Source of the DNA: a virus
Virus record (IMG/VR): IMGVR_UViG_3300019850_000189
Span: 1-64,000 of that record
Reading direction: 5' to 3' (one strand)
Length of the DNA: 64,000 bases
Below the pieces are notes generated by a model. The model ran no database searches. It was not told the origin of the DNA and saw only the letters and a program-made list of their open reading frames with translations. Made by a program: the position numbers and the translations under genes. Positions 1-64,000 of this stretch are shown piece by piece (positions within the stretch are counted from its first letter, which is position 1; every line of letters begins with the position of its first letter).

Positions 1-113
1 CCTTTATATTCGCCTTCGCCCTGAAAGCCATTCAGGAAAAACCCGGCAGTTGAAAATTCATTCCAGCCAGCTTTGAATAAGTTTTTAATGTATTGCTTTC
101 TAAGATCTTTCAT
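1..113 (-). CDS. MORN-variant repeat protein, 5' part only (array continues beyond the window)
   Basis: ATG at 113 translates to MKDLRKQYIKNLFKAGWNEFSTAGFFLNGFQGEGEYK, the same N-cap as the six complete copies. Confidence 0.85.
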   Translation of the reverse strand, partial: MKDLRKQYIKNLFKAGWNEFSTAGFFLNGFQGEGEYK

Positions 114-137
114 TGTGTAATCCTATTTAGCTTATCT

Positions 138-623
138 TTACGAATGTTGACCCAGACCAGCGGCCGCTTGCTTACCATTTTTGTAGAAAGCATGATTATA
201 TAATTTACCATCATTATGCCATCTTTTAAATTCGCCATTCAATTCGGCGTTTTTATAAAAACAATGAACAGCCAATTGACCATTTTCATACCATCTTTTA
301 TATTCGTCATTCAATTTGCCATTTTTGTAGAAAGTGTGACTATATAATTTACCATTTTCATGCCATCCTTTGAATTCGTCATTCAATTTGCCGTTTTTAT
401 AAAAACAATGAACAGCCAATTGACCATTATCATACCATCTTTTATGTTCACCTTCTTCTTTACCCTTTTTAAAAAAGCAACGAACAGCCAATTGGCCATC
501 TTCATGCCATCTTTTAAATTCGCCTTCGCCCTGGAAGCCATTCAGGAAAAACCCGTCAGTTGAAAATTCATTCCAGCCAACTTTGAATAAGTTTTTGATG
601 TATTGTCTTCTAAGATCTTTCAT
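138..623 (-). CDS. MORN-variant (YwqK-antitoxin-like) repeat protein, 5 repeats
   Basis: 24-aa repeats GEYKxWyxNGqLxxHxFYKNGKLN after a conserved 33-aa N-cap. Confidence 0.85.
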   Translation of the reverse strand: MKDLRRQYIKNLFKVGWNEFSTDGFFLNGFQGEGEFKRWHEDGQLAVRCFFKKGKEEGEHKRWYDNGQLAVHCFYKNGKLNDEFKGWHENGKLYSHTFYKNGKLNDEYKRWYENGQLAVHCFYKNAELNGEFKRWHNDGKLYNHAFYKNGKQAAAGLGQHS

Positions 624-650
624 TGTGTAATCCTATTATATATTCTTTTT

Positions 651-1055
651 TCATTTTAAGTAGTCCTTCACTACTTTACCATTTTTATAAAACTTATGAA
701 TATTTAATTGTCCATTACTATGCCACATTTTATACTCACCATTTAATTTACCGTTATTGTAAAATACATGAAACCATAATTGTCCATTATTGTACCATTG
801 TTTGTGTTCACCATCTAGTTTACTATTTTTATAAAATGAATAGATAAATAATTGACCATTTTCATACCATTGCTTATATTCACCATCTCTTTTATCATGT
901 TTATAAAATACATGAATCCATAATTTACCATTTTTCCACCACTCTTTATATTCACCTTCGCCATGAAAACCATTCAGGAAAACCCCGTCAGTTGAGAATT
1001 CTTCCCAGCCTACTTTGAATAGCTTTTTGATGTATTGCTTTCTAAGATCTTTCAT
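651..1055 (-). CDS. MORN-variant repeat protein, 4 repeats
   Basis: Same cap and repeats; ends KNGKVVKDYLK. Confidence 0.85.
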   Translation of the reverse strand: MKDLRKQYIKKLFKVGWEEFSTDGVFLNGFHGEGEYKEWWKNGKLWIHVFYKHDKRDGEYKQWYENGQLFIYSFYKNSKLDGEHKQWYNNGQLWFHVFYNNGKLNGEYKMWHSNGQLNIHKFYKNGKVVKDYLK

Positions 1056-1067
1056 TTAATTTTCCCT

Positions 1068-1625
1068 TTACGGATGTTGGCCCGAACCACCGGCCGATAG
1101 CTTACCATCTTTATAAAAGCTATGAATGAATAATTGGCCGTTACTATTCCATCTTTTATATTCGCCATTCAATTTACCATTTTTATAAAAACAATGAACA
1201 GTCAATTGACCATTTTCATGCCATCTTTTATATTCACCATTCAATTCACCGTTTTTATAAAAACAATGAACAGCCAATTGGCCATTATTATACCAACTTT
1301 CATATTCACCTTCTTCTCTACCGTTTTTATAAAAACTATGTTCATATAATTGACCATTTTCATACCATCTTTTATATTCGCCATTCAATTTACCGTTTTT
1401 ATAAAAACTACGTTCACGTGATCTACCCTTATTATCCCATTCTTTATATTCGCCATTCAATTCATCATTTTTGTAGAAAGCATGATTATATAATTCACCA
1501 TTTTCATGCCATTCTTTATATTCGCCTTCGCCCTGAAAGCCATTCAGGAAAAATCCATCAGTTAAAAATTCATTCCAGCCGACTTTGAATAAGTTTTTAA
1601 TGTATTGTCTTCTAAGATCTTTCAT
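1068..1625 (-). CDS. MORN-variant repeat protein, 6 repeats
   Basis: Same cap and repeats. Confidence 0.85.
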   Translation of the reverse strand: MKDLRRQYIKNLFKVGWNEFLTDGFFLNGFQGEGEYKEWHENGELYNHAFYKNDELNGEYKEWDNKGRSRERSFYKNGKLNGEYKRWYENGQLYEHSFYKNGREEGEYESWYNNGQLAVHCFYKNGELNGEYKRWHENGQLTVHCFYKNGKLNGEYKRWNSNGQLFIHSFYKDGKLSAGGSGQHP

Positions 1626-2338
1626 TTAATTTTCCCTTTACGGATGTTGGCCAAACCAGTAGCTGCTTGCTTACCGTTTTTGAAAAAAGTGTGACTATAT
1701 AATTTACCATTATCATACCAACTTTTATATTCACCTTCTTTTTTACCATCTTTGTAGAAAGTATCAACACGTAATTGACCATTTCTATACCAAAATTTAT
1801 ATTCACCATTCAACTTGCCATCTTTATAAAAGCCATGTTCAGTTAATTGACCATTTTCATACCAAAATTTATATTCACCATTCAATTTGCCGTTTTTGTA
1901 GAAAGAATGATTATATAATTTACCATTATCGTGATATTGTTTATATTCACCATCCAACTCGCCATTTTTGTAGAAAGCATGAATATGTAATTTACCATTA
2001 TCGTGATATTGTTTATATTCACCATTCAATTTGCCATTTTTGTAGAAAGCATGAATAAATAACCGGCCATTTGAACGGTATTGTTTATATTCACCATTTA
2101 ATTTATTATTTCTATATAAGGCTTGGTCAGATAGTCGGCCGTTGTAATAGTATTGTTTAGATTCACCATTCAGCTCACCATCTTTATAAAAGGCATGAAT
2201 AAATAACCGGCCATTTGGACGGTATTGTTTGTATTCTCCTTCACCGTTAAACCCGCTCCTGAAAAATCCATCAGTTGAAAATTCACCCCAGCCCACTTTG
2301 AATAACTTTTTAATGTATTGCTTTCTAAGATCTTTCAT
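1622..2338 (-). CDS. MORN-variant repeat protein, 8 repeats
   Basis: Same cap and repeats; ATGA overlaps with neighbours. Confidence 0.85.
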   Translation of the reverse strand: MKDLRKQYIKKLFKVGWGEFSTDGFFRSGFNGEGEYKQYRPNGRLFIHAFYKDGELNGESKQYYYNGRLSDQALYRNNKLNGEYKQYRSNGRLFIHAFYKNGKLNGEYKQYHDNGKLHIHAFYKNGELDGEYKQYHDNGKLYNHSFYKNGKLNGEYKFWYENGQLTEHGFYKDGKLNGEYKFWYRNGQLRVDTFYKDGKKEGEYKSWYDNGKLYSHTFFKNGKQAATGLANIRKGKIK

Positions 2339-2919
2339 TTAATAAACCTTTTGAATTTATCTCTACAATGTTTGCCCAGACCACCGGCCGCTTCCTTACC
2401 GTTTTTGAAGAAAACATAATTATATAATTGACCATTTTCATACCATCTTTTATGTTCATCTTCTTCTTTACCATCTTTGTAGAAAGTATCAACATGTAAT
2501 TGACCATTATTATTCCATTTTTTATATTCGCCATTCAATTTGCCATTTCTATAAAAACAATAAACAGCCAATTGGCCCTTACTATTCCATTCTTTATACT
2601 CACCATCTAATTTACCATTTTTATAAAAACTACGTTCATCTAATTGACCATTACTATGCCATCTTTCATATTCACCATTCAACTCACCATCTTTATAAAA
2701 ATGACGTTCATATAATTTACCATTTTCATGCCATTCTTTATATTCTCCATTCAATTTGCCATTTTTAAAAAAAATACGTTCATATAATTTACCATTTTCA
2801 TACCATCTTTTAAATTCGCCTTCATCTTGAAAGCCATTCAGGAAAAACCCATCTTCCGAAAAAGCTCTCCAGCCAACTTTGAATAAGTTTTTGATGTATT
2901 GCTTTCTAAGATCTTTCAT
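2335..2919 (-). CDS. MORN-variant repeat protein, 6 repeats
   Basis: Same cap and repeats. Confidence 0.85.
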   Translation of the reverse strand: MKDLRKQYIKNLFKVGWRAFSEDGFFLNGFQDEGEFKRWYENGKLYERIFFKNGKLNGEYKEWHENGKLYERHFYKDGELNGEYERWHSNGQLDERSFYKNGKLDGEYKEWNSKGQLAVYCFYRNGKLNGEYKKWNNNGQLHVDTFYKDGKEEDEHKRWYENGQLYNYVFFKNGKEAAGGLGKHCRDKFKRFIK

Positions 2920-2943
2920 TTAATAAGCCTTTTGAATTTATCT

Positions 2944-3354
2944 CTACGGATGTTGACCCAAGCCAGCCACTCGCTTACCATTTTTGTAAAGAACATGTCT
3001 ATATAATTTGCCATTATCATACCAACTTTTATATTCGCCATTTAACTCGCCGTTTTTATAAAAACAATGAACAGTCAATTGAGCCTTACTATTCCATTCT
3101 TTATATTCACCATTCAATTTGCCATTTTTATGAGATGCATGAGCCCATAATTGACCATTATCATACCATTGTTTATATTTACCATTTAATTTTCCCTTCT
3201 TATAAAATGTATGAATCCATAATTGACCATTACTATACCGTTTTTCATATTCACCTTCGCCATGAAAGCCATTCAGGAAAAAGCCGGCAGTTGAGAATTT
3301 GTCCCAGCCAACTTTGAATAAGTTTTTGATGTATTGCTTTCTAAGATCTTTCAT
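2944..3354 (-). CDS. MORN-variant repeat protein, 4 repeats (first gene of the array)
   Basis: Same cap and repeats. Confidence 0.85.
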   Translation of the reverse strand: MKDLRKQYIKNLFKVGWDKFSTAGFFLNGFHGEGEYEKRYSNGQLWIHTFYKKGKLNGKYKQWYDNGQLWAHASHKNGKLNGEYKEWNSKAQLTVHCFYKNGELNGEYKSWYDNGKLYRHVLYKNGKRVAGLGQHP

Positions 3355-3430
3355 TGTGTAATCCTATTTAACTTATCTTTACGGATGTTGGCCTAAGTCG
3401 GCAAGATGACTTTAATTCTTTGCGTTGCCT

Positions 3431-5110
3431 CTACTTTTTTATATATACATAATTTCCGCAATCCCAGATCCGGTCCCAGCCATTTAGTTGCATATTTTGC
3501 CATTCAGTTAATATGGGATCAAATATATCTAATTTCTCTCTCAATTTGTGTTTCTGAAACTGAATTCTGGAGTATCTTTTACCATTATTCACATAGTAAT
3601 AATTTGGCTTGCTCAAATGTGAGAATTCAAAGTTGGCTTGTTTATAAACTTCGCCTGTAAAATATCTAGCATCAGCGTAAGTTATGATACTTCCATCTAT
3701 TTTGCTAATCAGTCTACTAAAACCACCTACTACAGATACTCCCTTTTTGTTCGCAAATCTAATTATTTCACAGTCAAAACCAGATTTATATCTTGGCTTT
3801 CCTATTATAATTAAAGACAGCAATTCTTTATCAAACAAACCTAATTTAATAGAGCCTCCTTTATAACCCTGTAGATGGTTATCCTCCATAAACTCTCTGG
3901 CATGACTTGTCCCAACTGTTTTCACCTGTAGTTTTCTGGCATAAAATATTTTATTTTCTATTCCCAATTTATTAAGTATTATTGACTTAACTATATTCTG
4001 TTTGTCAATCCATTCATCTTCAAATATATGAATGAGATTTATGTTGTGCTTCTTAGCCAATTCTGTTTTATGTAAATGATAGCCCTTGCCCTTTTGACCG
4101 ACTATTTCACCGTGCCAGTATAAACCATCAAATTCGATGCCTAATTGAAAACCTGGCAGGAAAATGTCAATTTCTCTCTTTTCTATTTTTATATTTCTTT
4201 TTATATCTAAATTATATGACTTTAGCCAATTCTCTATATCATCTTCATATTTGCTCGTATTATTTAGTTTAGGAAAACAATTCGGGCATCTTGGAATTTT
4301 GCCACTGATTAAATTATCCTCAAAAATTGTTCCACATGTAAGGCATTGCCATTTATATTTAGCATATATACCCCTATAATCATCTACATTAAACAACGGC
4401 CTAATCTTATCTGACAATTTGTCGACAAGGCTATTATAATACTTTATAAAATTTGTTTGCCTTGTTTTGTCTTGAATATCCTTGGATTGAGCAGGATTTT
4501 CTACGCCATATCTTTCTAAATTAGTTTGCTTTATCTTTCTCTGTATTCTTTTAGATTGACTGAAATAAGGAACACCATAGTTTTTTTCAAGTGTTTGAGA
4601 TGCCTTTTCTCTAATTTGAGCATCCTGCATTGGATTTTCTACGCCATACTTTTTAAGATTAGTTTGCTTTACTTTTTCCTGAATTTTTTTCGATTGAAGC
4701 GGATAAGCTACACCATATTTTTTAATATTAGTTTTCTTTATCTTCTCTTGAATTTGCTTTGAACCAAATGGATTTTCAGAACCATATTTTTTAAGATTGG
4801 TTTGTATTGCCTTTTTCTTAACTTGCTTATTTTGCGCGCTGCTAGGCGCGCCATATTTAACAATATTAGTTGCTTTAATTTTTTCTTTTATTGTAGATGA
4901 AGCAAAAACATTCAAAACTCCGTATCGTTGCTTAATAGTATCTTCTAGAAGGCATTTACCACATAAAGGTTTAAGAGCTTTCTTTCTATTTTTATAAATC
5001 CTTCTGAATTCCTTACCACATATTTTACAGGTGCCATAAAGCACAGTTTTATATGAAAGATGAGTTGTAGGAGTGATTTCTATTTTTTCGTTACTTTTCA
5101 ATATATACAT
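3431..5110 (-). CDS. Free-standing homing endonuclease (Zn ribbon, TNxxKYG repeats, PD-(D/E)XK/very-short-patch-like nuclease domain)
   Basis: CxxC pairs, repeated KIKxTNLKKYGVENP units, EIDIFLP...IEFDGLYWH, C-terminal RIWDCG. Confidence 0.75.
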   Translation of the reverse strand: MYILKSNEKIEITPTTHLSYKTVLYGTCKICGKEFRRIYKNRKKALKPLCGKCLLEDTIKQRYGVLNVFASSTIKEKIKATNIVKYGAPSSAQNKQVKKKAIQTNLKKYGSENPFGSKQIQEKIKKTNIKKYGVAYPLQSKKIQEKVKQTNLKKYGVENPMQDAQIREKASQTLEKNYGVPYFSQSKRIQRKIKQTNLERYGVENPAQSKDIQDKTRQTNFIKYYNSLVDKLSDKIRPLFNVDDYRGIYAKYKWQCLTCGTIFEDNLISGKIPRCPNCFPKLNNTSKYEDDIENWLKSYNLDIKRNIKIEKREIDIFLPGFQLGIEFDGLYWHGEIVGQKGKGYHLHKTELAKKHNINLIHIFEDEWIDKQNIVKSIILNKLGIENKIFYARKLQVKTVGTSHAREFMEDNHLQGYKGGSIKLGLFDKELLSLIIIGKPRYKSGFDCEIIRFANKKGVSVVGGFSRLISKIDGSIITYADARYFTGEVYKQANFEFSHLSKPNYYYVNNGKRYSRIQFQKHKLREKLDIFDPILTEWQNMQLNGWDRIWDCGNYVYIKK

Positions 5111-5132
5111 GTATGTATATATGTCATAGCAT

Positions 5133-5159
5133 AAAAAAGCCCCTCAAATTTGAGGGGCT
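5133..5159 (-). terminator. Intrinsic terminator, near-copy of the capsid-gene terminator
   Basis: AGCCCCTCAAATTTGAGGGGCT hairpin followed by T6 on the minus strand. Confidence 0.8.
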
Positions 5160-5287
5160 CATTCACTAACATTATCACAATGGTTTTTTTCATTAATATC
5201 TATTAATAACGAAATAGGGAGTCTATTAAATTAAGCTCTTTTATACAGATTATTGCCACAATCCCAAATCCTGTCCCAGTTGTTTAG

Positions 5288-7162
5288 CTACATATTTTGC
5301 CATTCGGATAGTTTATGATCAAATATTTTGAGGCGCGCTGATAATTTATGCTTTTGAAATCCAATACGTGAATATCTATTCTTATAATCTGTGTAATAAT
5401 AATTCGGAGTGCTTGTATTTATATATTTGAAACCAGCAGATTGATAGCTTCTACCATTAAAATATCTAAGATCCGCGTAGCTAATAATAGAACCATCGTA
5501 GTCTAAATGTGATATTAATTTAGAAAAAGCGCCCGGTATTCGGTAATTAACCTTAGTAGCAAATCGCAGCAATTCGAATTCAGCCGATTTATTATACCTA
5601 GATTTACCCAATGTAATTATTGCCACTATATTGTTTTTATAAAATAGCCCCAGTTTTATTAAAGACGGAACATATCCCTGCAGATGATTTTCTTCTAAGA
5701 AGTTTCGTGCCATTTCTATATCTACTTCTTGAGTGTCACATGTTCGCGCAAATATCTTATTTTCAATAATCCCAATTTTGTTCAATATGATAGACTTCAC
5801 TATATCTTGTTTTTCTATCCATTCATCTTCAAATATATGAATTAAATTTATGCCGCGGGCTCTCATTAGGTTAGTTTTATCTAAATGATAATTTCTATTT
5901 TTCTTGCCACCAAGTTCGCTATGCCAGTACAGACCATCAAATTCTATTCCTAAATTGCAATCAGGAAGATAAATATCTATTTCGCTATTGTCAATTCTAA
6001 TATTTCTTTCTACTTTGGCATAGCGCTTCAACCAATTCTCAATTTCGTCTTCATAACGGCTAGTATTTGTCAGAGGAGGAAAACAACTCGGGCATCTTGG
6101 AATTTTGCCATCTTCCAAATTATCCTCAAATTCAATGCCACATTTAACGCAGCGCCATTTATATGCGCCATTTATGCCATCATATTCATCAATATTGAAC
6201 ATTGGGGTAACTAAATTTTTAAGCCTATTTCCACTTATTAACTGATTATATAGTCTTATTTTACGAGCTCGTGACATCTTATTTCTTATCGATGGGACTT
6301 GCGCTGTGTGAGGCCTACCATATTTTAATAAATTACTCTGTTCTATTTTTATTTTAATGGCCTTGGAAGCAAACACATTATCAACACCATATTTAGCCCT
6401 AACCGTATCTCGTATTCTTTTTCTAATATCTGAACTGCCAAAAGGAGATGGATGACCGTATCTATCGATATTTGTAGCTTTTATTTTATCTCTAACAGGA
6501 GAACAGGTTTTGCTGGGCCAATCAACGCCATATGTGTTCAAACTGGTGGCTCTGACTCTGTCCTTGACGGCAGCATTCATCATTGGGTTTTCTACGCCAT
6601 AATGTTTTAAGTTGGTTTGCTTTATTTTTTCCTTGACAGAATCCAATTGAAGTGTGCTCTTAACTCCATACTTTTTTAAGTTTGTTTTAATTGAGCTACT
6701 TACGGCTTTCTTTACGTTTCTTTTATTTCTAACTTTTGGCAGCTTCAACATGCAATCAGTGCCATATCTTTCCAACAATGTCTTTTTCGTTTTTTCTTCT
6801 ACTTCTTTTCCATGAAGGCTGCTTGCGTTGCCATATTTCTTTATATTAGTTTGCTTGACTTTTTCCTTTATGCGGCCGGATTTCATTGGGTGTGAAAAAC
6901 CATACTTCTCAATATTAGTTTCTATACGTTTTTCTATTGTAGATGGTAACTGTGCTGAATTTTCAACACCATACTTTTCCATTAAACGATATTTTCGGCT
7001 GCAGTTTGTGCAAAGCTGTTTTAAGCGTTCTGGTTTATTTCTATATTGTCGCCTAAATTCTTTTCCACACTCCTCGCAGACCCCACCTATAACAGTCATG
7101 AATTTCAACTTCGTGTTGGGTGTTAGCTCCCGTCTTTCATTACCCTCTATAACATACATCAT
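5288..7162 (-). CDS. Free-standing homing endonuclease, paralog of 3431..5110, cut short by an in-frame TAG 18 codons before the homologous end
   Basis: Same architecture; EWQNM-TAG-LNNWDRIWDCG versus EWQNMQLNGWDRIWDCG in the paralog. Confidence 0.75.
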   Translation of the reverse strand: MMYVIEGNERRELTPNTKLKFMTVIGGVCEECGKEFRRQYRNKPERLKQLCTNCSRKYRLMEKYGVENSAQLPSTIEKRIETNIEKYGFSHPMKSGRIKEKVKQTNIKKYGNASSLHGKEVEEKTKKTLLERYGTDCMLKLPKVRNKRNVKKAVSSSIKTNLKKYGVKSTLQLDSVKEKIKQTNLKHYGVENPMMNAAVKDRVRATSLNTYGVDWPSKTCSPVRDKIKATNIDRYGHPSPFGSSDIRKRIRDTVRAKYGVDNVFASKAIKIKIEQSNLLKYGRPHTAQVPSIRNKMSRARKIRLYNQLISGNRLKNLVTPMFNIDEYDGINGAYKWRCVKCGIEFEDNLEDGKIPRCPSCFPPLTNTSRYEDEIENWLKRYAKVERNIRIDNSEIDIYLPDCNLGIEFDGLYWHSELGGKKNRNYHLDKTNLMRARGINLIHIFEDEWIEKQDIVKSIILNKIGIIENKIFARTCDTQEVDIEMARNFLEENHLQGYVPSLIKLGLFYKNNIVAIITLGKSRYNKSAEFELLRFATKVNYRIPGAFSKLISHLDYDGSIISYADLRYFNGRSYQSAGFKYINTSTPNYYYTDYKNRYSRIGFQKHKLSARLKIFDHKLSEWQNM

Positions 7163-7197
7163 TTTTTGCTCCTTAAATTATATATATGTCATAGCAT

Positions 7198-7222
7198 AAA
7201 AAAGCCCCTCAATTGAGGGGCT
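7198..7222 (-). terminator. Intrinsic terminator after the major capsid gene
   Basis: AGCCCCTC-AATT-GAGGGGCT hairpin plus T6. Confidence 0.85.
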
Positions 7223-7242
7223 CATTTATTTGCTAGTTTGAA

Positions 7243-8754
7243 TTATGGACTGGCTGTTCTAAAGTCAACATCCATAAGACCATATAGTAACTCACCCAAT
7301 GGAACTTTGACCAAACCATAACGAGCAATAAAGCCACGCCTTGGAGTGAAATCATTAGGCCCATAAATTACAGGGGTAAGCTGAGTTACATAAGGAGCAT
7401 AAACTACGCCAGCACCAAATGGTGATATCGGGCTCTTGTGGCCTAGAAGAATTTTCTCTTCTGGGAACAAAGGGTCCTTATATACATCAAATTTACCAGC
7501 ATAATTACCAGCCTTAACTATACCAAGGCCACCTGTTGCTGTAACAGGATTAGGAATAAAACCTCTGAGAACTTCTAGCTGAGATGAAATCTTAGTAGAT
7601 GTAACAACCCAATTAGCAGGACCGATCTTACTCTTTCTATAAATCTCGTTAGATGTTTCAACGATTTTATTTACTAATGCAAGATGCCTGTCAAGGAAGT
7701 TACCTACTGTGTTGTTGTTGGAGTCCCATCTCCAGTTAAACTTATCCTTGGTTGCTGCACTGAACATACATTTTCTTACTATCTCACGGTCGATCTCAGC
7801 GATCATTTCGTTCGATACAAGAGAAGTAAGTTCTGCTTCGGCGTTCAAGTTATGATAAGCTTTTAGGTCCTGCTCAGCTTCATTTGACCAGTGAGCTTTT
7901 AGCTTTCTGGTTTTAGCTACGACAGGAATAGAGGTGATGGTTATTTTCATCTCCGGAATATCTTCGGAGAACTCCATGTCGATCTCATAATTGATCTCGA
8001 CTTTGAAGCCATCACTATTAAGAGCGTTTGTTATTGTAACATTGTTACCATTCATGCCGGTTACTGTAAAATCTGTGGATACATTGCCATAGACATCATA
8101 GACAACACCAGCACTTGTGCCGGCAGTACCTGTGAAGCTATAAACAACTTCGCCACCAGTTTCGCCAGTGTCAAGATTAGTAGCAACTTCGCGGATGATT
8201 GTGCCTTCTACAGCAGCTGTACCGCTAAGCGCAGCAGCCCACTTCATAGAAGCATATGTGTGACCTGCGGTCAGAGTATCCATTGCGAATGTATACGGTG
8301 CACCAGTGCTACTAGCAACAAACGGACCTACAACTTGTTTTGAATAGTAAGGTGAGTAACCTTGCCAACCTTCATCCGGAACCTTTAAGGGAGCGCTTGC
8401 TGAAAATGCAGAATATTGAGATCCTTGAGCTACGTTACCCTTTTCAGTACCAAACACGTACTTAAGATAAAAAATTACTGCTGCCGGACCAGCCATGGGC
8501 TGAACGGAAACAATATTGTTGGCTATCAAATTCGGAAAGACTCTCCTTACGATAGGAAGCATGATCTTCTGGATACCAACAACATCACTAGTTCCTGTGT
8601 TGTTACCCGCTTCTAAGAGGTACTCAGCCTCATTTTCAAGGAGCATAGCTGTATTGATTTTTGTATATTTCTCATCAATACCCTCCAAGAAAGGCTCCCA
8701 CTTAGATAATAGGCGACCCTCTTCCTCTTTGAGAAGTCTGCGTTTATCTACCAT
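7243..8754 (-). CDS. gp23: Major capsid protein (T4 gp23-like)
   Basis: LSKWEP, LLENE, PIVRRVFP, VQPMAGP, EMKITI...AKTRKLKAHWSNEAEQDLKAYH, EIDREI, YAPY, FTPRRGFIARYG. Confidence 0.95.
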   Translation of the reverse strand: MVDKRRLLKEEEGRLLSKWEPFLEGIDEKYTKINTAMLLENEAEYLLEAGNNTGTSDVVGIQKIMLPIVRRVFPNLIANNIVSVQPMAGPAAVIFYLKYVFGTEKGNVAQGSQYSAFSASAPLKVPDEGWQGYSPYYSKQVVGPFVASSTGAPYTFAMDTLTAGHTYASMKWAAALSGTAAVEGTIIREVATNLDTGETGGEVVYSFTGTAGTSAGVVYDVYGNVSTDFTVTGMNGNNVTITNALNSDGFKVEINYEIDMEFSEDIPEMKITITSIPVVAKTRKLKAHWSNEAEQDLKAYHNLNAEAELTSLVSNEMIAEIDREIVRKCMFSAATKDKFNWRWDSNNNTVGNFLDRHLALVNKIVETSNEIYRKSKIGPANWVVTSTKISSQLEVLRGFIPNPVTATGGLGIVKAGNYAGKFDVYKDPLFPEEKILLGHKSPISPFGAGVVYAPYVTQLTPVIYGPNDFTPRRGFIARYGLVKVPLGELLYGLMDVDFRTASP

Positions 8755-8787
8755 AAATTTATACCCTCCTGAAAAAACCTTCTTTAA

Positions 8788-9675
8788 TTATTTTTCTTTA
8801 TTCACGCCTGCGAGTTCAAGCAATTCCTGCAGAGTTTCATTGTAGTCTGCCTTTTCCTCGTCCTCAACAAGAGGTTCAACGTTACCAGTTTTTGATTTTA
8901 ATCTAACTGACTCATCTTCTTCTTCTGGATCTAATTCTTCTTCGTCGGGCTCGTCTTCATCTTCATCTTCATCTTCATCTTCATCTTGTTCTAGATCTTC
9001 TTCAGCCATATCTGGCTCTTCATCACCCTTTTTCTTCTTTTTCTTCTTTTTCTTCTTTTTCCCCGTATCCGCTTCTTCATCAGGCTCTTCATCATAATTC
9101 GTATCTTCTTCATCATCCGACTTCTTCTCGTCCAGAGCTTCTTTAATAGCTGCATATTTCTCAACTACTTCTTCTTCTGTGCCCTCTCCAACGAGCGTTG
9201 CAACAACTCTCTTGATGTCTTCAGATAAACCTTCAGTAAGCTCCATGAGTTTCTTCTTGCCTTTTGTTAGCTCAAGTTCTTCTGATAATTCTTCGTTCAT
9301 CTCTGCCATTTTAGAAAATTCAGAAGCATACTTCTCACCTTCTGAGCCTTTAATAAGAGGATATATTATAGTTTTAATTTCATCAAGAACTCTCATTTCC
9401 GGAGAATCAAAACTTTCCGCGAGGACTTCAGTTTTGATTTGTTCATACATTTCTTTCAATGCTGTTACAAATCTCTTTGTATATACTCTCTTCATCTTCT
9501 CGCGAATATCTTGAACAACTGATTCATACTCTTCTTTGAGAGCGCTTTCCATTTCTTCATATTTAGAAGTTAGATCTTCCTCAACTTTATTTATGACGCT
9601 TTCTTTCCAAGACTCGAGCTGCTCTCTTAACTCTTCAGTCTCTTCAGGGGTAAGGTCAATATTCTCTAATGCCAT
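8788..9675 (-). CDS. Prohead core/scaffold protein (gp22-like)
   Basis: Acidic coiled coil with D/E- and K-rich tail, located between protease and capsid genes. Confidence 0.7.
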   Translation of the reverse strand: MALENIDLTPEETEELREQLESWKESVINKVEEDLTSKYEEMESALKEEYESVVQDIREKMKRVYTKRFVTALKEMYEQIKTEVLAESFDSPEMRVLDEIKTIIYPLIKGSEGEKYASEFSKMAEMNEELSEELELTKGKKKLMELTEGLSEDIKRVVATLVGEGTEEEVVEKYAAIKEALDEKKSDDEEDTNYDEEPDEEADTGKKKKKKKKKKKGDEEPDMAEEDLEQDEDEDEDEDEDEPDEEELDPEEEDESVRLKSKTGNVEPLVEDEEKADYNETLQELLELAGVNKEK

Positions 9676-9688
9676 GTATTATGCCTCC

Positions 9689-10612
9689 TTAGTCCTCTTT
9701 AGCGAACTTGGTAATAGTTTTTGTAAGAGTTTGCGGATTATAGCCTTTATATCCGATCTTCTCCATTATTTTGTAAAGAATATCATCTCCATATTCTTCT
9801 TGCACCTTTTTAAGTTTTCTTTCAATCAAGCCAATTTTAACAGTTTTATTTCCATTCTTGGCTTCTAAATGCCAATGATGACTAATGTGATTCAAAAACG
9901 TACCATATGAATCATAACCACTTTCCTTTAAATAGAAACGCGCACCATCAGCGACGCCTATATACTCTTTTTCCAGGTCTACAGCGACATTTTCTAACAT
10001 GTCATCAAGTACATCCTCCACCACTGTGCCAAGTGGAATTTTTGTTTCTTCGAGCTTTTCTTCTTTATGCTCATATACTGCTTCTGGATAGGCGTTTGGA
10101 GTAGATGGATCAGAAACAATATCAAAAGTAACCATTTTGTAATCCCCCGCGACCTCATCAACTCCGTTGTTCTTTTTCACGGTACCAAACCCTCTAGATG
10201 AGATCCCCAATTTAATACCACTTTTGAGTAGCTCCTGCAATACACGTCCTGATGGAGTTTCTAATACGGTAGCTTCGCCGTAAACTTCTCCAGTAGGTTG
10301 TATAGAAAGTTTTGTTACCAGATGTGAAACTTTATCCAAATGAATCCTTGCATCAGAAGGATGATCGAGTTCACCTAAAATTCTTTTTTCATTTATGCCT
10401 TCCTGTAATCTTTGTACTTCTCTTTCAAGAACGGATCTTGGATAAACTCTTCCATTACCATTTTTAACATCGGCCTGTTGAAAAATTCCCTTCAGCCTAT
10501 ATGCTTTAACGGTATTCTCTTCATCTTTATCCTCAACAAGCTCATACTTTAAATTCATTACATCTTGGATAATAGGCATTTCTTCAGTTATGATGTTTTT
10601 ATCTCTCGCCAT
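9689..10612 (-). CDS. gp21: Prohead protease (T4 gp21-like) with C-terminal extension
   Basis: GIFQQADVKNGNGRVYP, GELDHP, GISSRGFG, FDIVSDPSTPNA. Confidence 0.93.
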   Translation of the reverse strand: MARDKNIITEEMPIIQDVMNLKYELVEDKDEENTVKAYRLKGIFQQADVKNGNGRVYPRSVLEREVQRLQEGINEKRILGELDHPSDARIHLDKVSHLVTKLSIQPTGEVYGEATVLETPSGRVLQELLKSGIKLGISSRGFGTVKKNNGVDEVAGDYKMVTFDIVSDPSTPNAYPEAVYEHKEEKLEETKIPLGTVVEDVLDDMLENVAVDLEKEYIGVADGARFYLKESGYDSYGTFLNHISHHWHLEAKNGNKTVKIGLIERKLKKVQEEYGDDILYKIMEKIGYKGYNPQTLTKTITKFAKED

Positions 10613-10627
10613 TAATTATCCTCCACT

Positions 10628-11968
10628 TTATTCTTCTTCCTCTTCTTCCTCTTCTTCACCTTTTGTTGCACCAGCAAGAAAATCAATGATTTCCTTCAAT
10701 CTGGTATCTTCAATACCTTTTGCTTTTGCATTTTCAAGATCAGATATGATGTTAGAGAGGAAATCGGCTTCATCGGAATCTGAATCAAGCTGCTTTTTTA
10801 TGGTTTTCAATGTCGCCACAATTTCCTTGATGTTTTCGTCATCAACTTCATCGGCTGCTTTGTCTTTCTTTTCTTTGCTTTTTTTATCAGGCTCCGAAGG
10901 CTCAGCAACCGCGTCCGGCGACAGCTCGGCAGCTTTTTCTTCATCATCTTGTTCAAACATTACTTCAGCGATTTGTTCTGGGGTAGCACCTAGTGATTCA
11001 TAATAATCTTCTTTAATTGCTTTTATATCGTCATGAATAAGTAATTTATTCATGATTTCTACTAAAGTATTTGCGTTCTTTGAATTTGTCATAAGAGCTG
11101 TTCTCATCATAACTTCTTGATATCTGGAAGGTTCCAACAAAAACAATTCCTTGTTGTTTTCAAAAAACATTTCGGCCGCTTCGATAGCATCCTCTAATGC
11201 TTCTGCTTGCTGGAGATCAAAAGTGAAGTTAGAAAATTTCTGCCTAAAGGCATCGGTTTTCCATAATTTATATAGCTTCCCAGCCAAAGCTTTCATTTTA
11301 GCTTTAATTTCTTTATCTTCCAAACTTTTGATATCGGGCGAAATGTAATTATATACATTTGTATCTACTTTGTAGCCCTTTTTATTACTCCAATCAACTT
11401 TGTTAAGAGATTGGCTAACTGCATTTTCAGCCTCTAGCTGTAGCTTAGCGGAAAGTTTTCTAACAAAAGGCTTAGTCATGAGTTCATGAATTTGAGCATA
11501 ATTTCTATCGCGCAATTCTCTCAATTTATGTTTAGCCATGATTGATGGGTTATCATATATTTTTCTAAGCTTGTTATCCTTCGCTTCTGTAATTTCCCTT
11601 CTAGCATTATCATAAAACTTGAGTCTGAAACCTTCAACTAACTCTTCTGTCGGTACGATTGGATCATTCTCGATGTCAAAAAGATCACCAACTTTTTCAC
11701 CAAGAACAGTATCATCGTTTTCGGTTAAATCTATTAGCTCAAAACCGCTAACGCTGAGAATTCCATTAGAGTAATCGTATGAGCAGATGTATGGTTGATT
11801 TGTTTCTTCATCAAGAACAATAATTTTGTCATCGTATAATGCCATTAAGGCCGCGTTCTCAGATTCAGCAAATATTTCAGAAAATTTGTCATAGAGCTTC
11901 TCACTACTCTTATCTGCAACCTTTCTGAATTGATTATATGTCAACTGCATAGAATCATTCCTCCTCAT
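10628..11968 (-). CDS. Hypothetical acidic head-assembly protein (true start probably 11950)
   Basis: 446-aa ORF between portal and protease; many L/I-x-E sites; GGAGG RBS before MQLTY. Confidence 0.7.
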   Translation of the reverse strand: MRRNDSMQLTYNQFRKVADKSSEKLYDKFSEIFAESENAALMALYDDKIIVLDEETNQPYICSYDYSNGILSVSGFELIDLTENDDTVLGEKVGDLFDIENDPIVPTEELVEGFRLKFYDNARREITEAKDNKLRKIYDNPSIMAKHKLRELRDRNYAQIHELMTKPFVRKLSAKLQLEAENAVSQSLNKVDWSNKKGYKVDTNVYNYISPDIKSLEDKEIKAKMKALAGKLYKLWKTDAFRQKFSNFTFDLQQAEALEDAIEAAEMFFENNKELFLLEPSRYQEVMMRTALMTNSKNANTLVEIMNKLLIHDDIKAIKEDYYESLGATPEQIAEVMFEQDDEEKAAELSPDAVAEPSEPDKKSKEKKDKAADEVDDENIKEIVATLKTIKKQLDSDSDEADFLSNIISDLENAKAKGIEDTRLKEIIDFLAGATKGEEEEEEEEE

Positions 11969-14538
11969 TTCTTTTTATTATTAATTCCTCTAAATTCTCC
12001 ATGGAGGAACTGGTTTTGATATGTGTTGCTGCGCATCGTATTTGATATGCCTTCAGAAACATCATACTTAAGATTATCTTTGTCCTTATTTGACTTTTGC
12101 TTAACATATTTTATCATTTTCAATATATCATATTTATTCTCGAGCAAGAACTCCTTATCGCCAATTGTTATTGTTTTCCCTGCCACTTCTGGGCCGGCCG
12201 GAGCTTCGGGAGCTTCGGGAGCTGCTGGAGCTGCTGGAGCCGCTTCCGGACCAGCTTCAGCACCAGCTTCTGGTCCGGCTGGCACCTCACCAATTCCACC
12301 AGCCGTACCCGGCACTGCTCCTAATTCTCCGGCACCAGCTCCTCCACCGGCTGGAAGTGCAGCGCCAAATCCCTGAGCTCCACCACCAGCAGTCTGTTGC
12401 TGTAATGGAGATGCCAGTTCTAATTGCATATCTGTTTCCAGATCAGTAATTTGCTTATCTGAAAACTTCATAATATTCTTATATATCCATTTTTTAGGCA
12501 GAAAATTTTCTATTGACAGAATAGTACTTACCAAATTAATTTTTTGTGTTACAACCTCTAATTCAAGCAACTCAGCTATATTGGATGGAGGCGTTAATTC
12601 AATCTGGAAATTTCTGACATCCTGTCCCCTAAATCCTTGTAGTGTCAAAGACACTATAGCTATTTTTTCGAGGCCTTTCATTATGTGCCTCTGAATACGC
12701 TCAACAGACCTTGAAAATTTAATATCCATCTGACTCAAGGCATTTCGCGTATCCATTCCACCGCCTTCCTGCATATACTGAGGCGGTATGTGCATCGTCT
12801 TTAATAATTTATCTCTAAAGTATTTTGTATCATCAATTTCATTAAGTTGGCGGCCACCTTGAAGCACATCTATTCGGGTCCCCTGTCCTGCGGTTGCTCC
12901 TGATCTTACCGGAATCCAAAAGTCTTCCAATATAGATAAAGGAGTCGCTTTTTCGTTAATCTTACCGGAGTTCTTAACAAATGTTCCTTCATAGGAACCA
13001 ATGGCAAAATTATGATAATTCGCAATAGAGAGAGTTCCAGTATCTAATGTGTAATTTAGTTTTTCAACTTTTACAACTTTGTGATTAATTACGCGCTTAT
13101 ATTCTGGGTCTGCCCACATGGCAATTGCTCTTTCCGACATCATGTCGGCGTGTAATTGAAAATGTTCATTGCCAGACATTACTTGTATATTAGTGGGATT
13201 ATTATTTTTCTTATTAAGATCGCGATGATGCCTGACAGATATTGCCCCTTCTTCTTTCATATTATTAAAATCTTCTTGGAACATAAAGTCACTGATAGTA
13301 TGTGTAAAAACATACTGATTAATTGATGGGTCTACTACTAAATCATATCCTTTTATTTTATACTTGTCATCTGACTCTTTTCGATACAGGGGCATAAGGC
13401 TGTCCCCTTTGTTCAACTGTTCCGCAGGGACATAGGTTCCATCTCGCATGAGAAACTTATGGTCTGGAGTTACAGTAAACGATTGCCCATCATCTATAGT
13501 TACTTTTACTACAGGTGTAGATTTTCGTGTAATGCCTGCCCACTTAACATGCCCTGGAACAATCTTGTTGTTATTATCTCTATCTACAGAATATGTCCAT
13601 AGATCTTTGCCATTATCGAATTCATTAATAATATCTTGAAGTGGCAGAATTCTACCATCTAAAAGAGGAATTTCTGTGTCAAGAGCTAAACACGCTGGAT
13701 CGATATATTTCTTTTTTCTGAACTTTGCTTTAATTCGCTCTATGAATTTTTCCGCTTCGGGTGTGGAGAGTGTGCCGACATCAATATAAAATACCCTTTT
13801 CTCTGGTGCGCGCTCAAGTCTATATACGAGCATCGCATCTTCCATCAATGACAATTGTTTCCAAGTCCTGCGACCTGATTCTAAAACGGACCTTCCATAA
13901 GGAGCAAATATATTATCATCAATCCTAAAGTGTACAACTTCCCATGGCTGCAACTTTATTTTATTCGACTTTTCTGGATGCGCATAAATGGTTCTTTGAG
14001 ACCCCTCTTTAGCAACATTCTTAGCTACCGCAAAATTAAGTAAATTGCCATCAACCTCCATTCGTTCGACATTCATAGGAGGTAAATACTTAAGCGATAC
14101 TATTTCTTTCTTTTTATCATCGACAATTATTTCATAGAAATTATCGCCATACTGACATGTGCCATAAAATATGCGCCATAAATCTGCATTCATGTCTAAA
14201 TTATCAAAGAACGTGTGATTCAGATTTTTAATGATATCATCATTACTGGAACTTATGTCCAATACTTGTTCATTATTATTAAGCTGACTACCATCATCAG
14301 CATACGTAACCAATCCTAAATCTAGTTCCGGAACAAGAACCATATTTTCATAATCTTTATATCGTTCTCTACGCTCATTGGATACGGTTATATAAGTTGT
14401 CATCCAATGGTATGTATCCGAATCTATAAAATCGCGATCCTTCAGTGTTTGGATAGCTCTACTGGAATCAAGATCCTTTGCTGTTATTTTAAGCTTATTG
14501 AAAAAATCTTGATATTCTCGACTACGTTTGCTGGCCAT
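11965..14538 (-). CDS. gp20: Portal protein (T4 gp20-like) containing an intein
   Basis: LSLMEDAMLVYRLERAPEKRVFYIDVG, EDFWIPVR...GTRIDVLQGG, YFRDKL; Ala/Gly/Pro-rich tail. Confidence 0.93.
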   Translation of the reverse strand: MASKRSREYQDFFNKLKITAKDLDSSRAIQTLKDRDFIDSDTYHWMTTYITVSNERRERYKDYENMVLVPELDLGLVTYADDGSQLNNNEQVLDISSSNDDIIKNLNHTFFDNLDMNADLWRIFYGTCQYGDNFYEIIVDDKKKEIVSLKYLPPMNVERMEVDGNLLNFAVAKNVAKEGSQRTIYAHPEKSNKIKLQPWEVVHFRIDDNIFAPYGRSVLESGRRTWKQLSLMEDAMLVYRLERAPEKRVFYIDVGTLSTPEAEKFIERIKAKFRKKKYIDPACLALDTEIPLLDGRILPLQDIINEFDNGKDLWTYSVDRDNNNKIVPGHVKWAGITRKSTPVVKVTIDDGQSFTVTPDHKFLMRDGTYVPAEQLNKGDSLMPLYRKESDDKYKIKGYDLVVDPSINQYVFTHTISDFMFQEDFNNMKEEGAISVRHHRDLNKKNNNPTNIQVMSGNEHFQLHADMMSERAIAMWADPEYKRVINHKVVKVEKLNYTLDTGTLSIANYHNFAIGSYEGTFVKNSGKINEKATPLSILEDFWIPVRSGATAGQGTRIDVLQGGRQLNEIDDTKYFRDKLLKTMHIPPQYMQEGGGMDTRNALSQMDIKFSRSVERIQRHIMKGLEKIAIVSLTLQGFRGQDVRNFQIELTPPSNIAELLELEVVTQKINLVSTILSIENFLPKKWIYKNIMKFSDKQITDLETDMQLELASPLQQQTAGGGAQGFGAALPAGGGAGAGELGAVPGTAGGIGEVPAGPEAGAEAGPEAAPAAPAAPEAPEAPAGPEVAGKTITIGDKEFLLENKYDILKMIKYVKQKSNKDKDNLKYDVSEGISNTMRSNTYQNQFLHGEFRGINNKKK
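12970..13692 (-). mobile_element. Intein in portal (241 aa) with an HNH-like insert
   Basis: DPA|CLALDTEIPLLDG ... TPDHKF ... HHRDLNKKNNNPTNIQV ... NFAIGSYEGTFVKN|SGKI. Confidence 0.88.
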
Positions 14539-14556
14539 TATATTTTATTTCCATTA

Positions 14557-14564
14557 TTATCTTT
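14557..14564 (-). promoter_or_regulatory. AAAGATAA motif (candidate phage late promoter) upstream of portal
   Basis: The same 8-mer precedes about 11 gene starts in the window. Confidence 0.55.
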
Positions 14565-14607
14565 ATATTTTCTATATTTATAAATGTAGTTACTGATGGC
14601 GACATAG

Positions 14608-15009
14608 TTATTCAATTTCACCAAAGCTGTCCCTACTTATGACAACAGGTACAATGACATTTATTTCTGAAAAAGCCTTCTCAATGTTATCTAATAAGTC
14701 GACATCGATTCCGACTTTCTCAAAATATACATTCCATCGATCTGCAGCAAATTGGCGGGTTTTCGGACCAATTAATTGCTTAAGTGGAATGTGTAATACA
14801 AAAGTATCATCTTTTGTTTCTACAGATAAACTCTTAAAATTGATATCAGCGGCATCGCAGGCTTTTTTGAGCCTTTTTTTAAACTCTTTTTCTTGTGCAT
14901 CTTCAGCTTCTAATATTTTATCAATGTCGGTTTTATTAGCAATTCCACGCTCTTTCATCATTTCCTTAATAGTTTTCATCATATCCCCGGCGTCTATATA
15001 AATTTTCAT
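14608..15009 (-). CDS. Hypothetical protein
   Basis: 133-aa ORF, translationally coupled. Confidence 0.7.
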   Translation of the reverse strand: MKIYIDAGDMMKTIKEMMKERGIANKTDIDKILEAEDAQEKEFKKRLKKACDAADINFKSLSVETKDDTFVLHIPLKQLIGPKTRQFAADRWNVYFEKVGIDVDLLDNIEKAFSEINVIVPVVISRDSFGEIE

Positions 15010-15299
15010 TTAGCGGCTTGCTTCCACATCGCCGCCGCAGCAACTCTTTTACCAGCCTCTTTCGAGCCGTAAAACTTGCCCGCTTTTGCCGCTACTTCTT
15101 TGAAGCGCTTACCTGGTTTGCCAATATCTTCGCCCTTTCTGGCTCTCTTGACAAGTTCAGTTCTTTTCTTCTTTGATACTTTTTTGAGCCCGGGGTGCTT
15201 GCTTGGCACCTGTTCGCTTATTTCATCACTTGTAATCGGCTCATCCATAATACTATCAATTTCTCTTTTCATCTCTGTGAAGAAAACAGACCATTTCAT
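15006..15299 (-). CDS. Hypothetical basic protein
   Basis: 97-aa K/A-rich ORF with GGAG RBS. Confidence 0.7.
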   Translation of the reverse strand: MKWSVFFTEMKREIDSIMDEPITSDEISEQVPSKHPGLKKVSKKKRTELVKRARKGEDIGKPGKRFKEVAAKAGKFYGSKEAGKRVAAAAMWKQAAK

Positions 15300-15314
15300 T
15301 ATCTTCCTCCAACA

Positions 15315-15626
15315 CTATTTAGTAATATTTAATCTTACGCGTCTTTTATCTCCGCCGCCTGGCAGAGATACTAAAGCATGGGTGGGCTTCCCAGTTTCAT
15401 CATAAATAATCTTCAATACTTTATAGCTTAACGCGCCCCCGTCTCCGTGTCTTACTCTAATATCTTCGCCTGGTTTAGGAACAGTAGGAACATTGATACT
15501 ACGACCATTGATCTTCCTAACATTGCTACCCAGACGCTTATTAGCTATCGCGCTAACAGAATCAGGTTTTCTGCTAAGTATTTTATCTGATGGTAAAGCC
15601 CCGTTTAAAAATTCTTTGAGATTCAT
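15315..15626 (-). CDS. Hypothetical protein
   Basis: 103-aa ORF starting MNLKEFL. Confidence 0.7.
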   Translation of the reverse strand: MNLKEFLNGALPSDKILSRKPDSVSAIANKRLGSNVRKINGRSINVPTVPKPGEDIRVRHGDGGALSYKVLKIIYDETGKPTHALVSLPGGGDKRRVRLNITK

Positions 15627-16027
15627 TATTCTGCCTCTTGCTCTGCTCCAGCTTTGCCCTCCTTGCCGACCTTCTCGGAACCAGAAGGTGTTTCTTCTTC
15701 TGGTGAGCTCTTCTTCTGTTTCTTTTTCGGCGAGGCGACAAAATGAGCTGGATAAACAGCATGATTAAGTTTTTGAAGAATACTGTCGAGGAAATTATAT
15801 ATATCTTCTCTTCCTGAAATCATGGAAGGTAAATCTACATAAAATATATTTCCGGCATAAGAAAATCTAATTCTTTTGTTACTCATCAAACTATATTTAA
15901 CTTTTCTGGTTAAACCTTCTTCTTTTTCAGCTTCTGAAATAAATTCAATTTCTCCCGGATCTGTTATGTCTTCTATCTTCTTAAATAAGTCTAAAGATTC
16001 TTTGAAGACTTGTTCTGTATTGCCCAT
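15626..16027 (-). CDS. Hypothetical protein
   Basis: 133-aa ORF with AAGGAG RBS. Confidence 0.7.
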   Translation of the reverse strand: MGNTEQVFKESLDLFKKIEDITDPGEIEFISEAEKEEGLTRKVKYSLMSNKRIRFSYAGNIFYVDLPSMISGREDIYNFLDSILQKLNHAVYPAHFVASPKKKQKKSSPEEETPSGSEKVGKEGKAGAEQEAE

Positions 16028-16072
16028 GAATTTACGCTCCTTGTGAATTTTCTCATAATTATCTTTGTCGGT

Positions 16073-17710
16073 TTATTTACTAAGCCATTCAATAATGGCT
16101 TTTTCCGACATATATCCTTCTTCTGTATATTCGCCACCTAATTCTTCATTATCATATTGGTGTATATCTGGGCGGTCATTCTCATCTTTATAAAATTGCT
16201 TTAGAGCTTTGTCATTATATTTAAACGCTACATTATCGCGATTGCTTGTTAATCCCATTGGCGCAAAAGAACTTAGCATTGGCCGTATGAATGTTAAAAT
16301 AGCTAAAGACATAACAAGATCGTCATTATAGCCCTTGAGGGCTTCTGGCTTATTGCCATGCCATATGAAAGTTTCTAATTCCGCCAGAAGCCTTGGCGAT
16401 ACTAATTTATATTTATCTTGTTCAATACTGTTTATTAAACTATCTATAATTTGTGGCCGCGTCTTTACTGTTGTTATCCAGCCAGTTTTGCCCTTTTGTG
16501 TTGTATATACATTTGTATAAGGATCCTTTTCATCCTTGAAAACCCGCTCAAAAACAGCCAAACCATAACTATTTGATTCAATAATAACATAGGCATCATT
16601 ATAGTAACGAGCGACCGCTTTTATTACATTAGCGTATTGAAGACTCGAGACTGATTTATTTTTGTACTCGCAAACCTGTTTATTATCGCTCAATCTTACT
16701 ACATGAAACGCAGAAGCATCCTGTTCATTTCCAGTGCCGACATCAGCGGCCAGTATATATCTTTCTGAAGGCTGGGATGGGTCCCATATCCATAGGCCAG
16801 GGATTGAACTGTATTCATCCTTTAACAGCGCTTTCGCGAATTCGCTATTACCAGGAAATCTATACTTAACAACAGGATCTCGAACTTTTTTCTTCAAATA
16901 TCCGAGTGTTTTGCCAGAAATAACCGTATCGCCAGAACCAAGAAACTCGCACAAAACTTCAGATCTAAATTTTCTGTCTCCGAGTTGTCTTTCCTGTTTT
17001 AGAAGCCATTTGTCATCACGACCTGGAAATTCTCTCCAATTTATATCAATAAAGTGAAAATCATTCAGTTCCTCTTTTGCTTCCTCATACACTTTGTGAT
17101 ATAAATTGCCTATTCCATTTGTGGTAGATATAAGTATAGCATTGCCACCTGTTGATAGAGTTGGCCATGCTGCTGCCCATATATCATCGGCATATTCTTG
17201 AAATGCCACCTCGTCAAGTATCAATAATGATAGAGACTTGGATCGACCAGCCGTCCTAGTTTGTGGAACTGAGAAAAAACTTGATCCATTAATCAAGTTA
17301 AGGCCGTGCTTTGAACGATCCTGAGAATCTATTCTCAAGAATTCAGGTAATCTATCATATGAATATCTGGCTTTATCTTTGAATTCCATAGCTTCAGTGT
17401 CTCTAATGGAAATAATAAGAACTGTTTTATCATTATTGAAATTTATAAGCCATAAACCATAACAAGCTGTTAGCCATGAAAGGCCCATCTGCCTGGGTTT
17501 CTTAACTATATTAAACTGGTACTTCATGAAATCCTCGAGGGCCCTGCGCTGATAATCAAAAAGCTTAAATGGCAATTCTCCTTTTATAGGATCGATAATA
17601 TAACAATAATTATCAATGAAATATATAGGATCTTTTTTGCAGCGCTTGAACTCCTCTATCATATTTACGGCAATTATACGGCCGTCATTCAGTTTTACCT
17701 GATGTTTCAT
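16073..17710 (-). CDS. terL: Terminase large subunit (T4 gp17-like)
   Basis: DPIYFI, KPRQMGLS Walker A, LLILDEVAF Walker B, STTNG, LAADVG, ESNSYG, DDLVMSLA. Confidence 0.95.
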   Translation of the reverse strand: MKHQVKLNDGRIIAVNMIEEFKRCKKDPIYFIDNYCYIIDPIKGELPFKLFDYQRRALEDFMKYQFNIVKKPRQMGLSWLTACYGLWLINFNNDKTVLIISIRDTEAMEFKDKARYSYDRLPEFLRIDSQDRSKHGLNLINGSSFFSVPQTRTAGRSKSLSLLILDEVAFQEYADDIWAAAWPTLSTGGNAILISTTNGIGNLYHKVYEEAKEELNDFHFIDINWREFPGRDDKWLLKQERQLGDRKFRSEVLCEFLGSGDTVISGKTLGYLKKKVRDPVVKYRFPGNSEFAKALLKDEYSSIPGLWIWDPSQPSERYILAADVGTGNEQDASAFHVVRLSDNKQVCEYKNKSVSSLQYANVIKAVARYYNDAYVIIESNSYGLAVFERVFKDEKDPYTNVYTTQKGKTGWITTVKTRPQIIDSLINSIEQDKYKLVSPRLLAELETFIWHGNKPEALKGYNDDLVMSLAILTFIRPMLSSFAPMGLTSNRDNVAFKYNDKALKQFYKDENDRPDIHQYDNEELGGEYTEEGYMSEKAIIEWLSK

Positions 17711-17718
17711 TTCACATC

Positions 17719-19032
17719 CTAGAAAAAATCTATGTTCTTATAAGTAAAAGTTACATTTACATTTATATGTAATACCTTTAGCAAAAGATCGTATCCTTTT
17801 TGCGCTATTAACTTCAAATAATTAAACATCCTTTCAATAGGTTCTTTGAGGCCCTCCTCTATGGATAAATCAAGATACACATCGTGGTCCTTCGCGAATT
17901 CAATCAGATAGGCTTCTGTTATTATATCATGAGGCCCCATATCATTTGCGCTCAGTAAATTTTTCTGAGTTGCGCGCAGTGCAGAATACTTTGATGATCC
18001 GGATGTTTTAAAATTTACGTAAATAAAAACCTGGTCTTTGATCTTATCAACATATTCATCTGTAATAGAATGATAAGAAATCTTATCGCCGTCGAAAGAG
18101 GCCGCAAGCATAAAGTTAGCAATGGGGTCTATCGCTACATCCTCAAATTTTCCCTCGCCTGTCATGATTTCGCGAACAAATGCCTTTTTGAAAGCATCAT
18201 TGCTATTCATTACATTGCGCAAGGCAGATTGTACTATTTTATGTTCAAATTGATAATGTTCAAGCTCTTCTTTAGTTTTAGGAGCTTGAGCAGATAACCT
18301 TTTATGATCCAGAATGGTTCCTATATCTTTTGCGAGCTGTACGCTCGCCCCAGATCTTCTCAACGCATAATATAGCAGAGCCTCGCCTTCAGATTCCACA
18401 ATTTTTGACGAACATAATTGAGCTGCTTTCCCCATTTTTACGGATATCCTGTTGTTTTCACCTATCAATATATCCGTTTTGGGAGTAGAGTCTACTCTGC
18501 CTTTTACATAATCCTTCCAAAATTTACTAACGGTCGCGACTCGCAGAGAACCCGTTGACTTTGCTTTAGCTTTACCTTTTATTCTATTGCTAAGTAGCTT
18601 GGCGATTCTAATTCCAGCTTTTTTGGTTTCAGGGACAACCTTAATGTTATCCTCAAAACCATGTAAGCTATTCCAGGCCGATGCAATTGCATTTTCATAT
18701 GAAGCTGCTGTTATCGCTTTTTCGCCGGCGATAAGAGATACGGTAATCTTCCAACCTCCGAAATAAACTATTGGCCGGCGACCTTGATACATTTCAAATT
18801 TTGGCTTAAATCCAATTCGCTCAGCATGCTGCATAAGTGCTTCTGAAGCTGCCCGTCTTGAAGGATAGAAAGCTTTCTGTGGATATATTTTAATATTTGA
18901 TTTACGATCAGACAATTCATCTTCTTTATATATCTTAAAATGGAGTTCTTTCAACATGCCAACAATAACAGACAGTTTTAATTTTGGCTCATCTGCTTCA
19001 TCTATTGTTTCAAGAAATTTTACCACTTTCAT
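17719..19032 (-). CDS. Hypothetical protein, possible PD-(D/E)XK nuclease
   Basis: TPKTDIL...ISVKMG resembles a restriction-endonuclease-fold D...xK motif. Confidence 0.5.
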   Translation of the reverse strand: MKVVKFLETIDEADEPKLKLSVIVGMLKELHFKIYKEDELSDRKSNIKIYPQKAFYPSRRAASEALMQHAERIGFKPKFEMYQGRRPIVYFGGWKITVSLIAGEKAITAASYENAIASAWNSLHGFEDNIKVVPETKKAGIRIAKLLSNRIKGKAKAKSTGSLRVATVSKFWKDYVKGRVDSTPKTDILIGENNRISVKMGKAAQLCSSKIVESEGEALLYYALRRSGASVQLAKDIGTILDHKRLSAQAPKTKEELEHYQFEHKIVQSALRNVMNSNDAFKKAFVREIMTGEGKFEDVAIDPIANFMLAASFDGDKISYHSITDEYVDKIKDQVFIYVNFKTSGSSKYSALRATQKNLLSANDMGPHDIITEAYLIEFAKDHDVYLDLSIEEGLKEPIERMFNYLKLIAQKGYDLLLKVLHINVNVTFTYKNIDFF

Positions 19033-19041
19033 TTTTTCACC

Positions 19042-19329
19042 TCAGAAGAGAACTTTATCAATCCTCTCTTTCATGGCTTTTTTAAATATCTCAGAGATTA
19101 CTTTATATTTTAAGCTATTTATTTTATTAGATACAAGTACTGATGGAATATTTACTTTGCGTCCTGGCTTTGTAGGGAACTCTTTAACTCCATCAACTAT
19201 TTTTTTCTCAAATTCAATGGGAACGTCTCGACCTTGAGTACGTCCTGTTATCTTAACTTTCCAAATACGAATATATAAATTTGTTTTCCCTTGGCCTGTC
19301 ATTGTATATGTATTGTAATACCATGCCAT
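19042..19329 (-). CDS. Small hypothetical protein (MAWYYNT family)
   Basis: Paralog of 19450..19752. Confidence 0.7.
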   Translation of the reverse strand: MAWYYNTYTMTGQGKTNLYIRIWKVKITGRTQGRDVPIEFEKKIVDGVKEFPTKPGRKVNIPSVLVSNKINSLKYKVISEIFKKAMKERIDKVLF

Positions 19330-19449
19330 TTAGTAATCCTTCAGATATAAAATAGAACTTAATATCATGTCATTTTAAATATTTCTATATCTGCCACGAA
19401 ACCGCTTTTATAATTGAATCTTCATTTATGCTTTAAAAATATATTTTTC

Positions 19450-19752
19450 CTATTCTATAACCATCCTGTCTATTTCATATATACCAAAAAGGTGAAAGAG
19501 ATCAGTTATTACCTCATGCTTCAATTTATCTATTTTATCATATACAAGCGATGGGGAAACATCTGTTTTCTCACCTGGCTTTATAGGCGGCATTCCATAT
19601 TGTGTAATTGAACCAGGATGTGGATTGCCTATGTTCTTTATAAATTCTACAGGCGCACCCCATGATGTCTCAACTCCCGTTCTTTTGACCTTCCAAATCA
19701 TAACCAATAATAATGATTGATCTATTGTATTTGTGTTATAATACCATGCCAT
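19450..19752 (-). CDS. Small hypothetical protein (MAWYYNT family)
   Basis: Paralog of 19042..19329. Confidence 0.7.
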   Translation of the reverse strand: MAWYYNTNTIDQSLLLVMIWKVKRTGVETSWGAPVEFIKNIGNPHPGSITQYGMPPIKPGEKTDVSPSLVYDKIDKLKHEVITDLFHLFGIYEIDRMVIE

Positions 19753-20028
19753 TTAGTAGCGTTCCAATGCGATAGGATATACTAGATATTTCTCAAAAAG
19801 ATCCATTAGTATGAGTTGTTTAACTTGTTTTAAAGAATTATATACTAATTTAGGGTTTGGTTTTCCCGTTATGGGCGTTCCCTCTTTTAGGTTCCAATCA
19901 GGAGCAGTAAAATATATCTTTTTAACATAATACGTATTGTTAGAACTTTGTTGTTTAGCTACGCCCATAAGCATTAAAAAATCTTTATGTCTTTTGTGGC
20001 TGCGCAACCATTCGTAGTAGTATATCAT
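19753..20028 (-). CDS. Small hypothetical protein, distant member of the same family
   Basis: MIYYY start, LVYNSLKQVKQLILMDLF end. Confidence 0.65.
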   Translation of the reverse strand: MIYYYEWLRSHKRHKDFLMLMGVAKQQSSNNTYYVKKIYFTAPDWNLKEGTPITGKPNPKLVYNSLKQVKQLILMDLFEKYLVYPIALERY

Positions 20029-20140
20029 ATTATGCGGCCTTCATCTATAAATTCTATAATTGCATTTTTCTTGAGTTCGAGATCGGTCTAATAACATAAA
20101 ACCTCCTGCGTCCAATTTATCTTTGGCAGAAGGCTCTATT

Positions 20141-20290
20141 TTATTTAAGTTTGAGTTGTTTCTTGATCTTCTTTAATTGTGCGGGAGCAATTCCAAATTT
20201 TCTGCAAATATAGCCCTTTGCTGCGCCGCTCATGATAAGATTGACAAGTTCATCCATATCATCAGCTTTTAATTTTACTTGCTTTGGCAT
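20141..20290 (-). CDS. 49-aa HTH-like basic protein (not in ORF track)
   Basis: MPKQVKLKADDMDELVNLIMSGAAKGYICRKFGIAPAQLKKIKKQLKLK; start abuts the upstream stop. Confidence 0.6.
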   Translation of the reverse strand: MPKQVKLKADDMDELVNLIMSGAAKGYICRKFGIAPAQLKKIKKQLKLK

Positions 20291-20291
20291 T

Positions 20292-21092
20292 CTATTTCAG
20301 TACCTTTTTGGCCATTGCCTTGATACGGGGTATATCCACATTTCTAATTATTTTCTGAAGATTTGCCACCCAATATTTAGTAGTTGTTTTGTGACCAGAT
20401 TTCATGGCATCATGTATTTTATTTACTTCTTCTTTCGTAAGCTGTCTATTGTCTAATTCAATTGGCAGTTCCTTCATTGCGGAAATAGTCTGTTCCTCCA
20501 AATCCAGCAATTGTTTTTTCTCGGCGGGCGTATATTCATCATAGTCTTTGTCACCTATATTTCTACTTATAAAGCTATCAACCTCATTCATAACAAGAGT
20601 CAATGCGCTTCTACTTAGCATAAGACTTAATGGCAAATTGTTATTTTTCAGGTAATCGTAATATTCTTTGGCGCCTGATTTTTCAACTTCCTCATCAGTT
20701 ACCAACCACTTAATACCTAATGGCTTCATATATAAAGATATGTAAGGCTGGCCACGCCTTGCTACAGGAATGTCTCGGCTGGTTGCTGTTGGACCCCCAG
20801 CTAAACGAGTGGCCCTGGCGGCGAATGTGGCTAAACCGTAGTTACTACCCTTTTTCACCCACCAGAAATATCTCCAAGCTAAACGCTTTCCTAATTCATC
20901 TTCTTGCGCTTCAGAAATTTCTTTGTGTTCAACAGTTTTCTTGCTTTTCTTTGATTTTTTAGAAATTTTACGGGCCAACGCCATTGCTCCAAAATCCTGC
21001 GGACTCGGAATCGTTGCATCTTCTACCTTTATTTTCGAGTGTTTGTGTTTATTATATAGTACTTCTTCAACTAATTCTTTTAGGTTTTTCAT
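20292..21092 (-). CDS. Hypothetical protein
   Basis: 266-aa ORF starting MKNLKELVEE. Confidence 0.7.
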   Translation of the reverse strand: MKNLKELVEEVLYNKHKHSKIKVEDATIPSPQDFGAMALARKISKKSKKSKKTVEHKEISEAQEDELGKRLAWRYFWWVKKGSNYGLATFAARATRLAGGPTATSRDIPVARRGQPYISLYMKPLGIKWLVTDEEVEKSGAKEYYDYLKNNNLPLSLMLSRSALTLVMNEVDSFISRNIGDKDYDEYTPAEKKQLLDLEEQTISAMKELPIELDNRQLTKEEVNKIHDAMKSGHKTTTKYWVANLQKIIRNVDIPRIKAMAKKVLK

Positions 21093-21108
21093 TTATCTCT
21101 GTTCCCCC

Positions 21109-21540
21109 CTACAATTCCCCTCGATCTATTTTTTCTATTAATGACTTCTTATCTATCTTGACAGTGCCATCAAATACATTGACAGTTAGGTCCGCGGATT
21201 TTTTTCCTTCGGCCGAAGCTACTGCGAGCCTGGCTTGAATTTCCAGAAACTTTAATAATTGATCAATAGTTTTGTTCCTGATTTCGAGGCTTTTCGTCAT
21301 GGCCTCGCGTGTTGCGCCAAGCCTGTCATTGTTCATTTCGATGCGATTGCGGAAATAATTGAGTAACTCTTCTGCCTTATCTCGGTCTTGATTTATAAAA
21401 TCTATAACATTAGCTATAGCTTTGTAATTAAGATTAACCTCTTCACCATCTTTTATTCCTGTTATATTCTTGATTTCTTGCTCAATCTTTTCAGACTGAG
21501 AATCTTTTTGTTCCTCGTTATTATCAGCTGTAGATTCCAT
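21109..21540 (-). CDS. Hypothetical helical protein, possibly terminase small subunit
   Basis: Size, helical pattern and location near the head module only. Confidence 0.4.
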   Translation of the reverse strand: MESTADNNEEQKDSQSEKIEQEIKNITGIKDGEEVNLNYKAIANVIDFINQDRDKAEELLNYFRNRIEMNNDRLGATREAMTKSLEIRNKTIDQLLKFLEIQARLAVASAEGKKSADLTVNVFDGTVKIDKKSLIEKIDRGEL

Positions 21541-22129
21541 ATATCTCTTCTTTATTAGTATAAATTATCTTAAGATATTTACGTATTAGATTCTGTGAAA
21601 AACCGAAACCCTTGGCAAACTTGAAAAAATCTCGTTTGTTGAATTTACGCTTCTTCTTAAGATAGTTTTCAAGTATATCGTTCAGTGGCTGTAATTTTTT
21701 ATATTTATTTTCTGTGAAATATGTTCTCAGTTGATTAACAAGAATCTCTATATCAAAATCTACTAATTCATCTTGGTGAGTTAAAAAAAAGGTAAAATCA
21801 TCCAATGAGTGATTGTTTCTGTTTTTCTTGTTCTTCAAAGTGAAATATGTCAAAGATTTTTTAGCAACTAAACTAAAATAATTAAATGCAGTGCCTTTAT
21901 CAGGATCGAATCTCTCCAAAGCCACTATGCACGCTAGCATAGCTTCCTGCATTAAATCATCATACTGTTCAAAAGCTGTAAATTTGTGAGTAAAAATAAT
22001 GCCGTTAACAATTTTCTGGACTTTAAGCATTATCTGGTCTTTAATATGCGACTTTGTTTCTTCACTTTCTTCATTTTTATATAGACGGATTAATTCCTGA
22101 GCGTTATTATTGTTAAAGTACAAAGCCAT
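21524..22129 (-). CDS. Phage sigma factor (sigma70 region 2; gp55-like late sigma)
   Basis: DDLMQEAMLACIVALERFDPDKGTAFNYFSLVAK. Confidence 0.85.
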   Translation of the reverse strand: MALYFNNNNAQELIRLYKNEESEETKSHIKDQIMLKVQKIVNGIIFTHKFTAFEQYDDLMQEAMLACIVALERFDPDKGTAFNYFSLVAKKSLTYFTLKNKKNRNNHSLDDFTFFLTHQDELVDFDIEILVNQLRTYFTENKYKKLQPLNDILENYLKKKRKFNKRDFFKFAKGFGFSQNLIRKYLKIIYTNKEEIYGIYS

Positions 22130-22133
22130 TTAA

Positions 22134-22568
22134 TTATTCTATACTTTTCTTGATAAAAGCTTTAAACTCAGTAAAATTCTCGTCAAAATTAATAACGCCC
22201 GGCTGGTCTTGCATATCCACCCTTATTTTAAAACTAACAGTCCCGTCTTCTTTAATTATAAAACTTACTCCCCTCGCACTATCTCCCAATTTAACATCTA
22301 TCGCAAAGTGCATATCAAAAAATCGCTCGTCAGCAATTGGTTGTCCTGACTTGATGGCTTTTGAAACAGCAAGCAGGGCTCCAGATACCACATCATCGCG
22401 GATTCTTTTTGAAGCAAACGACAGCAAGTCGTGTATATCTACCAATCGATCCAACTTTATTTTAGTAAGTTTAAAAACACGATCTTCACCTCTATCATTA
22501 AAGTTGGTAAAAATAAACTTAATTTTTTTTGATTCAGCTATCTCGTTAAGAATACTATAAAGTTTCAA
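22134..22568 (-). CDS. Hypothetical protein
   Basis: TTG start after GGGG RBS; MKLYSILNE. Confidence 0.65.
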   Translation of the reverse strand: MKLYSILNEIAESKKIKFIFTNFNDRGEDRVFKLTKIKLDRLVDIHDLLSFASKRIRDDVVSGALLAVSKAIKSGQPIADERFFDMHFAIDVKLGDSARGVSFIIKEDGTVSFKIRVDMQDQPGVINFDENFTEFKAFIKKSIE

Positions 22569-22705
22569 AATCGTATCCCCTATTTAACATAAATTTAGAC
22601 TAACTGCATATAATGTCCATCTATTCGCATACTTAACTTTTTTTTGTAATTAACTAATTTTCAATACCTCCTCATTGTTGAGATATTGTAATTTACCTGC
22701 ATGGT

Positions 22706-25546
22706 TTAGCTGCATTTACTATACCCGCATTTCAAGCAGACAGCGCATCCGCTTTGATATACCATGTCCTGGCTTCCGCATGACGGACAGACGACACCAG
22801 TTGCGACTTTTTCTCCATCCTTGATATATTTTTTAAGTACTCTCGCTATCGCTTTATTAAAGGCGGAAAAATCTTGCTTCTCTTTTGAGAGCTGATCGGA
22901 AATAAAATATATTGGAGTTCCATGCCGCAAGCTCATAGAAATCATTCGTGTAAGCACATTGTATTCTGTATTTTCAAAAAGTGCCAGAATATCATTAAAA
23001 GATAAATTGTCATCTTCTTCAACAGGTATGCGCAAAGAATATCTCTTTTTGCCCTCCTTAACAATTTTACCCTCTTTATACTTTTTAGGGATATTTATCT
23101 TGTCTTCAAGACCGGCAAAAATTTCATAAGGCTCATCGCCCATTTTACCTATCAACACAAGCCAATTTTTCTTTTCTGATGTTATATGATATACGTCGCA
23201 TGGAAGTTCTTTTGGCCTTGGAGGAGCATAATGCCTCTTGATTTTATAAGGTTCTCTACCCTCATCAACAATATTATTATAATTATTTTCTGTAATCAAA
23301 ACACCAGTTTTAGATCCTTCGCGGTAGACTGTAGCTCCTTTGAGCCCTTTCTCCCATGCGGATAAGTAAATGTCTCTGACATTATCTTTGGTGGCATTAA
23401 TAGGTAAATTAAATGTGGTAGAAATAGAACTATCACAATAATGTTGAACTATTTTGAGAAAATCTATTTTTTTTACGTTATCAACATTATATGCCGTGGA
23501 CCAAAAATCTTCATTGCAAAATTTCTTTACATTTTCTCTTGTAACCGCATGACGATTGTCTTTTAGATATCTGCTTACTGCCTCATTGAATACAAACCAT
23601 TCATTCCACTGGCCATCATTAGAACTTCTTTCTCTCCTAACATAATATTTAGAGAAAATAGGCTCTATGCCGGTGCCGCCGGCGCCGAGTATAATAGAAA
23701 TAGTCCCAGTGGGCGCATATGTGGTAGATGCGACATGTCTAAGATGCTTTATATCATCTTCTGATATAATATTCTCTTCTATCAGTTCTCTATAGTGTTT
23801 TGCTCGGCGCGCCTTTTTGAAATCAAACTTACCAAATGTTCCTCTTTCCGCACCAAGATCATTTGAAGCCTGAATAGTATACTTTCTAAAATTGGAAAAT
23901 ACTGTGTTGGCCAGTTCTAGAGCAGCAGGTCCATCATATTTCACCTTTTTTCTTATTAACCAATCTGCCCATCCTGTTATACCCAATCCAACGCGCGTCA
24001 TTGATCGCATTTTTTCTAGTTGTATTTTAGAAGGGCTGCGTTTTTCATTGAGTTCATTTAGTACTACATTGTCTAAATATCTAATACCAAAAAATGAAAG
24101 CTCCTTCAACCATTTTAAAAATTCATCTATTTCTAATGGGGCATAAACCAGTGATATAGAAGCCAGAACACAGGTGTTAAACGGATCCAACACTTGCTCA
24201 GAATTAGATGTATAAAGTATTGACCATTTTTTGTATGTCTTTCCTACTTCACGATATGACAGTGAATATGCTACTATATGATCTGGATGATCAACTTCAA
24301 TATCAAATGTGTCTTGAATACCAAGATATTCTACTGAGACAATTTCATGATTATAGCTTGACCATTTTCCTCTTTTTTTTGATTTCACGGCTTCTATATT
24401 TCCAGATAGGAGACTATCGCCCACTTCAAGATCTTTAGTAAATTTAAGCTCAAGATTTGTAGTGTAGAATTTATGTTCTGCTGTGCATTTAATAGAACTT
24501 CCATCATCAAAATTAACTCTATGCACCGGCTTAGGCCCAATTGTGAAACCTCTAACTATATGAGCTATAACAGGCTTATCGGCTTTTTTGTCCCAGGAAT
24601 GTACTTGCCACTTCAAATCTGGATTTTGTTCATATGCTTTGACAACATCTTTAATTGGAATAGGGTCTCTTCCATCAGCAAGAGCCACCAACGTGTCTCC
24701 AGTTAGACAACATGCGTTACTACTCGTTACCTTATATTTTTTACCATATATATCAGAATTGGAATAGTCGCGCATTCTATCTATAAATTGAATACCGGGG
24801 TCACCTGTCAGCCAAGCTTGGGACACCAGTAAATCAAACAATTCTTTGGCACTTTTCTTTACAATAACTTTATCATCTTCATATTCAAGACTCTGCCACC
24901 GCAAAATCCATTCTTTATCGTCGATCGCCGCCTTCATAAAATCATCGGTTATTTGAATTGAGATGTTGGCGGTAGATAAATTATTTTTACCTTCTTTTAT
25001 CTTACAGAAGCTTTCGAAATCTGGGTATGTATCATGAATTGAAATAAGACTTGCGCCGCGGCGGCCTTGCTGAGCTATAGTAGCCAAAACTGTATCAAAA
25101 TAGGGCATAAACGAAACAGCTCCCGTGGCTGTCTTAGCGGTATTGTGAAGTGGCATGCCTTTTGGTCTAAGGTCGCTTAGATCAACGCCATTGCCTTGAC
25201 CGTATGCCGCAAATTTACCCCACCAATAAAGGCTTTCAAAAATACTTTCCAAATTGTCTTTTGGCGGTGCTAGAGTTGTGCAGTTCACATTTGATATTTT
25301 GTTAGTATTTGTGCCAGCAGCTCTCCACTGTCCCCCGCCAGGGCTGAAGTATTTTTCAAGAATGAAATATCTTGTCTTTTCTACCATTTCTTTCTTTAAT
25401 TTTGTATCATATTTATTTTCGCTTACGGCAATTCTCATTGCCGCATCTGATATGCTCTCTTTCTTTCCATTTTTCTTGGTTTTAGCATATTTAGAGTTAA
25501 AAATAGTCTCTGCGAATTCACTATCAAAAAAATCTTCATTTCTCAT
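22706..25546 (-). CDS. nrdJ: Class II (adenosylcobalamin-dependent) ribonucleotide reductase with intein
   Basis: SPGGG, NC, GQGNG, QQGRRGA, NAC(intein)SEQ, C-x-LASI, RVGLGITG, APTGTIS, DSSISTT, KGATVYR, C-terminal Zn ribbon; start at MRNEDFF inferred (ORF track starts 25594). Confidence 0.92.
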   Translation of the reverse strand: MRNEDFFDSEFAETIFNSKYAKTKKNGKKESISDAAMRIAVSENKYDTKLKKEMVEKTRYFILEKYFSPGGGQWRAAGTNTNKISNVNCTTLAPPKDNLESIFESLYWWGKFAAYGQGNGVDLSDLRPKGMPLHNTAKTATGAVSFMPYFDTVLATIAQQGRRGASLISIHDTYPDFESFCKIKEGKNNLSTANISIQITDDFMKAAIDDKEWILRWQSLEYEDDKVIVKKSAKELFDLLVSQAWLTGDPGIQFIDRMRDYSNSDIYGKKYKVTSSNACCLTGDTLVALADGRDPIPIKDVVKAYEQNPDLKWQVHSWDKKADKPVIAHIVRGFTIGPKPVHRVNFDDGSSIKCTAEHKFYTTNLELKFTKDLEVGDSLLSGNIEAVKSKKRGKWSSYNHEIVSVEYLGIQDTFDIEVDHPDHIVAYSLSYREVGKTYKKWSILYTSNSEQVLDPFNTCVLASISLVYAPLEIDEFLKWLKELSFFGIRYLDNVVLNELNEKRSPSKIQLEKMRSMTRVGLGITGWADWLIRKKVKYDGPAALELANTVFSNFRKYTIQASNDLGAERGTFGKFDFKKARRAKHYRELIEENIISEDDIKHLRHVASTTYAPTGTISIILGAGGTGIEPIFSKYYVRRERSSNDGQWNEWFVFNEAVSRYLKDNRHAVTRENVKKFCNEDFWSTAYNVDNVKKIDFLKIVQHYCDSSISTTFNLPINATKDNVRDIYLSAWEKGLKGATVYREGSKTGVLITENNYNNIVDEGREPYKIKRHYAPPRPKELPCDVYHITSEKKNWLVLIGKMGDEPYEIFAGLEDKINIPKKYKEGKIVKEGKKRYSLRIPVEEDDNLSFNDILALFENTEYNVLTRMISMSLRHGTPIYFISDQLSKEKQDFSAFNKAIARVLKKYIKDGEKVATGVVCPSCGSQDMVYQSGCAVCLKCGYSKCS
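24203..24709 (-). mobile_element. Mini-intein (169 aa, no endonuclease) in NrdJ active-site loop
   Basis: NAC|CLTGDTLVALADG ... CTAEHKF ... DTFDIEV ... LYTSN|SEQ. Confidence 0.88.
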
Positions 25547-25559
25547 AGGATTGATTCCT

Positions 25560-26111
25560 TTATACTTTCCAGTAGAATTGTAGTACCTGGGCAAATTTTA
25601 ATAGACCGGCTTTATCGATAATTACTTCATCACTTTCTTGAAATGTGGGACTTAAAATGTAGGAATATGGGGGTTTAGATGGTTTAACCGGAGAAATTGA
25701 TATCTCTCGAGCTCCCGACTCGTCCAAGCTACGATCCAAGGAACTAATAGCTAAACTGCCATATTCACTCCCTATCTCTATCAGTGTATAGTTATTGTTA
25801 TCAGAATCCAATCTGAATTCAAACTTTTGATGGGGTATATCTCCCAATTCCAGTTCTAATGCTGCGCGCAGGTCAGGATACTGATCTCGTTTCAATATAA
25901 TTCCAAGAGGCATATATTTTTTTTTAGGAGTGAGCGCCTGCCTAATGCGATATTCAAGAGGCCAGAAATTTGGATCTTTAAAATCCCAGACGTATTCAGG
26001 TTCGGCATCATCTTTGAGCTTAAAGCGAGAAATTAAAATATATTCGTTACAGCCGCACCCGCAATGAATTTTTATTATAGGTTTCATAAATCCAGCATAT
26101 ATGTGTGTCAT
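25560..26111 (-). CDS. Hypothetical protein (probable start 26087)
   Basis: ORF in operon context. Confidence 0.65.
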   Translation of the reverse strand: MTHIYAGFMKPIIKIHCGCGCNEYILISRFKLKDDAEPEYVWDFKDPNFWPLEYRIRQALTPKKKYMPLGIILKRDQYPDLRAALELELGDIPHQKFEFRLDSDNNNYTLIEIGSEYGSLAISSLDRSLDESGAREISISPVKPSKPPYSYILSPTFQESDEVIIDKAGLLKFAQVLQFYWKV

Positions 26112-26815
26112 ATGGATTTAAACCCTTTTTTATCAAAAATAGCCTTTAGATCGAAATTATTTATTATTATACTATTAAAAATACTCCAAGGCCTTTTCAT
26201 ATTGGATTTTATATGCAGGTTAGATCCATCTATAGCCAAGATTATTTGCTCGTTATTCTGAAATGATATCATACTCGCGCTCTTGCTTATAAGTAGTTTT
26301 TCGTCGAAATAATACTTATTAGTCGATGGCAGTGTAGTATAATAAACATACTGTGGTTGTTTGATGGGGATATTATACAACATGTTTGCCGAAGTGCTGT
26401 AATGATCTCTCCATATATCTGCTGTTGTTGTTCCGCTGGAATTATAGTTTACTTTATAGTTATACGTGGTGGAGCTGCCATCTGAAGTCCAATATAGATC
26501 TAATGCCCGATTTTCATCTAAATAAGGCCATGTATTATTATATTCCGGCGGAGATAGATCCGCGGATAGATCTGGAGTGGCCTTGACACCATTTTTCAAT
26601 AATTTTTTTGCTGTATCTCGTTTTACTTTTTTATGGTATATGACGGGCAACATGTGAATATTGCTTCTCACATGCTTCCAGAAATCTGTAGATGCCTTAT
26701 CTAAAAAGATATTATCAGCAATCAATAATTCTCCGGATAACAAATTTAGTCTCATCTTTTCTTTTGACGGTTCTTTTATTTTCAATGTTGAATTTTCCAA
26801 ACATATTACACTCAT
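26108..26815 (-). CDS. Hypothetical protein
   Basis: 235-aa ORF. Confidence 0.65.
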   Translation of the reverse strand: MSVICLENSTLKIKEPSKEKMRLNLLSGELLIADNIFLDKASTDFWKHVRSNIHMLPVIYHKKVKRDTAKKLLKNGVKATPDLSADLSPPEYNNTWPYLDENRALDLYWTSDGSSTTYNYKVNYNSSGTTTADIWRDHYSTSANMLYNIPIKQPQYVYYTTLPSTNKYYFDEKLLISKSASMISFQNNEQIILAIDGSNLHIKSNMKRPWSIFNSIIINNFDLKAIFDKKGFKSI

Positions 26816-26827
26816 GTTGATGCCCCT

Positions 26828-27343
26828 TTATTTCTTAGCAGTTTTAGCAGTTTTAGCACCTGATTTTAGTTTCACAAATTCATCTTCAAGCATTATGCCA
26901 TATGGAATTTGCCCATTTACTATGCTCTGCCAGTGAGCCTTGAGTTCCGAGCTAACATCCCTTTTTGACTCTAAAAGATTTTTTGCCTGCTGTTGAATCC
27001 ATGATATCACTTCCGAAGTTACAGTTTTAAAATTCTTTTCGAATTGCGGGTATAACATGTCCTCATAGATAATTATCCTAAGAGGCGAGAAGGCGAATTC
27101 TGGCAGCCAATGCCTGATGAAATTCCACATTATAGCTCCAGCCTTATCTCTAGTATCAACACAGGCACTAAATTGTTGAACCATTAAATGTCCTGCGGAC
27201 AATATAACTGCCGTCATTTTTTCTCTCGCATCTTCTTCATTTTTGAGATCTATTGATTTTGACATTTTTTCATACATCTTTACAAAATCATCTATAGACT
27301 TAACTTTTTTTACTTCTGCGTACAATTCGGATTTAATTGGCAT
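26828..27343 (-). CDS. Hypothetical protein
   Basis: 171-aa ORF with GGAGG RBS. Confidence 0.75.
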   Translation of the reverse strand: MPIKSELYAEVKKVKSIDDFVKMYEKMSKSIDLKNEEDAREKMTAVILSAGHLMVQQFSACVDTRDKAGAIMWNFIRHWLPEFAFSPLRIIIYEDMLYPQFEKNFKTVTSEVISWIQQQAKNLLESKRDVSSELKAHWQSIVNGQIPYGIMLEDEFVKLKSGAKTAKTAKK

Positions 27344-27404
27344 TTTAGCCTCCTATAGCTATTAACTCCATCTTATATATGTTTCGGCATGTCAAATATA
27401 TGAC

Positions 27405-28376
27405 TTACGAAGCTCTTCTTTTAAATTTATTATAGCTTTTCATATGATCGCTAAATAATTCTTTAATGATTTTATCGGTATGTCTTTTATGCCACAACAT
27501 AGGTATAAATTCGGATCTAAATTTGTGGTTTATATCTGGTTTAAAAAGAACCGGTATTGAACCGTCGCTTTTCTTAAGCCACTCATTTTGTTGAAAAGCA
27601 TCCTCTTTATAAGGAAACCAATATGGTAACAAATATGCGGTTCTTAAAAGTTCTTTAAGATTTTGTCTTTGTAACGCTCTTATATCTTTCATTTGTGGTT
27701 CAAAATTTTTGCCATATGTTTCATTATAGATTTTTTTATATTCTTCTAAAAAGAAATATTGTTCTTTAGCTAGTTTAATTTCCATGTTCTCATTATTATT
27801 ATCCCTTGTAATAATAATAGTGTAAGGTACGTTAGTGTAAGGTACGTTAGTGTAAGGTACGTTAGTGTAAGGTTGTGTAGACATTCGGTGCTTTCCCCGG
27901 GACAAAATTTGTCTTTCATCGGCAATTTTTGTCACCTGGGGGGACAAAATTTGTCTTTCATCGGCAATTTTTGTCCCACCATGAGCCTCTTTTTGCGCGA
28001 CCAAAGAGGTATTATGAATGCTACGTAATTTATCCGATAAACCATCGAGGTTATAAACTATACCAGCTGTATAATATTTTTTACTATCGCTGGTATTATT
28101 AACATGTTTAACTGTGGTAAAATCTAAATAGCCTTTGTCTCTAAGAGACTTTCTTGTGCGTTGCAAAGTTCTATAAGATTGGTTGCCAGGAAAATCTTTA
28201 TCATGTATACGCCATTCTGGAGAATTTCTACTTACTTTTAATATTAATAATAATTCTGAATTTGTGATACCCAGTTCTCCTTGATGATCCAACAAGGCAT
28301 TTGGAATTGCGGTAAAACCACTATCTAATAAATCATCATCCCATCTTGGATTTTTATTCTGTTGTTTCTTCGCCAT
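27405..28376 (-). CDS. Winged-HTH replication-initiator-like protein
   Basis: N-terminus GFTAIPNALLDHQGELGITNSELLLIL...RTLQRTRKSLRDKGYL, followed by a repeat-rich linker as in phage replisome organisers. Confidence 0.6.
   Translation of the reverse strand: MAKKQQNKNPRWDDDLLDSGFTAIPNALLDHQGELGITNSELLLILKVSRNSPEWRIHDKDFPGNQSYRTLQRTRKSLRDKGYLDFTTVKHVNNTSDSKKYYTAGIVYNLDGLSDKLRSIHNTSLVAQKEAHGGTKIADERQILSPQVTKIADERQILSRGKHRMSTQPYTNVPYTNVPYTNVPYTIIITRDNNNENMEIKLAKEQYFFLEEYKKIYNETYGKNFEPQMKDIRALQRQNLKELLRTAYLLPYWFPYKEDAFQQNEWLKKSDGSIPVLFKPDINHKFRSEFIPMLWHKRHTDKIIKELFSDHMKSYNKFKRRAS
27819..27873. repeat. 15-bp tandem repeat (AGTGTAAGGTACGTT x3.7)
   Basis: Read directly; encodes PYTNV x3. Confidence 0.9.
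27899..27975. repeat. 35-bp direct repeat x2 (42-bp period) with internal palindromes; candidate iterons
   Basis: GGGACAAAATTTGTCTTTCATCGGCAATTTTTGTC at 27899 and 27941. Confidence 0.85.
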
Positions 28377-28497
28377 TTGTATATATTATCTCCTTTGATA
28401 AATTATCTATATAATCTAATAGTTCACTACTTGGCTTCCTTTTTTTTACTTCCTTCGAAAAAACCCAGCAAAAGCACTTTAGAACCAGTATTTCTTT

Positions 28498-28782
28498 TTA
28501 TTTTATTTCTTGATCAAGAACTATTTCATTATATATTTTCCATTCTTGGTTTACATCAATTTTGAATGATGGTACTATTTTTATAACTTCATATTTTACT
28601 AAATCATCAAAAGCTATTTCTACGAGGTTATGTACTGCGAAATCATTATTTGAAATATGTCTAAGCGTATCAAGATCAATAATGTTTAGATCAATGATCA
28701 TCTCCAAAAGCATTTTAGATGAATTGGTGGGGCATCTATCAAATAACTTACTAAATTTGGATTTATCTACATTATCATTCAT
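28498..28782 (-). CDS. Hypothetical protein
   Basis: 94-aa ORF. Confidence 0.55.
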   Translation of the reverse strand: MNDNVDKSKFSKLFDRCPTNSSKMLLEMIIDLNIIDLDTLRHISNNDFAVHNLVEIAFDDLVKYEVIKIVPSFKIDVNQEWKIYNEIVLDQEIK

Positions 28783-28861
28783 TTTTCATTTATATATTTT
28801 AAAATTGATTGACACACAAACATCTCGAATGGAGAATCTATTTCAAAGAGCTCTTCAGGTG

Positions 28862-29536
28862 CTAATATATATGTTTTAGTATAGCATCACACACTGCAAG
28901 TTCAAATTCGGAGTCGATTTCAAAACACTCTTCTGGTTTCAAGATATATGGAATAACATTTTCACCGATTCTATTCATATTCTTAATGAATGTGTTGCAT
29001 TTTGTGATGTAAATGGATCCAAGTTCGTAGTACATTCCGGAGTTATATTCCTGACTGCGGGGCCTATTGGCGGGATCATAATTAGGCTTTCCATCTTTCC
29101 ATATAAATCTATCAACCTTGCCGACAGTTAATAAACTATCTGATTTTGTTTCTTTGAATAATTGGTAAGCCTCGTCTATTGTACCAGGCAATCTTACTGG
29201 AGATGTAGGTTGCAGTATTATAACATTATTGCATTTATTCTTCATTAACAAATCTGCCACAAATGGCTCTAGTTGTGCTTTATCTGTTGCGTGCTCTGTT
29301 TTTCTTGGCACTATAAATGTTTTCTTAAAGTCAAAAAGACTTATAAGACCCTCAAATATTTTTATATACTCGTAGTTTTCTGTAGATACTAGCACTTTCG
29401 TGATACATTTTGCCTCTTCGGCCGCTTTCATAGTCCAATAAATAAGCGGTTGACCTGATACGTCGCGGATATTTTTGTTCTTAATTCGACGGCTACCGCT
29501 GCGCGCCGGAATAATAGCTATATTTATAAATGACAT
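28862..29536 (-). CDS. neuA: Acylneuraminate (CMP-sialic acid-type) cytidylyltransferase
   Basis: IIPARSGSRRIKNKNI, PLIYWT, LQPTSPVR, GSIYI, EIDS. Confidence 0.88.
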   Translation of the reverse strand: MSFINIAIIPARSGSRRIKNKNIRDVSGQPLIYWTMKAAEEAKCITKVLVSTENYEYIKIFEGLISLFDFKKTFIVPRKTEHATDKAQLEPFVADLLMKNKCNNVIILQPTSPVRLPGTIDEAYQLFKETKSDSLLTVGKVDRFIWKDGKPNYDPANRPRSQEYNSGMYYELGSIYITKCNTFIKNMNRIGENVIPYILKPEECFEIDSEFELAVCDAILKHIY

Positions 29537-30192
29537 TTGTTATATTTCCTAAGGTTTTCTTTTGCCCACAAAGGTTGTAAATTGCACAGTGCCCAGCATT
29601 GCTTGAATTCTCTATCCTCTGGCTTCTCAAATTGCCACAAAGACATCGGAATTATATGATCTATGTGCCATCGGCCATAGTTATCCCAAGACATCCCAGG
29701 TTGGAACAAAGCCTCCAAGTGCACTTTAAGTTGTTTAAGAGTATAGCCAACGAGCAATTCCCAGTGCTGGCCGTTTTTGTTGCCTTTAACAGAAATGTAG
29801 ATAAGACATCTAATATTGCTATTTAACCTGAACATTGGACTATCGGTTTTCTTCTTTGCAATCCAATCGGCAGTATACGTGGGATTTTTAATACGCCACT
29901 GTTTTCGCATATATGATATTTTGTTCGGATTGTTTTTTCTATATTCCTTGCCTTGTTTTAATAAATAACTGCGATTTTTAATATATCGTTGTTGGTAATA
30001 TATTTTGTTGGCGGCATACCTACTTTTTTGTTTCTGTTTAATTACATCAGCGTTAATTATATAATGTTGGTTTTCATATTTTTTTTTGCAGGTTTTGCAT
30101 TGAGCTATTCTTGTGCCACGATTTTTATTTGACCAGTAAAAATCAGTAATAGCTTTTTCTAATCCGCATGTTGAGCAATGTTTCGTATTCAT
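29524..30192 (-). CDS. HNH endonuclease (free-standing)
   Basis: KHCSTCG/CKTC Zn finger; WHIDHIIP...NLQPLWAKENLRK. Confidence 0.85.
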   Translation of the reverse strand: MNTKHCSTCGLEKAITDFYWSNKNRGTRIAQCKTCKKKYENQHYIINADVIKQKQKSRYAANKIYYQQRYIKNRSYLLKQGKEYRKNNPNKISYMRKQWRIKNPTYTADWIAKKKTDSPMFRLNSNIRCLIYISVKGNKNGQHWELLVGYTLKQLKVHLEALFQPGMSWDNYGRWHIDHIIPMSLWQFEKPEDREFKQCWALCNLQPLWAKENLRKYNKCHL

Positions 30193-30233
30193 AATATAAG
30201 TTATCTTTAGTTTAATCTAGATTTTATACAATT

Positions 30234-30653
30234 TCATAGCCAATCTATTTTTTTAAGTTCATTCAGTTCGCGAGTTTTTATATTTTTTTCACGTTCGGTA
30301 CGCATATTCACGGCCTTTTCTAGTATTTCTATAGTCAGGTCATCTAGTCGGCTTATGGCTCTGTCATCCACCAACACGTCACAGTTGACTTTTCCCATTA
30401 TTAAACTGTGAAATTTAAACCCTATCTGTTTCATGCTGTTATATGTTAAATCAAAATATTTCCAGTGTCGGGCTGTGTTTAATATTATTGTGTGGCCTAA
30501 ATCATATAGACTATTAACTATTTTAACGGCACCAGGAAGCGGCTTACATGTCTCATATTTCCCAGGACTACCTTGAGTTAAAAGGGTTCCATCTATATCA
30601 AATTCAAAAATCACATAATACCTCCAATAAGATGATGTACCTATATATGTCAC
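30234..30653 (-). CDS. HAD-like phosphatase (capsule-biosynthesis type)
   Basis: FDIDGTL, LNTAR, LIMGK...VDDRA. Confidence 0.8.
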   Translation of the reverse strand: MTYIGTSSYWRYYVIFEFDIDGTLLTQGSPGKYETCKPLPGAVKIVNSLYDLGHTIILNTARHWKYFDLTYNSMKQIGFKFHSLIMGKVNCDVLVDDRAISRLDDLTIEILEKAVNMRTEREKNIKTRELNELKKIDWL

Positions 30654-30686
30654 AAAGATAATCTAAAGGAATTATAGGAGACACTA

Positions 30687-30989
30687 TTGCAGGATGATAT
30701 AACCGGTACTCCGGAATTAGATGCTTTGGCTGGTAGATATGGAGGGGTATCCACCAAAACCCTGTGGGATAAAACCATAACTCAGGGCCCTGGGATTAAT
30801 GCTGGTCCGGCCAATAAAAGAACATATAAGTTGAGTCGAGGCACAGTTAGAAAATATTTTGATTATCTTAAAAAGCATGGCATTAGTTATAGTCGTAACT
30901 TCATCAAGAAAAAAAAGAAAAATAGAAAACCTGCCTTCATGTATTGGAAAGATAAAATAGACCCGGATAATCTTAGGATATTAAAATAA
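30687..30989 (+). CDS. Hypothetical basic protein
   Basis: 100-aa ORF, TTG start after AGGAG. Confidence 0.6.
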   Translation: MQDDITGTPELDALAGRYGGVSTKTLWDKTITQGPGINAGPANKRTYKLSRGTVRKYFDYLKKHGISYSRNFIKKKKKNRKPAFMYWKDKIDPDNLRILK

Positions 30990-31294
30990 TGGCAACAAAA
31001 AAAATTTCATTGACTAACTTCAAGGCCGGAAAAAAATACTGCAGTTTTCGTAGTTCAGAAGATGCTATTATATTTTATGTCAAGCATGTTGATGAGAACC
31101 TAATGACTGTATATATGTGTGTCATTACCACATGGCATCATAAAAATAAAAGTTATTCCGGATTTAAAATAATGCCAGACTATAAAGTACGAGCAATAGG
31201 CCGTCCAGAAAGTTGGTTCTTTGGCGAAGAGACACATCTTTGTAAAGGCAGCGAAGACTATAAGAAATTTTTTGATCTACTATTTAGATATTAA
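30989..31294 (+). CDS. Hypothetical protein
   Basis: 101-aa ORF ending KKFFDLLF. Confidence 0.65.
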   Translation: MATKKISLTNFKAGKKYCSFRSSEDAIIFYVKHVDENLMTVYMCVITTWHHKNKSYSGFKIMPDYKVRAIGRPESWFFGEETHLCKGSEDYKKFFDLLFRY

Positions 31295-31305
31295 GAGGAA
31301 ATAAA

Positions 31306-32505
31306 ATGGCTGAAACAAAATTGAATCTGAATTATCAAGTTAATACTACACAGTTTGATGATAAAGTTGGTGACGCTGTAAAAACCGGTGGAGCCGCTGA
31401 TGAAGTACAGGATAAAATAGATTTAAAATTTAATCCGTCTGGACCAACAGGGGGCCATACTCATGATGGATCAGTTGGTGATGGCCAGAAGATAGATTAT
31501 ACACATTTAACAAGTGTACCGACATCCTTTAAGCCAATCCCGCACACTCATCAATTCCTTGACATAACGGATGACATAGCGTGGTCTCAAATAGATAGTT
31601 TGATATCCGGTACAGGCTCAGCAGAAACTATAATTAGATCTGATGATGATAGATTATCTGATAGCCGGGACCCAAATCTACATAGTCACCCATTTACAGA
31701 TATTACCGGCGATATAGCTTTTACCCAATTAGACGCCATTGTTTCAACAGGCAGCGAATCAAATAGAATAATTGCCGCGGATGATACTAGGTTGGCAGAT
31801 GCTAGAACTCCTATTTCCCATGATAATACATACCACAGCGAGACTTATATAACATCTGCGGGAGTTACATACGAGAATTTGGATAACAACGGCGATGTTG
31901 GAACAACATCATCTCAGGTTTCCCGTGGTGACCACAATCATAACACTCTTTATTATGTCCAGGCTACAGTTGACGGTCTTCTATTGGGCAAAGCCAATAC
32001 TCTGCATACTCATAGTAACGGCGATATTCTTGCTGGTGCATTGGCCGATGCTGTCAGCTACATAAATCCCCAGAGAAGATATTATTCATTTTCTCCATTT
32101 GGGTTTGGTGGATGGACTATCATTGGTGATGGTACTGCCTCGGTTAATCCTAATACCGCATCAAATGGTGATTATGTCATATCATGCTCCATCATGCCGG
32201 ATGATAGTGTTATGAAAGAATTTTCTTTATATATAAACACAACCGGTGTTCATGATTTAACTATAAGTCTAATGCGCACGGATATAGTTAATGGATCAGC
32301 TGATACTGTGGCACAAATAACTCATAACAGTTCTACTGCCGGATACGAGAAACTGACCACAAGTGATTTCAGCACAGGGATGGATTTAATAGACAAGGAA
32401 GTATATCATTATTGGATTTTATTTCAAGAAGATAGCACATTTGATGTGGATATAAATATTACAGGTGGATTTATTGCTTGTGATGTTGAGAAACCAATAC
32501 CATAA
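31306..32505 (+). CDS. Virion structural/tail-fibre-like protein
   Basis: Repeated HxH motifs (GHTHDG, PHTHQFLDI, HSHPFTDI, HNHN, HTHS) typical of trimeric fibres; beta-rich C-terminus. Confidence 0.6.
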   Translation: MAETKLNLNYQVNTTQFDDKVGDAVKTGGAADEVQDKIDLKFNPSGPTGGHTHDGSVGDGQKIDYTHLTSVPTSFKPIPHTHQFLDITDDIAWSQIDSLISGTGSAETIIRSDDDRLSDSRDPNLHSHPFTDITGDIAFTQLDAIVSTGSESNRIIAADDTRLADARTPISHDNTYHSETYITSAGVTYENLDNNGDVGTTSSQVSRGDHNHNTLYYVQATVDGLLLGKANTLHTHSNGDILAGALADAVSYINPQRRYYSFSPFGFGGWTIIGDGTASVNPNTASNGDYVISCSIMPDDSVMKEFSLYINTTGVHDLTISLMRTDIVNGSADTVAQITHNSSTAGYEKLTTSDFSTGMDLIDKEVYHYWILFQEDSTFDVDINITGGFIACDVEKPIP

Positions 32506-32562
32506 TATTTGTTTCCATATTTGCAAAGCTTTCACAAAGATAATAACAGATAGGGGGGTATT

Positions 32563-32742
32563 ATGCCCGTACAAAGCCATGGTGCTGAACAAATGATGCA
32601 ATACCAAAAGTTGGTTGATAAGATATTAAAGAACGAAACGGCCGATGAAGCTAATAAAGTCCGCATAGCAAAAAAGAATAAAATAAAAATAGGAGCTCCG
32701 GAACTTCCGCGAGCCGGAACCAGAGAGCCTAGGACTAAATAG
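32563..32742 (+). CDS. 59-aa hypothetical protein (not in ORF track)
   Basis: GGGGG RBS; MPVQSHGAEQMMQYQKLVDKIL... Confidence 0.55.
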   Translation: MPVQSHGAEQMMQYQKLVDKILKNETADEANKVRIAKKNKIKIGAPELPRAGTREPRTK

Positions 32743-32751
32743 GAGAATCAA

Positions 32752-33057
32752 ATGAACGTCAATTATTATGATGAAATTAATAAAAAATTGTCACATAATG
32801 ACTTTGAGTCATATACGACATCTGAGAGTTTAAAGCAAAAAAATAAAGATACAGTGGAGCTCGTTAAAGAGGCCTTTATTGAAGAGCTCAAAAAGCGAAA
32901 TTTAAGCTACAATAAGGAAGTAGTTGATATCTATCCAACTTGTATAAAAGTTGAGAAAGAAACTCTTGAATACCCTTATTATAGAGAAGCGGTTGATACG
33001 ACCAGAACCAGAATCAAAAAAGATTATGGTATTGATTTAGGACTTTATTCATTCTAA
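32752..33057 (+). CDS. Hypothetical protein
   Basis: 101-aa ORF with AGGAG RBS. Confidence 0.65.
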   Translation: MNVNYYDEINKKLSHNDFESYTTSESLKQKNKDTVELVKEAFIEELKKRNLSYNKEVVDIYPTCIKVEKETLEYPYYREAVDTTRTRIKKDYGIDLGLYSF

Positions 33058-33068
33058 GGAAAAAATGT

Positions 33069-33959
33069 ATGCTATCAGAACAAGGAAAAGGAGAAGGCGC
33101 CATTGGAAAAATACCATTTGTGCGCACGTTAGCTGGAGCCGGAAAAATTGCAGGTCAAACACTTGGTCTGCCACTTGCAGGGTTTGTTTCAGCGAGCAAT
33201 GAAAAAGGAGAAAAAAGTCTATTTAAGCAACTTGGAGCTCAGAGCGGCAAATTATTTAGGACTGGCGCAAAGGCTGTGAAAGTTGCTTATGCTTATGCGG
33301 TAGCTCCAAAGCATGTTAGAAATGCCATTAAAAAATTGTGGAGGGCATGGCCCAATTTAAAAATAAGATTGATGAATATATGGGTATTGATATATCCCGA
33401 TATGCATAATCCAAATACATATAGTGTAGTTTATTACGCTCCGGATGGTTCAAAGCTTGTCCAGACTTCAGTTAGCAAAGAAGAGGCCGAAGAAATGAAA
33501 GTCCAACCGGAAACCGCGGGAGCCAAGGCTATAAGAAAGATAGAAGGCGGAAACAAAGCTAAAAAAAAGATAGTAGGCAACAAAGCTAAAAAAAAGATAG
33601 TAGGCAACAAGGCTATAAAAAAGATAGAAGGCGGTAACAAAGCTAAAACAGAAGCAGAAGATATTAAAATCGAAATTCGTTCAATGGGTATGGAATATGA
33701 TCAATTAGATATGATAGAAGAAGAAATAATGAATGAAGCCCTTGGTCTTCCTCCAGCAGCAGCACTTCTGGCTCGATGGAAATATGGTAAGTCAGCTACA
33801 TTGGTAAGATATAGAATTTGGATCCTACAATTTTTTGATAGTGCCCGTAATAAAACTTTTATAAGTATTTATGATGCGTTGCCACAGAAGCTGGAACCGG
33901 GTGAAGAACTTAATCCAATTCACAAATTCGCATATCAGGGCAAGCAGGAAATGATTTAA
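33069..33959 (+). CDS. Hypothetical protein with GNKAKKKI repeats
   Basis: 296-aa ORF with four lysine-rich internal repeats. Confidence 0.7.
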   Translation: MLSEQGKGEGAIGKIPFVRTLAGAGKIAGQTLGLPLAGFVSASNEKGEKSLFKQLGAQSGKLFRTGAKAVKVAYAYAVAPKHVRNAIKKLWRAWPNLKIRLMNIWVLIYPDMHNPNTYSVVYYAPDGSKLVQTSVSKEEAEEMKVQPETAGAKAIRKIEGGNKAKKKIVGNKAKKKIVGNKAIKKIEGGNKAKTEAEDIKIEIRSMGMEYDQLDMIEEEIMNEALGLPPAAALLARWKYGKSATLVRYRIWILQFFDSARNKTFISIYDALPQKLEPGEELNPIHKFAYQGKQEMI

Positions 33960-34168
33960 TGAAATTATACAAGGTTTTGAACGAATTAATTGGAGCACCA
34001 ATTGGATTTTATTCCCTCCCATATAGACAACTATCTGGAAGTGAGGGTTATTATGGAAGCGTGAATGCGCCATTTATGCCTCCGCATACAACAGCTAATT
34101 TGGCATATAAAGCAGCTAAATACAAAAAGAAAAATAAAAAGAAAACGGAAAGAAAAAATGAAACTTGA
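33959..34168 (+). CDS. Small basic protein
   Basis: MKLYKVLNEL start, lysine-rich tail. Confidence 0.65.
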   Translation: MKLYKVLNELIGAPIGFYSLPYRQLSGSEGYYGSVNAPFMPPHTTANLAYKAAKYKKKNKKKTERKNET

Positions 34169-34328
34169 ACAAGTAATAAAAGAATCAGATTGTAGTACTG
34201 GTTCTACAGATGTTAAAGGAATCCCACAAAGGATGATGCCAATAGTTCGTAGAAAACTTCCCGTCAAGCCCACTAATATAGTTGTTTATGCGAAGAAGAA
34301 AAAGAAGAAAAAAAAGAGAACAATTTAA
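34158..34328 (+). CDS. 56-aa basic protein resembling the major capsid N-arm
   Basis: MKLEQVIKESDCSTGSTDVKGIPQRMMPIVRRKLP...KKKKKKKKRTI; start taken at 34158. Confidence 0.6.
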   Translation: MKLEQVIKESDCSTGSTDVKGIPQRMMPIVRRKLPVKPTNIVVYAKKKKKKKKRTI

Positions 34329-34351
34329 GTGCCAGAATGCTGGAGAAATAA

Positions 34352-34681
34352 ATGAATTTAAAAAAAATTATATCAGAAGTTGATTTTACAGATCCATTTG
34401 CCGGAAATATAGATCGAAACAAAAAAATGGATAGAGAGGGCCTAATTAGAGCAATTAGAATGGATATCGCCGCCGAACACGATGCGGTCGCTCTATATAC
34501 GGCACACGCTCTCGCGACAGATAATGAAACAGCTAAATTAATTTTGTTGGATATAGCAAATGAAGAGCGTGTTCATGCTGGTGAGTTTATGAAGCTTCTG
34601 GATATTTTGACGGATGGCCAAGAGAGCGAACTGCTTTCAAAGGGAGAGCAGGAAGTAAGAAATAAAACTACTGAGGAATAA
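34352..34681 (+). CDS. Ferritin-like/rubrerythrin-type protein (encapsulin-cargo-like family)
   Basis: RAIRMDIAAEHDAVALY...DIANEERVHAGEF di-iron E..ExxH pattern. Confidence 0.85.
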   Translation: MNLKKIISEVDFTDPFAGNIDRNKKMDREGLIRAIRMDIAAEHDAVALYTAHALATDNETAKLILLDIANEERVHAGEFMKLLDILTDGQESELLSKGEQEVRNKTTEE

Positions 34682-34682
34682 C

Positions 34683-35090
34683 ATGGAATTATTACGTCTT
34701 TTATCACAGTTAGAAGAACAAATTGCTGGCACGAGTGCGATGGGCGGCCCAGCCAAGAAAACAGAGTTCATGCCTCTGACCAACATTTCAGATTCTATTA
34801 AAAGGCACAAAAAGAAAAAGAAGAAGATATCACATTATATATCACTAAAGCAATCTGATGTTGTGTTGGGCGACGCAGAACGTAAAAACGAAGGCATATC
34901 AGTCGGCCGAGATAAATTCGCTAATGTCAGAAGTAAAGGCAATGAGGAATACACACCCGGAACAAAATCTAAAGCGAAAAATAAACCAAATGAAATAAGT
35001 GGTAGAGAAAGAAAAAAAACAAAAAGAACTAAACTCAATTATTCTGATTTTGATTTCGGAACAGTTGGAATGTTTAACAAATATGTTTAA
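34683..35090 (+). CDS. Hypothetical basic protein
   Basis: 135-aa K-rich ORF. Confidence 0.7.
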   Translation: MELLRLLSQLEEQIAGTSAMGGPAKKTEFMPLTNISDSIKRHKKKKKKISHYISLKQSDVVLGDAERKNEGISVGRDKFANVRSKGNEEYTPGTKSKAKNKPNEISGRERKKTKRTKLNYSDFDFGTVGMFNKYV

Positions 35091-35099
35091 GAGAGATAT

Positions 35100-36176
35100 A
35101 TGGCAAATCCATATAATAGACCAGACGATGAGCTCCTTGATAGTTTTCATCGTGAGAACCCAGATTTTGATTTAATGAATGCCGTCAATGATGAATTGCA
35201 TAATATATCTGCGGCGCCATGTCGGGTTTATAAGTTGGATGTATCACAGAGTAAAGAAGATCCAGATAATATATATCCAGAGTTGATATATAGGACCTAT
35301 CTGCCTCCTATTGTGGTTAAAATGTATTATGTTGAGCCAACATGGACAGAGGAGTTAAATCGGCTGGGCATTAATATGCCAGAGGAAATAGTGCTTTCTA
35401 CTAACCTGCAAAGATTGATTGAAAGTATGAGATACGCAAAAACAGTCTCTTCAAAGGCAAGTGCTTCAATCAATATCAGTTATACATTTAATGAACAATC
35501 AGGTTATCCTTTCTCCACTTATGAGGATCCGGCAAATGAATTGACTGCTGTAAATATTTATCATGATGGTAATGGCAGACTTTATTCTAAACTGGTTTTT
35601 TCAGATGGCAATGAAATATGTGATCCAAATTTCGAACTGAATTATGAGGATAAGTGTGGTATTATAGATCTGGCCCATCCTGCGGTATCGACGGTAGAAA
35701 AGCTGGTGGATTTTGTAGACGGCCTCCCAAATTATTCAGCAGATCTCGAATCCGGCTCATTGGATATTCTATCTTCTAAGATGATTCCTTTCGCAAATTG
35801 GATAAATATAAAAGATTACATATACCAGGTGCCGGTAGACCGAACAGGTGGCGTCTATGATAATGTAGCTGATGTTCTGGAGCCTGGAGACATAATTGAA
35901 ACTGTAAGAAGACACGAAGCCACACGGCAAGGGACCGAACCCATTCACGGGTTGGATGGATCACCCACTTTGGACCCGGTTACTTTAGCACCTGTAAGAG
36001 GTAAAATATACGAAGTAAGATATTCTTTCGTAAGCAATGAAACACCCAGCTGGCATTATATTAATTTTAATATCACGGCAGACAAAATACCAATGGATAG
36101 CTATGATCAGGTCTTGAAGGGCTTGCCGGCAGATGAGGTTTGGACTCCTGGGCCAGGTGGTAGATGGTATGCTTAA
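35100..36176 (+). CDS. Neck protein (T4 gp14-like) with insertion
   Basis: LMNAVNDELHNI...VYKL, LNRLGINMPEEI, PGDII, YEV pattern; position upstream of tail genes. Confidence 0.6.
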   Translation: MANPYNRPDDELLDSFHRENPDFDLMNAVNDELHNISAAPCRVYKLDVSQSKEDPDNIYPELIYRTYLPPIVVKMYYVEPTWTEELNRLGINMPEEIVLSTNLQRLIESMRYAKTVSSKASASINISYTFNEQSGYPFSTYEDPANELTAVNIYHDGNGRLYSKLVFSDGNEICDPNFELNYEDKCGIIDLAHPAVSTVEKLVDFVDGLPNYSADLESGSLDILSSKMIPFANWINIKDYIYQVPVDRTGGVYDNVADVLEPGDIIETVRRHEATRQGTEPIHGLDGSPTLDPVTLAPVRGKIYEVRYSFVSNETPSWHYINFNITADKIPMDSYDQVLKGLPADEVWTPGPGGRWYA

Positions 36177-36393
36177 CAAATATGAGATATACATGCGTGA
36201 TTATGGGCCTGGCGCAACAGGGCATGTTTATGAGATAAATATATATAGGGCGAAACCCAAAAAGCTTTTGTTTTCATATCGTTCGCGGTTCGCGCCTCAT
36301 CACTCAGAAAAAAGAACGCGCTCGATTACACGCATGGTATATAGAATTATAGATTTAAGAATAAAAAGGCATATTTTGAATCACTTATTGTAA
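36169..36393 (+). CDS. Hypothetical protein
   Basis: Start reassigned to MLNKY, overlapping the upstream stop. Confidence 0.55.
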   Translation: MLNKYEIYMRDYGPGATGHVYEINIYRAKPKKLLFSYRSRFAPHHSEKRTRSITRMVYRIIDLRIKRHILNHLL

Positions 36394-36405
36394 TAGGAGT
36401 TTGAT

Positions 36406-36699
36406 ATGGCTAGTTTGAGAGAGTTATTGAACGATATTTTAGTTGAAGGTTGGGCAGGAGCTCGTGGCGTTCCTGATGGATCAGGTCCGGGGCCCGGTAT
36501 GACAGCTAAAGGCCGGCAACAGGGTATGGCAAATGGAATCAATAAAGATGCCGTCCACTCAGCGGCCGCCAGGGCAGCAAAAACAATTTTTGGCAAGGTT
36601 AATGAAAAAGAACTCAAGAAGACTGTAGCTGCTGCTATTAAGAAAGCCAAAGACACAAAACAGGCTATTCAAATAGCTACCGACATGATGAGGGGTTAA
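36406..36699 (+). CDS. Hypothetical A/K/G-rich protein
   Basis: AGGAG RBS; MASLRELLNDILVE. Confidence 0.7.
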   Translation: MASLRELLNDILVEGWAGARGVPDGSGPGPGMTAKGRQQGMANGINKDAVHSAAARAAKTIFGKVNEKELKKTVAAAIKKAKDTKQAIQIATDMMRG

Positions 36700-36700
36700 G

Positions 36701-37000
36701 ATGAAACTTTTGGAATTATTAAAACAAGAATTACACACGCCTACAATTCCAATAGTAGATCTGAAAAATCTCAACAATAATATCGATGATTATCTTAAAT
36801 ACGCAGATGATCTTTCGGATAAGCAGCGGGAAACTTTTATTCGCACCATGGTTAGAACAATGCAGTCTATTTCCAGAAAACTTTCGGCCAATAATAAGTA
36901 TGAGGGCTTCGTAAGGAGAATGTTTGATAAAGATAATTTAGACGATAATTTGAAGAAATTAAAATCATATAATAATAAGCTCATAAAGGAAAAACAATAA
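36701..37000 (+). CDS. Hypothetical protein
   Basis: MKLLELLKQE start. Confidence 0.65.
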   Translation: MKLLELLKQELHTPTIPIVDLKNLNNNIDDYLKYADDLSDKQRETFIRTMVRTMQSISRKLSANNKYEGFVRRMFDKDNLDDNLKKLKSYNNKLIKEKQ

Positions 37001-37019
37001 ATACAATGAGAGGGTAGGC

Positions 37020-37340
37020 ATGAGAACCATTAAACAGAGGCTCATAGAACAAGATCTTAAGCAGGGGAAAACTATCATCAATAAAGGCAATAATGATAAG
37101 TATGTAGAAGCAATATTTTACGTCTCTCAAAAAGGCGGAAGTGGTTACGATAAAAAGGCCTTAATCAGTCAAGAGAGTGCCTTAGCTAAAGAATATAAAT
37201 TTAGAATAGATAAAGACAAGCTTGGTAATGTTATTGATCATATCCGTAGTCTGCCTGGAGTTACCATGCAAACTAAGAATCAATCAGAAATGGGGCAAGG
37301 CACAGGAAAAGAAACACATAGTTTTCCGGAAATTAAATAA
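37020..37340 (+). CDS. Hypothetical protein
   Basis: 106-aa ORF. Confidence 0.65.
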   Translation: MRTIKQRLIEQDLKQGKTIINKGNNDKYVEAIFYVSQKGGSGYDKKALISQESALAKEYKFRIDKDKLGNVIDHIRSLPGVTMQTKNQSEMGQGTGKETHSFPEIK

Positions 37341-37630
37341 TGGCAAAGTCAGAATTAAAGTTCAATGAATTAATTAAAAAGGTTGAGAATGATATAGAGC
37401 AGATCAAAGCTGCAATTGTCCAAAGAGCCTCTGACGAAATTAAATCAACGTTTCAGGAAAGCAATGTTAATATCGAGCCGGCACCTTCTGGAGCTAACAT
37501 ATCAGTCAATAATGAAGATCATGAGTTTTTAAAAAAAGAATTCGGAGCGGATAAATACAAGCCGGCCAATAAGTCGATCAGGATCAAAAGAGGAATAGGA
37601 AAGAAAATAAAGAGGTGGATGGGGCAATAA
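37340..37630 (+). CDS. Hypothetical protein
   Basis: 96-aa ORF. Confidence 0.65.
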   Translation: MAKSELKFNELIKKVENDIEQIKAAIVQRASDEIKSTFQESNVNIEPAPSGANISVNNEDHEFLKKEFGADKYKPANKSIRIKRGIGKKIKRWMGQ

Positions 37631-37631
37631 A

Positions 37632-38738
37632 TTGTCAGTGCCAACATATTTTTTATTTAAGAGATACAGTGTTGAGGTAAAGAGGTGGTTACAATCCATT
37701 TTTCACATTCCAAGATTGGACAGTACCAACGCAAGTGTAAAAGTTGTTTATGCCACCCCAGAAAGGGCCATAGCGAAGTATGTAGTTCCTATCCGAAATC
37801 AAATGACAGACATTCCGGTAGTCGGTTTATACCTGGCTAATATGTCTTATCAACTTGAAAAAAATACCGCTATTGAAAACTATGAGGTAATTAAAGACAA
37901 AGATAATAACATAGCAAAACGCATGAAACCGTTCCAAGTTTATAGTTTAACGTATGTAATTAATATTTGGACAAAGCTTCAAATGGATATGGATGTCATG
38001 CTTTATTCTCTATTGAGCCAGCTGACTCCATTCCGATACCTGGCCGTAGACTCAAATATCGACTACAAGGAATATGATAATTTGGATAGATTTTATCCAA
38101 TGGAGAATGGCCCGCAACAGGGCAAAAATATAGATGCGAACACGAATGAGTTTGAGAAAAAACATGGTCAATGGTTCCCATTGACTTTGGATTCAGTAAA
38201 TGATGCCTCTAACCTCGAACCCGGTGAAGCAGGTGAAAGGGTAATTAGAACAGACATCAATTTGCTCTGTGATAGAGCTTATTTACCAATTGGCGGATTC
38301 GAATATAAATCAATTCGGGAATTGGAAATAAATAGTGTTTTAGATTGGAATACTGAGGAAGGCATCAGTATATATGCTCTTTCAGATGCTGATTATAATT
38401 ATTTAATGGCTCATGATGAGAACTGGCATTCTCCTGTTCCGACATATGGAGACTTGCCGATGACAGGCAATAGCATCGGCGATATACGTAGAGTAATTTC
38501 TGAGAATGGCTTATACGATGATGGTGAACCCTATGTTTGGGGAGTAGAAGATATATCATTCTATAAACCAGCGGTTGATACCCTGGGAGATCTACCACTG
38601 ACTGGCAGTATAGACGGCGATATTAGATATGTTAATAATAAATCAGAACACTATCGATGGAATGGATTTACAAGCAAATGGCAATTATATAATAGATGGA
38701 TCAAATATAGAATCTATTTGAGAGATATCGTAACATAG
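37632..38738 (+). CDS. Tail terminator/sheath stabiliser (T4 gp15-like) with C-terminal extension
   Basis: VKVVYATPERA...IPVVGL...Y.INIWTK..DMDVML..LL.Q.TP; located just upstream of sheath. Confidence 0.7.
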   Translation: MSVPTYFLFKRYSVEVKRWLQSIFHIPRLDSTNASVKVVYATPERAIAKYVVPIRNQMTDIPVVGLYLANMSYQLEKNTAIENYEVIKDKDNNIAKRMKPFQVYSLTYVINIWTKLQMDMDVMLYSLLSQLTPFRYLAVDSNIDYKEYDNLDRFYPMENGPQQGKNIDANTNEFEKKHGQWFPLTLDSVNDASNLEPGEAGERVIRTDINLLCDRAYLPIGGFEYKSIRELEINSVLDWNTEEGISIYALSDADYNYLMAHDENWHSPVPTYGDLPMTGNSIGDIRRVISENGLYDDGEPYVWGVEDISFYKPAVDTLGDLPLTGSIDGDIRYVNNKSEHYRWNGFTSKWQLYNRWIKYRIYLRDIVT

Positions 38739-38748
38739 GAGCCACAAT

Positions 38749-38934
38749 ATGATTTTCAAGATTAAAAATAAAACTTATCAGCCTTTGATGCTAATCATTG
38801 AAGATAAATATGTAACACTTCCAGCGAGGAAGACGATTAAAGTACACCATATCACAAAACAAATGAGAAATTTGGAAATTAAAGGATTTTTACAAATTAT
38901 AAGAATTCAAGAGGAAATAGACCAATTTCTCTAA
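38749..38934 (+). CDS. Small hypothetical protein
   Basis: AGGAG RBS, 61 aa. Confidence 0.6.
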   Translation: MIFKIKNKTYQPLMLIIEDKYVTLPARKTIKVHHITKQMRNLEIKGFLQIIRIQEEIDQFL

Positions 38935-38956
38935 TCGAAGTAAGGGAGGAATATAA

Positions 38957-41074
38957 ATGGCTAACAATTTTTTGATGAGCCCTGGTGTTCTTGTTCAAGA
39001 ACGGGATCAAAGCTCTTACACGGTAACGTCCGCAGCCACACAAGTCGCCATGGTTGGATATGCCTCGAAGGGCCCAGTTGACACGCCAATGCTGGTCACA
39101 AGCGCGCAAGACTTTATTAATAAATTTGGCGCGCCGCCATCCAATAATCCATATATGGGTTTAGCTGCCCTCAAATTTTTCGAGGAAGGCAGTAGACTTA
39201 TTATTAGCAGAGCTGGTTATAATACCAGAGATGTTAGAGGCCTACCCGGCTGGCAATCATCAGGAGAGGTAACATCTAATACTGGCTGGATGGGTAAATT
39301 AACAAAAGCGACCTCTGAAATAGATAGAGCATTACAAACGGCGGCTGTACCATCTATAACAGGCACCAAGGATTTTCAATACGGTCTTACATACCTAACA
39401 GATGTTGACTTCACCCTTAGATACTATAATGATAGAACAGGTGAAAGTAAGACATTTAACGTGAGCGGAGATTTACTTGCTGATCCAGGCCGGACATCAG
39501 TCGCATTATTGGCAAGTGATCTCAATACGTTAATTGGTACGATAACCGGAGCAAGCACTTATTTTGAGTTTTCACAGAGTGGTGCAAATTATTTAATTTT
39601 AAGAATGCCATCCGGTGAGAATGAATATCTTGACAATAAAGCATCAATAAGCATCTCAGGAACTGGCGGCAGCACAACCATCAGCCAACTAGGTTTCTTG
39701 CAGGACAATCGTTCTGCTCATGGTGTAGGCGATGGAACTGGTGCTGATATACCTGCCAGTGGCATAACTGTAACAGCGAAAACAGAAGGTTCTTGGGGAA
39801 ATGATATTACATTAAGATTTTATAGTGAAACCACTTCGCAATTCGATTCAAGTTCAGGAACATTCTTGACTCAAACAATTTATAAAGCTCAGGTTTACTA
39901 TAAGGGCGGCTTGATTGAAACTTTTGATCAGATAGATTGGGAAGATGATTCTTCTGATTATTGGGTTGAGGACTTATTCCCAACAGCTCTTGGAGAGGGC
40001 TCTAATTATATTTCGATAGAGTTTAATACTACGGCTAATCCAAGCTCACCATACACGCCTCCAGAAGATATATCTGCAGATAGTGATGATTTCATCCAAC
40101 TAGGAACGGATGGAGCGGAGGCTACTCAAGGTGCTAATGGTATTCCGATTGTTGATGACACATATGGTTTTAACGCAGAACAGACAGATGCGCTTAATAA
40201 TACAGCTCTTACAGAACTGGATAGAGGTATTAACACTCTAGCGAATTCAGAAACTTGGGAATTTGATGTTGTATTAGTCCCAGGACAATCTTCTTCTGTA
40301 GTAATTAATTCCATTTTCAATCTTGTAATGACCAGAAGAGATTGTATGGCTATTATAGACTCTCCATTTGGTCTTACTTATGAAGATGTGGCTGAATGGC
40401 ACAATGGTCAGGGCCATGGAAATTCAGCAGCATTTAATACTTCATACGCAGCGTTATATTGGCCATGGTTATACGACTATGATGCATATAACAGACAGTA
40501 TGTATGGCTTCCTCCTTCAGGATATGTTGCGAAGCAATATGTCTATACTGATAATGTTTCCGATCCATGGCAGGCTCCAGCTGGCATGACCAGAGGTAAA
40601 ATTACTGCTTTGGATTTAGAACAGTCAGCTTCACAAAGCCAGAGGGATCTACTGTATGGCGAAACAAATGCTGTTAATCCGATTGTCAACTTTGTCGGTG
40701 AAGGTCTCACTATATGGGGTCAAAAGACTTTATTGAGAGACACCAAAGCAACAAATAGAGTTAATGTCAGAAGGCTTTTGATTTATGCTGAAAGATTAGT
40801 CGCTAAGATGGCCAAGTCCTTTGTATTCGAACCAACAGATGAAACAGCGTGGGCTGATTTTACAAGACGGGCAAATGCTATTATGGAGCCAATAAGAATA
40901 AGAAGAGGATTGTATTCTTACAAGGTTGTTATGGATTCAACAACTAATATTCCAGAAGTAATAGATCAAAATAAAATGGTTGGATACATCTTTTTACAGC
41001 CTACAAAAACTGCTGAATTTATTGAGGTGTATTTTACTGTTACATCAACGGGTGATACATTTATTAGTGAATAA
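38957..41074 (+). CDS. gp18: Tail sheath protein (gp18-like)
   Basis: SPGVLVQERDQS, KGPVDTP, RDCMAIIDSP, YAALYWPWL, WLPPSG, PWQAPAG, NPIVNF...IWGQKTL, NRVNVRRL, FVFEP, AEFI. Confidence 0.95.
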   Translation: MANNFLMSPGVLVQERDQSSYTVTSAATQVAMVGYASKGPVDTPMLVTSAQDFINKFGAPPSNNPYMGLAALKFFEEGSRLIISRAGYNTRDVRGLPGWQSSGEVTSNTGWMGKLTKATSEIDRALQTAAVPSITGTKDFQYGLTYLTDVDFTLRYYNDRTGESKTFNVSGDLLADPGRTSVALLASDLNTLIGTITGASTYFEFSQSGANYLILRMPSGENEYLDNKASISISGTGGSTTISQLGFLQDNRSAHGVGDGTGADIPASGITVTAKTEGSWGNDITLRFYSETTSQFDSSSGTFLTQTIYKAQVYYKGGLIETFDQIDWEDDSSDYWVEDLFPTALGEGSNYISIEFNTTANPSSPYTPPEDISADSDDFIQLGTDGAEATQGANGIPIVDDTYGFNAEQTDALNNTALTELDRGINTLANSETWEFDVVLVPGQSSSVVINSIFNLVMTRRDCMAIIDSPFGLTYEDVAEWHNGQGHGNSAAFNTSYAALYWPWLYDYDAYNRQYVWLPPSGYVAKQYVYTDNVSDPWQAPAGMTRGKITALDLEQSASQSQRDLLYGETNAVNPIVNFVGEGLTIWGQKTLLRDTKATNRVNVRRLLIYAERLVAKMAKSFVFEPTDETAWADFTRRANAIMEPIRIRRGLYSYKVVMDSTTNIPEVIDQNKMVGYIFLQPTKTAEFIEVYFTVTSTGDTFISE

Positions 41075-41082
41075 TAATTATT

Positions 41083-41108
41083 ACCAGCAGGGGAATTCTC
41101 CTGCTGGT
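41083..41108. terminator. GC-rich hairpin between convergent sheath and endonuclease genes
   Basis: ACCAGCAGG...CCTGCTGGT; lacks a strong U-tract. Confidence 0.6.
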
Positions 41109-41174
41109 TCTCATTCAAAATAAATAATGTATTCTTTATTTTTCGATTTGAAGGATTTATTAACTATTTCATAT

Positions 41175-43073
41175 CTATTTTTTTATTATTTTCGTAAATT
41201 TTAAGTTTCCGCAATCGTATATACGCCAGAATCCTGCTTCATCCATAATTTGAAATTCAGTTTTGTTTTCATTATAATTAGAAAATTTTTTAAGCGCGCT
41301 TTTTCTATATTTGAATCTGTGTTGCCGTATTGATTGTCCGTTGGCTATATACCAATAATTAGGGGCAGTTTCTTTCACCAATTCGAATCCGATTTTTTTG
41401 TATAAATTTCCATTACTCCACCTTCTGTCCGCATAACTGTAAATCTCTACTGGATAGTAATGCTGAATGAAATACTTCAGCATTTTACTTGCTGCGCCCG
41501 GAATGGATGTATCCGGTATGGTAGCGTATCTAGTTAGTTCATAAACATTATCGTTGCTTTTCTTTTGGCCTAACGCAAGTCTAGGTTTTGAAAATGTCAT
41601 AACCGCTACTAATTGAGTATTATAGAACGCTCCAAGATTGATGTTGGCCTTATCACTGCCTTGCAAATGGTAGTTTTCTAAGAATAATGTTTTTTGTTTA
41701 CTATCTATTTCTTGTATGTGGGTTTTTCTGGCTCCAATTGTATTTTTATTAAAGCCAAGTATGGCCTTGAGACGGCTTTTAACTATTGCTTGTTTATATA
41801 TCCATTCATCCTCAAAAATATGAATTAATTTTATGTTGTTGTGAAGGCATTTCTGTGTTTTGTTTAGATGGTAGTATTTGTCTTTGTATAAGCTTGAGTG
41901 CCAATAAAGTCCGTCCAGCTCTATCGCTATTTTATATCGAGAAAGATAGATATCTATTTCTTGCGGCGGAATTATCGATCTTGAATTTGTTACTAAACTT
42001 ATTTTAAATGTTTTTAAGAAATCAGCCAGCTCTAATTCCATGTTAGAAATTCTGCTTGAACGAGGATAACAAAAGGGGCATCTTGGATTGGAACCACCAA
42101 TTAAATTGTCTTCAAATACTTTATTGCACTTAGTACATTTCCATTTTAAAGTGGTTTTTATGCCGCTGTAATCTTTTGGTTTAAATAAAGGCACAGCCTC
42201 TACTATGCGTTGCCCTGTAAATATGCTGTTCAGGAATTTTTGCCTGGATATATCACTAATTTTGTCTTTGACTAATTGGCTTTGCGCTGGGTTTCTCGTT
42301 CCGTATTTCTTTTGACTAGTTGCGACTATTTTAGCTCTAACGGTTACTGATGATAGAGGATTTTCAACACCATATTTCTTTAAATTAGTCTCTTTGACTT
42401 TCTCTTGAATTTCTTTATTTGCTAGGGGAAAGCGAGCACCATATTTCTTAAAATTAGTCATAGCTATTTTTTCTTGAATTTTTGTGCTTGAAAAAGGCAT
42501 TTCAGCGCTGTACCTTTTAAGATTAGTTTGTCTGATTTTGTGTTTTATTATTTCGTTTTGGGCAGGATTCATCACGTCATATTTTTCTAAGCAAGTTGAC
42601 GTCCTTTTTTGAATTATTTCCGGAGCCTGTGAAGGATTTTTAACTCCATATTTTCTTAACCAAGTTTGTTCTACTTTTTTATGTATTTCAGGATTATGGA
42701 GGCTACACTCAACGCCATATCGCTGTAAATTAGTGGCTTTCACTTTATTCTTCACAGCTTTATTTTGCATTGGATTTTCTGTTCCATATTTCGACAAGCT
42801 TGTTTCTTTTAATAAACATTGCCCACATTTAATACAAGGCTCAAAAAACTTTTTGTTATATAAGAATAACTGAGTTGTTTGTTTATTACAAAGGCAACAA
42901 TTGTACACTATTTTATCATTTTTGGCGACTTTTTGTGTTCCGTTGATTATTAAATATTTGTCTTTAACTTCAACTTGATTAACATTTATCACTTGATGAG
43001 TTTTAGAAACTATTACTTGTTTAATCATTATTGCTCCACAACTATATATGTGTTTGATAAAAAAAAGCATCAA
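41175..43073 (-). CDS. Free-standing homing endonuclease, same family as 3431 and 5288 (probable start 43028)
   Basis: TNxxKYG repeats, EIDIYL...IELDGLYWH, RIYDCG. Confidence 0.75.
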   Translation of the reverse strand: MMLFFIKHIYSCGAIMIKQVIVSKTHQVINVNQVEVKDKYLIINGTQKVAKNDKIVYNCCLCNKQTTQLFLYNKKFFEPCIKCGQCLLKETSLSKYGTENPMQNKAVKNKVKATNLQRYGVECSLHNPEIHKKVEQTWLRKYGVKNPSQAPEIIQKRTSTCLEKYDVMNPAQNEIIKHKIRQTNLKRYSAEMPFSSTKIQEKIAMTNFKKYGARFPLANKEIQEKVKETNLKKYGVENPLSSVTVRAKIVATSQKKYGTRNPAQSQLVKDKISDISRQKFLNSIFTGQRIVEAVPLFKPKDYSGIKTTLKWKCTKCNKVFEDNLIGGSNPRCPFCYPRSSRISNMELELADFLKTFKISLVTNSRSIIPPQEIDIYLSRYKIAIELDGLYWHSSLYKDKYYHLNKTQKCLHNNIKLIHIFEDEWIYKQAIVKSRLKAILGFNKNTIGARKTHIQEIDSKQKTLFLENYHLQGSDKANINLGAFYNTQLVAVMTFSKPRLALGQKKSNDNVYELTRYATIPDTSIPGAASKMLKYFIQHYYPVEIYSYADRRWSNGNLYKKIGFELVKETAPNYWYIANGQSIRQHRFKYRKSALKKFSNYNENKTEFQIMDEAGFWRIYDCGNLKFTKIIKK

Positions 43074-43189
43074 TTTTCATTAATTTATTAAGCATATAGT
43101 TGAGTGGTTATTTTTCTTAAAAAGAGCATCTTTTTTAGATTTATGCGAAAGATAATAATGTATTAATTGAAAAATTTGGAGGCGCGGAA

Positions 43190-43729
43190 ATGCCAATTGT
43201 ATTATCTACGGCTGAACAAAGTATTAAGGAACCCAAACGTCAAAATAGATTTATCCTAAAATTCGACGCAGTCCCGGGTGGTGGCGAAGAAGCATTAGCA
43301 CTTGATTTACTATCCGCAGGCAGACCAAACCTGAGCTTCAACAGTGTTCCTATTAATCGTTTAAATGAACAATTCAAGTTCCCCGCTAATCCAACCTGGG
43401 ATCCAATGACATGTGTTTTCTATGATTATGACAAAGGCAAAGACTCATCGGCGCAGATACTGTGGAGATGGGCACGATCAGTTTATGATCCAGTTACTGG
43501 CGCAATGGGATATGCCACACAATATAAAACCAATTCTACACTGGTTATTTTATCTCCAGATGGATCTATAGCTGAGACCTGGGATTTATTTGGTTGCTAC
43601 CCAGATGCTGTTACTTTTAACGAAGTTAGTTATAGTACTTATGATGCATTACAGGTAAACATGACATTGAATTTTGATTATGCAATATTGCAGGAAGACA
43701 CCAGTCAGGGTAATATACCTTCAGCATAA
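43190..43729 (+). CDS. gp19: Tail tube protein (gp19-like)
   Basis: EPKRQNRF, RPNLSF, KFPANPTWDP, YKTN, W.LFGCYP, TLNFDYA. Confidence 0.9.
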   Translation: MPIVLSTAEQSIKEPKRQNRFILKFDAVPGGGEEALALDLLSAGRPNLSFNSVPINRLNEQFKFPANPTWDPMTCVFYDYDKGKDSSAQILWRWARSVYDPVTGAMGYATQYKTNSTLVILSPDGSIAETWDLFGCYPDAVTFNEVSYSTYDALQVNMTLNFDYAILQEDTSQGNIPSA

Positions 43730-43747
43730 ATAATTTGAAATCGTATC

Positions 43748-43779
43748 AAAAGGCCTTCATATATGAAGGCCTTTTTTTT
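43748..43779 (+). terminator. Intrinsic terminator after tail tube
   Basis: AAAAGGCCTTCAT-AT-ATGAAGGCCTTTT plus T-run. Confidence 0.9.
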
Positions 43780-43906
43780 ATGCGATTTTTAGTTTTTTCA
43801 CTCAAAAAAATACTATCAATCAAATTTTGTTCCCAAAGATATTAGTAGCTGTATAGAGACAGCTGTAGCGTTTGGTAACACAAAATAGTATCAAAGGAGT
43901 TTTAAA

Positions 43907-44062
43907 GTGTCAGATACAACACGCATTTCAGAAAAAGAAAAAAAGGAACTGCAAGAAATATCTAAAAAAACTGGCATTTCATTAAAAAAATTAACCGATA
44001 TGGGCGCAAAATATGTTATTAAAGAATACCGAGAAGGCAATTTTGGTGTCCTGTCGGAATAA
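43907..44062 (+). CDS. 51-aa ribbon-helix-helix-like DNA-binding protein (not in ORF track)
   Basis: GTG start after AAAGGAG; TTRISEKEKKELQEISKKTGISLKKL. Confidence 0.6.
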   Translation: MSDTTRISEKEKKELQEISKKTGISLKKLTDMGAKYVIKEYREGNFGVLSE

Positions 44063-44955
44063 TGCCAAAGGGAGGAAACATGGCTAAAGAACAACAGCGC
44101 GAAAGTGTTGATATGTCAAATATCAATATAAAGAATAAACCTCCGGATATAGCAAGCAATAAGGAAAAACCAATTGTTGGCGAAACTCCAGCTTTTGAGC
44201 CGCCAGCAGAAGAGGTGGAACTTCCTTCTCACGGCTATCTATACCAGAATGCTACGTCTGATAAATTGGTTCTTAACGGTAAATTGCTGATCAGGCCAAT
44301 GACCATGACTGAAGAGAAAATACTTTCTACTAATCGTTTGATTAAAACCGGACAGGCACTGAACATGGTTTTCAGAAATTGTATCAAATCTGATATAGAT
44401 CCAGAGGATCTGCTTTCGTCAGATAGGATATTTTTGATGTATTGGTTGAGAGCCATATCATATGGCCCAGAATATACCTTTACCTTAAGGTGCCCAAATC
44501 CAACATGTCCTGTTGGAAAGTTTAAGTATACGGTTGATATCAGCAAACAGCCAGTTAAAGAGATGTCAGCCGACATTAAAGAGCCTATAGAACTTAAACT
44601 CAAAAGATCAGGTGCCACTATATTCTATAATCTGTCCAGAGGAAGAACAGAGACCCAGGCGAGACAGCTTAGAAACAAAAAGTTAATTAACGCTACAGAT
44701 ATAGATAATACATCAACTGAAAGACTTGGGCTCCTGATTAAAAAAATAGTTACACCGCAGGGTGAAGAACTCGAAGTCTCAAAATGGAATATGTTTCTGA
44801 ATTCTTTAATAGGAGAGGACTCATCGATCATTAGGGATGATATGAATGAGAAAGATGCTGGCATAGAACCTATAAAGAATATCAGGTGCCCTCATTGTGA
44901 TGAGGAATTTGATGAAGACATCCCTATAACGACCGAGTTTTTTCGTGTCAAATGA
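44062..44955 (+). CDS. Baseplate hub subunit (gp26-like; probable start 44080)
   Basis: VELPSHG, IRPMTMTEEKIL, DRIFLMYWLRAISYG, CPNPTC and CPHC. Confidence 0.8.
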   Translation: MPKGGNMAKEQQRESVDMSNINIKNKPPDIASNKEKPIVGETPAFEPPAEEVELPSHGYLYQNATSDKLVLNGKLLIRPMTMTEEKILSTNRLIKTGQALNMVFRNCIKSDIDPEDLLSSDRIFLMYWLRAISYGPEYTFTLRCPNPTCPVGKFKYTVDISKQPVKEMSADIKEPIELKLKRSGATIFYNLSRGRTETQARQLRNKKLINATDIDNTSTERLGLLIKKIVTPQGEELEVSKWNMFLNSLIGEDSSIIRDDMNEKDAGIEPIKNIRCPHCDEEFDEDIPITTEFFRVK

Positions 44956-45202
44956 TGAGGACACTAACTCGGACACCTACAAGTCTCTTCTGCAAATGCA
45001 GTTTATGCTGGCATATCACGGCGGTATAGATGTCTGGTTTACGCAGAACATGACTATTGAAGATAGAAATTATTTTGCCGAACTCCTCATCGATGAGAAG
45101 AAAAGAGAAGAAAAATCATATAAAAAATCTGAGCGAGAAGGCCAGATGCAAAGTAGATCCACGCCCCACAGACCTTACATAAATCCTCGTATAAAGATAT
45201 GA
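44945..45202 (+). CDS. Baseplate hub-associated small protein
   Basis: LLQMQFMLAYHGG...MTIEDRNYF..LL pattern typical downstream of hub genes. Confidence 0.6.
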   Translation: MSNDEDTNSDTYKSLLQMQFMLAYHGGIDVWFTQNMTIEDRNYFAELLIDEKKREEKSYKKSEREGQMQSRSTPHRPYINPRIKI

Positions 45203-45216
45203 TAAATAGCTAAACT

Positions 45217-45240
45217 AAAGGCCGGTAAATACCGGCCTTT
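45217..45240 (+). terminator. Intrinsic terminator
   Basis: AAAGGCCGGTA-AA-TACCGGCCTTT. Confidence 0.8.
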
Positions 45241-45315
45241 CTTGCTTTTATTAAATGTATTTGTTCTCCGAAAACATATATAGATATAAAACAATAGCAT
45301 GACGAAGGCAATTTT

Positions 45316-46335
45316 GTGAAAATATTATTATTCAGCGATCTACATGTATACAGACATATGGGTATGGATTTGTTTGTCAAAACGGCCGGCAAATTTCTAT
45401 CCTATGTCGAACAATACGCAATCAAACACAAAATAAATCATATCTACTTTCTTGGAGATATGTTCCAAATTAAGACTAAAGTTGATTCAATGGATTTTAT
45501 TTTTATACGGAACATAATTCGTTCATGGAAGAATAAATTCAAATTGTATTTTTTAATTGGCAATCATGATATGCCACTACCCGATAGCACAGATGGTTCA
45601 ATAATGCACGCTTTCGATGAGTATGGCCGCGTTGTGAAGGATTACGAATATTTTGATTTAAGCGATGATCTTAGGTTTCATTTTATGTCATATATTAAAA
45701 ATGACAATGGTAAGCTGCCGAATTTTAAAATTGGAAATGGTAAAAATGTCCTGTTCATGCATCAGGATGTGACTGGCTTTCGAATGAATAATTCCCATGT
45801 GGCCGGCCTGGGTTTCGATATTACTAAATTCAAACAGATGAATAAAGTTTTTTCAGGTCATTATCATTTACACCAACAAAAACTTAATATTGTATTCATT
45901 GGATCTCCATTTCAAACAAATTTCGGAGAACGCGATACAAATAAAGGCTTTGTTGTACTTGATACGAATACGTTGAATTGGACTTTTCATGAATTTAGGG
46001 GTGCTCCAAGATTCAAGTATGTAGATTATACCCAGATCAATCGTGTTAATGTTAATAATTGTTTTGTCAAGGTCATTATCCCATCAGAAATAAAGAATAC
46101 TGAGCCTATTATAGAAAAAATGAGGTCAAAAGGCGCTATTTCTGTCGATATCAGCACTACAACAGAAGAACTTATTAAAGAGTTGGAGTTTGTAGAAGAG
46201 CTTAATAAATCGACTATCAAGAAATTAGCTATGCAGTTTTTGGATAACATAGATATTTCAAATGATCTTAGCAAAAAGGAATTAGTCAGCATATTAGATA
46301 AAATAAATGACGAATACCTCGCACAAAGAGCGTAA
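45316..46335 (+). CDS. gp47: Recombination nuclease (gp47/SbcD/Mre11-like)
   Basis: SDLH, GDMF, GNHD, SGHYH, IGSPFQTNFGE. Confidence 0.92.
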   Translation: MKILLFSDLHVYRHMGMDLFVKTAGKFLSYVEQYAIKHKINHIYFLGDMFQIKTKVDSMDFIFIRNIIRSWKNKFKLYFLIGNHDMPLPDSTDGSIMHAFDEYGRVVKDYEYFDLSDDLRFHFMSYIKNDNGKLPNFKIGNGKNVLFMHQDVTGFRMNNSHVAGLGFDITKFKQMNKVFSGHYHLHQQKLNIVFIGSPFQTNFGERDTNKGFVVLDTNTLNWTFHEFRGAPRFKYVDYTQINRVNVNNCFVKVIIPSEIKNTEPIIEKMRSKGAISVDISTTTEELIKELEFVEELNKSTIKKLAMQFLDNIDISNDLSKKELVSILDKINDEYLAQRA

Positions 46336-46429
46336 TGTGACAAAAAAAAGAGGGGAAATGAACCGCGTTTTGTAGCAATGATAATTAGCAAAATACCTGG
46401 TAATAAATAGAAAAGGGGAGGAACAATAT

Positions 46430-48313
46430 TTGAAGTTTCGCGATCTTCGACTTAGAAATTTTCTCTCTTTCGGCGATGAGGAACAATTCATTCATTTTGT
46501 GGATAATGATATTATTTTGGTTCTAGGCCAGAACTTAAAAGAGGGAGGTTCAAACGGAGCAGGCAAGACCACTCTATATAATGCTATAGTTTGGGCCATC
46601 TATGGCAAAACAACAAAGGGCCTGCAGGCCGATGATGTTGTTAATAATATAACAAATAGAGACTGCATGGTCCAGCTGGATTTTACAATCGACAATAAAT
46701 ATATTAGTATAAAGCGTTGGAGAAAAATAAACGGTAAAAAGAATAAGAATAAAATTTCCCTGAAAGTAAATGGTAATGATGTTTCTCTTGCCAACATGGC
46801 GGATACTCAAGATAAAATAAATAATTTAATTAAAATTAATTTCAGATCATTCATATCATCTGTTATGTTTTCGCAAGATAGAATATTTAATTTTACAGAT
46901 GCTTCTCAGTCAAAAAGAAAAGAAATTATTGAAAATGTATTGCAGGTCGATAATTTGGGGGTGTATGAAAAATTATTAAAAAATGATGTCGTGGAACTTC
47001 AACGACTTCAGGAGAACAAGTATCATCAGCAGGTTAGTAAAAAAGACATGGCGAATTCTTTGGTAACAAATATTCAGGATTATCTTACTTCATGTAAATT
47101 CAAGTCTAAACAACTTATAAATAAGATTAAAGATATGAATCGCGATTTAGAAAGACTTGAAAAAATAGACGGGGATCGTGAGCTCGAAAAACATAAGGAA
47201 AATGATATCTTGAAAAATCAAGAAAAGAAATTAATCAAAAGCATGGATGAATTAAAAATAAAAGAGAACAACGCTAGAGATAAATTGGATACATTATCCA
47301 GGCATGTGAAAGAAAAAGTTAGTAGAAAAAATAAAACTCTCGATAACCTAAAAATAATTAAAGAAGAGCTTCAGAAGGCAGAAAATGATCCAAGTAAATG
47401 CCCTTTATGCGGTAATGTAATAAATCCACATTTAATTAAGAAATATATTTCAGAACGAAAAAATTCTATAACAGTATATAAAAAAGAGCTTAGTGTTTTG
47501 GATGATGATTTTGATAAGTTAAAAATTAAACTCGATGAAGTAAATAGTTCAATTTTGGATTATGAAGAGCGAATAAAGAAATTGAATGAAAAAATAGATA
47601 AAATAAAATATGTAAAGCCAAAAATATCGCTTGATGAACTGCAGAAACTAGTTGAAGAGAAGATAGATTTAAGAAGCAAAATACAAATGCTTAATGACCA
47701 AAAAAATAATATAGTGGATCTTAAATTTATAGAAAGCATAAAAACACAGATTAAAGAGGCAAGAGCTTCAGCTACGGCTATTGAAAAAGACCTTGAAAAT
47801 ATTCAGAATACAGTTAAACATTATTCCTTTTGGCTCCATGCCTTTTCCAAAGGAGAGAATACGATCCGCTCATTTCTTGTCAATAAAATTATTGACTTTA
47901 TTAATAGCCGCATTAAACATTATCTAAACATATTTTTTGTTGAGGAAGTTCAGTTCATCCTTGATCGTGAGATGAATCACACGATATTTAAAAGTGATAT
48001 AGAGATTAGTTTGGCACAATTATCCGGGGGAGAAGAACAAAGATTGAATCTTGCTATCGCCTTTTCATTATTTGATCTCGTTAAGATTAATCTTGGCAAT
48101 GATATAAATATAATATTTATGGACGAAGTACTGGATAGAAATTTGGACGAGAATGGGGTAACAGCCTTACTTAAAATTATTGATGATATGAAAGAGAACG
48201 GAAATTCTATTTACCTTATATCTCACAAGGATAATTTCAAAGCATATTTTAATAATTTTGTTGTTATATATAAAGATGCGAACGGTATATCTAAAATACT
48301 ATCTGCCGCATAA
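46430..48313 (+). CDS. gp46: Recombination ATPase (gp46/SbcC/Rad50-like)
   Basis: NFLSFG, GSNGAGKTT, CPLCG hook, LSGGE, FMDEV, ISHK. Confidence 0.93.
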   Translation: MKFRDLRLRNFLSFGDEEQFIHFVDNDIILVLGQNLKEGGSNGAGKTTLYNAIVWAIYGKTTKGLQADDVVNNITNRDCMVQLDFTIDNKYISIKRWRKINGKKNKNKISLKVNGNDVSLANMADTQDKINNLIKINFRSFISSVMFSQDRIFNFTDASQSKRKEIIENVLQVDNLGVYEKLLKNDVVELQRLQENKYHQQVSKKDMANSLVTNIQDYLTSCKFKSKQLINKIKDMNRDLERLEKIDGDRELEKHKENDILKNQEKKLIKSMDELKIKENNARDKLDTLSRHVKEKVSRKNKTLDNLKIIKEELQKAENDPSKCPLCGNVINPHLIKKYISERKNSITVYKKELSVLDDDFDKLKIKLDEVNSSILDYEERIKKLNEKIDKIKYVKPKISLDELQKLVEEKIDLRSKIQMLNDQKNNIVDLKFIESIKTQIKEARASATAIEKDLENIQNTVKHYSFWLHAFSKGENTIRSFLVNKIIDFINSRIKHYLNIFFVEEVQFILDREMNHTIFKSDIEISLAQLSGGEEQRLNLAIAFSLFDLVKINLGNDINIIFMDEVLDRNLDENGVTALLKIIDDMKENGNSIYLISHKDNFKAYFNNFVVIYKDANGISKILSAA

Positions 48314-48352
48314 CATCAGCACAAACAAAATTCTATCGCAAAGATAATTGAT

Positions 48353-48934
48353 GTGGAGAGGCAAATGGACAAGAAGGCTGAAACGAGTTTATACAAACTT
48401 AAGGGTGATGACGAAATAAGAGCTTTTCTCCTCGGCCGCGGCTGGTCCGAGGAAGCATCATACTTTTTTGCCAAAAAATTCAGCAGTTTTAACCTGGTAT
48501 TGGAAAGGGAGGATCATAGTAGTCTTGGGTGGCATATTCTTATTACAGGCACAGATAATTTTCATCTTAAAAATAATGTGGCCCTGAAGAATGAGATAAA
48601 TGTGTTAAAAGGTATATTTACCGGCTTCTGGTTTCGTGACGATGCATATAAGAATATTGTTGGCCACGAAGTGAGCGATGACGAAACTAAACATGAGGCG
48701 TACATGCCAGAATGCTTCACAAAAGATAAAGACAAAATACAATATTTAGTTTCAATGCTTCTCGGCTCAGGCGCAGATTTCGTATTTGATAATGAATATT
48801 TTTTAGCTTATTATGCTGATAATACAAATCGTAATAAATTACAACTTAAAATTATAAAGATAGAAGATCAGGTAAATTTACATTTTGATAAATCGGGCAA
48901 TCTCTTTTTTGCCAATGGCGAAAAGCTCATATGA
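48353..48934 (+). CDS. Hypothetical protein
   Basis: 193-aa ORF. Confidence 0.65.
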   Translation: MERQMDKKAETSLYKLKGDDEIRAFLLGRGWSEEASYFFAKKFSSFNLVLEREDHSSLGWHILITGTDNFHLKNNVALKNEINVLKGIFTGFWFRDDAYKNIVGHEVSDDETKHEAYMPECFTKDKDKIQYLVSMLLGSGADFVFDNEYFLAYYADNTNRNKLQLKIIKIEDQVNLHFDKSGNLFFANGEKLI

Positions 48935-48943
48935 GGAAGAATC

Positions 48944-49378
48944 ATGATTAGGGGAGATAAATATATTATATCAAAACAGATCGGCAATATTCTCATGTCT
49001 CGACCAGAAAGCAATGTTGCTGAAGTTAAAAGCTTTGTTGAAGGCAATATATTATTTAAAATTGGTAAAATGCAGTATATACTACCTATCAACATTTTTT
49101 CAGGATATATAATTGAGAAGATATCACCAGATAAACCAAAAGAAATCAGGATAGCTACGGCAGCAGTTAATAAAACACCTTTTGTTATAACAAAACCGGA
49201 TGTTACTCCAACGGAGCCAACAACAGAACCGGTCCATAATGATACTACCCCGGAGCCAACAACAAAACCGGCTCCTAATGACACTACTCCGGAGCCAACA
49301 ACAGAACCGGACACTAAGCCAGATAATACAATTATTACACCGCCGGATCCTGATGAGGATTTATACGATAATGATTAA
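48944..49378 (+). CDS. Hypothetical protein with Pro/Thr repeats
   Basis: PEPTT(E/K)P..NDTT repeats. Confidence 0.7.
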   Translation: MIRGDKYIISKQIGNILMSRPESNVAEVKSFVEGNILFKIGKMQYILPINIFSGYIIEKISPDKPKEIRIATAAVNKTPFVITKPDVTPTEPTTEPVHNDTTPEPTTKPAPNDTTPEPTTEPDTKPDNTIITPPDPDEDLYDND

Positions 49379-49631
49379 TATATATAAAACAGGGACATTT
49401 TACAGCAATTTACAAAATGAATCTGCTTTAGTTAATAGACTACGGGAAAATTTTAGAGCAGGTCATCTTAAAATTAGCATAAGAGTGAAGAATGATGTCA
49501 TTGATTTTACAGCCAAAAGAAAAAGATTGTCTGTTACAGCTGCAAATAGCAAGATACTGGTAGATGAATATGAATTTGATGACGTTGAAGATGCTGCTGA
49601 ATATGTTTTTGGTACATTGAAGGGGAAATGA
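49371..49631 (+). CDS. Hypothetical protein
   Basis: Start reassigned to MINIY; the longer track ORF overlaps the repeat region. Confidence 0.6.
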   Translation: MINIYKTGTFYSNLQNESALVNRLRENFRAGHLKISIRVKNDVIDFTAKRKRLSVTAANSKILVDEYEFDDVEDAAEYVFGTLKGK

Positions 49632-49632
49632 A

Positions 49633-49902
49633 ATGGCTAAGTTTGATGATGTAATTGAGCAGATGCTGGGAGCAAAGCCTAATGATATATCAAAAGATAT
49701 AGCTGCGGCAAAAAACTCCGGCAATAGGGCTCTTGTTGGTTTATTGAATCAAAAACAGAATATTGCGCAAAATATACAGAAGATGCAAAATGATATGAAT
49801 AAATTAGATCTACAAATAGCACAAGCAAAATTAAAATTAGCAACTGGCCCAAATAAAGGCACCACTCCGGCAGGTAATACACCTCCTGGAGGAGCTGCAT
49901 AA
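49633..49902 (+). CDS. Hypothetical coiled-coil protein
   Basis: 89-aa ORF. Confidence 0.65.
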   Translation: MAKFDDVIEQMLGAKPNDISKDIAAAKNSGNRALVGLLNQKQNIAQNIQKMQNDMNKLDLQIAQAKLKLATGPNKGTTPAGNTPPGGAA

Positions 49903-49918
49903 TTATAGGAGATAAAAT

Positions 49919-50278
49919 ATGAAAGAAAGCAACAAAGAAGAAAAGAAAGTTCAAGCAGCCACTCAAGGCAATTTGGTTGAAGAGAAGTTGTCCGATAAGG
50001 AAAAGCTTAAAGCGGAGATAACCCGCGTTAAAGCATCTTTATCTAATCTTGCCGAGACTGTAGAGAAATGCGAGAAAATAAAGGCTCAAAAAAGATTGGT
50101 GCTTAGCGAAGATGGAAGCGTCACTAAAAAATCACCAGAAGAGGTGTTTACATTTGCCGTATCGGGAGACATTGTTTTAGCGATAATGAATATTATCGAT
50201 AATTTTCTCGGTAGAACAAAAACACAGCTGCTGGAAGATCAGAATAAAATTATTGATAAGTTGAATGAATATCTATGA
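49919..50278 (+). CDS. Hypothetical protein
   Basis: AGGAG RBS. Confidence 0.7.
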   Translation: MKESNKEEKKVQAATQGNLVEEKLSDKEKLKAEITRVKASLSNLAETVEKCEKIKAQKRLVLSEDGSVTKKSPEEVFTFAVSGDIVLAIMNIIDNFLGRTKTQLLEDQNKIIDKLNEYL

Positions 50279-50844
50279 AAATTCGTAATGTGGCAACAGG
50301 ACAGAACTTACCGCAGAAGGTGTCTCAGTATGTGGTAGAGCTCTGTCTTCTGGACCCAAAGTTTTATGATAAGAGAGCCCTTGATGATATTATCACGGTG
50401 TTAGAAGATGAATTGACAAAGATCAATTTGGATTATAACGATTGGATAACCACGTTAGAGACCCTGGATGCGGTTCCGCGGAAGAATTTTTTTCTGGGAG
50501 AGAACAACATCAAATGTTTCGATGTTGAAGAAAAAATAGAAACAGATACCGATAGAGCAAAAGTTATAGTTTACAACATACGTGACAAAGATTTATTAAA
50601 AGAACTTATACAAAAAAAGAAGAACAAAGTTTATGTAACTGTTAAATTCATTTCTCCGCGCGTTATCAGGGAGCTTGTTGATATAAAAAGATTTTACAGG
50701 AAATTAATTTATTTATGCGAAACCTCTATTGCGAAATTAAAAGAGTGTTCTCAGGGAATAGAAATTTTAGATGGCGAATATAAAAGTAAAAATAATAAAC
50801 AAGAGCAATTGGCCGAACAAAATAGTATATCAGCAGCTGAATAG
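50275..50844 (+). CDS. Hypothetical protein
   Basis: 189-aa coupled ORF. Confidence 0.65.
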   Translation: MKIRNVATGQNLPQKVSQYVVELCLLDPKFYDKRALDDIITVLEDELTKINLDYNDWITTLETLDAVPRKNFFLGENNIKCFDVEEKIETDTDRAKVIVYNIRDKDLLKELIQKKKNKVYVTVKFISPRVIRELVDIKRFYRKLIYLCETSIAKLKECSQGIEILDGEYKSKNNKQEQLAEQNSISAAE

Positions 50845-51115
50845 TAGTTCCAAAATTGCTCTCAATGATGGCGAGAAAATTTGGATGAAAACTTTGCTTA
50901 CACAGCTGGTAGATAGTATTATCCAAAATGATGAAGCGGATCCAAAGATATTCGCAAAGATCATTGAATTATCCCCGCGCTTGGATGATAGTGATATATT
51001 GAATAAATTAATTGCTGATGTTCAGGTCTGGAATAGTTATGCAGAGGATTTTGAAGAAGAACTCTCTGATTTTCCAATTGAGAGTTATTATCAAGAATTA
51101 ATAAAAATAATATAA
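50771..51115 (+). CDS. Hypothetical protein
   Basis: 114-aa ORF. Confidence 0.55.
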   Translation: MANIKVKIINKSNWPNKIVYQQLNSSSKIALNDGEKIWMKTLLTQLVDSIIQNDEADPKIFAKIIELSPRLDDSDILNKLIADVQVWNSYAEDFEEELSDFPIESYYQELIKII

Positions 51116-51127
51116 TAGGAGATAAAA

Positions 51128-51505
51128 ATGCCAGAAAAAGACGAACGTATTGACAAGGTGGTAGATGTGCTGTATGATAATCTTCACCTTGAAGTGCCAC
51201 TCACAAAAGAATATCTTCGTGAGGTTATAAACACCGCAATAACTTTTGACACCAAGCAGCGAGATTATAGTACTCAAAATATTGCAGAGTTCAGCGCTCT
51301 GGGTGTCTTGATTCGTATGAGTGACAAATTCTCAAGGCTAAAGAATTTGTTGCTTCACAATAAAAAACCCCAACATGAGACTATTGAAGACACGTGGTTA
51401 GACATATCTATTTATGGAATAATTGGTTTACTTTGTCACAAGGGCAAATGGCCAGGTCAGAGGGAATTTAAAATAATAACGGACAAAAAAGAGAGCAGTA
51501 GTTGA
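51128..51505 (+). CDS. Nucleotide-modification-associated domain protein (DUF1599-like)
   Basis: KQRDYS...GVLIRMSDKFSRL..L...ETIEDTWLDISIYGIIGL. Confidence 0.8.
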   Translation: MPEKDERIDKVVDVLYDNLHLEVPLTKEYLREVINTAITFDTKQRDYSTQNIAEFSALGVLIRMSDKFSRLKNLLLHNKKPQHETIEDTWLDISIYGIIGLLCHKGKWPGQREFKIITDKKESSS

Positions 51506-52257
51506 TTTGCGCTAAATGTAGACAAGAGAAAGATATATCCGAATTTTATATTCGAAAAAAAACTGGTAAGCCTGGGCAATGGTGCAAAGAGTGCGGAAAA
51601 GATTACAGCAGGGAGTATCGAAAACATAATGGAGATAAAACAAGGAGTCAGTGTAGGAAGTGGCGCCAAAAAAACCGAGAGTATTTGAGCTCATGGAGAA
51701 ACGAATATTATCAAACACATAGAGAACAAGAGATTTCTTGTAGCAAAGAGTATACCAAAAAGAATTATGAAAAGGTTGCATTATATCAACAAGGTTATCG
51801 CCAAAAAAATCATGAAAAAATATCAGCCAGAACAAAAGAATACTATAAAGAAAATCACGATAAAATAATAAATTATATAAACGAATACCAAAAGGACCGC
51901 CGAAAAAAAGACGATGCATATAAATTAAGCAGAAATATGTCGTCATCTATTTCTGCATCTTTAAGTGGTGGTAAGGGCGGCTATCATTGGGAAGATCTTG
52001 TCGGTTGGACGTTTAATCGGTTTCGAGAGGAATTTAACGAAAAAATGCTCTTGGCCAACAAAAATAATCCAAACAAAACACCAATGACTTTTGATAACTA
52101 CGGAGCAATTTGGCACATAGATCATATAATACCTAAATCATTGTGGCAATTCAATAAACCAGAGGATAGAGAATTTAAACAATGTTGGGCACTGTGTAAT
52201 TTACAGCCCTTATGGGCTAAGGATAATATGAGAAAGAGCAATAAAATTAATCCTTGA
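51502..52257 (+). CDS. HNH endonuclease, paralog of 29524..30192
   Basis: CAKC/CKEC; WHIDHIIP...FKQCWALCNLQPLWAKDN. Confidence 0.85.
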   Translation: MICAKCRQEKDISEFYIRKKTGKPGQWCKECGKDYSREYRKHNGDKTRSQCRKWRQKNREYLSSWRNEYYQTHREQEISCSKEYTKKNYEKVALYQQGYRQKNHEKISARTKEYYKENHDKIINYINEYQKDRRKKDDAYKLSRNMSSSISASLSGGKGGYHWEDLVGWTFNRFREEFNEKMLLANKNNPNKTPMTFDNYGAIWHIDHIIPKSLWQFNKPEDREFKQCWALCNLQPLWAKDNMRKSNKINP

Positions 52258-52275
52258 ATTGAACAGAAATAGATT

Positions 52276-54030
52276 CTAATATTTTTTCATCTTTCTATCA
52301 ATTTTATCTATTATATTGTCAATACTCAACTCTTCCATTATAACATCTTCTTTAATGGCTGTGTAGTTATTGCTAATTCGTCCCTCTTTGATTGTTAGCG
52401 CCTCCTGGTTCCATGAATATTGATTGTTGAATGTGAACCATGTGTCCAGATAGCATCCAGCATATCCACCATTTTTAGCCAGTGGCTTTTTTTCTATAGG
52501 TATTTTGGGATCTGGAAAAAAACACCAGTCCAAAATAACCCATTCCAAACTTCTCTGCGAATCAGCACGATCTGCCAGATAAATAGAATAACCATGTCCT
52601 CCCATTTCTGCTTTTGGACCTGGTTTTACATATCCAGCCACCACCTTGGCGCGCCATGGCGGAATGCCTGCGTTAATGAGCAAGCTTGTAATTAAAATAC
52701 CGCCGTCTTCGCAATTTTTTACAATGCTTCCGTTTTTGGTAATGAAATTATGCGTCTCTTGCACTTCAAAATCCCTCATTTCTACTTCTTCTAAATCTTC
52801 GATATAAGAGATGGAGACTTCACTTATCCCTTCATATCCATAATCTTTCTGAAAATGTGAATTTGAATTATAAATAACTCTATATATTGGAGCAGTTCCA
52901 AATCCAGTATGTTCAGATTGGCAATAGACATATAAAGGTTTTCCTAATTGCAAATGAATCCTTTGAAGATCACTCACCAATTGTTCCGAGACAGTTGAAT
53001 AAAATAATCGAGAGTTGTTGTTATATCCTCTTTTGTCTGGATAATCAGTTATGTGGCCATCTCCCAAGTGATAGCCATTCAGAAAACTTTGTAGCTTATT
53101 TTCTGGGAGGTGGAAAAACTCTTCTGGAATATGGATATCAAAACTATTAGTTTTAAATTGTTTTAAGTAATCCTTAAACTGACTTTTCAAAAAAGTCAAT
53201 ATAGGCAAACCATTATGTTCATGTTCTGAAAATAAAATATTATTTTTTTCTAAGAGTGGAATTATTTCTTCAGTTATAGCATAGCCACTAGTAGCTATGT
53301 GCCCATGAGAATGCCACCCCTCTGCAATGTAATGCCCTATTACAAAACATAAGTCCTCATTTAACCATTCAATGTCTCGTATTTTATAAGGAATTTTTTT
53401 GGTCATTGGCATTTTTTTGGTCCACCATTTGCTAAGATCTAAATCTTTCACTCTAGTTTCTTTGTATATACTTTTTTTCTGGGATTGCCGTATAAGAAGT
53501 TTATGTTCGTCTGATACATCTATCCATTGCCCATTTCGCAGATGAACCCTTTTTAACGGCAGGAGACCTTTCTCCCATATTTTGCTAATATATTTATAAC
53601 AATATTTCTTTTTTTCAAAATCATAGGACAAAACATTGTCACCGACTTTCAGATCGCCAACTTTTTTTATACCATCTTCTGTGTATATTTCTTCATAATT
53701 AGCAATACAATCTCCAGTGCTAGCGGAAATTGTTTCAAATGGAAATTGCCAGAACTCGGGAATTTTTGCAGTATCATCGTCATATTTATATGTAAGAAAT
53801 TGGCATACGAATTTTTGCACCGCCCACGCTGTCTCATTGTGTGTTCTTTTCTTTAAGTTATATTTTTTGATTACCTCATGAAGTATGGCGTCATTGGCGG
53901 AAATAAAATCTTTCACATCAACTCCTATTTGCTTTTTTTGCCATCTAAGCGCCCGGCCTCCATAAATTATAGGAGCTCTTGGCCATTTGTTGTTCCAATA
54001 GTTTTCGCCATAATTACCATAATCTGGCAT
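52276..54030 (-). CDS. Transglutaminase-like cysteine protease/transferase interrupted by an intein
   Basis: EFWQFPFETI..TGD(intein)CEDGGILITSLL...GHGY...W.ILDW catalytic triad pattern. Confidence 0.8.
   Translation of the reverse strand: MPDYGNYGENYWNNKWPRAPIIYGGRALRWQKKQIGVDVKDFISANDAILHEVIKKYNLKKRTHNETAWAVQKFVCQFLTYKYDDDTAKIPEFWQFPFETISASTGDCIANYEEIYTEDGIKKVGDLKVGDNVLSYDFEKKKYCYKYISKIWEKGLLPLKRVHLRNGQWIDVSDEHKLLIRQSQKKSIYKETRVKDLDLSKWWTKKMPMTKKIPYKIRDIEWLNEDLCFVIGHYIAEGWHSHGHIATSGYAITEEIIPLLEKNNILFSEHEHNGLPILTFLKSQFKDYLKQFKTNSFDIHIPEEFFHLPENKLQSFLNGYHLGDGHITDYPDKRGYNNNSRLFYSTVSEQLVSDLQRIHLQLGKPLYVYCQSEHTGFGTAPIYRVIYNSNSHFQKDYGYEGISEVSISYIEDLEEVEMRDFEVQETHNFITKNGSIVKNCEDGGILITSLLINAGIPPWRAKVVAGYVKPGPKAEMGGHGYSIYLADRADSQRSLEWVILDWCFFPDPKIPIEKKPLAKNGGYAGCYLDTWFTFNNQYSWNQEALTIKEGRISNNYTAIKEDVIMEELSIDNIIDKIDRKMKKY
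52714..53709 (-). mobile_element. Intein (332 aa) with LAGLIDADG endonuclease
   Basis: TGD|CIANYEEIYT ... SDEHKL ... IGHYIAEGW ... FLNGYHLGDG ... MRDFEVQETHNFITKNGSIVKN|CED. Confidence 0.9.
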
Positions 54031-54110
54031 AGGTTATACCCTCCTAAATATTTTAATGAAAAAATTAACTAATATATGATAAAATCTTTTGAAAAAGCTC
54101 ATATCGCAAT

Positions 54111-54410
54111 TTAAATCCTAAACCAATATTTGTTTAGATCAAATTTTTCACTGATCATCTGTTCTATGATCCATTTCTTGATATCTTTAATATTAAAAGG
54201 TGTGGCACCAGCTCCAACAAATATTTTCTTGCCGGGAGGGGTAAAGTAGTGCTCTTTATGCCCGAATGTAAATAGCGATTTGTCTACGATGACATAACCC
54301 TTTTCGTTTGGAACTCTGGTTCCGGTAAAAGCGTGAAGATATCTTATTTTTTTAGTTGGTTTGACCGTACCGGTTAGTTCGGCTGTTGATGTGTATAACC
54401 AAGCTTTCAT
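54111..54410 (-). CDS. Small hypothetical protein
   Basis: MKAWLY start; IKKWIIEQM tail. Confidence 0.65.
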   Translation of the reverse strand: MKAWLYTSTAELTGTVKPTKKIRYLHAFTGTRVPNEKGYVIVDKSLFTFGHKEHYFTPPGKKIFVGAGATPFNIKDIKKWIIEQMISEKFDLNKYWFRI

Positions 54411-54530
54411 GTTAAAAATACACCTCTGCTCTCCTTATTGTGCTATAATAACCAATAGAAATAAAGTATTGTTTTCCCATGTCTGTGCCAATCACTAATT
54501 GCATTGTCTGAGTAGCAGTTGATAATGCTA

Positions 54531-54818
54531 CTATATTACCCGGCCGCGTTGGCGGAGGAAGAGGCCCTTAATTATGTCTCGTCTCAATTTTGAGGAAATC
54601 TTGATTTTAATTTTACCGGCAACTGTCCGTGCTGAAGTGCTTGCCATATGGTAAACTCTAAAGTCAGTCCAAAAGGAAGGTGTTTCTCCTGGTAAAAGAT
54701 ATCCTAGTGGCACTACATCATATTCATTTCCTTCTAGACTAATTACCAGATCAATCATACTCATGGGGTTCCCCATTTCTGTTTCGTATTTTAAAATATC
54801 TCCGGGTTTAATTTTCAT
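54531..54818 (-). CDS. Small hypothetical protein (tandem duplicate)
   Basis: MKIKPGDILKY...DIIKGLF; close copy of 54815..55099. Confidence 0.7.
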   Translation of the reverse strand: MKIKPGDILKYETEMGNPMSMIDLVISLEGNEYDVVPLGYLLPGETPSFWTDFRVYHMASTSARTVAGKIKIKISSKLRRDIIKGLFLRQRGRVI

Positions 54819-55099
54819 TCAGTAAATAATCCTTTAATTATATCGTATTTAAGCTTCGGAAAAACTTTTATTTTCGTTTTACCGGTAATTTCCAGTATGG
54901 TAACTGTTGCTATATGGTAAGCTTCAAGGTTTTCCCAAAAGCAAGGTGCTTCTCCTGGGAAAACATATCCTAGTGGCACTACATTATATTTATTTCCTTC
55001 TAGGCTAATTACCAGATCAATTATTCTCATGGGGTTCCCTGGTTCCATTTTATATTTTAAAATATCTCCGGGTTTAATTTTCATTCCTGAACCCTCCAA
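54815..55099 (-). CDS. Small hypothetical protein (tandem duplicate; probable start 55084)
   Basis: MKIKPGDILKY...DIIKGLF. Confidence 0.7.
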   Translation of the reverse strand: MEGSGMKIKPGDILKYKMEPGNPMRIIDLVISLEGNKYNVVPLGYVFPGEAPCFWENLEAYHIATVTILEITGKTKIKVFPKLKYDIIKGLFTE

Positions 55100-55365
55100 G
55101 CGAACATTAAATCGATCATATATTTTTTATCATTTGTTGCTACAGCTCGTCCCTTATTTATTTCGTTATAACGAGGAATGCCTTCAGTCCCTGGCTTAAT
55201 GCCAATGAAACTAAAAATAACTTTAACTATTGGCCCTGAGTGGTATGTAGGCGCTGTAACTTGAACTATATCATTCCATAATGCTCCTCCACTAGCAAGA
55301 ACTCTATAATAAAATATAGAACCAATTGGCAACTTCTTTATTTGGTCATATGATAGTTTTTTCAC
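55081..55365 (-). CDS. Small hypothetical protein
   Basis: LPIGSIFYY...KKYMIDLMF. Confidence 0.65.
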   Translation of the reverse strand: MKKLSYDQIKKLPIGSIFYYRVLASGGALWNDIVQVTAPTYHSGPIVKVIFSFIGIKPGTEGIPRYNEINKGRAVATNDKKYMIDLMFAWRVQE

Positions 55366-55400
55366 TTTACAAATTGTCCTAAATGTGATATATTTATAGT

Positions 55401-55625
55401 ATGAAACTATTCCAAAATATTTTTTTAGGGAAAGCTATCCAAGTAGTCCCACTTTTTACTAACATTTACTATTATCTTGAGTGTGAAGATTATAATGTTA
55501 TCGCCCACAAGAAAGAAAGCTGGAACCTTTATTATGGCACTATGAAGAATATTAAAAAAGCCATCCCTGCCCTTATCAAACTAAGACCAAACATTAAAAT
55601 TCAAATTAAAACCTATAGGATATAA
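55401..55625 (+). CDS. Hypothetical protein
   Basis: 74-aa ORF. Confidence 0.5.
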   Translation: MKLFQNIFLGKAIQVVPLFTNIYYYLECEDYNVIAHKKESWNLYYGTMKNIKKAIPALIKLRPNIKIQIKTYRI

Positions 55626-55685
55626 CATATAAACTAATCTTTGGCGGCAAAGATGACTTGAGGGCGCCTGGTAGGGAATTGGAGT

Positions 55686-56144
55686 TTGAAGGTTTTAGGC
55701 ATAATAGAAAAAGAAAATAACTTGAATGCCATCAGAAAAGCTATTTCTAATTATTTCGAGAATGGTACTAAAACGCCTAAAGTAAAATACATATATAAAC
55801 ATAGGAATGAGGAAACCATGATAAAAACAAATAAAGTAGTAAAAACTGTAATCGAAAATATATATATATGCGATAACTGTGGCGCAACTTCCAAGTCAGG
55901 CGGTTCATACCATAAATGCTCCATATGTGGAAAATTGTTCTGTCGGAATTGTACGGTAGTATTTGATTGGGCCATTCTGAAAGAGGGTGAATTCTCCGGT
56001 GATTATCCAGATTACATGTGTAAAAATTGTTGGGAAAATGGTAAGAACTATAGAGAAAAAATTATAGATATTCGAGCTGAGGCTGATGCGAAAGAAGAGG
56101 CATTAATGGAATCTTGGAGATCTTCTAGCGAGAATATGCCATGA
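55686..56144 (+). CDS. Zinc-finger protein (probable start 55818)
   Basis: CDNC...CSICGKLFCRNC...CKNC. Confidence 0.65.
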   Translation: MKVLGIIEKENNLNAIRKAISNYFENGTKTPKVKYIYKHRNEETMIKTNKVVKTVIENIYICDNCGATSKSGGSYHKCSICGKLFCRNCTVVFDWAILKEGEFSGDYPDYMCKNCWENGKNYREKIIDIRAEADAKEEALMESWRSSSENMP

Positions 56145-56419
56145 GTTTCAAACCAATGTCACTTATGCCTGGCGATAAAGTTGTTAATAGGGTGTCAATT
56201 ACTGGAGATCGTGGCAGTACAATACCTCCGAACACAGAACTGGTTGTGATAGCCACGAATGGTGATGATTGTGTGATGACACATTCAATTCTTCCAGAAA
56301 ATAAATGGCCAGGAGCTGAGTTATTTGTGGAAGATACCAGGAAATTGAAGCTCGTCGAAGAAGTTAAAAATATAGAAGTTGTTGATTTGGGAGGTAAATA
56401 TGAAGCTGGCAGCCGCTGA
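56141..56419 (+). CDS. Hypothetical protein
   Basis: 92-aa coupled ORF. Confidence 0.6.
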   Translation: MSFKPMSLMPGDKVVNRVSITGDRGSTIPPNTELVVIATNGDDCVMTHSILPENKWPGAELFVEDTRKLKLVEEVKNIEVVDLGGKYEAGSR

Positions 56420-56882
56420 AATAATTGAAAATGTGTTATCCAAGTCTCTTACCCACAAACAGATTGTTGCTCATTTGAATAATAATATGCCGCAAAAAAT
56501 GATTGAATTTTGTAAAGAAAAAAATGGCATAGGCTTGGCCGCGCCTCAAATTGCTCTTTTCCAAAGTTTTTTTGTGGCAAAAATATCTAATGAATGGCAA
56601 GTTTTCTTTAATCCTGCCATACTTCATAAATCTGATGAATTGATATCAATAAACGAAGGCTGCTTGAGCTATCCAGGCTTGCTTGTTAAAACGCAAAGGT
56701 CAAAAGAAATCATTGTTCAGTTCTTTACCATTAATAAAATGTTATCAACTAAATTGTCAGGTTTGGACGCTATCGTTTTTCAGCATGAGTATGATCATCT
56801 TCAGGGTATTACAATTTCAACACTGTTTAAGGATGGAAAGGCCAAAAAATCATCAAGTGTTAAAAATAAGATTGCCATGTAG
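56379..56882 (+). CDS. def: Peptide deformylase (probable start 56400)
   Basis: GIGLAAPQI, EGCLSYP, QHEYDHLQG. Confidence 0.93.
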   Translation: MLIWEVNMKLAAAEIIENVLSKSLTHKQIVAHLNNNMPQKMIEFCKEKNGIGLAAPQIALFQSFFVAKISNEWQVFFNPAILHKSDELISINEGCLSYPGLLVKTQRSKEIIVQFFTINKMLSTKLSGLDAIVFQHEYDHLQGITISTLFKDGKAKKSSSVKNKIAM

Positions 56883-56894
56883 GAGGAATTAGTA

Positions 56895-57314
56895 GTGTCA
56901 GTTGAAGAAAAAAGAGTTAAAGAAATGAAATTAACATCAGAAAATGTTGAATTTGTGTTTAATGAATGTAAATTTGATTCGAAAACAAGTAAAGAGAAAG
57001 CCATACAGGTTGATGGTGTTGTTCACATTTATTCATTCGATCAAAGCAAGCTTAATAAACGCAAAAAAGATATTTATAGCATGCTCAGGCAACTGCCGGA
57101 TGAATTCCAGCAAGATGGTGGCGGGGGAATGTCTTTTTTGAAAGCTTGTGACGATAAAAATGGAAATCGATGGACTGATCTTCATCTTCGGATAGAGCAG
57201 CTTCTTTGTTTAGGCATAGCAACCGACCAGCTCGATTTTTGCTTGCCAAGAGAAGCATGGCATATTATGCCAGGCGGTATGCCATATGTCGTGGTATTAG
57301 GAGATAAAAAGTGA
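56895..57314 (+). CDS. Hypothetical phage protein
   Basis: 139-aa ORF, AGGAGG RBS. Confidence 0.7.
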   Translation: MSVEEKRVKEMKLTSENVEFVFNECKFDSKTSKEKAIQVDGVVHIYSFDQSKLNKRKKDIYSMLRQLPDEFQQDGGGGMSFLKACDDKNGNRWTDLHLRIEQLLCLGIATDQLDFCLPREAWHIMPGGMPYVVVLGDKK

Positions 57315-57514
57315 GACGCAAGAGAAGAACAAGAGTACCATGGGCTAGAAAAATCAATGAGCCTGCGACGGAACATGATTCCACACTCAATGAAAAACTA
57401 ATCATCGCTCAGAACCGTATTGACGAAAACATCAGGAATCATAAGGGGCAGTTAAAAGATTTCAAAGCTCAAGTGGCTGATGAATTAGAACGCATCTGGG
57501 CAAAAATACTTTAG
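57311..57514 (+). CDS. Hypothetical protein
   Basis: 67-aa coupled ORF. Confidence 0.55.
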   Translation: MRRKRRTRVPWARKINEPATEHDSTLNEKLIIAQNRIDENIRNHKGQLKDFKAQVADELERIWAKIL

Positions 57515-57549
57515 GCACAATGATACATATATAGAATGAAAGGACAGAT

Positions 57550-58338
57550 ATGGACACACTCACAAAAGAATTGATCAATAGTTTCAAAAAAGATTATCCT
57601 TACAATCCATTGGTGGTATTCGGTGAAGATGAGAAATATGGCAAAATTCCAGGCTGGATATCATCTTCAAGTTACAGTTTGAATTGGCTCGCTAGCAAAT
57701 CTCTCCGTAGAGGATTGCCTACCGGCCGGACCGCCGTTATTGTTGGGGATCCCTCGACAGGCAAAACCGCGATTGCCATATCCTGTATGAGAGATCCGAG
57801 CATAGATCTTATTGTTTATTTAGATAGTGAAGGCGGCGGTGCTGATGCCAGTTTTGCCGAATTTTTAGGTGCAGATCCGAAAAAGATATTATATTCTCCA
57901 GTTGATACTATGGATGAGCTTAAATCAAAAATGAGTAAAGTTATAGACACAATCGAGAAAAATCAATCCACTAAAAAGGTATTGGTTGTTATAGATTCAA
58001 TGTCCATGATAAGCACTGAAAAAGAAATGAACCCGGAGAAAGGCTGTTACGTTGAGGGTACCATAGTTCCCACTACTGATGGCTCAAAACCAATAGAAGC
58101 TATTACTATTGGGAATAAAGTAATCACACATCTGGGCGAGTGGAAAGAGGTAGAAAAAGTATGGGAATATACTGATAAAGACGACCTCATAGAAATCACC
58201 ATGGAGAATGATATTACTATCAAATTAACTCCTAATCATCGGCTACTAGTTCAACGAGATGGTTCATTGCAATGGATCGCCGCTGAAGATTTGAAGGTAA
58301 CTGATTTGTTGCAACAATTGGATAACAAAAAGCATTAA
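57550..58338 (+). CDS. uvsX: RecA/UvsX recombinase N-terminal half fused to split-intein N fragment
   Basis: SSSYSLNW...GLPTGR..VGDPSTGKT, YLDSEG, VVIDS, then CYVEGT...TPNHRLL. Confidence 0.9.
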   Translation: MDTLTKELINSFKKDYPYNPLVVFGEDEKYGKIPGWISSSSYSLNWLASKSLRRGLPTGRTAVIVGDPSTGKTAIAISCMRDPSIDLIVYLDSEGGGADASFAEFLGADPKKILYSPVDTMDELKSKMSKVIDTIEKNQSTKKVLVVIDSMSMISTEKEMNPEKGCYVEGTIVPTTDGSKPIEAITIGNKVITHLGEWKEVEKVWEYTDKDDLIEITMENDITIKLTPNHRLLVQRDGSLQWIAAEDLKVTDLLQQLDNKKH

Positions 58339-58580
58339 GGCGGGATAGTGTGTCATTATCATATGGGAGAAGGATTATACAGAAAGCCCAAAAAAGATTG
58401 TACGACAACTTTTAAGGAGTATAAATGATGATTAATTATGAAGATGTTTTTGTAGAGTCAATGTACCGGCCGGTAAGAATAAAGTCCATCAAGAAAATTT
58501 CGAATAAGCAAAAAGTGTATGATTTATCGGTAAAAGATCATAAATCGTATTGCACAAATAATGGCATCATAGGCCATAAT
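58045..58580 (+). mobile_element. Naturally split intein (IntN 97 aa at 58045-58335; IntC 52 aa at 58425-58580)
   Basis: Block A Cys and block B TPNH lie in ORF1; VYDLSV...HKSY...IIGHN|S lies in ORF2, which has its own AAGGAG RBS. Confidence 0.85.
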
Positions 58581-59384
58581 TCAGATATGGGCGCAAAAGC
58601 TAAACAGGTTCGTGAATATTTCAGGATTTATTCTCGCAAAATTCAGAAAATGAACATGTGTCTTCTCATGACCGCTCACTATACTCAAAGGCTGGATCCG
58701 TATGGTCCTCCAAAGGTTGTTGGTGGCGGCACAATTATGGCGTTTGCGCCAAGTCTTACTATTGAATTGAGCCACAATACGAAGGAAAGCGATATTGAAA
58801 AATCAGCCAAGGGTGCCAGCATTGTCGGCCTGAGAGCCAAAATCATAAAGTCGCGACTGGGCACATATGGCAAACAGATGGAGTTCGAGTTTAATATGAA
58901 TCAAGGCCTTGATCCATATTCAGGATTATTCAACATACTCAAAGATTATGGCATTATTATCCCTGCCGCGAAGGATCTGGAGGCACAAATAAAAGAAAAG
59001 AATATCCCTAAAAAGTCAACCGGCGCATGGATATTTAACGCCTGGGAATATCCGGAAATATTTGAAAACTTCAAAAAGCATATTCGCGCATCTGGCAAAT
59101 TCAGGGAAAAGGAATTCAATGGTTTTTGTGCAAAAAATAATGACTGGATTATAGATCTTATTCAATCATCATTGGATAAAGCCACACATATAGATGCGAT
59201 AAAGATGAAACCGGTCCAGGCCGCAGATGACGAAGCTCATGAAGAGACGGAGCCTGCCGTACAAACGGAATCAGATAAACCCAAAACCAAGAAAAAGACC
59301 GAAAAGGCGTCAAAAGACAAGAGCGCGGTAGAACTTCTTGCGGGCACATTGGCACCCAAGTCTGAGAAGAGCCAGAAGAAATAA
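58425..59384 (+). CDS. uvsX: Split-intein C fragment fused to RecA/UvsX C-terminal half
   Basis: GHN|SDMGAKAK, TAHYTQ, VGGG..MAFAPS, KSRLG, GLDPYSGLF. Confidence 0.9.
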   Translation: MMINYEDVFVESMYRPVRIKSIKKISNKQKVYDLSVKDHKSYCTNNGIIGHNSDMGAKAKQVREYFRIYSRKIQKMNMCLLMTAHYTQRLDPYGPPKVVGGGTIMAFAPSLTIELSHNTKESDIEKSAKGASIVGLRAKIIKSRLGTYGKQMEFEFNMNQGLDPYSGLFNILKDYGIIIPAAKDLEAQIKEKNIPKKSTGAWIFNAWEYPEIFENFKKHIRASGKFREKEFNGFCAKNNDWIIDLIQSSLDKATHIDAIKMKPVQAADDEAHEETEPAVQTESDKPKTKKKTEKASKDKSAVELLAGTLAPKSEKSQKK

Positions 59385-59394
59385 AGGGTAATTT

Positions 59395-59949
59395 ATGGAG
59401 ACTGATTTTAAAGTTAGACAGTTGGTCATAGCCCTGTATGCGGTTATTATTCGCTCGCCCATGACGTTCTTCGGCAATATAGTATATTGGGTTGCGCACA
59501 TAAAAGACCTTTCAAAAGCCGTTAGGCAAAAGAAGAAATTGCGCAGCTATGCTCAATACTTTTATGGCGTTATCAGCACCATGAAAGAATATAAATGGAA
59601 ATCTGATCCACTCGGGGGTGCAATAGATTGGAGTCCATGGCCACTTACCATCATAAATAAAAATGAGCAGGACGATTGCGATGGATCCGCTCGCCTCGGC
59701 CGTTGGATGTGTAAATTTTCCAAGGATGTAGAATTCGCGAATGAATATATACTTGTAGATGGCTGGGATGTGCGAAGCGCTCATGTTATATGTATAGGCC
59801 GTTTGAAAGATTCGATGAAATGGTTTTGCTTTAATGTAAGCCAACTTTTAGAGGCCACAAGCTTTGAGAACATTCTAGACCAATTTGTAACAGACGAATT
59901 AACTAGTCATGGCAAATATAAAAATCTTGTTTACTATAAATTAAAATGA
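59395..59949 (+). CDS. Putative transglutaminase-like/papain-fold protein
   Basis: DDCDGSA...AHVIC..WFCF pattern. Confidence 0.55.
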   Translation: METDFKVRQLVIALYAVIIRSPMTFFGNIVYWVAHIKDLSKAVRQKKKLRSYAQYFYGVISTMKEYKWKSDPLGGAIDWSPWPLTIINKNEQDDCDGSARLGRWMCKFSKDVEFANEYILVDGWDVRSAHVICIGRLKDSMKWFCFNVSQLLEATSFENILDQFVTDELTSHGKYKNLVYYKLK

Positions 59950-59980
59950 AAAACATAAAATATATCAGACAGGAAATAAT

Positions 59981-60760
59981 ATGAAAATAGCAGTAGCATC
60001 AGATTTGCACATGGGCAACACAATTGATGTTGATAATAACAAATTCTCATTGCACACTATCGATAATGTGATGAAGTTTATCAAGTATCTGGAGAGCATC
60101 TCTGACAGAGTTTATCTTGCTGGAGATATTTGGGAAGGCTTGAAGTGCCCATTAAAAGCCTCTCTTAAAAAGCATATGCAGGTATTTAGGTATGTTAAGA
60201 AAAATAATAAAATAAAATACATAAGAGGCAATCATGATTGGGCCATGTTAGCTTATGGTTTTGGATATAGAAAAATCATCAGAATTGATGACAAGAATAT
60301 ATATATTGGACATGGCAACCTGTATGATTTCGGAAAAACCTGGTATAAATTTTTAGTAATTCCACTTGATTTATTAATTGGTATAATCGCCTTAATTCTG
60401 TTCCCTTTAAGATTTTTCATAGGCAGATTATTCGGCAGGTTTATTCTGGATAAAGTTCTCGAAGGGAATAAAGTGGATGATATAGATCAGATAGACACCC
60501 AAACAGAAATAAATTTCGAAGATCGCACTGAGCAGTTGGTCCAGGAGCAATTTTTGATATCCAATAACGTAGATACTGCCGCTTTGAGAATACTCAAAAA
60601 TGGTTTTGATGCTGTTATATTTGGGCACACCCATGAAGCCAGAAATGTTAGAGATGGCAAAAAATTGTATTTGAATTCTGGAAGATCCAATCAAAAACAC
60701 TTTGAATATGTTCTTTTGGATACTCAAGATATGAGCGCAAAAGTATGCAGGTTGATATAA
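59981..60760 (+). CDS. Metallophosphoesterase (calcineurin-like)
   Basis: SDLHMG, AGDI, GNHD, GHG, FGHTH, NSG. Confidence 0.9.
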   Translation: MKIAVASDLHMGNTIDVDNNKFSLHTIDNVMKFIKYLESISDRVYLAGDIWEGLKCPLKASLKKHMQVFRYVKKNNKIKYIRGNHDWAMLAYGFGYRKIIRIDDKNIYIGHGNLYDFGKTWYKFLVIPLDLLIGIIALILFPLRFFIGRLFGRFILDKVLEGNKVDDIDQIDTQTEINFEDRTEQLVQEQFLISNNVDTAALRILKNGFDAVIFGHTHEARNVRDGKKLYLNSGRSNQKHFEYVLLDTQDMSAKVCRLI

Positions 60761-60770
60761 GGAGTTTAAA

Positions 60771-61067
60771 ATGAAAGTAAAACAATTCAAAGCTTTGTAT
60801 TTGCGACACAGAGCACAAAGTATCTGCGATGTTGTTTTCATTAAAGATGGCGATATGACGGTCTTAAAAGATGATGATGAGATAGGAGACCGAATGGTTT
60901 TAATACGCCCCAAGGAAAAGATTGTACAAGAAGAGATTACAATTGATATTCCCGCGGATGTCTATCGGTTTATAGCTGAATATGCTCAGAAAAACCGCAT
61001 GATATTTGATGAAGCAATGGAAGAAATGATTAAAAAATCATTAGAGACAAACAAGGAACATATATAG
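60771..61067 (+). CDS. Hypothetical protein with C-terminal ribbon-helix-helix-like segment
   Basis: ITIDIPADVYRFIAEYAQK...MEEMIK. Confidence 0.6.
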   Translation: MKVKQFKALYLRHRAQSICDVVFIKDGDMTVLKDDDEIGDRMVLIRPKEKIVQEEITIDIPADVYRFIAEYAQKNRMIFDEAMEEMIKKSLETNKEHI

Positions 61068-61091
61068 AGGTATATTAATAGGAGGCGTTAG

Positions 61092-61535
61092 ATGACATTA
61101 GCAGAAGCTCTCATGGAGCGCAGAGATATTATTAAGAAAATTAACAAGATTAAAGAAGAGATCAGAAGCAATCTTGTTACGAAAGAGGATTTCCAGTTAC
61201 CTTTTGACATGGATAAACTTTTTGATGATTTCATATTATATCAAAATAAGCTCATGGATATCAACACTAGAATAGATAAAACAAATGTGAAAGTCATTAA
61301 TGACAAATTAAATCAGATCAGAATTTTTGATGCTATCATTATGTTCTACAAGGAATGCAGGAAAGATATACTTCAGGATAGAGGTAGTGGCTTATACCGT
61401 GAAGAACGTCGCTATGTAAGAAATTATGATATTAATCAAATAAACAGTAATATTGATGAATACGAAAAAATTAGGAGAGAACTTGATCGCTCTATTCAGA
61501 AAATAAACTGGAAAACGGAGCTAGAAGAAGAATGA
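61092..61535 (+). CDS. DIP1984-like (DUF6847-type) helical protein
   Basis: MTLAEALMERRDI...INTRIDKTN...RELDRSIQKINWKTEL matches the family pattern as recalled. Confidence 0.75.
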   Translation: MTLAEALMERRDIIKKINKIKEEIRSNLVTKEDFQLPFDMDKLFDDFILYQNKLMDINTRIDKTNVKVINDKLNQIRIFDAIIMFYKECRKDILQDRGSGLYREERRYVRNYDINQINSNIDEYEKIRRELDRSIQKINWKTELEEE

Positions 61536-61538
61536 AAC

Positions 61539-61736
61539 GCGGGCGAATCTATTGGATAATGGAAAAGCAATTCCAAGAGCAAAACCTTGATAGGCACAGC
61601 AGCTGACGTGGTTCAAGACTTACCTTGCCATATAGCAAAACTTCCCACTCAAGAAGCTGTGAGTGTCACCAAAAACTCAAGATTCAAGACTTATCTTAAA
61701 GCTCTTCCGATCTTCTAGCTTTCGCCCACTTTTTTA
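61539..61736 (+). ncRNA. Candidate structured RNA downstream of the DIP1984-like gene
   Basis: Nested helices GGGCGAA/TTCGCCC, GGAAAAGC/GCTCTTCC, CACAGC/GCTGTG and TTGC/GCAA; four TCAAGA repeats; terminal U-run. Confidence 0.55.
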
Positions 61737-61797
61737 TGAGAAATTGAAAATAAAGGAATAGTTTAAATGTTATGCCTGCTAATAAGAACAAAATAAT

Positions 61798-62133
61798 TTA
61801 GCTAATTTTTTTAACTATTTGATATGCCAGCACAATAATATTGTCCATTTTACTAATAATTTCTGTGAATTTGTTTAGCTTTTCCATGGATTCATTAATC
61901 ATTGCAACAGCATCTCCTGCCTCTTCGGTGAGAGCCTTAATATCATTGATGACTTGCTCACTATTGCTAAGCTGCTCCATATCGGCTGCTAAAATACTTT
62001 CAAAGTTTTGCTCCAGTTGTCTTATTCTTGTTCTTACCCGAATTACATCATTCTCCTTTTTATTTCTTAACTGGCGATATTCTGCTCGCAGCCCGTTCAA
62101 AGATGTTTCTAAGCTTTCTAATACATCTGTCAT
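61798..62133 (-). CDS. Hypothetical helical protein
   Basis: 111 aa, coupled to the upstream lipoprotein gene. Confidence 0.7.
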   Translation of the reverse strand: MTDVLESLETSLNGLRAEYRQLRNKKENDVIRVRTRIRQLEQNFESILAADMEQLSNSEQVINDIKALTEEAGDAVAMINESMEKLNKFTEIISKMDNIIVLAYQIVKKIS

Positions 62134-63011
62134 TAATTAACCTCATTGTATATTTTTTCCAGCGATTTTCCATATTGAATAAAATCACGCATATTTCGGT
62201 TATATTTAAATTCTTTCAATGAAGCGTGGATCCCTGGAATTGTTTCATATATTTTATGAACTAATTTAAGTGCCTCAAGATTTCTTTTATATTCTTTATT
62301 AAGATCGAAAGCCCTGTCTGCAATTTCCCTTCTGTGATTTGCATTTTTTTCATTAAACAATTCCTCTTCTATTTGCGCGAACAGCTGAGAATAGTTGTGG
62401 TATAACATAAGTTCTATTTTATCTATGATCTTTATAGACTGAATTGAGTAAGCTTCTATAACGGGTTGATTGTCTTTGAGAATTTCAGCTAAAAGTTCTT
62501 TTCTGCGTCTTTCCATTAATAATCTTGTAATCTCAGCTCCTGAAACTGTTAGCGTTGGCATTATCGCATCGGGCATAGATAATTCTAAATCTTTAATAAC
62601 TTCGTCTGAAGCATCATTTATACCCTTGGCCAATTCCATGAAATTATTTTTATCAACTATCTCAGAACCAGAAAGAGTGACCAGCAATCCAAAATAGTTT
62701 ATGGCAAGGGTATTAATATTATTAATTGCATGTCGCGACAAAGCAATTGCTTTCAACATTGATGTATTTTGCTCCGGATGTATACTATAGGCCGCGTTTC
62801 GTTCAAGAAATATATTATATAGTTCGCGGTCATTAAGTATTATTTCTTCTTCTAAAATCCTGTTAGTGAGATCGTAATTCTCATCAAGAACCGAATTAAT
62901 TGTTTTTGCGGCATTATTTGCAGTATCTAAAAGCGATGTGAAATTATCTGTTTGGATGGAGGAACAGCTTACTGTCATAAATATAATTAATATTAACCAC
63001 AGTTTTTTCAT
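62133..63011 (-). CDS. Putative lipoprotein
   Basis: MKK plus hydrophobic stretch plus TVS-C lipobox-like site; helical mature domain. Confidence 0.65.
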   Translation of the reverse strand: MKKLWLILIIFMTVSCSSIQTDNFTSLLDTANNAAKTINSVLDENYDLTNRILEEEIILNDRELYNIFLERNAAYSIHPEQNTSMLKAIALSRHAINNINTLAINYFGLLVTLSGSEIVDKNNFMELAKGINDASDEVIKDLELSMPDAIMPTLTVSGAEITRLLMERRRKELLAEILKDNQPVIEAYSIQSIKIIDKIELMLYHNYSQLFAQIEEELFNEKNANHRREIADRAFDLNKEYKRNLEALKLVHKIYETIPGIHASLKEFKYNRNMRDFIQYGKSLEKIYNEVN

Positions 63012-63095
63012 TTAATTTCCCTATTGTCGATCTTATCTTTGAATGGTTACATATATAATAATAAGATGTCACAAAAACAGAAAAGAGGTAATTTA

Positions 63096-64000
63096 ATGTC
63101 CAACAGTTTAGAATTAAGCTTGTGGCGCGCAGCTAATGAATTAAGAACTAACAGTAACTTGGATGCACATGAATATATGAAGCCGGTTTTAGGCTTAATA
63201 TTTTTAAAATGCGCTGAGCGATCTAATTTTATAAATACACCAGAAAAAGCTACATTCTCATATATTAAGGAACACAAGTCTGGACTGGGTACCATTTTGA
63301 ATAAAGCCATGATGATTATAGAAGAAAACAATAACATGCTTAAAAATTCATTACCTAAAATGTATGATGCGCTAGATGATAGTGTACTGGCTTCTTTAAT
63401 TAATTTACTTGACAGTATTGCAGCAAAAAAAGATAAGGACTTCTTTGGCCAAATATATGAATACTTTTTAGGTAAATTTGCTCTAATGGAGGGCAGAAAT
63501 GGAGGGGAGTACTATACTCCTTCTTCTATTGTAAAATTAATATGCGCCATTATAAAACCTAAAAATGGCAAGTTGCTCGATCCGGCATGCGGTTCTGGCG
63601 GTATGTTTGTTCAGGCCTTAAAAAATACCGAAAATTTAGAAATTTTCGGGCAAGAGAAATCACATGATTCAATAAATGTATGTAAAATGAATCTAGCCGC
63701 GCACGGCTCAGAAGGCACGATTGTACAAGGGAATTCTTATTATGAAAGCAAATATGATGAAAAATTCGATTTTGTAATGGCAAATCCACCTTTTAACGCT
63801 AAACAATTTAATGCCGACAAACTAAAAAAAGATTATAGATATAAATATGGTATTCCGAATACAAATGCGAATTACTTATGGATTCAAATATTTATAAATG
63901 CGCTTAATGAAACAGGGCGCGCCGGTTTTGTTATGTCTAATATAGCTGCTGATGCTAGTTATACAGAATTAGATATACGAAAAAAGATTATAAAAGACAG
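63096..64000 (+). CDS. hsdM: Type I restriction-modification methyltransferase subunit (N6-adenine), truncated by window end
   Basis: LWRAANELR, YEYFLGKFA, GEYYTP, DPACGSGGMF, ANPPFN, NANYLWIQ; missing from the ORF track because it has no stop in the window. Confidence 0.93.
   Translation, partial: MSNSLELSLWRAANELRTNSNLDAHEYMKPVLGLIFLKCAERSNFINTPEKATFSYIKEHKSGLGTILNKAMMIIEENNNMLKNSLPKMYDALDDSVLASLINLLDSIAAKKDKDFFGQIYEYFLGKFALMEGRNGGEYYTPSSIVKLICAIIKPKNGKLLDPACGSGGMFVQALKNTENLEIFGQEKSHDSINVCKMNLAAHGSEGTIVQGNSYYESKYDEKFDFVMANPPFNAKQFNADKLKKDYRYKYGIPNTNANYLWIQIFINALNETGRAGFVMSNIAADASYTELDIRKKIIKD

What the first reader, a model, noticed from the sequence alone, without database searches (positions are those of the whole stretch)
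1..3354. Tandem library of at least 7 MORN-variant repeat proteins with fixed cap and variable repeat number
Seen: six complete genes and one partial gene share a 33-aa N-cap (MKDLRKQYIKNLFKVGW...GFFLNGFxGE), followed by 4, 6, 8, 6, 4 and 5 copies of a 24-aa module (GEYKxWxxNGqLxxHxFYKNGKLN). The scaffold is nearly fixed, while the residues around the W and the four after GxL vary in almost every module. Known: MORN-variant repeats form beta-hairpin sheets that bind proteins, and the family includes YwqK-type antitoxins. Inference: a diversifying repertoire of binders (conceptually like VLR or TALE arrays), possibly decoys or inhibitors of host toxins/defence effectors, kept next to the capsid operon.
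Basis: partly seen in the sequence, partly recalled or inferred. Interest (0 to 1): 0.82.

Follow-up and report, generated by a model that had tools for sequence, protein, structure and literature searches.

The report
Phage operon of capped MORN-variant proteins
An uncultured T4-like phage carries a row of at least seven sister genes for small beta-hairpin repeat (MORN-variant) proteins with a shared N-terminal cap and 4 to 8 repeats each; they look like a panel of protein binders, but their targets are unknown and similar gene families are already known from bacteria, giant viruses and other large phages.

Summary
Six complete genes and one cut gene lie on the minus strand at 1-3354. Each has the same 33-residue cap, then 4, 6, 8, 6, 4 and 5 ungapped 24-residue modules (33 in all). 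All six match Pfam MORN_2.

The window starts at base 1 of a 189-kb, about 79% complete phage record, so the array is cut by the contig end and its true size is unknown.

A confident AlphaFold model gives a helical cap and a single-layer sheet of hairpins like MORN1. The variable columns (5, 7, 8, 11, 13-16) flank the loop inside each module, so they line one long edge of the sheet. The fixed columns flank the turn between modules.

Scaffold columns are under purifying selection (omega 0.24). The most variable columns run at about the synonymous rate (1.1 to 1.6). That is free variation, not proven diversifying selection.

The same module and variability profile recur in arrays of other large phages, so this is an old family. 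Closer relatives by capsid protein lack the array at this site, and the link to the capsid operon looks incidental.

An anti-toxin or anti-defence role is plausible but untested; the YwqK link rests on annotation only.

This scan has flagged similar phage arrays on other DNA before.

The parts
1..113 (-). g7: start of a seventh paralog (cap plus the first 4 residues of module 1), cut by the end of the contig
   Evidence: The translation reads MKDLRKQYIKNLFKAGWNEFSTAGFFLNGFQGEGEYK. Window base 1 is contig base 1.
138..623 (-). g6: 161 aa, cap plus 5 modules plus tail AAGLGQHS
   Evidence: (MORN_2, E 1.4e-23)
651..1055 (-). g5: 134 aa, cap plus 4 modules plus tail KDYLK
   Evidence: (E 3.5e-17)
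1068..1625 (-). g4: 185 aa, cap plus 6 modules; this is the protein that was modelled
   Evidence: (E 2.2e-23). AlphaFold2 mean pLDDT 91.7, pTM 0.83.
1622..2338 (-). g3: 238 aa, cap plus 8 modules. Five modules have Y in place of the scaffold W. Its stop overlaps the g4 start (ATGA).
   Evidence: (E 1e-32)
2335..2919 (-). g2: 194 aa, cap plus 6 modules. Its stop overlaps the g3 start (ATGA).
   Evidence: (E 2.8e-23)
2944..3354 (-). g1: 136 aa, cap plus 4 modules; the first gene of the array as it stands
   Evidence: (E 5.1e-12)
3355..3405 (-). Relic of the conserved inter-gene junction: the last codons and stop of a lost upstream paralog plus the ribosome-binding region. It ends about 25 nt from the stop of the endonuclease gene.
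   Evidence: In the alignment of all seven junctions, the stretch GGCCAACATCCGTAAAGATAAGTTAAATAGGATTACACAATG upstream of g1 matches the g6-g7 junction almost base for base.

Best explanation
This is a lineage-specific operon of paralogous cytoplasmic MORN_2 (MORN-variant) repeat proteins. It belongs to a subfamily that recurs in large phages.

Each protein has an N-terminal helical cap plus a half-repeat strand, followed by 4 to 8 beta-hairpin modules that form one elongated single-layer antiparallel sheet. Scaffold residues are held by purifying selection: G1, E2, Y3, K4, W6, N9, G10, L12, H15 and the run F17 to N24. The residues around the loop inside each module are free to vary, so each paralog shows a different long edge.

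The family grew by tandem duplication of whole gene units (gene plus a junction of about 45 nt) and by duplication or exchange of 72-nt modules, within and between genes. This explains the different repeat numbers.

All genes have their own AGG-type ribosome-binding site. Gaps between genes are short (12-27 nt) or the stop and start overlap (ATGA), so the genes are probably made together from one transcript.

Inferred function: a panel of intracellular protein binders. Each paralog would grip a different target in the infected cell, most plausibly host proteins such as toxins or defence effectors, and block or sequester it. The invariant helix gives all paralogs one common property, either a structural cap or a shared docking site.

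Shown here: the gene structure, the fold class, the selection pattern, the mode of growth, and the recurrence in other phages. Inferred: that they bind proteins, and what they bind.
For: - Genes, caps and modules.
- MORN_2 membership.
- Structure: the confident model has helices 2-15 and 17-22 and a strand at 25-27, then 12 strands. Module columns 1-6 and 12-19 are strands, 7-11 a loop and 20-21 a turn.
- Nearest solved folds are MORN1 (6t4d, 6t6q, 6t68), radial-spoke MORN proteins, SET7/9 and junctophilin.
- Selection: scaffold omega 0.24 (CI 0.19-0.30); variable columns about 0.9-1.6. Cap residues 1-17 have pN 0.029 against pS 0.25.
- Mode of growth: the nearest modules lie both within genes (g6.1-g6.3, g3.3-g3.4) and between genes (g4.4-g6.1, g2.4-g3.6, g1.2-g2.3). 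Terminal modules of g1, g2, g3 and g6 cluster together.
- Junctions are conserved, and neighbouring junctions are of the same type.
- Recurrence: the same 24-residue module and the same column-entropy profile (Spearman 0.85-0.90) occur in arrays of other large phages. L010 has 13 genes and 52 modules; a 388-kb contig has three arrays.
- No signal peptide or hydrophobic stretch is visible in the cap (sequence).
- The array is an accessory region: it is absent downstream of the capsid gene in relatives L019 and L021.
Against: - No binding partner, expression data or phenotype exists.
- The omega values at the variable columns do not exclude plain relaxed constraint.
- There is no toxin or defence-related gene beside the array, and PADLOC and NCBIfam give nothing specific.
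- The 'YwqK antitoxin' name is a propagated annotation. Zhang et al. 2012 (PMC3482391) list a mostly alpha-helical family, Imm6, as the immunity partner of YwqJ-type deaminases and do not mention MORN.
Confidence: 0.5

Rival explanations
1. Phage 'polyimmunity' locus. Each paralog is an immunity-type inhibitor that neutralises a different host toxin or abortive-infection effector, for example deaminase or nuclease toxins. This would be the phage counterpart of the homogeneous polyimmunity loci of polymorphic-toxin systems. It is a specific sub-case of the binder reading.
For: - Several sources name the homologs 'antitoxin component YwqK' or 'YwqK family antitoxin'.
- YwqK is the proven immunity protein of the YwqJ ssDNA cytidine deaminase toxin (bioRxiv 10.64898/2026.09.29.755374).
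- The locus has the formal features that Zhang et al. 2012 give for polyimmunity loci: tandem paralogs in one orientation, tiny gaps between genes, no toxin genes in between, and content that differs between relatives.
Against: - I could not test whether B. subtilis YwqK is itself a MORN_2 protein. PF07661 rang in only one of 14 control genomes, Bacteroides thetaiotaomicron, and PF14434 (Imm6) rang in none.
- Zhang et al. list Imm6, not MORN, for YwqJ deaminases.
- No MORN_2 protein with tested immunity function turned up in my literature searches.
- No cognate toxin is known.
Confidence: 0.2
2. Virion-associated proteins. The shared N-terminal helix would act as a targeting or docking peptide, like the capsid-targeting sequence of the T4 internal proteins or the capsid-binding part of Hoc. 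The MORN ribbons would be packaged or displayed, which would explain a position after the major capsid gene.
For: - The array is co-oriented with the head genes and lies downstream of them: gp23-like capsid protein 7243-8754, protease, portal, terminase.
- The first 17 residues are almost invariant in all paralogs.
- From my own knowledge: T4 internal-protein genes are also variable apart from a fixed N-terminal peptide.
Against: - Two strong terminators (7202-7223 and 5137-5160) and two endonuclease genes separate the array from the capsid gene.
- Relatives with 75-84% identical capsid proteins have no array there.
- Arrays in other phages lie by ribonucleotide reductase, ligase and cytidylyltransferase genes.
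- The cap has no conserved L/I-x-E protease site. The motif WNEF is present in only some copies (the T4 motif is from my own knowledge).
- The model places residues 25-27 as a strand beside the first module, which fits a structural cap.
Confidence: 0.1
3. Membrane- or envelope-binding scaffolds. As with eukaryotic MORN proteins, or the MORN repeats reported in endolysins, the ribbons would bind lipids or cell-wall polymers rather than proteins. The paralogs would differ mainly in length.
For: - The fold matches MORN1 and junctophilin, which work at membranes.
- PMC9238414 states that MORN repeats occur in phage endolysins.
Against: - There is no signal peptide, no lytic domain and no lysis genes nearby.
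- Variation concentrated at particular positions fits specific protein contacts better than generic lipid binding.
Confidence: 0.1
4. Neutral gene accordion or assembly artefact. The copies would be recent amplifications without separate functions, or a mis-assembled collapsed repeat.
For: - The contig ends inside the array. Related contigs L009 and L025 also end in MORN genes.
- Repeats are known to break assemblies: MORN repeats were 37 times commoner in long reads than in assemblies (PMC9238414).
Against: - All six genes are intact, with 33 in-frame modules.
- The copies are only 60-66% identical in protein, and the closest modules differ at 6 of 72 bases.
- Scaffold omega is 0.24.
- Chimeric assembly would be expected to break frames.
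Confidence: 0.07

Closest known systems
Pfam MORN_2 (PF07661) gene expansions in Fusobacterium and Helicobacter bilis (Manson McGuire et al. 2014, PMC4222103)
   Same: The same repeat family. There are many paralogs, often clustered, with variable repeat number per gene. Recombination between repeats was proposed as the driver, and the function is unknown.
   Different: 87% of the fusobacterial proteins carry signal peptides and are thought to act at the cell surface. The phage proteins have no signal peptide, carry a helical N-cap, are small (134-238 aa) and sit in a tightly packed operon, with two of the six junctions as ATGA overlaps.
MORN-repeat multigene families of giant viruses (Orpheovirus, Pithovirus, Hyperionvirus, Marseillevirus; PMC5753266)
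   Same: Best structural matches in the viral library: TM 0.7-0.8, rmsd 0.9-2 A, 25-39% identity. Both are expanded paralog families of repeat proteins in large DNA viruses.
   Different: The hosts are eukaryotes. Many giant-virus members carry other N-terminal domains, for example DUF5758 and DUF7666, instead of the 33-residue cap.
Capped MORN_2 arrays in other large phage contigs (L010, a 72-kb IMG/VR contig; L011, L012, L014 and L016, a 388-kb contig)
   Same: The same 24-residue module consensus and the same variable columns. The cap is related (Q-I-x-x-L-F ... G-L/F-W/F-F/L-x-G-x-x-G-E-G-E-Y-K). Genes are tandem with ATGA overlaps and carry 1-6 modules each.
   Different: The cap sequence variant differs, and only one metagenome protein, P0007, shares this window's cap. 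The genome neighbourhood also differs: nucleotide-metabolism genes rather than head genes.
Homogeneous polyimmunity loci of polymorphic-toxin systems (Zhang et al. 2012, PMC3482391) and YwqK, immunity protein of the YwqJ deaminase toxin
   Same: Tandem paralogs in one orientation, closely spaced, uninterrupted by toxin genes, with content that varies between relatives. The homologs carry the name 'YwqK family antitoxin'.
   Different: No toxin partner is known, the setting is a phage rather than a bacterium, and the tie between MORN_2 and a tested immunity protein could not be checked here.
Eukaryotic MORN proteins with solved structures (MORN1 6t4d, 6t6q, 6t68; radial-spoke RSP1/RSP10; junctophilin 7rxe; SET7/9 N-domain)
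   Same: A single-layer antiparallel sheet built from repeated hairpins (Foldseek E from 2e-7 to 1e-3).
   Different: Sequence identity is only 13-21% and TM about 0.5. The Pfam family differs (PF02493 against PF07661), as does the period (23 against 24 residues). There is no shared function that can be inferred.

Membership tests
Pfam MORN_2 (PF07661, MORN repeat variant) | Several repeats of about 22 residues that match the profile, with the whole protein above the gathering score (29.6 bits) | tested here: met
   All six proteins score 45-109 bits, E from 5e-12 to 1e-32. All 24 single-repeat matches in the record lie at 177-3189.
Pfam MORN_2 (PF07661, MORN repeat variant) | Beta-hairpin repeats forming an elongated antiparallel sheet | tested here: met
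   The AlphaFold2 model (pLDDT 91.7) has two strands per module. Its nearest folds are MORN proteins.
YwqK-type immunity / antitoxin | Encoded next to a cognate toxin gene (LXG or deaminase type) | tested here: not met
   The neighbours are homing endonucleases and head genes. No toxin domain was found at 3431-19032.
YwqK-type immunity / antitoxin | Sequence homology to B. subtilis YwqK itself | not testable with these tools
   No YwqK sequence was at hand. The link rests only on names given by sources. The control-genome searches were uninformative.
YwqK-type immunity / antitoxin | Binds and neutralises a toxin | not testable with these tools
   This needs co-expression or binding assays.
Homogeneous polyimmunity locus (Zhang et al. 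2012) | At least four tandem paralogs in one orientation, short intergenic distances, no toxin genes interspersed | tested here: met
   At least seven genes, with gaps from -4 to 27 nt and nothing between them.
Homogeneous polyimmunity locus (Zhang et al. 2012) | The members belong to a family with shown or strongly inferred immunity function | tested here: inconclusive
   MORN is not among the immunity families named in the held text of PMC3482391 (0 occurrences). Only annotation names point that way.
T4-type internal proteins with a capsid-targeting sequence | Short conserved N-terminal peptide ending in a prohead-protease site (L/I-x-E), as I know it from T4 | tested here: not met
   The cap has no conserved L/I-x-E. 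The residues after W17 read NEF, DKF, RAF, GEF or EEF.
Canonical MORN (PF02493) | Match to the PF02493 profile | tested here: not met
   Only PF07661 was reported at E up to 0.01. The similarity is at the level of fold.

The most novel reading that the evidence does not exclude
Large phages carry inherited panels of capped MORN-variant mini-binders that act as a counter-defence repertoire. Each paralog would inhibit a different host toxin or immune effector through its variable hairpin-tip edge, and the invariant N-terminal helix would be a common handle. This would be a phage analogue of bacterial polyimmunity loci.
Probability: 0.2. Interest if true: 0.8.

Novelty: new member of a known kind. 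Interest (0 to 1): 0.4.

Why it matters
If these proteins are binders aimed at host factors, arrays like this one would be a large pool of candidate phage counter-defence proteins built on one simple scaffold, and I found no paper describing them. The 24-residue hairpin, with a fixed frame and about eight free positions, would also be a natural template for engineered binders. This locus by itself adds one more example and no function. Its practical value is as a well-defined set of six intact paralogs for pull-down and defence-screen experiments. It also reminds us that such arrays break short-read assemblies and are under-counted.

Tried and rejected
- Close DNA relatives among deposited phages: none.
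- Exact-pattern scans of viral and metagenome contigs for the cap's DNA, and a degenerate cap scan of metagenomes: nothing usable. The copy-number variation of this particular array across samples could therefore not be measured.
- The contig that carries the one protein with the same cap (P0007) is not on record.
- A conserved RNA structure in the 45-nt junction: none predicted.
- T4-type late promoters (TATAAATA) in front of the array: none there, and the motif is not enriched in the window. Expression timing could not be inferred.
- PADLOC and NCBIfam gave only sub-threshold repeat noise. Sequence search of solved structures gave only the SET7/9 N-domain.
- Using control genomes to test whether YwqK is MORN_2 or Imm6 was uninformative.
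- All-pairs per-column pN/pS was set aside as saturated (dS about 1). It was replaced by counts along a minimum spanning tree.
- A diversity-generating retroelement or other active diversification mechanism was considered only. I did not search for a reverse transcriptase. The differences between modules are ordinary substitutions, and no near-identical copies exist.
Full report
**What is there.** On the minus strand of window 1-3354 lie six complete genes. In transcription order they are g1 2944-3354, g2 2335-2919, g3 1622-2338, g4 1068-1625, g5 651-1055 and g6 138-623. A seventh gene starts at 113 and runs off the window. The window begins at base 1 of a 189,375-bp IMG/VR virus record, classed as linear and about 79% complete. 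The array is therefore cut by the end of the assembly and 'at least seven' is a lower bound.

Each protein starts with the same 33 residues (MKDLRKQYIKNLFKVGW..F...G.F..GF..E). It continues with 4, 6, 8, 6, 4 and 5 ungapped 24-residue modules, 33 in all, with consensus GEYKxWxxNGQLxxHxFYKNGKLN. The 72-nt period is seen at the DNA level in every gene. All six proteins match Pfam MORN_2 (PF07661) above its curated cut-off. Every MORN_2 match of the 189-kb record falls inside this locus.

**Gene organisation.** The genes are separated by 12-27 nt or overlap by ATGA (g2/g3 and g3/g4). Each ATG is preceded at 7-8 nt by AGGA, AAGG or AGGG. This fits one transcript with coupled translation.

The roughly 45 nt that span the end of one gene and the start of the next are themselves conserved. 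They come in three variants, and neighbouring junctions are of the same variant. This points to growth by local duplication of whole gene-plus-junction units.

The short C-terminal tails (AAGLGQHS, AGGSGQHP, ATGLANIRKGKIK, AGGLGKHCRDKFKRFIK) are encoded by this conserved DNA but read in different frames. Single-base deletions in g2 and g3 removed the ancestral stop and produced the ATGA overlaps. The tails are thus not constrained as protein. No conserved RNA fold was predicted for the junction.

A copy of the junction, including the last codons and stop of a vanished gene, lies upstream of g1 at about 3355-3405, some 25 nt from the stop of a homing-endonuclease gene. The array once reached further upstream.

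**Surroundings.** The phage is T4-like. It has a gp23-type major capsid protein at 7243-8754, a prohead protease at 9689-10612, a T4-type portal carrying an intein at 11965-14538 and a large terminase at 16073-17710.

Between the capsid gene and the array lie two paralogous genes at 5288-7162 and 3431-5110, 45% identical to each other. They carry DUF7487 and endonuclease-type domains and match homing-endonuclease phrogs. Each is preceded by the same strong terminator, at 7202-7223 and 5137-5160, embedded in a duplicated element of about 50 nt. The array is therefore not simply part of the capsid operon.

**Structure.** An AlphaFold2 model of g4, built on 71 homologs, is confident: mean pLDDT 91.7, pTM 0.83. 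Only the first 30 residues (67-73) and the tail are lower. It has helices at 2-15 and 17-22 and a short strand at 25-27, then twelve strands.

In module numbering, columns 1-6 and 12-19 are strands, columns 7-11 are the loop inside the module, and columns 20-21 are the turn to the next module. The nearest solved folds are the single-layer sheets of MORN1 (6t4d, 6t6q, 6t68), followed by radial-spoke MORN proteins, SET7/9, junctophilin and OspA. In the viral model library the best matches are dozens of giant-virus MORN proteins and a 'MORN variant' of an uncultured tailed phage.

In a hairpin meander, all the loops inside modules lie on one long edge and all the turns between modules lie on the other. 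The variable columns (5, 7, 8, 11, 13-16) surround the loop inside the module; the fixed block F17 to K4 surrounds the turn between modules. Variation is therefore concentrated along one edge of the ribbon and is not scattered. Simple strand alternation suggests that both faces of that edge vary.

**Selection.** All-against-all comparison of modules is close to synonymous saturation, with dS about 1. I therefore counted changes only along a minimum spanning tree of the 33 modules.

| Column set | Synonymous rate used | Omega | 95% bootstrap interval |
|---|---|---|---|
| Scaffold columns | own columns | 0.24 | 0.19-0.30 |
| Five most variable columns (5, 8, 13, 14, 16) | pooled | 1.09 | 0.88-1.39 |
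| Five most variable columns (5, 8, 13, 14, 16) | own columns | 1.62 | 1.08-2.99 |

The last figure rests on few synonymous sites in columns that were chosen after looking at the data. The proteins are clearly kept by selection. The tip positions evolve about as fast as silent sites. Diversifying selection is possible but not shown.

The first 17 residues of the cap are almost frozen (pN 0.029, pS 0.25).

**History.** The nearest-neighbour modules lie both within genes (g6.1/g6.3, g3.3/g3.4, g3.0/g3.2) and between genes (g4.4/g6.1, g4.3/g6.1, g2.4/g3.6, g1.2/g2.3). The last modules of g1, g2, g3 and g6 group together. Repeat number thus changed by internal duplication, and modules were exchanged or inherited between paralogs. 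Even the closest pair differs at 6 of 72 bases, and the paralogs are only 60-66% identical. This is an aged family, not a freshly amplified or actively shuffling one.

**Relatives.**
- Contigs whose capsid protein is 75-84% identical show no MORN array after the capsid gene. L021 has the two endonuclease genes and then other genes for 5 kb. L019 has neither.
- The closest MORN gene elsewhere, 71% identical, sits at the very start of a 108-kb viral contig (L009). Another capped one sits at the end of a 19.7-kb contig (L025).
- Only one database protein, P0007, shares this cap closely.
- More distant capped arrays occur in other large phages. A 72-kb contig has 13 tandem genes with 52 modules. 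A 388-kb contig has three arrays. Both show the same module consensus and the same profile of variable columns (Spearman 0.85-0.90).
- Those arrays lie beside ribonucleotide reductase, cytidylyltransferase-like, ligase and GIY-YIG genes, not beside head genes.

The architecture is old and recurrent in big phages, its place in the genome is not fixed, and its presence varies between relatives.

A long-read study of marine viruses found MORN repeats 37 times more often in long reads than in assemblies, because repeats break assemblies (PMC9238414). This matches the three contig ends seen here.

**What it probably does.** Repeat ribbons with a fixed frame and free edge positions are typical binding scaffolds. 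There is no signal peptide, so the proteins act in the cytoplasm of the infected cell. I take the most likely reading to be a co-expressed panel of protein binders with different targets, and host proteins are the obvious candidates.

The sharper idea is that they inhibit host toxins or defence effectors. Three things support it: the homologs are named 'YwqK family antitoxin', YwqK is a proven immunity protein of a deaminase toxin, and the locus formally resembles a homogeneous polyimmunity locus.

Against it, I could not verify that YwqK itself is a MORN_2 protein. Zhang et al. 2012 assign a mostly helical family (Imm6) to YwqJ-type deaminases and do not mention MORN. No toxin is nearby, and the defence libraries are silent.

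A virion-linked role with the cap as a targeting peptide is a weaker rival, for three reasons: the terminators, the lack of a conserved protease site, and the non-structural neighbourhoods of sister arrays.

**Comparison and novelty.** Expansions of MORN_2 genes with variable repeat number and recombination-driven change were described for Fusobacterium in 2014, with function unknown (PMC4222103). MORN multigene families are well known in giant viruses (PMC5753266 listed). My literature searches found no paper on capped MORN_2 arrays in tailed phages.

This scan has flagged and followed up similar phage arrays on other DNA. Those are unchecked AI notes; my own loci confirm the recurrence independently.

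I file the locus as a new member of a known kind, with moderate interest. The phenomenon as a class deserves an experiment, but this instance adds no functional information.

Noticed in passing
window 3431-5110 and 5288-7162 (minus strand); terminators at 5137-5160 and 7202-7223: Two paralogous genes (45% identical) with DUF7487 and endonuclease-type domains, matching homing-endonuclease phrogs, follow the capsid gene. Each is preceded by the same element of about 50 nt holding a strong hairpin terminator and a TATATA stretch, as if the endonuclease cassette had been duplicated together with the capsid gene's terminator. The downstream copy of the pair in relative L021 has the same layout.
   Followed up: partly
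window 3355-3405: A relic of the array's inter-gene junction, with the last codons and stop of a lost MORN gene, lies just after the endonuclease gene's stop. This suggests that the endonuclease insertion or a deletion truncated the array on its upstream side.
   Followed up: partly
window 11965-14538 and 22706-25594: The T4-type portal gene carries an intein with an HNH-like part. The ribonucleotide reductase large-subunit gene also carries an intein.
   Followed up: no
window 2340-2400, 1625-1690 (C-terminal tails of g2 and g3): Single-base deletions in the conserved GC-rich tail DNA shift the frame. This removes the ancestral stop and creates the ATGA stop/start overlaps. The tail peptide differs between paralogs while its DNA is conserved.
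   Followed up: yes
L010:7010-12102 (IMGVR_UViG_3300002026_001699); L012, L014 and L016 (IMGVR_UViG_3300025715_000009, 388 kb): Other large viral contigs carry longer arrays of capped MORN_2 mini-genes. One has 13 genes in a row. The 388-kb contig has three separate arrays with two different cap types. One array is split by a 586-aa cytidylyltransferase-like gene.
   Followed up: partly
L023 (ENA contig of 285,797 bp): A long contig with evenly spaced genes (gaps of about 87 nt) holds two runs of three MORN_2 paralogs among glycosyltransferase genes. It looks more like a giant virus than a phage.
   Followed up: no
window 1622-2338 (g3): Five of the eight modules of g3 have Y in place of the otherwise conserved scaffold W at column 6 (motif GEYKQY). 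This sub-type arose by duplication inside this one gene.
   Followed up: partly

Follow-up and report, generated by a model that had tools for sequence, protein, structure and literature searches.

Two adjacent genes carrying the halves of a split intein probably encode the UvsX recombinase of an uncultured large phage

In an uncultured large phage, the UvsX recombinase is spread over two adjacent plus-strand open reading frames, each of which carries one half of an intein. The locus lies within 64,000 nucleotides of viral DNA (positions 1 to 64,000 of IMG/VR record IMGVR_UViG_3300019850_000189; hereafter "the window"), and we put at roughly 85% the probability that the two halves, when co-expressed, are trans-spliced into a 432-aa UvsX. 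The reading of the locus as UvsX/RecA encoded by two genes with a naturally split intein goes back to a first-pass annotation, and it is borne out here by the complementarity of the halves, by the intactness of the splicing residues and by the recurrence of the arrangement in other phage contigs. What our analysis adds is that the locus is a "fractured gene" from which the endonuclease has disappeared. The features are as follows (window coordinates):

57550-58338, plus strand: ORF1, 262 aa, UvsX N-extein (165 aa) followed by IntN (97 aa); TAA stop at 58336-58338
57550-58044, plus strand: N-extein, first part of the RecA/UvsX ATPase core, ending ...EKG; matched by Pfam RecA and PHROG 97
57745-57768, plus strand: Walker A motif GDPSTGKT of ORF1
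57979-57999, plus strand: Walker B strand VLVVIDS of ORF1
58045-58335, plus strand: IntN, 97 aa from Cys166 of ORF1 (CYVEGT), Cys1 codon at 58045-58047; placed by Hint_2, Intein_splicing and the family alignment
58228-58239, plus strand: intein block B, TPNH (Thr227 and His230 of ORF1)
58339-58424, plus strand: spacer of 86 nt, closed by stops in each of the three frames
58349-58435, plus strand: homing-endonuclease remnant, 28 codons and a stop, read one base behind the ORF2 frame
58414-58419, plus strand: Shine-Dalgarno sequence AAGGAG, 5 nt 5' of the ORF2 ATG
58425-59384, plus strand: ORF2 (stop included), 319 aa, IntC (52 aa) followed by the UvsX C-extein (267 aa)
58425-58580, plus strand: IntC, 52 aa, with block F VYDLSV at 58515-58532 and block G ...IIGHN ending in His51-Asn52
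58581-59381, plus strand: C-extein, beginning with the +1 nucleophile Ser53 (58581-58583) and DMGAKAK; rest of loop L1 and the C-terminal domain
58722-58754, plus strand: loop L2 (GGG...), within the C-extein of ORF2

The individual elements named in the first-pass annotation—the Walker motifs, intein blocks A and B and the stop at 58338 in ORF1, the 86-nt gap with its AAGGAG, the block F and IIGHN of ORF2 followed by SDMGAKAK, and fragment sizes of 97 and 52 aa—are all present where it had placed them. Its further claim, that SDMGAKAK resumes the RecA sequence in register, agrees with a gap-free alignment of the joined exteins, which amount to 432 aa and are collinear with the intein-less orthologues P0002-P0005 (409-449 aa), the closest relatives in a collection of 5.8 billion proteins. 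The two ORFs can be taken as consecutive parts of one recombinase because their Pfam, PHROG and PDB matches are complementary. Specifically, Pfam RecA matches residues 9-164 of ORF1, and RecA and PHROG 97 fall on the extein parts of both ORFs; profile positions 21-183 of PHROG 97 ("UvsX-like recombinase") are covered by ORF1 and positions 187-258 by ORF2, and PDB chains of UvsX and RecA are matched by ORF1 up to chain residue ~161-173 and by ORF2 from ~173-185. The N-extein is 76-80% and the C-extein 67-75% identical to P0002-P0005, so that the two halves are preserved to the same degree, an argument against a decaying gene. These orthologues are continuous across the predicted junction (...KG-SD(M/Y)GAKAKQ...), whose counterpart in E. 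coli RecA is the segment GDSHMG, which we take to be DNA-binding loop L1. The IMG/VR relatives of the N-half (L012-L015) are likewise all intein-less. No second uvsX or recA was found in the 189-kb virus record (79% complete by CheckV estimate, so that another recombinase gene may yet lie in the missing part), and the UvsX encoded here is most likely assembled from both halves after translation.

Each ORF carries a recognizable intein fragment. Intein_splicing (PF14890) matches residues 183-255 of ORF1 at 37.3 bits (model positions 37-93 of 155; cut-off 35.8) and residues 17-52 of ORF2 at 27.1 bits (model positions 121-155), a score that on its own lies below the cut-off, while Hint_2 (PF13403) matches residues 166-221 of ORF1 at 29.5 bits (cut-off 28.4); IntN and IntC together cover Pfam model positions 2-93 and 121-155. 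They also align over their whole length with two contiguous mini-inteins, that of P0017 (a 609-aa UvsX) and that of P0084, compared with which the split pair lacks only a linker of ~20 residues. Cys166 of ORF1, which begins IntN, comes immediately after the last extein residue that can be aligned to intein-less orthologues. All of the splicing residues (Cys1, TxxH, block F Asp, terminal His-Asn, Ser+1) are intact, and in the family alignment six of six members keep Cys1, the block F Asp and the terminal His-Asn, while five have TPNH as block B, the sixth (P0084) having S-K-D-H. Net charge is -7 for IntN and +4 for IntC, and an acidic IntN with a basic IntC is the polarity familiar from other natural split inteins. 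The fragment sizes are near the 100-120 and 35-40 aa that are usual for split inteins (PMC12707363), with an IntC that is somewhat longer.

The best match of IntN among solved structures is the Pho RadA mini-intein (4e2u; E 1.9e-5). In a structure model of the contiguous relative P0017, pLDDT was 61-84 over the N-terminal part of the intein and 31-54 (low confidence) over the part corresponding to IntC; the model aligned with UvsX 9gbg (Z 25.2, 275 residues, rmsd 3.0) and with T4 UvsX 3io5 (Z 23.7, 257 residues, rmsd 2.7), in each case on either side of the intein, and all matches of the fold search were RecA/UvsX. Judged by these sequence features, we regard the element as a genuine, canonically split class-1 intein (Cys1/Ser+1) in loop L1 of UvsX.

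On the trans-splicing reading, both genes would probably be transcribed together and each translated from its own ribosome-binding site, after which IntN (97 aa, acidic) and IntC (52 aa, basic) would come together as one HINT domain. Cys166 of ORF1 would then form the thioester, Ser53 of ORF2 would attack it, and Asn52 would cyclize with the help of His51, so that the exteins would be joined as ...EKG-SDMGAKAK... in a 432-aa UvsX with its DNA-binding loop intact. The halves could instead form a non-covalent, two-subunit recombinase, whether because the intein fragments only dimerize or because the exteins complement each other without splicing; intein-less split phage enzymes (Aeh1 NrdA and a split gp43 polymerase, cited in PMC2677866) do still work. 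Yet Cys1, TxxH, the block F Asp, His-Asn and Ser+1 are intact both here and across the family, and an unspliced domain of 149 aa would occupy DNA-binding loop L1, and we therefore consider a non-covalent enzyme highly improbable.

The split itself would have to be discounted if errors of assembly or sequencing, or a recent mutation, had interrupted a contiguous mini-intein gene, leaving what is in truth one ORF or a dying pseudogene. The exact sequence is known from one contig (a cluster of 1), and the exact 26-nt junction pattern had no match in metagenome or viral contig collections (from which the window's own record may have been masked); as no independent copy of the exact junction was found, the stop and spacer rest on one assembly. 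Blastn with the locus as query gave no match among 50,697 phage records. One distant relative, L030, has a C-half that looks broken. Against this, the two ORFs do not share a frame, and within the spacer the ORF2 frame is closed twice beyond the stop of ORF1 and the ORF1 frame by a double stop; with different frames and stops in all three, it would take two or more sequence errors to fuse the ORFs, and no single indel or substitution would join them. The spacer reads as an endonuclease remnant in the third frame, not as an intein linker, and a proper ribosome-binding site and ATG stand 5' of IntC. Both exteins are ~75% identical to intact orthologues with no indel, every catalytic residue is retained, and the split form recurs in independent samples. 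Taken together, these points make an artefact or a gene in decay quite unlikely, and we retain the reading of two genes. A programmed frameshift or readthrough linking the ORFs was also considered and is ruled out by the stops in every frame. No promoter-like or terminator-like site was found on the plus strand of the 86-nt spacer, so that co-transcription of ORF1 and ORF2 is likely, as far as the spacer sequence indicates.

The spacer offers a candidate history for the split. Along its full length, its remnant can be aligned to the C-termini of endonucleases encoded at the related loci L001, L002, L029 and L031 (z 7-10), with a score reached by none of 500 shuffles, and the endonuclease of L035 ends in the same way. 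The remnant overlaps the start of ORF2 by 11 nt, the corresponding overlap in L001 being 8 nt. The locus is thus a fractured gene minus ~0.9 kb of endonuclease gene. The first-pass annotation had seen no endonuclease between the halves; this holds in that a full free-standing homing-endonuclease gene is absent, but the 28-codon remnant at 58349-58435 qualifies it. In relatives, the ORF between the halves has matches to PHROG 3339 ("homing endonuclease") and PHROG 22677, and its E-x4-F-W-H spacing fits the Vsr-like family of PMC2677866; it had no match in Pfam or PDB sequence searches and, as Pfam did not recover it, its Vsr-like status rests on the motifs and PHROG 3339. We propose that a free-standing homing-endonuclease gene would have split a mini-intein to give a fractured gene, and that a later deletion of the endonuclease would have left its last 28 codons as the spacer, which also carries the ribosome-binding site of ORF2.

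The window itself encodes two large free-standing homing endonucleases (5288-7162 and 41175-43073, both on the minus strand; PHROG 3339/559, E 1e-124 and 1e-135), and the remnant showed no similarity to either. Four further inteins, all in cis, occur in the same phage genome. One is in the portal protein ORF (11965-14538, minus strand; intein at ~13000-13668, with an HNH-endonuclease PHROG match at residues 394-471), one is a mini-intein (~24281-24688) in the large subunit of ribonucleotide reductase (22706-25594, minus strand), one is in a 584-aa ORF without a PHROG match (52276-54030, minus strand), and the last is in an 885-aa ORF that lies outside the window (123202-123528 of the phage's own genome).

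Related loci differ in insertion site and in what stands between the halves, and they cover the contiguous mini-intein, the split form with an endonuclease and the split form without one (a slash marks the point of insertion):

P0017: contiguous mini-intein in UvsX
L031, L033 and L035: same site as the window (site a), endonuclease ORF present
L003, 5177-6972: same site as the window, 53-nt spacer, no endonuclease
L001 and L002: homologous intein at site b (ADMG/SKAK), 4 residues further downstream, with an endonuclease ORF of 324-331 aa between the halves
L001, 6001-8798: the site-b split locus
L029, 1850-6503 (Logan SRR17165187), also a site-b relative: uvsX in three pieces with two split inteins, each with its own endonuclease
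L030, 2996-4741 (JGI 3300002231): N-half with IntN; IntC ORF without the terminal His-Asn and out of frame with the C-extein

A split intein thus occurs with a free-standing endonuclease in L001, L002, L029, L031, L033 and L035, and the full endonuclease gene is present in L001, L002, L029, L033 and L035. In the three-piece uvsX of L029, the N-extein with a first IntN (after the Lys of the GSGK P-loop) is followed by an endonuclease, then by the first IntC (139 aa) with the middle extein and a second IntN, and, after a second endonuclease, by the second IntC with the C-extein; two trans-splicing events would be required, judging from this order, to yield UvsX. L030 is either a decayed copy or the product of a frameshift error. 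Upstream of the split uvsX of L001 (193-3773), a 145-aa ORF with an Intein_splicing match lies between ORFs of 358 and 650 aa, and this locus may be another split-intein gene; the 660-aa ORF of L003 that corresponds to the 650-aa ORF has AAA_23/SMC_N matches.

The two insertion sites in loop L1 lie close together in related genes. Between L003 and L001 the IntN is 67-78% identical and the exteins are 83-87% identical, with the intein at GG/SDMG in the one and ADMG/SKAK in the other, and both sites are GGY/GCR codon pairs in L013, the one intein-less gene examined. A third L1 site is found 4-5 residues further on, in P0026, P0049, P0072 and P0084. In L035 (194-3301 of JFJP01045735.1), three selfish elements share one loop-coding stretch, i.e., a split intein, an endonuclease ORF with a C-terminus resembling those of the Vsr-like ones, and a group I intron (2233-2453; Rfam RF00028, 97.6 bits) that sits immediately 3' of the SDMG codons. 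The 12-nt stretch of both intein sites therefore also houses a group I intron in one relative, an observation relevant to the possibility that inteins of the L1-loop uvsX family have hopped from site to site. We offer such "site-hopping" only tentatively, and we are similarly doubtful that the window's pair, with its small Gly(-1)/Ser(+1) junction and opposite charges on its fragments, will be a fast split intein orthogonal to the pairs now used.

The locus resembles those described by Dassa et al. (2009; PMC2677866) in that a phage replication or repair gene is present as two adjacent same-strand ORFs, split canonically at the endonuclease-insertion point of a mini-intein and provided with separate translation signals, and in that its relatives keep a free-standing endonuclease between the halves. 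In arrangement it equals the gp41-7 locus of that study, from which the endonuclease is absent, and within the gene-breaking model it stands at the step where the endonuclease is lost. Unlike the loci of that study, however, it retains a recognizable endonuclease remnant, and its host gene is uvsX, interrupted in loop L1, whereas UvsX appears in PMC2677866 as a neighboring gene only.

A fractured uvsX also exists in a cultured phage, the T4-like Yersinia phage vB_YenM_TG1 (KP202158), where the gene is likewise present as two genes with IntN and IntC (L068 1865-4443, corresponding to KP202158 19461-22039) but is annotated as two CDS for a "RecA-like recombination protein" with no intein. Its IntN is 33% identical to that of the window; it differs in that the insertion (GGG/TG) is in the L2 region and not in L1, and in that a GIY-YIG endonuclease is still there. 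The VidaL split inteins, among them VidaL T4Lh-1 and VidaL UvsX-2, are presumably also linked to a phage uvsX gene. According to PMC13014065, VidaL from the Lake Vida metagenome is, like the window's intein, a natural, cysteine-dependent split intein from environmental data, but it is atypically split with an IntN of 16 aa, whereas the window's pair is canonically split into 97 and 52 aa. The only PDB intein chains recovered at E <= 1 were those of Pho RadA, MJ0781, a bacterial intein-like domain, AceL NrdHF and an Npu DnaE chimera; as no other intein chain came within that limit, the solved VidaL chains showed no sequence similarity to the window's pair. Inteins inside RecA-family recombinases are also those of M. 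tuberculosis RecA and P. horikoshii RadA, although these are cis-splicing and cellular. The RadA intein is inserted at the P-loop and the M. tuberculosis RecA intein after the KVVK strand. RecA is a frequent intein host (PMC4760082).

How common are split uvsX genes? With ORF1 as the query, HMMER was run exhaustively over 1.84 billion cluster representatives (50% identity), and we sorted the best 150 matches, among which 48 were RecA/UvsX N-halves ending in IntN and 19 were contiguous forms, with insertions at no fewer than three positions in L1 (i.e., at least three), in the NHxY strand and in the GGG of L2. P0017 and other contiguous forms emerged from this search and had been missed by a word-based one, which among proteins longer than 460 aa gave a single weak IntN match (P0013, 36% identity). 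A word-based search with IntC found one relative, and a metagenome scan with an IntC alignment gave at least two loci among the matches listed. IMG/VR holds many uvsX loci fractured at the L2 site, with inserts of 717-929 nt and, in one case, a spacer of 107 nt. The initial view that natural split inteins are rare, and with it the prospect of a new orthogonal pair, was therefore overstated, given that 48 of the 150 best matches are split and that a cultured Yersinia phage has such a gene as well. Split inteins in phage recA/uvsX are common in public data and the locus is an ordinary example of them. Among the papers covered by our literature search, none describes a UvsX intein that is canonically split.

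Natural split inteins serve as protein-ligation tools, for which new efficient and orthogonal pairs would be useful, and the locus offers a Cys1/Ser+1 pair of 97 + 52 aa whose junction is Gly/Ser; since loci of this kind abound, its practical value is moderate. Its added value lies in the endonuclease scar, the 4-residue site shift, the three-piece uvsX and the occurrence of an intron and an intein at one loop. The locus clearly captures the final stage of the gene-breaking model, with a datable scar, and its relatives supply the earlier steps. More broadly, these loci suggest that many environmental phages would depend on protein trans-splicing for their recombinase, the very enzyme on which homing elements rely.
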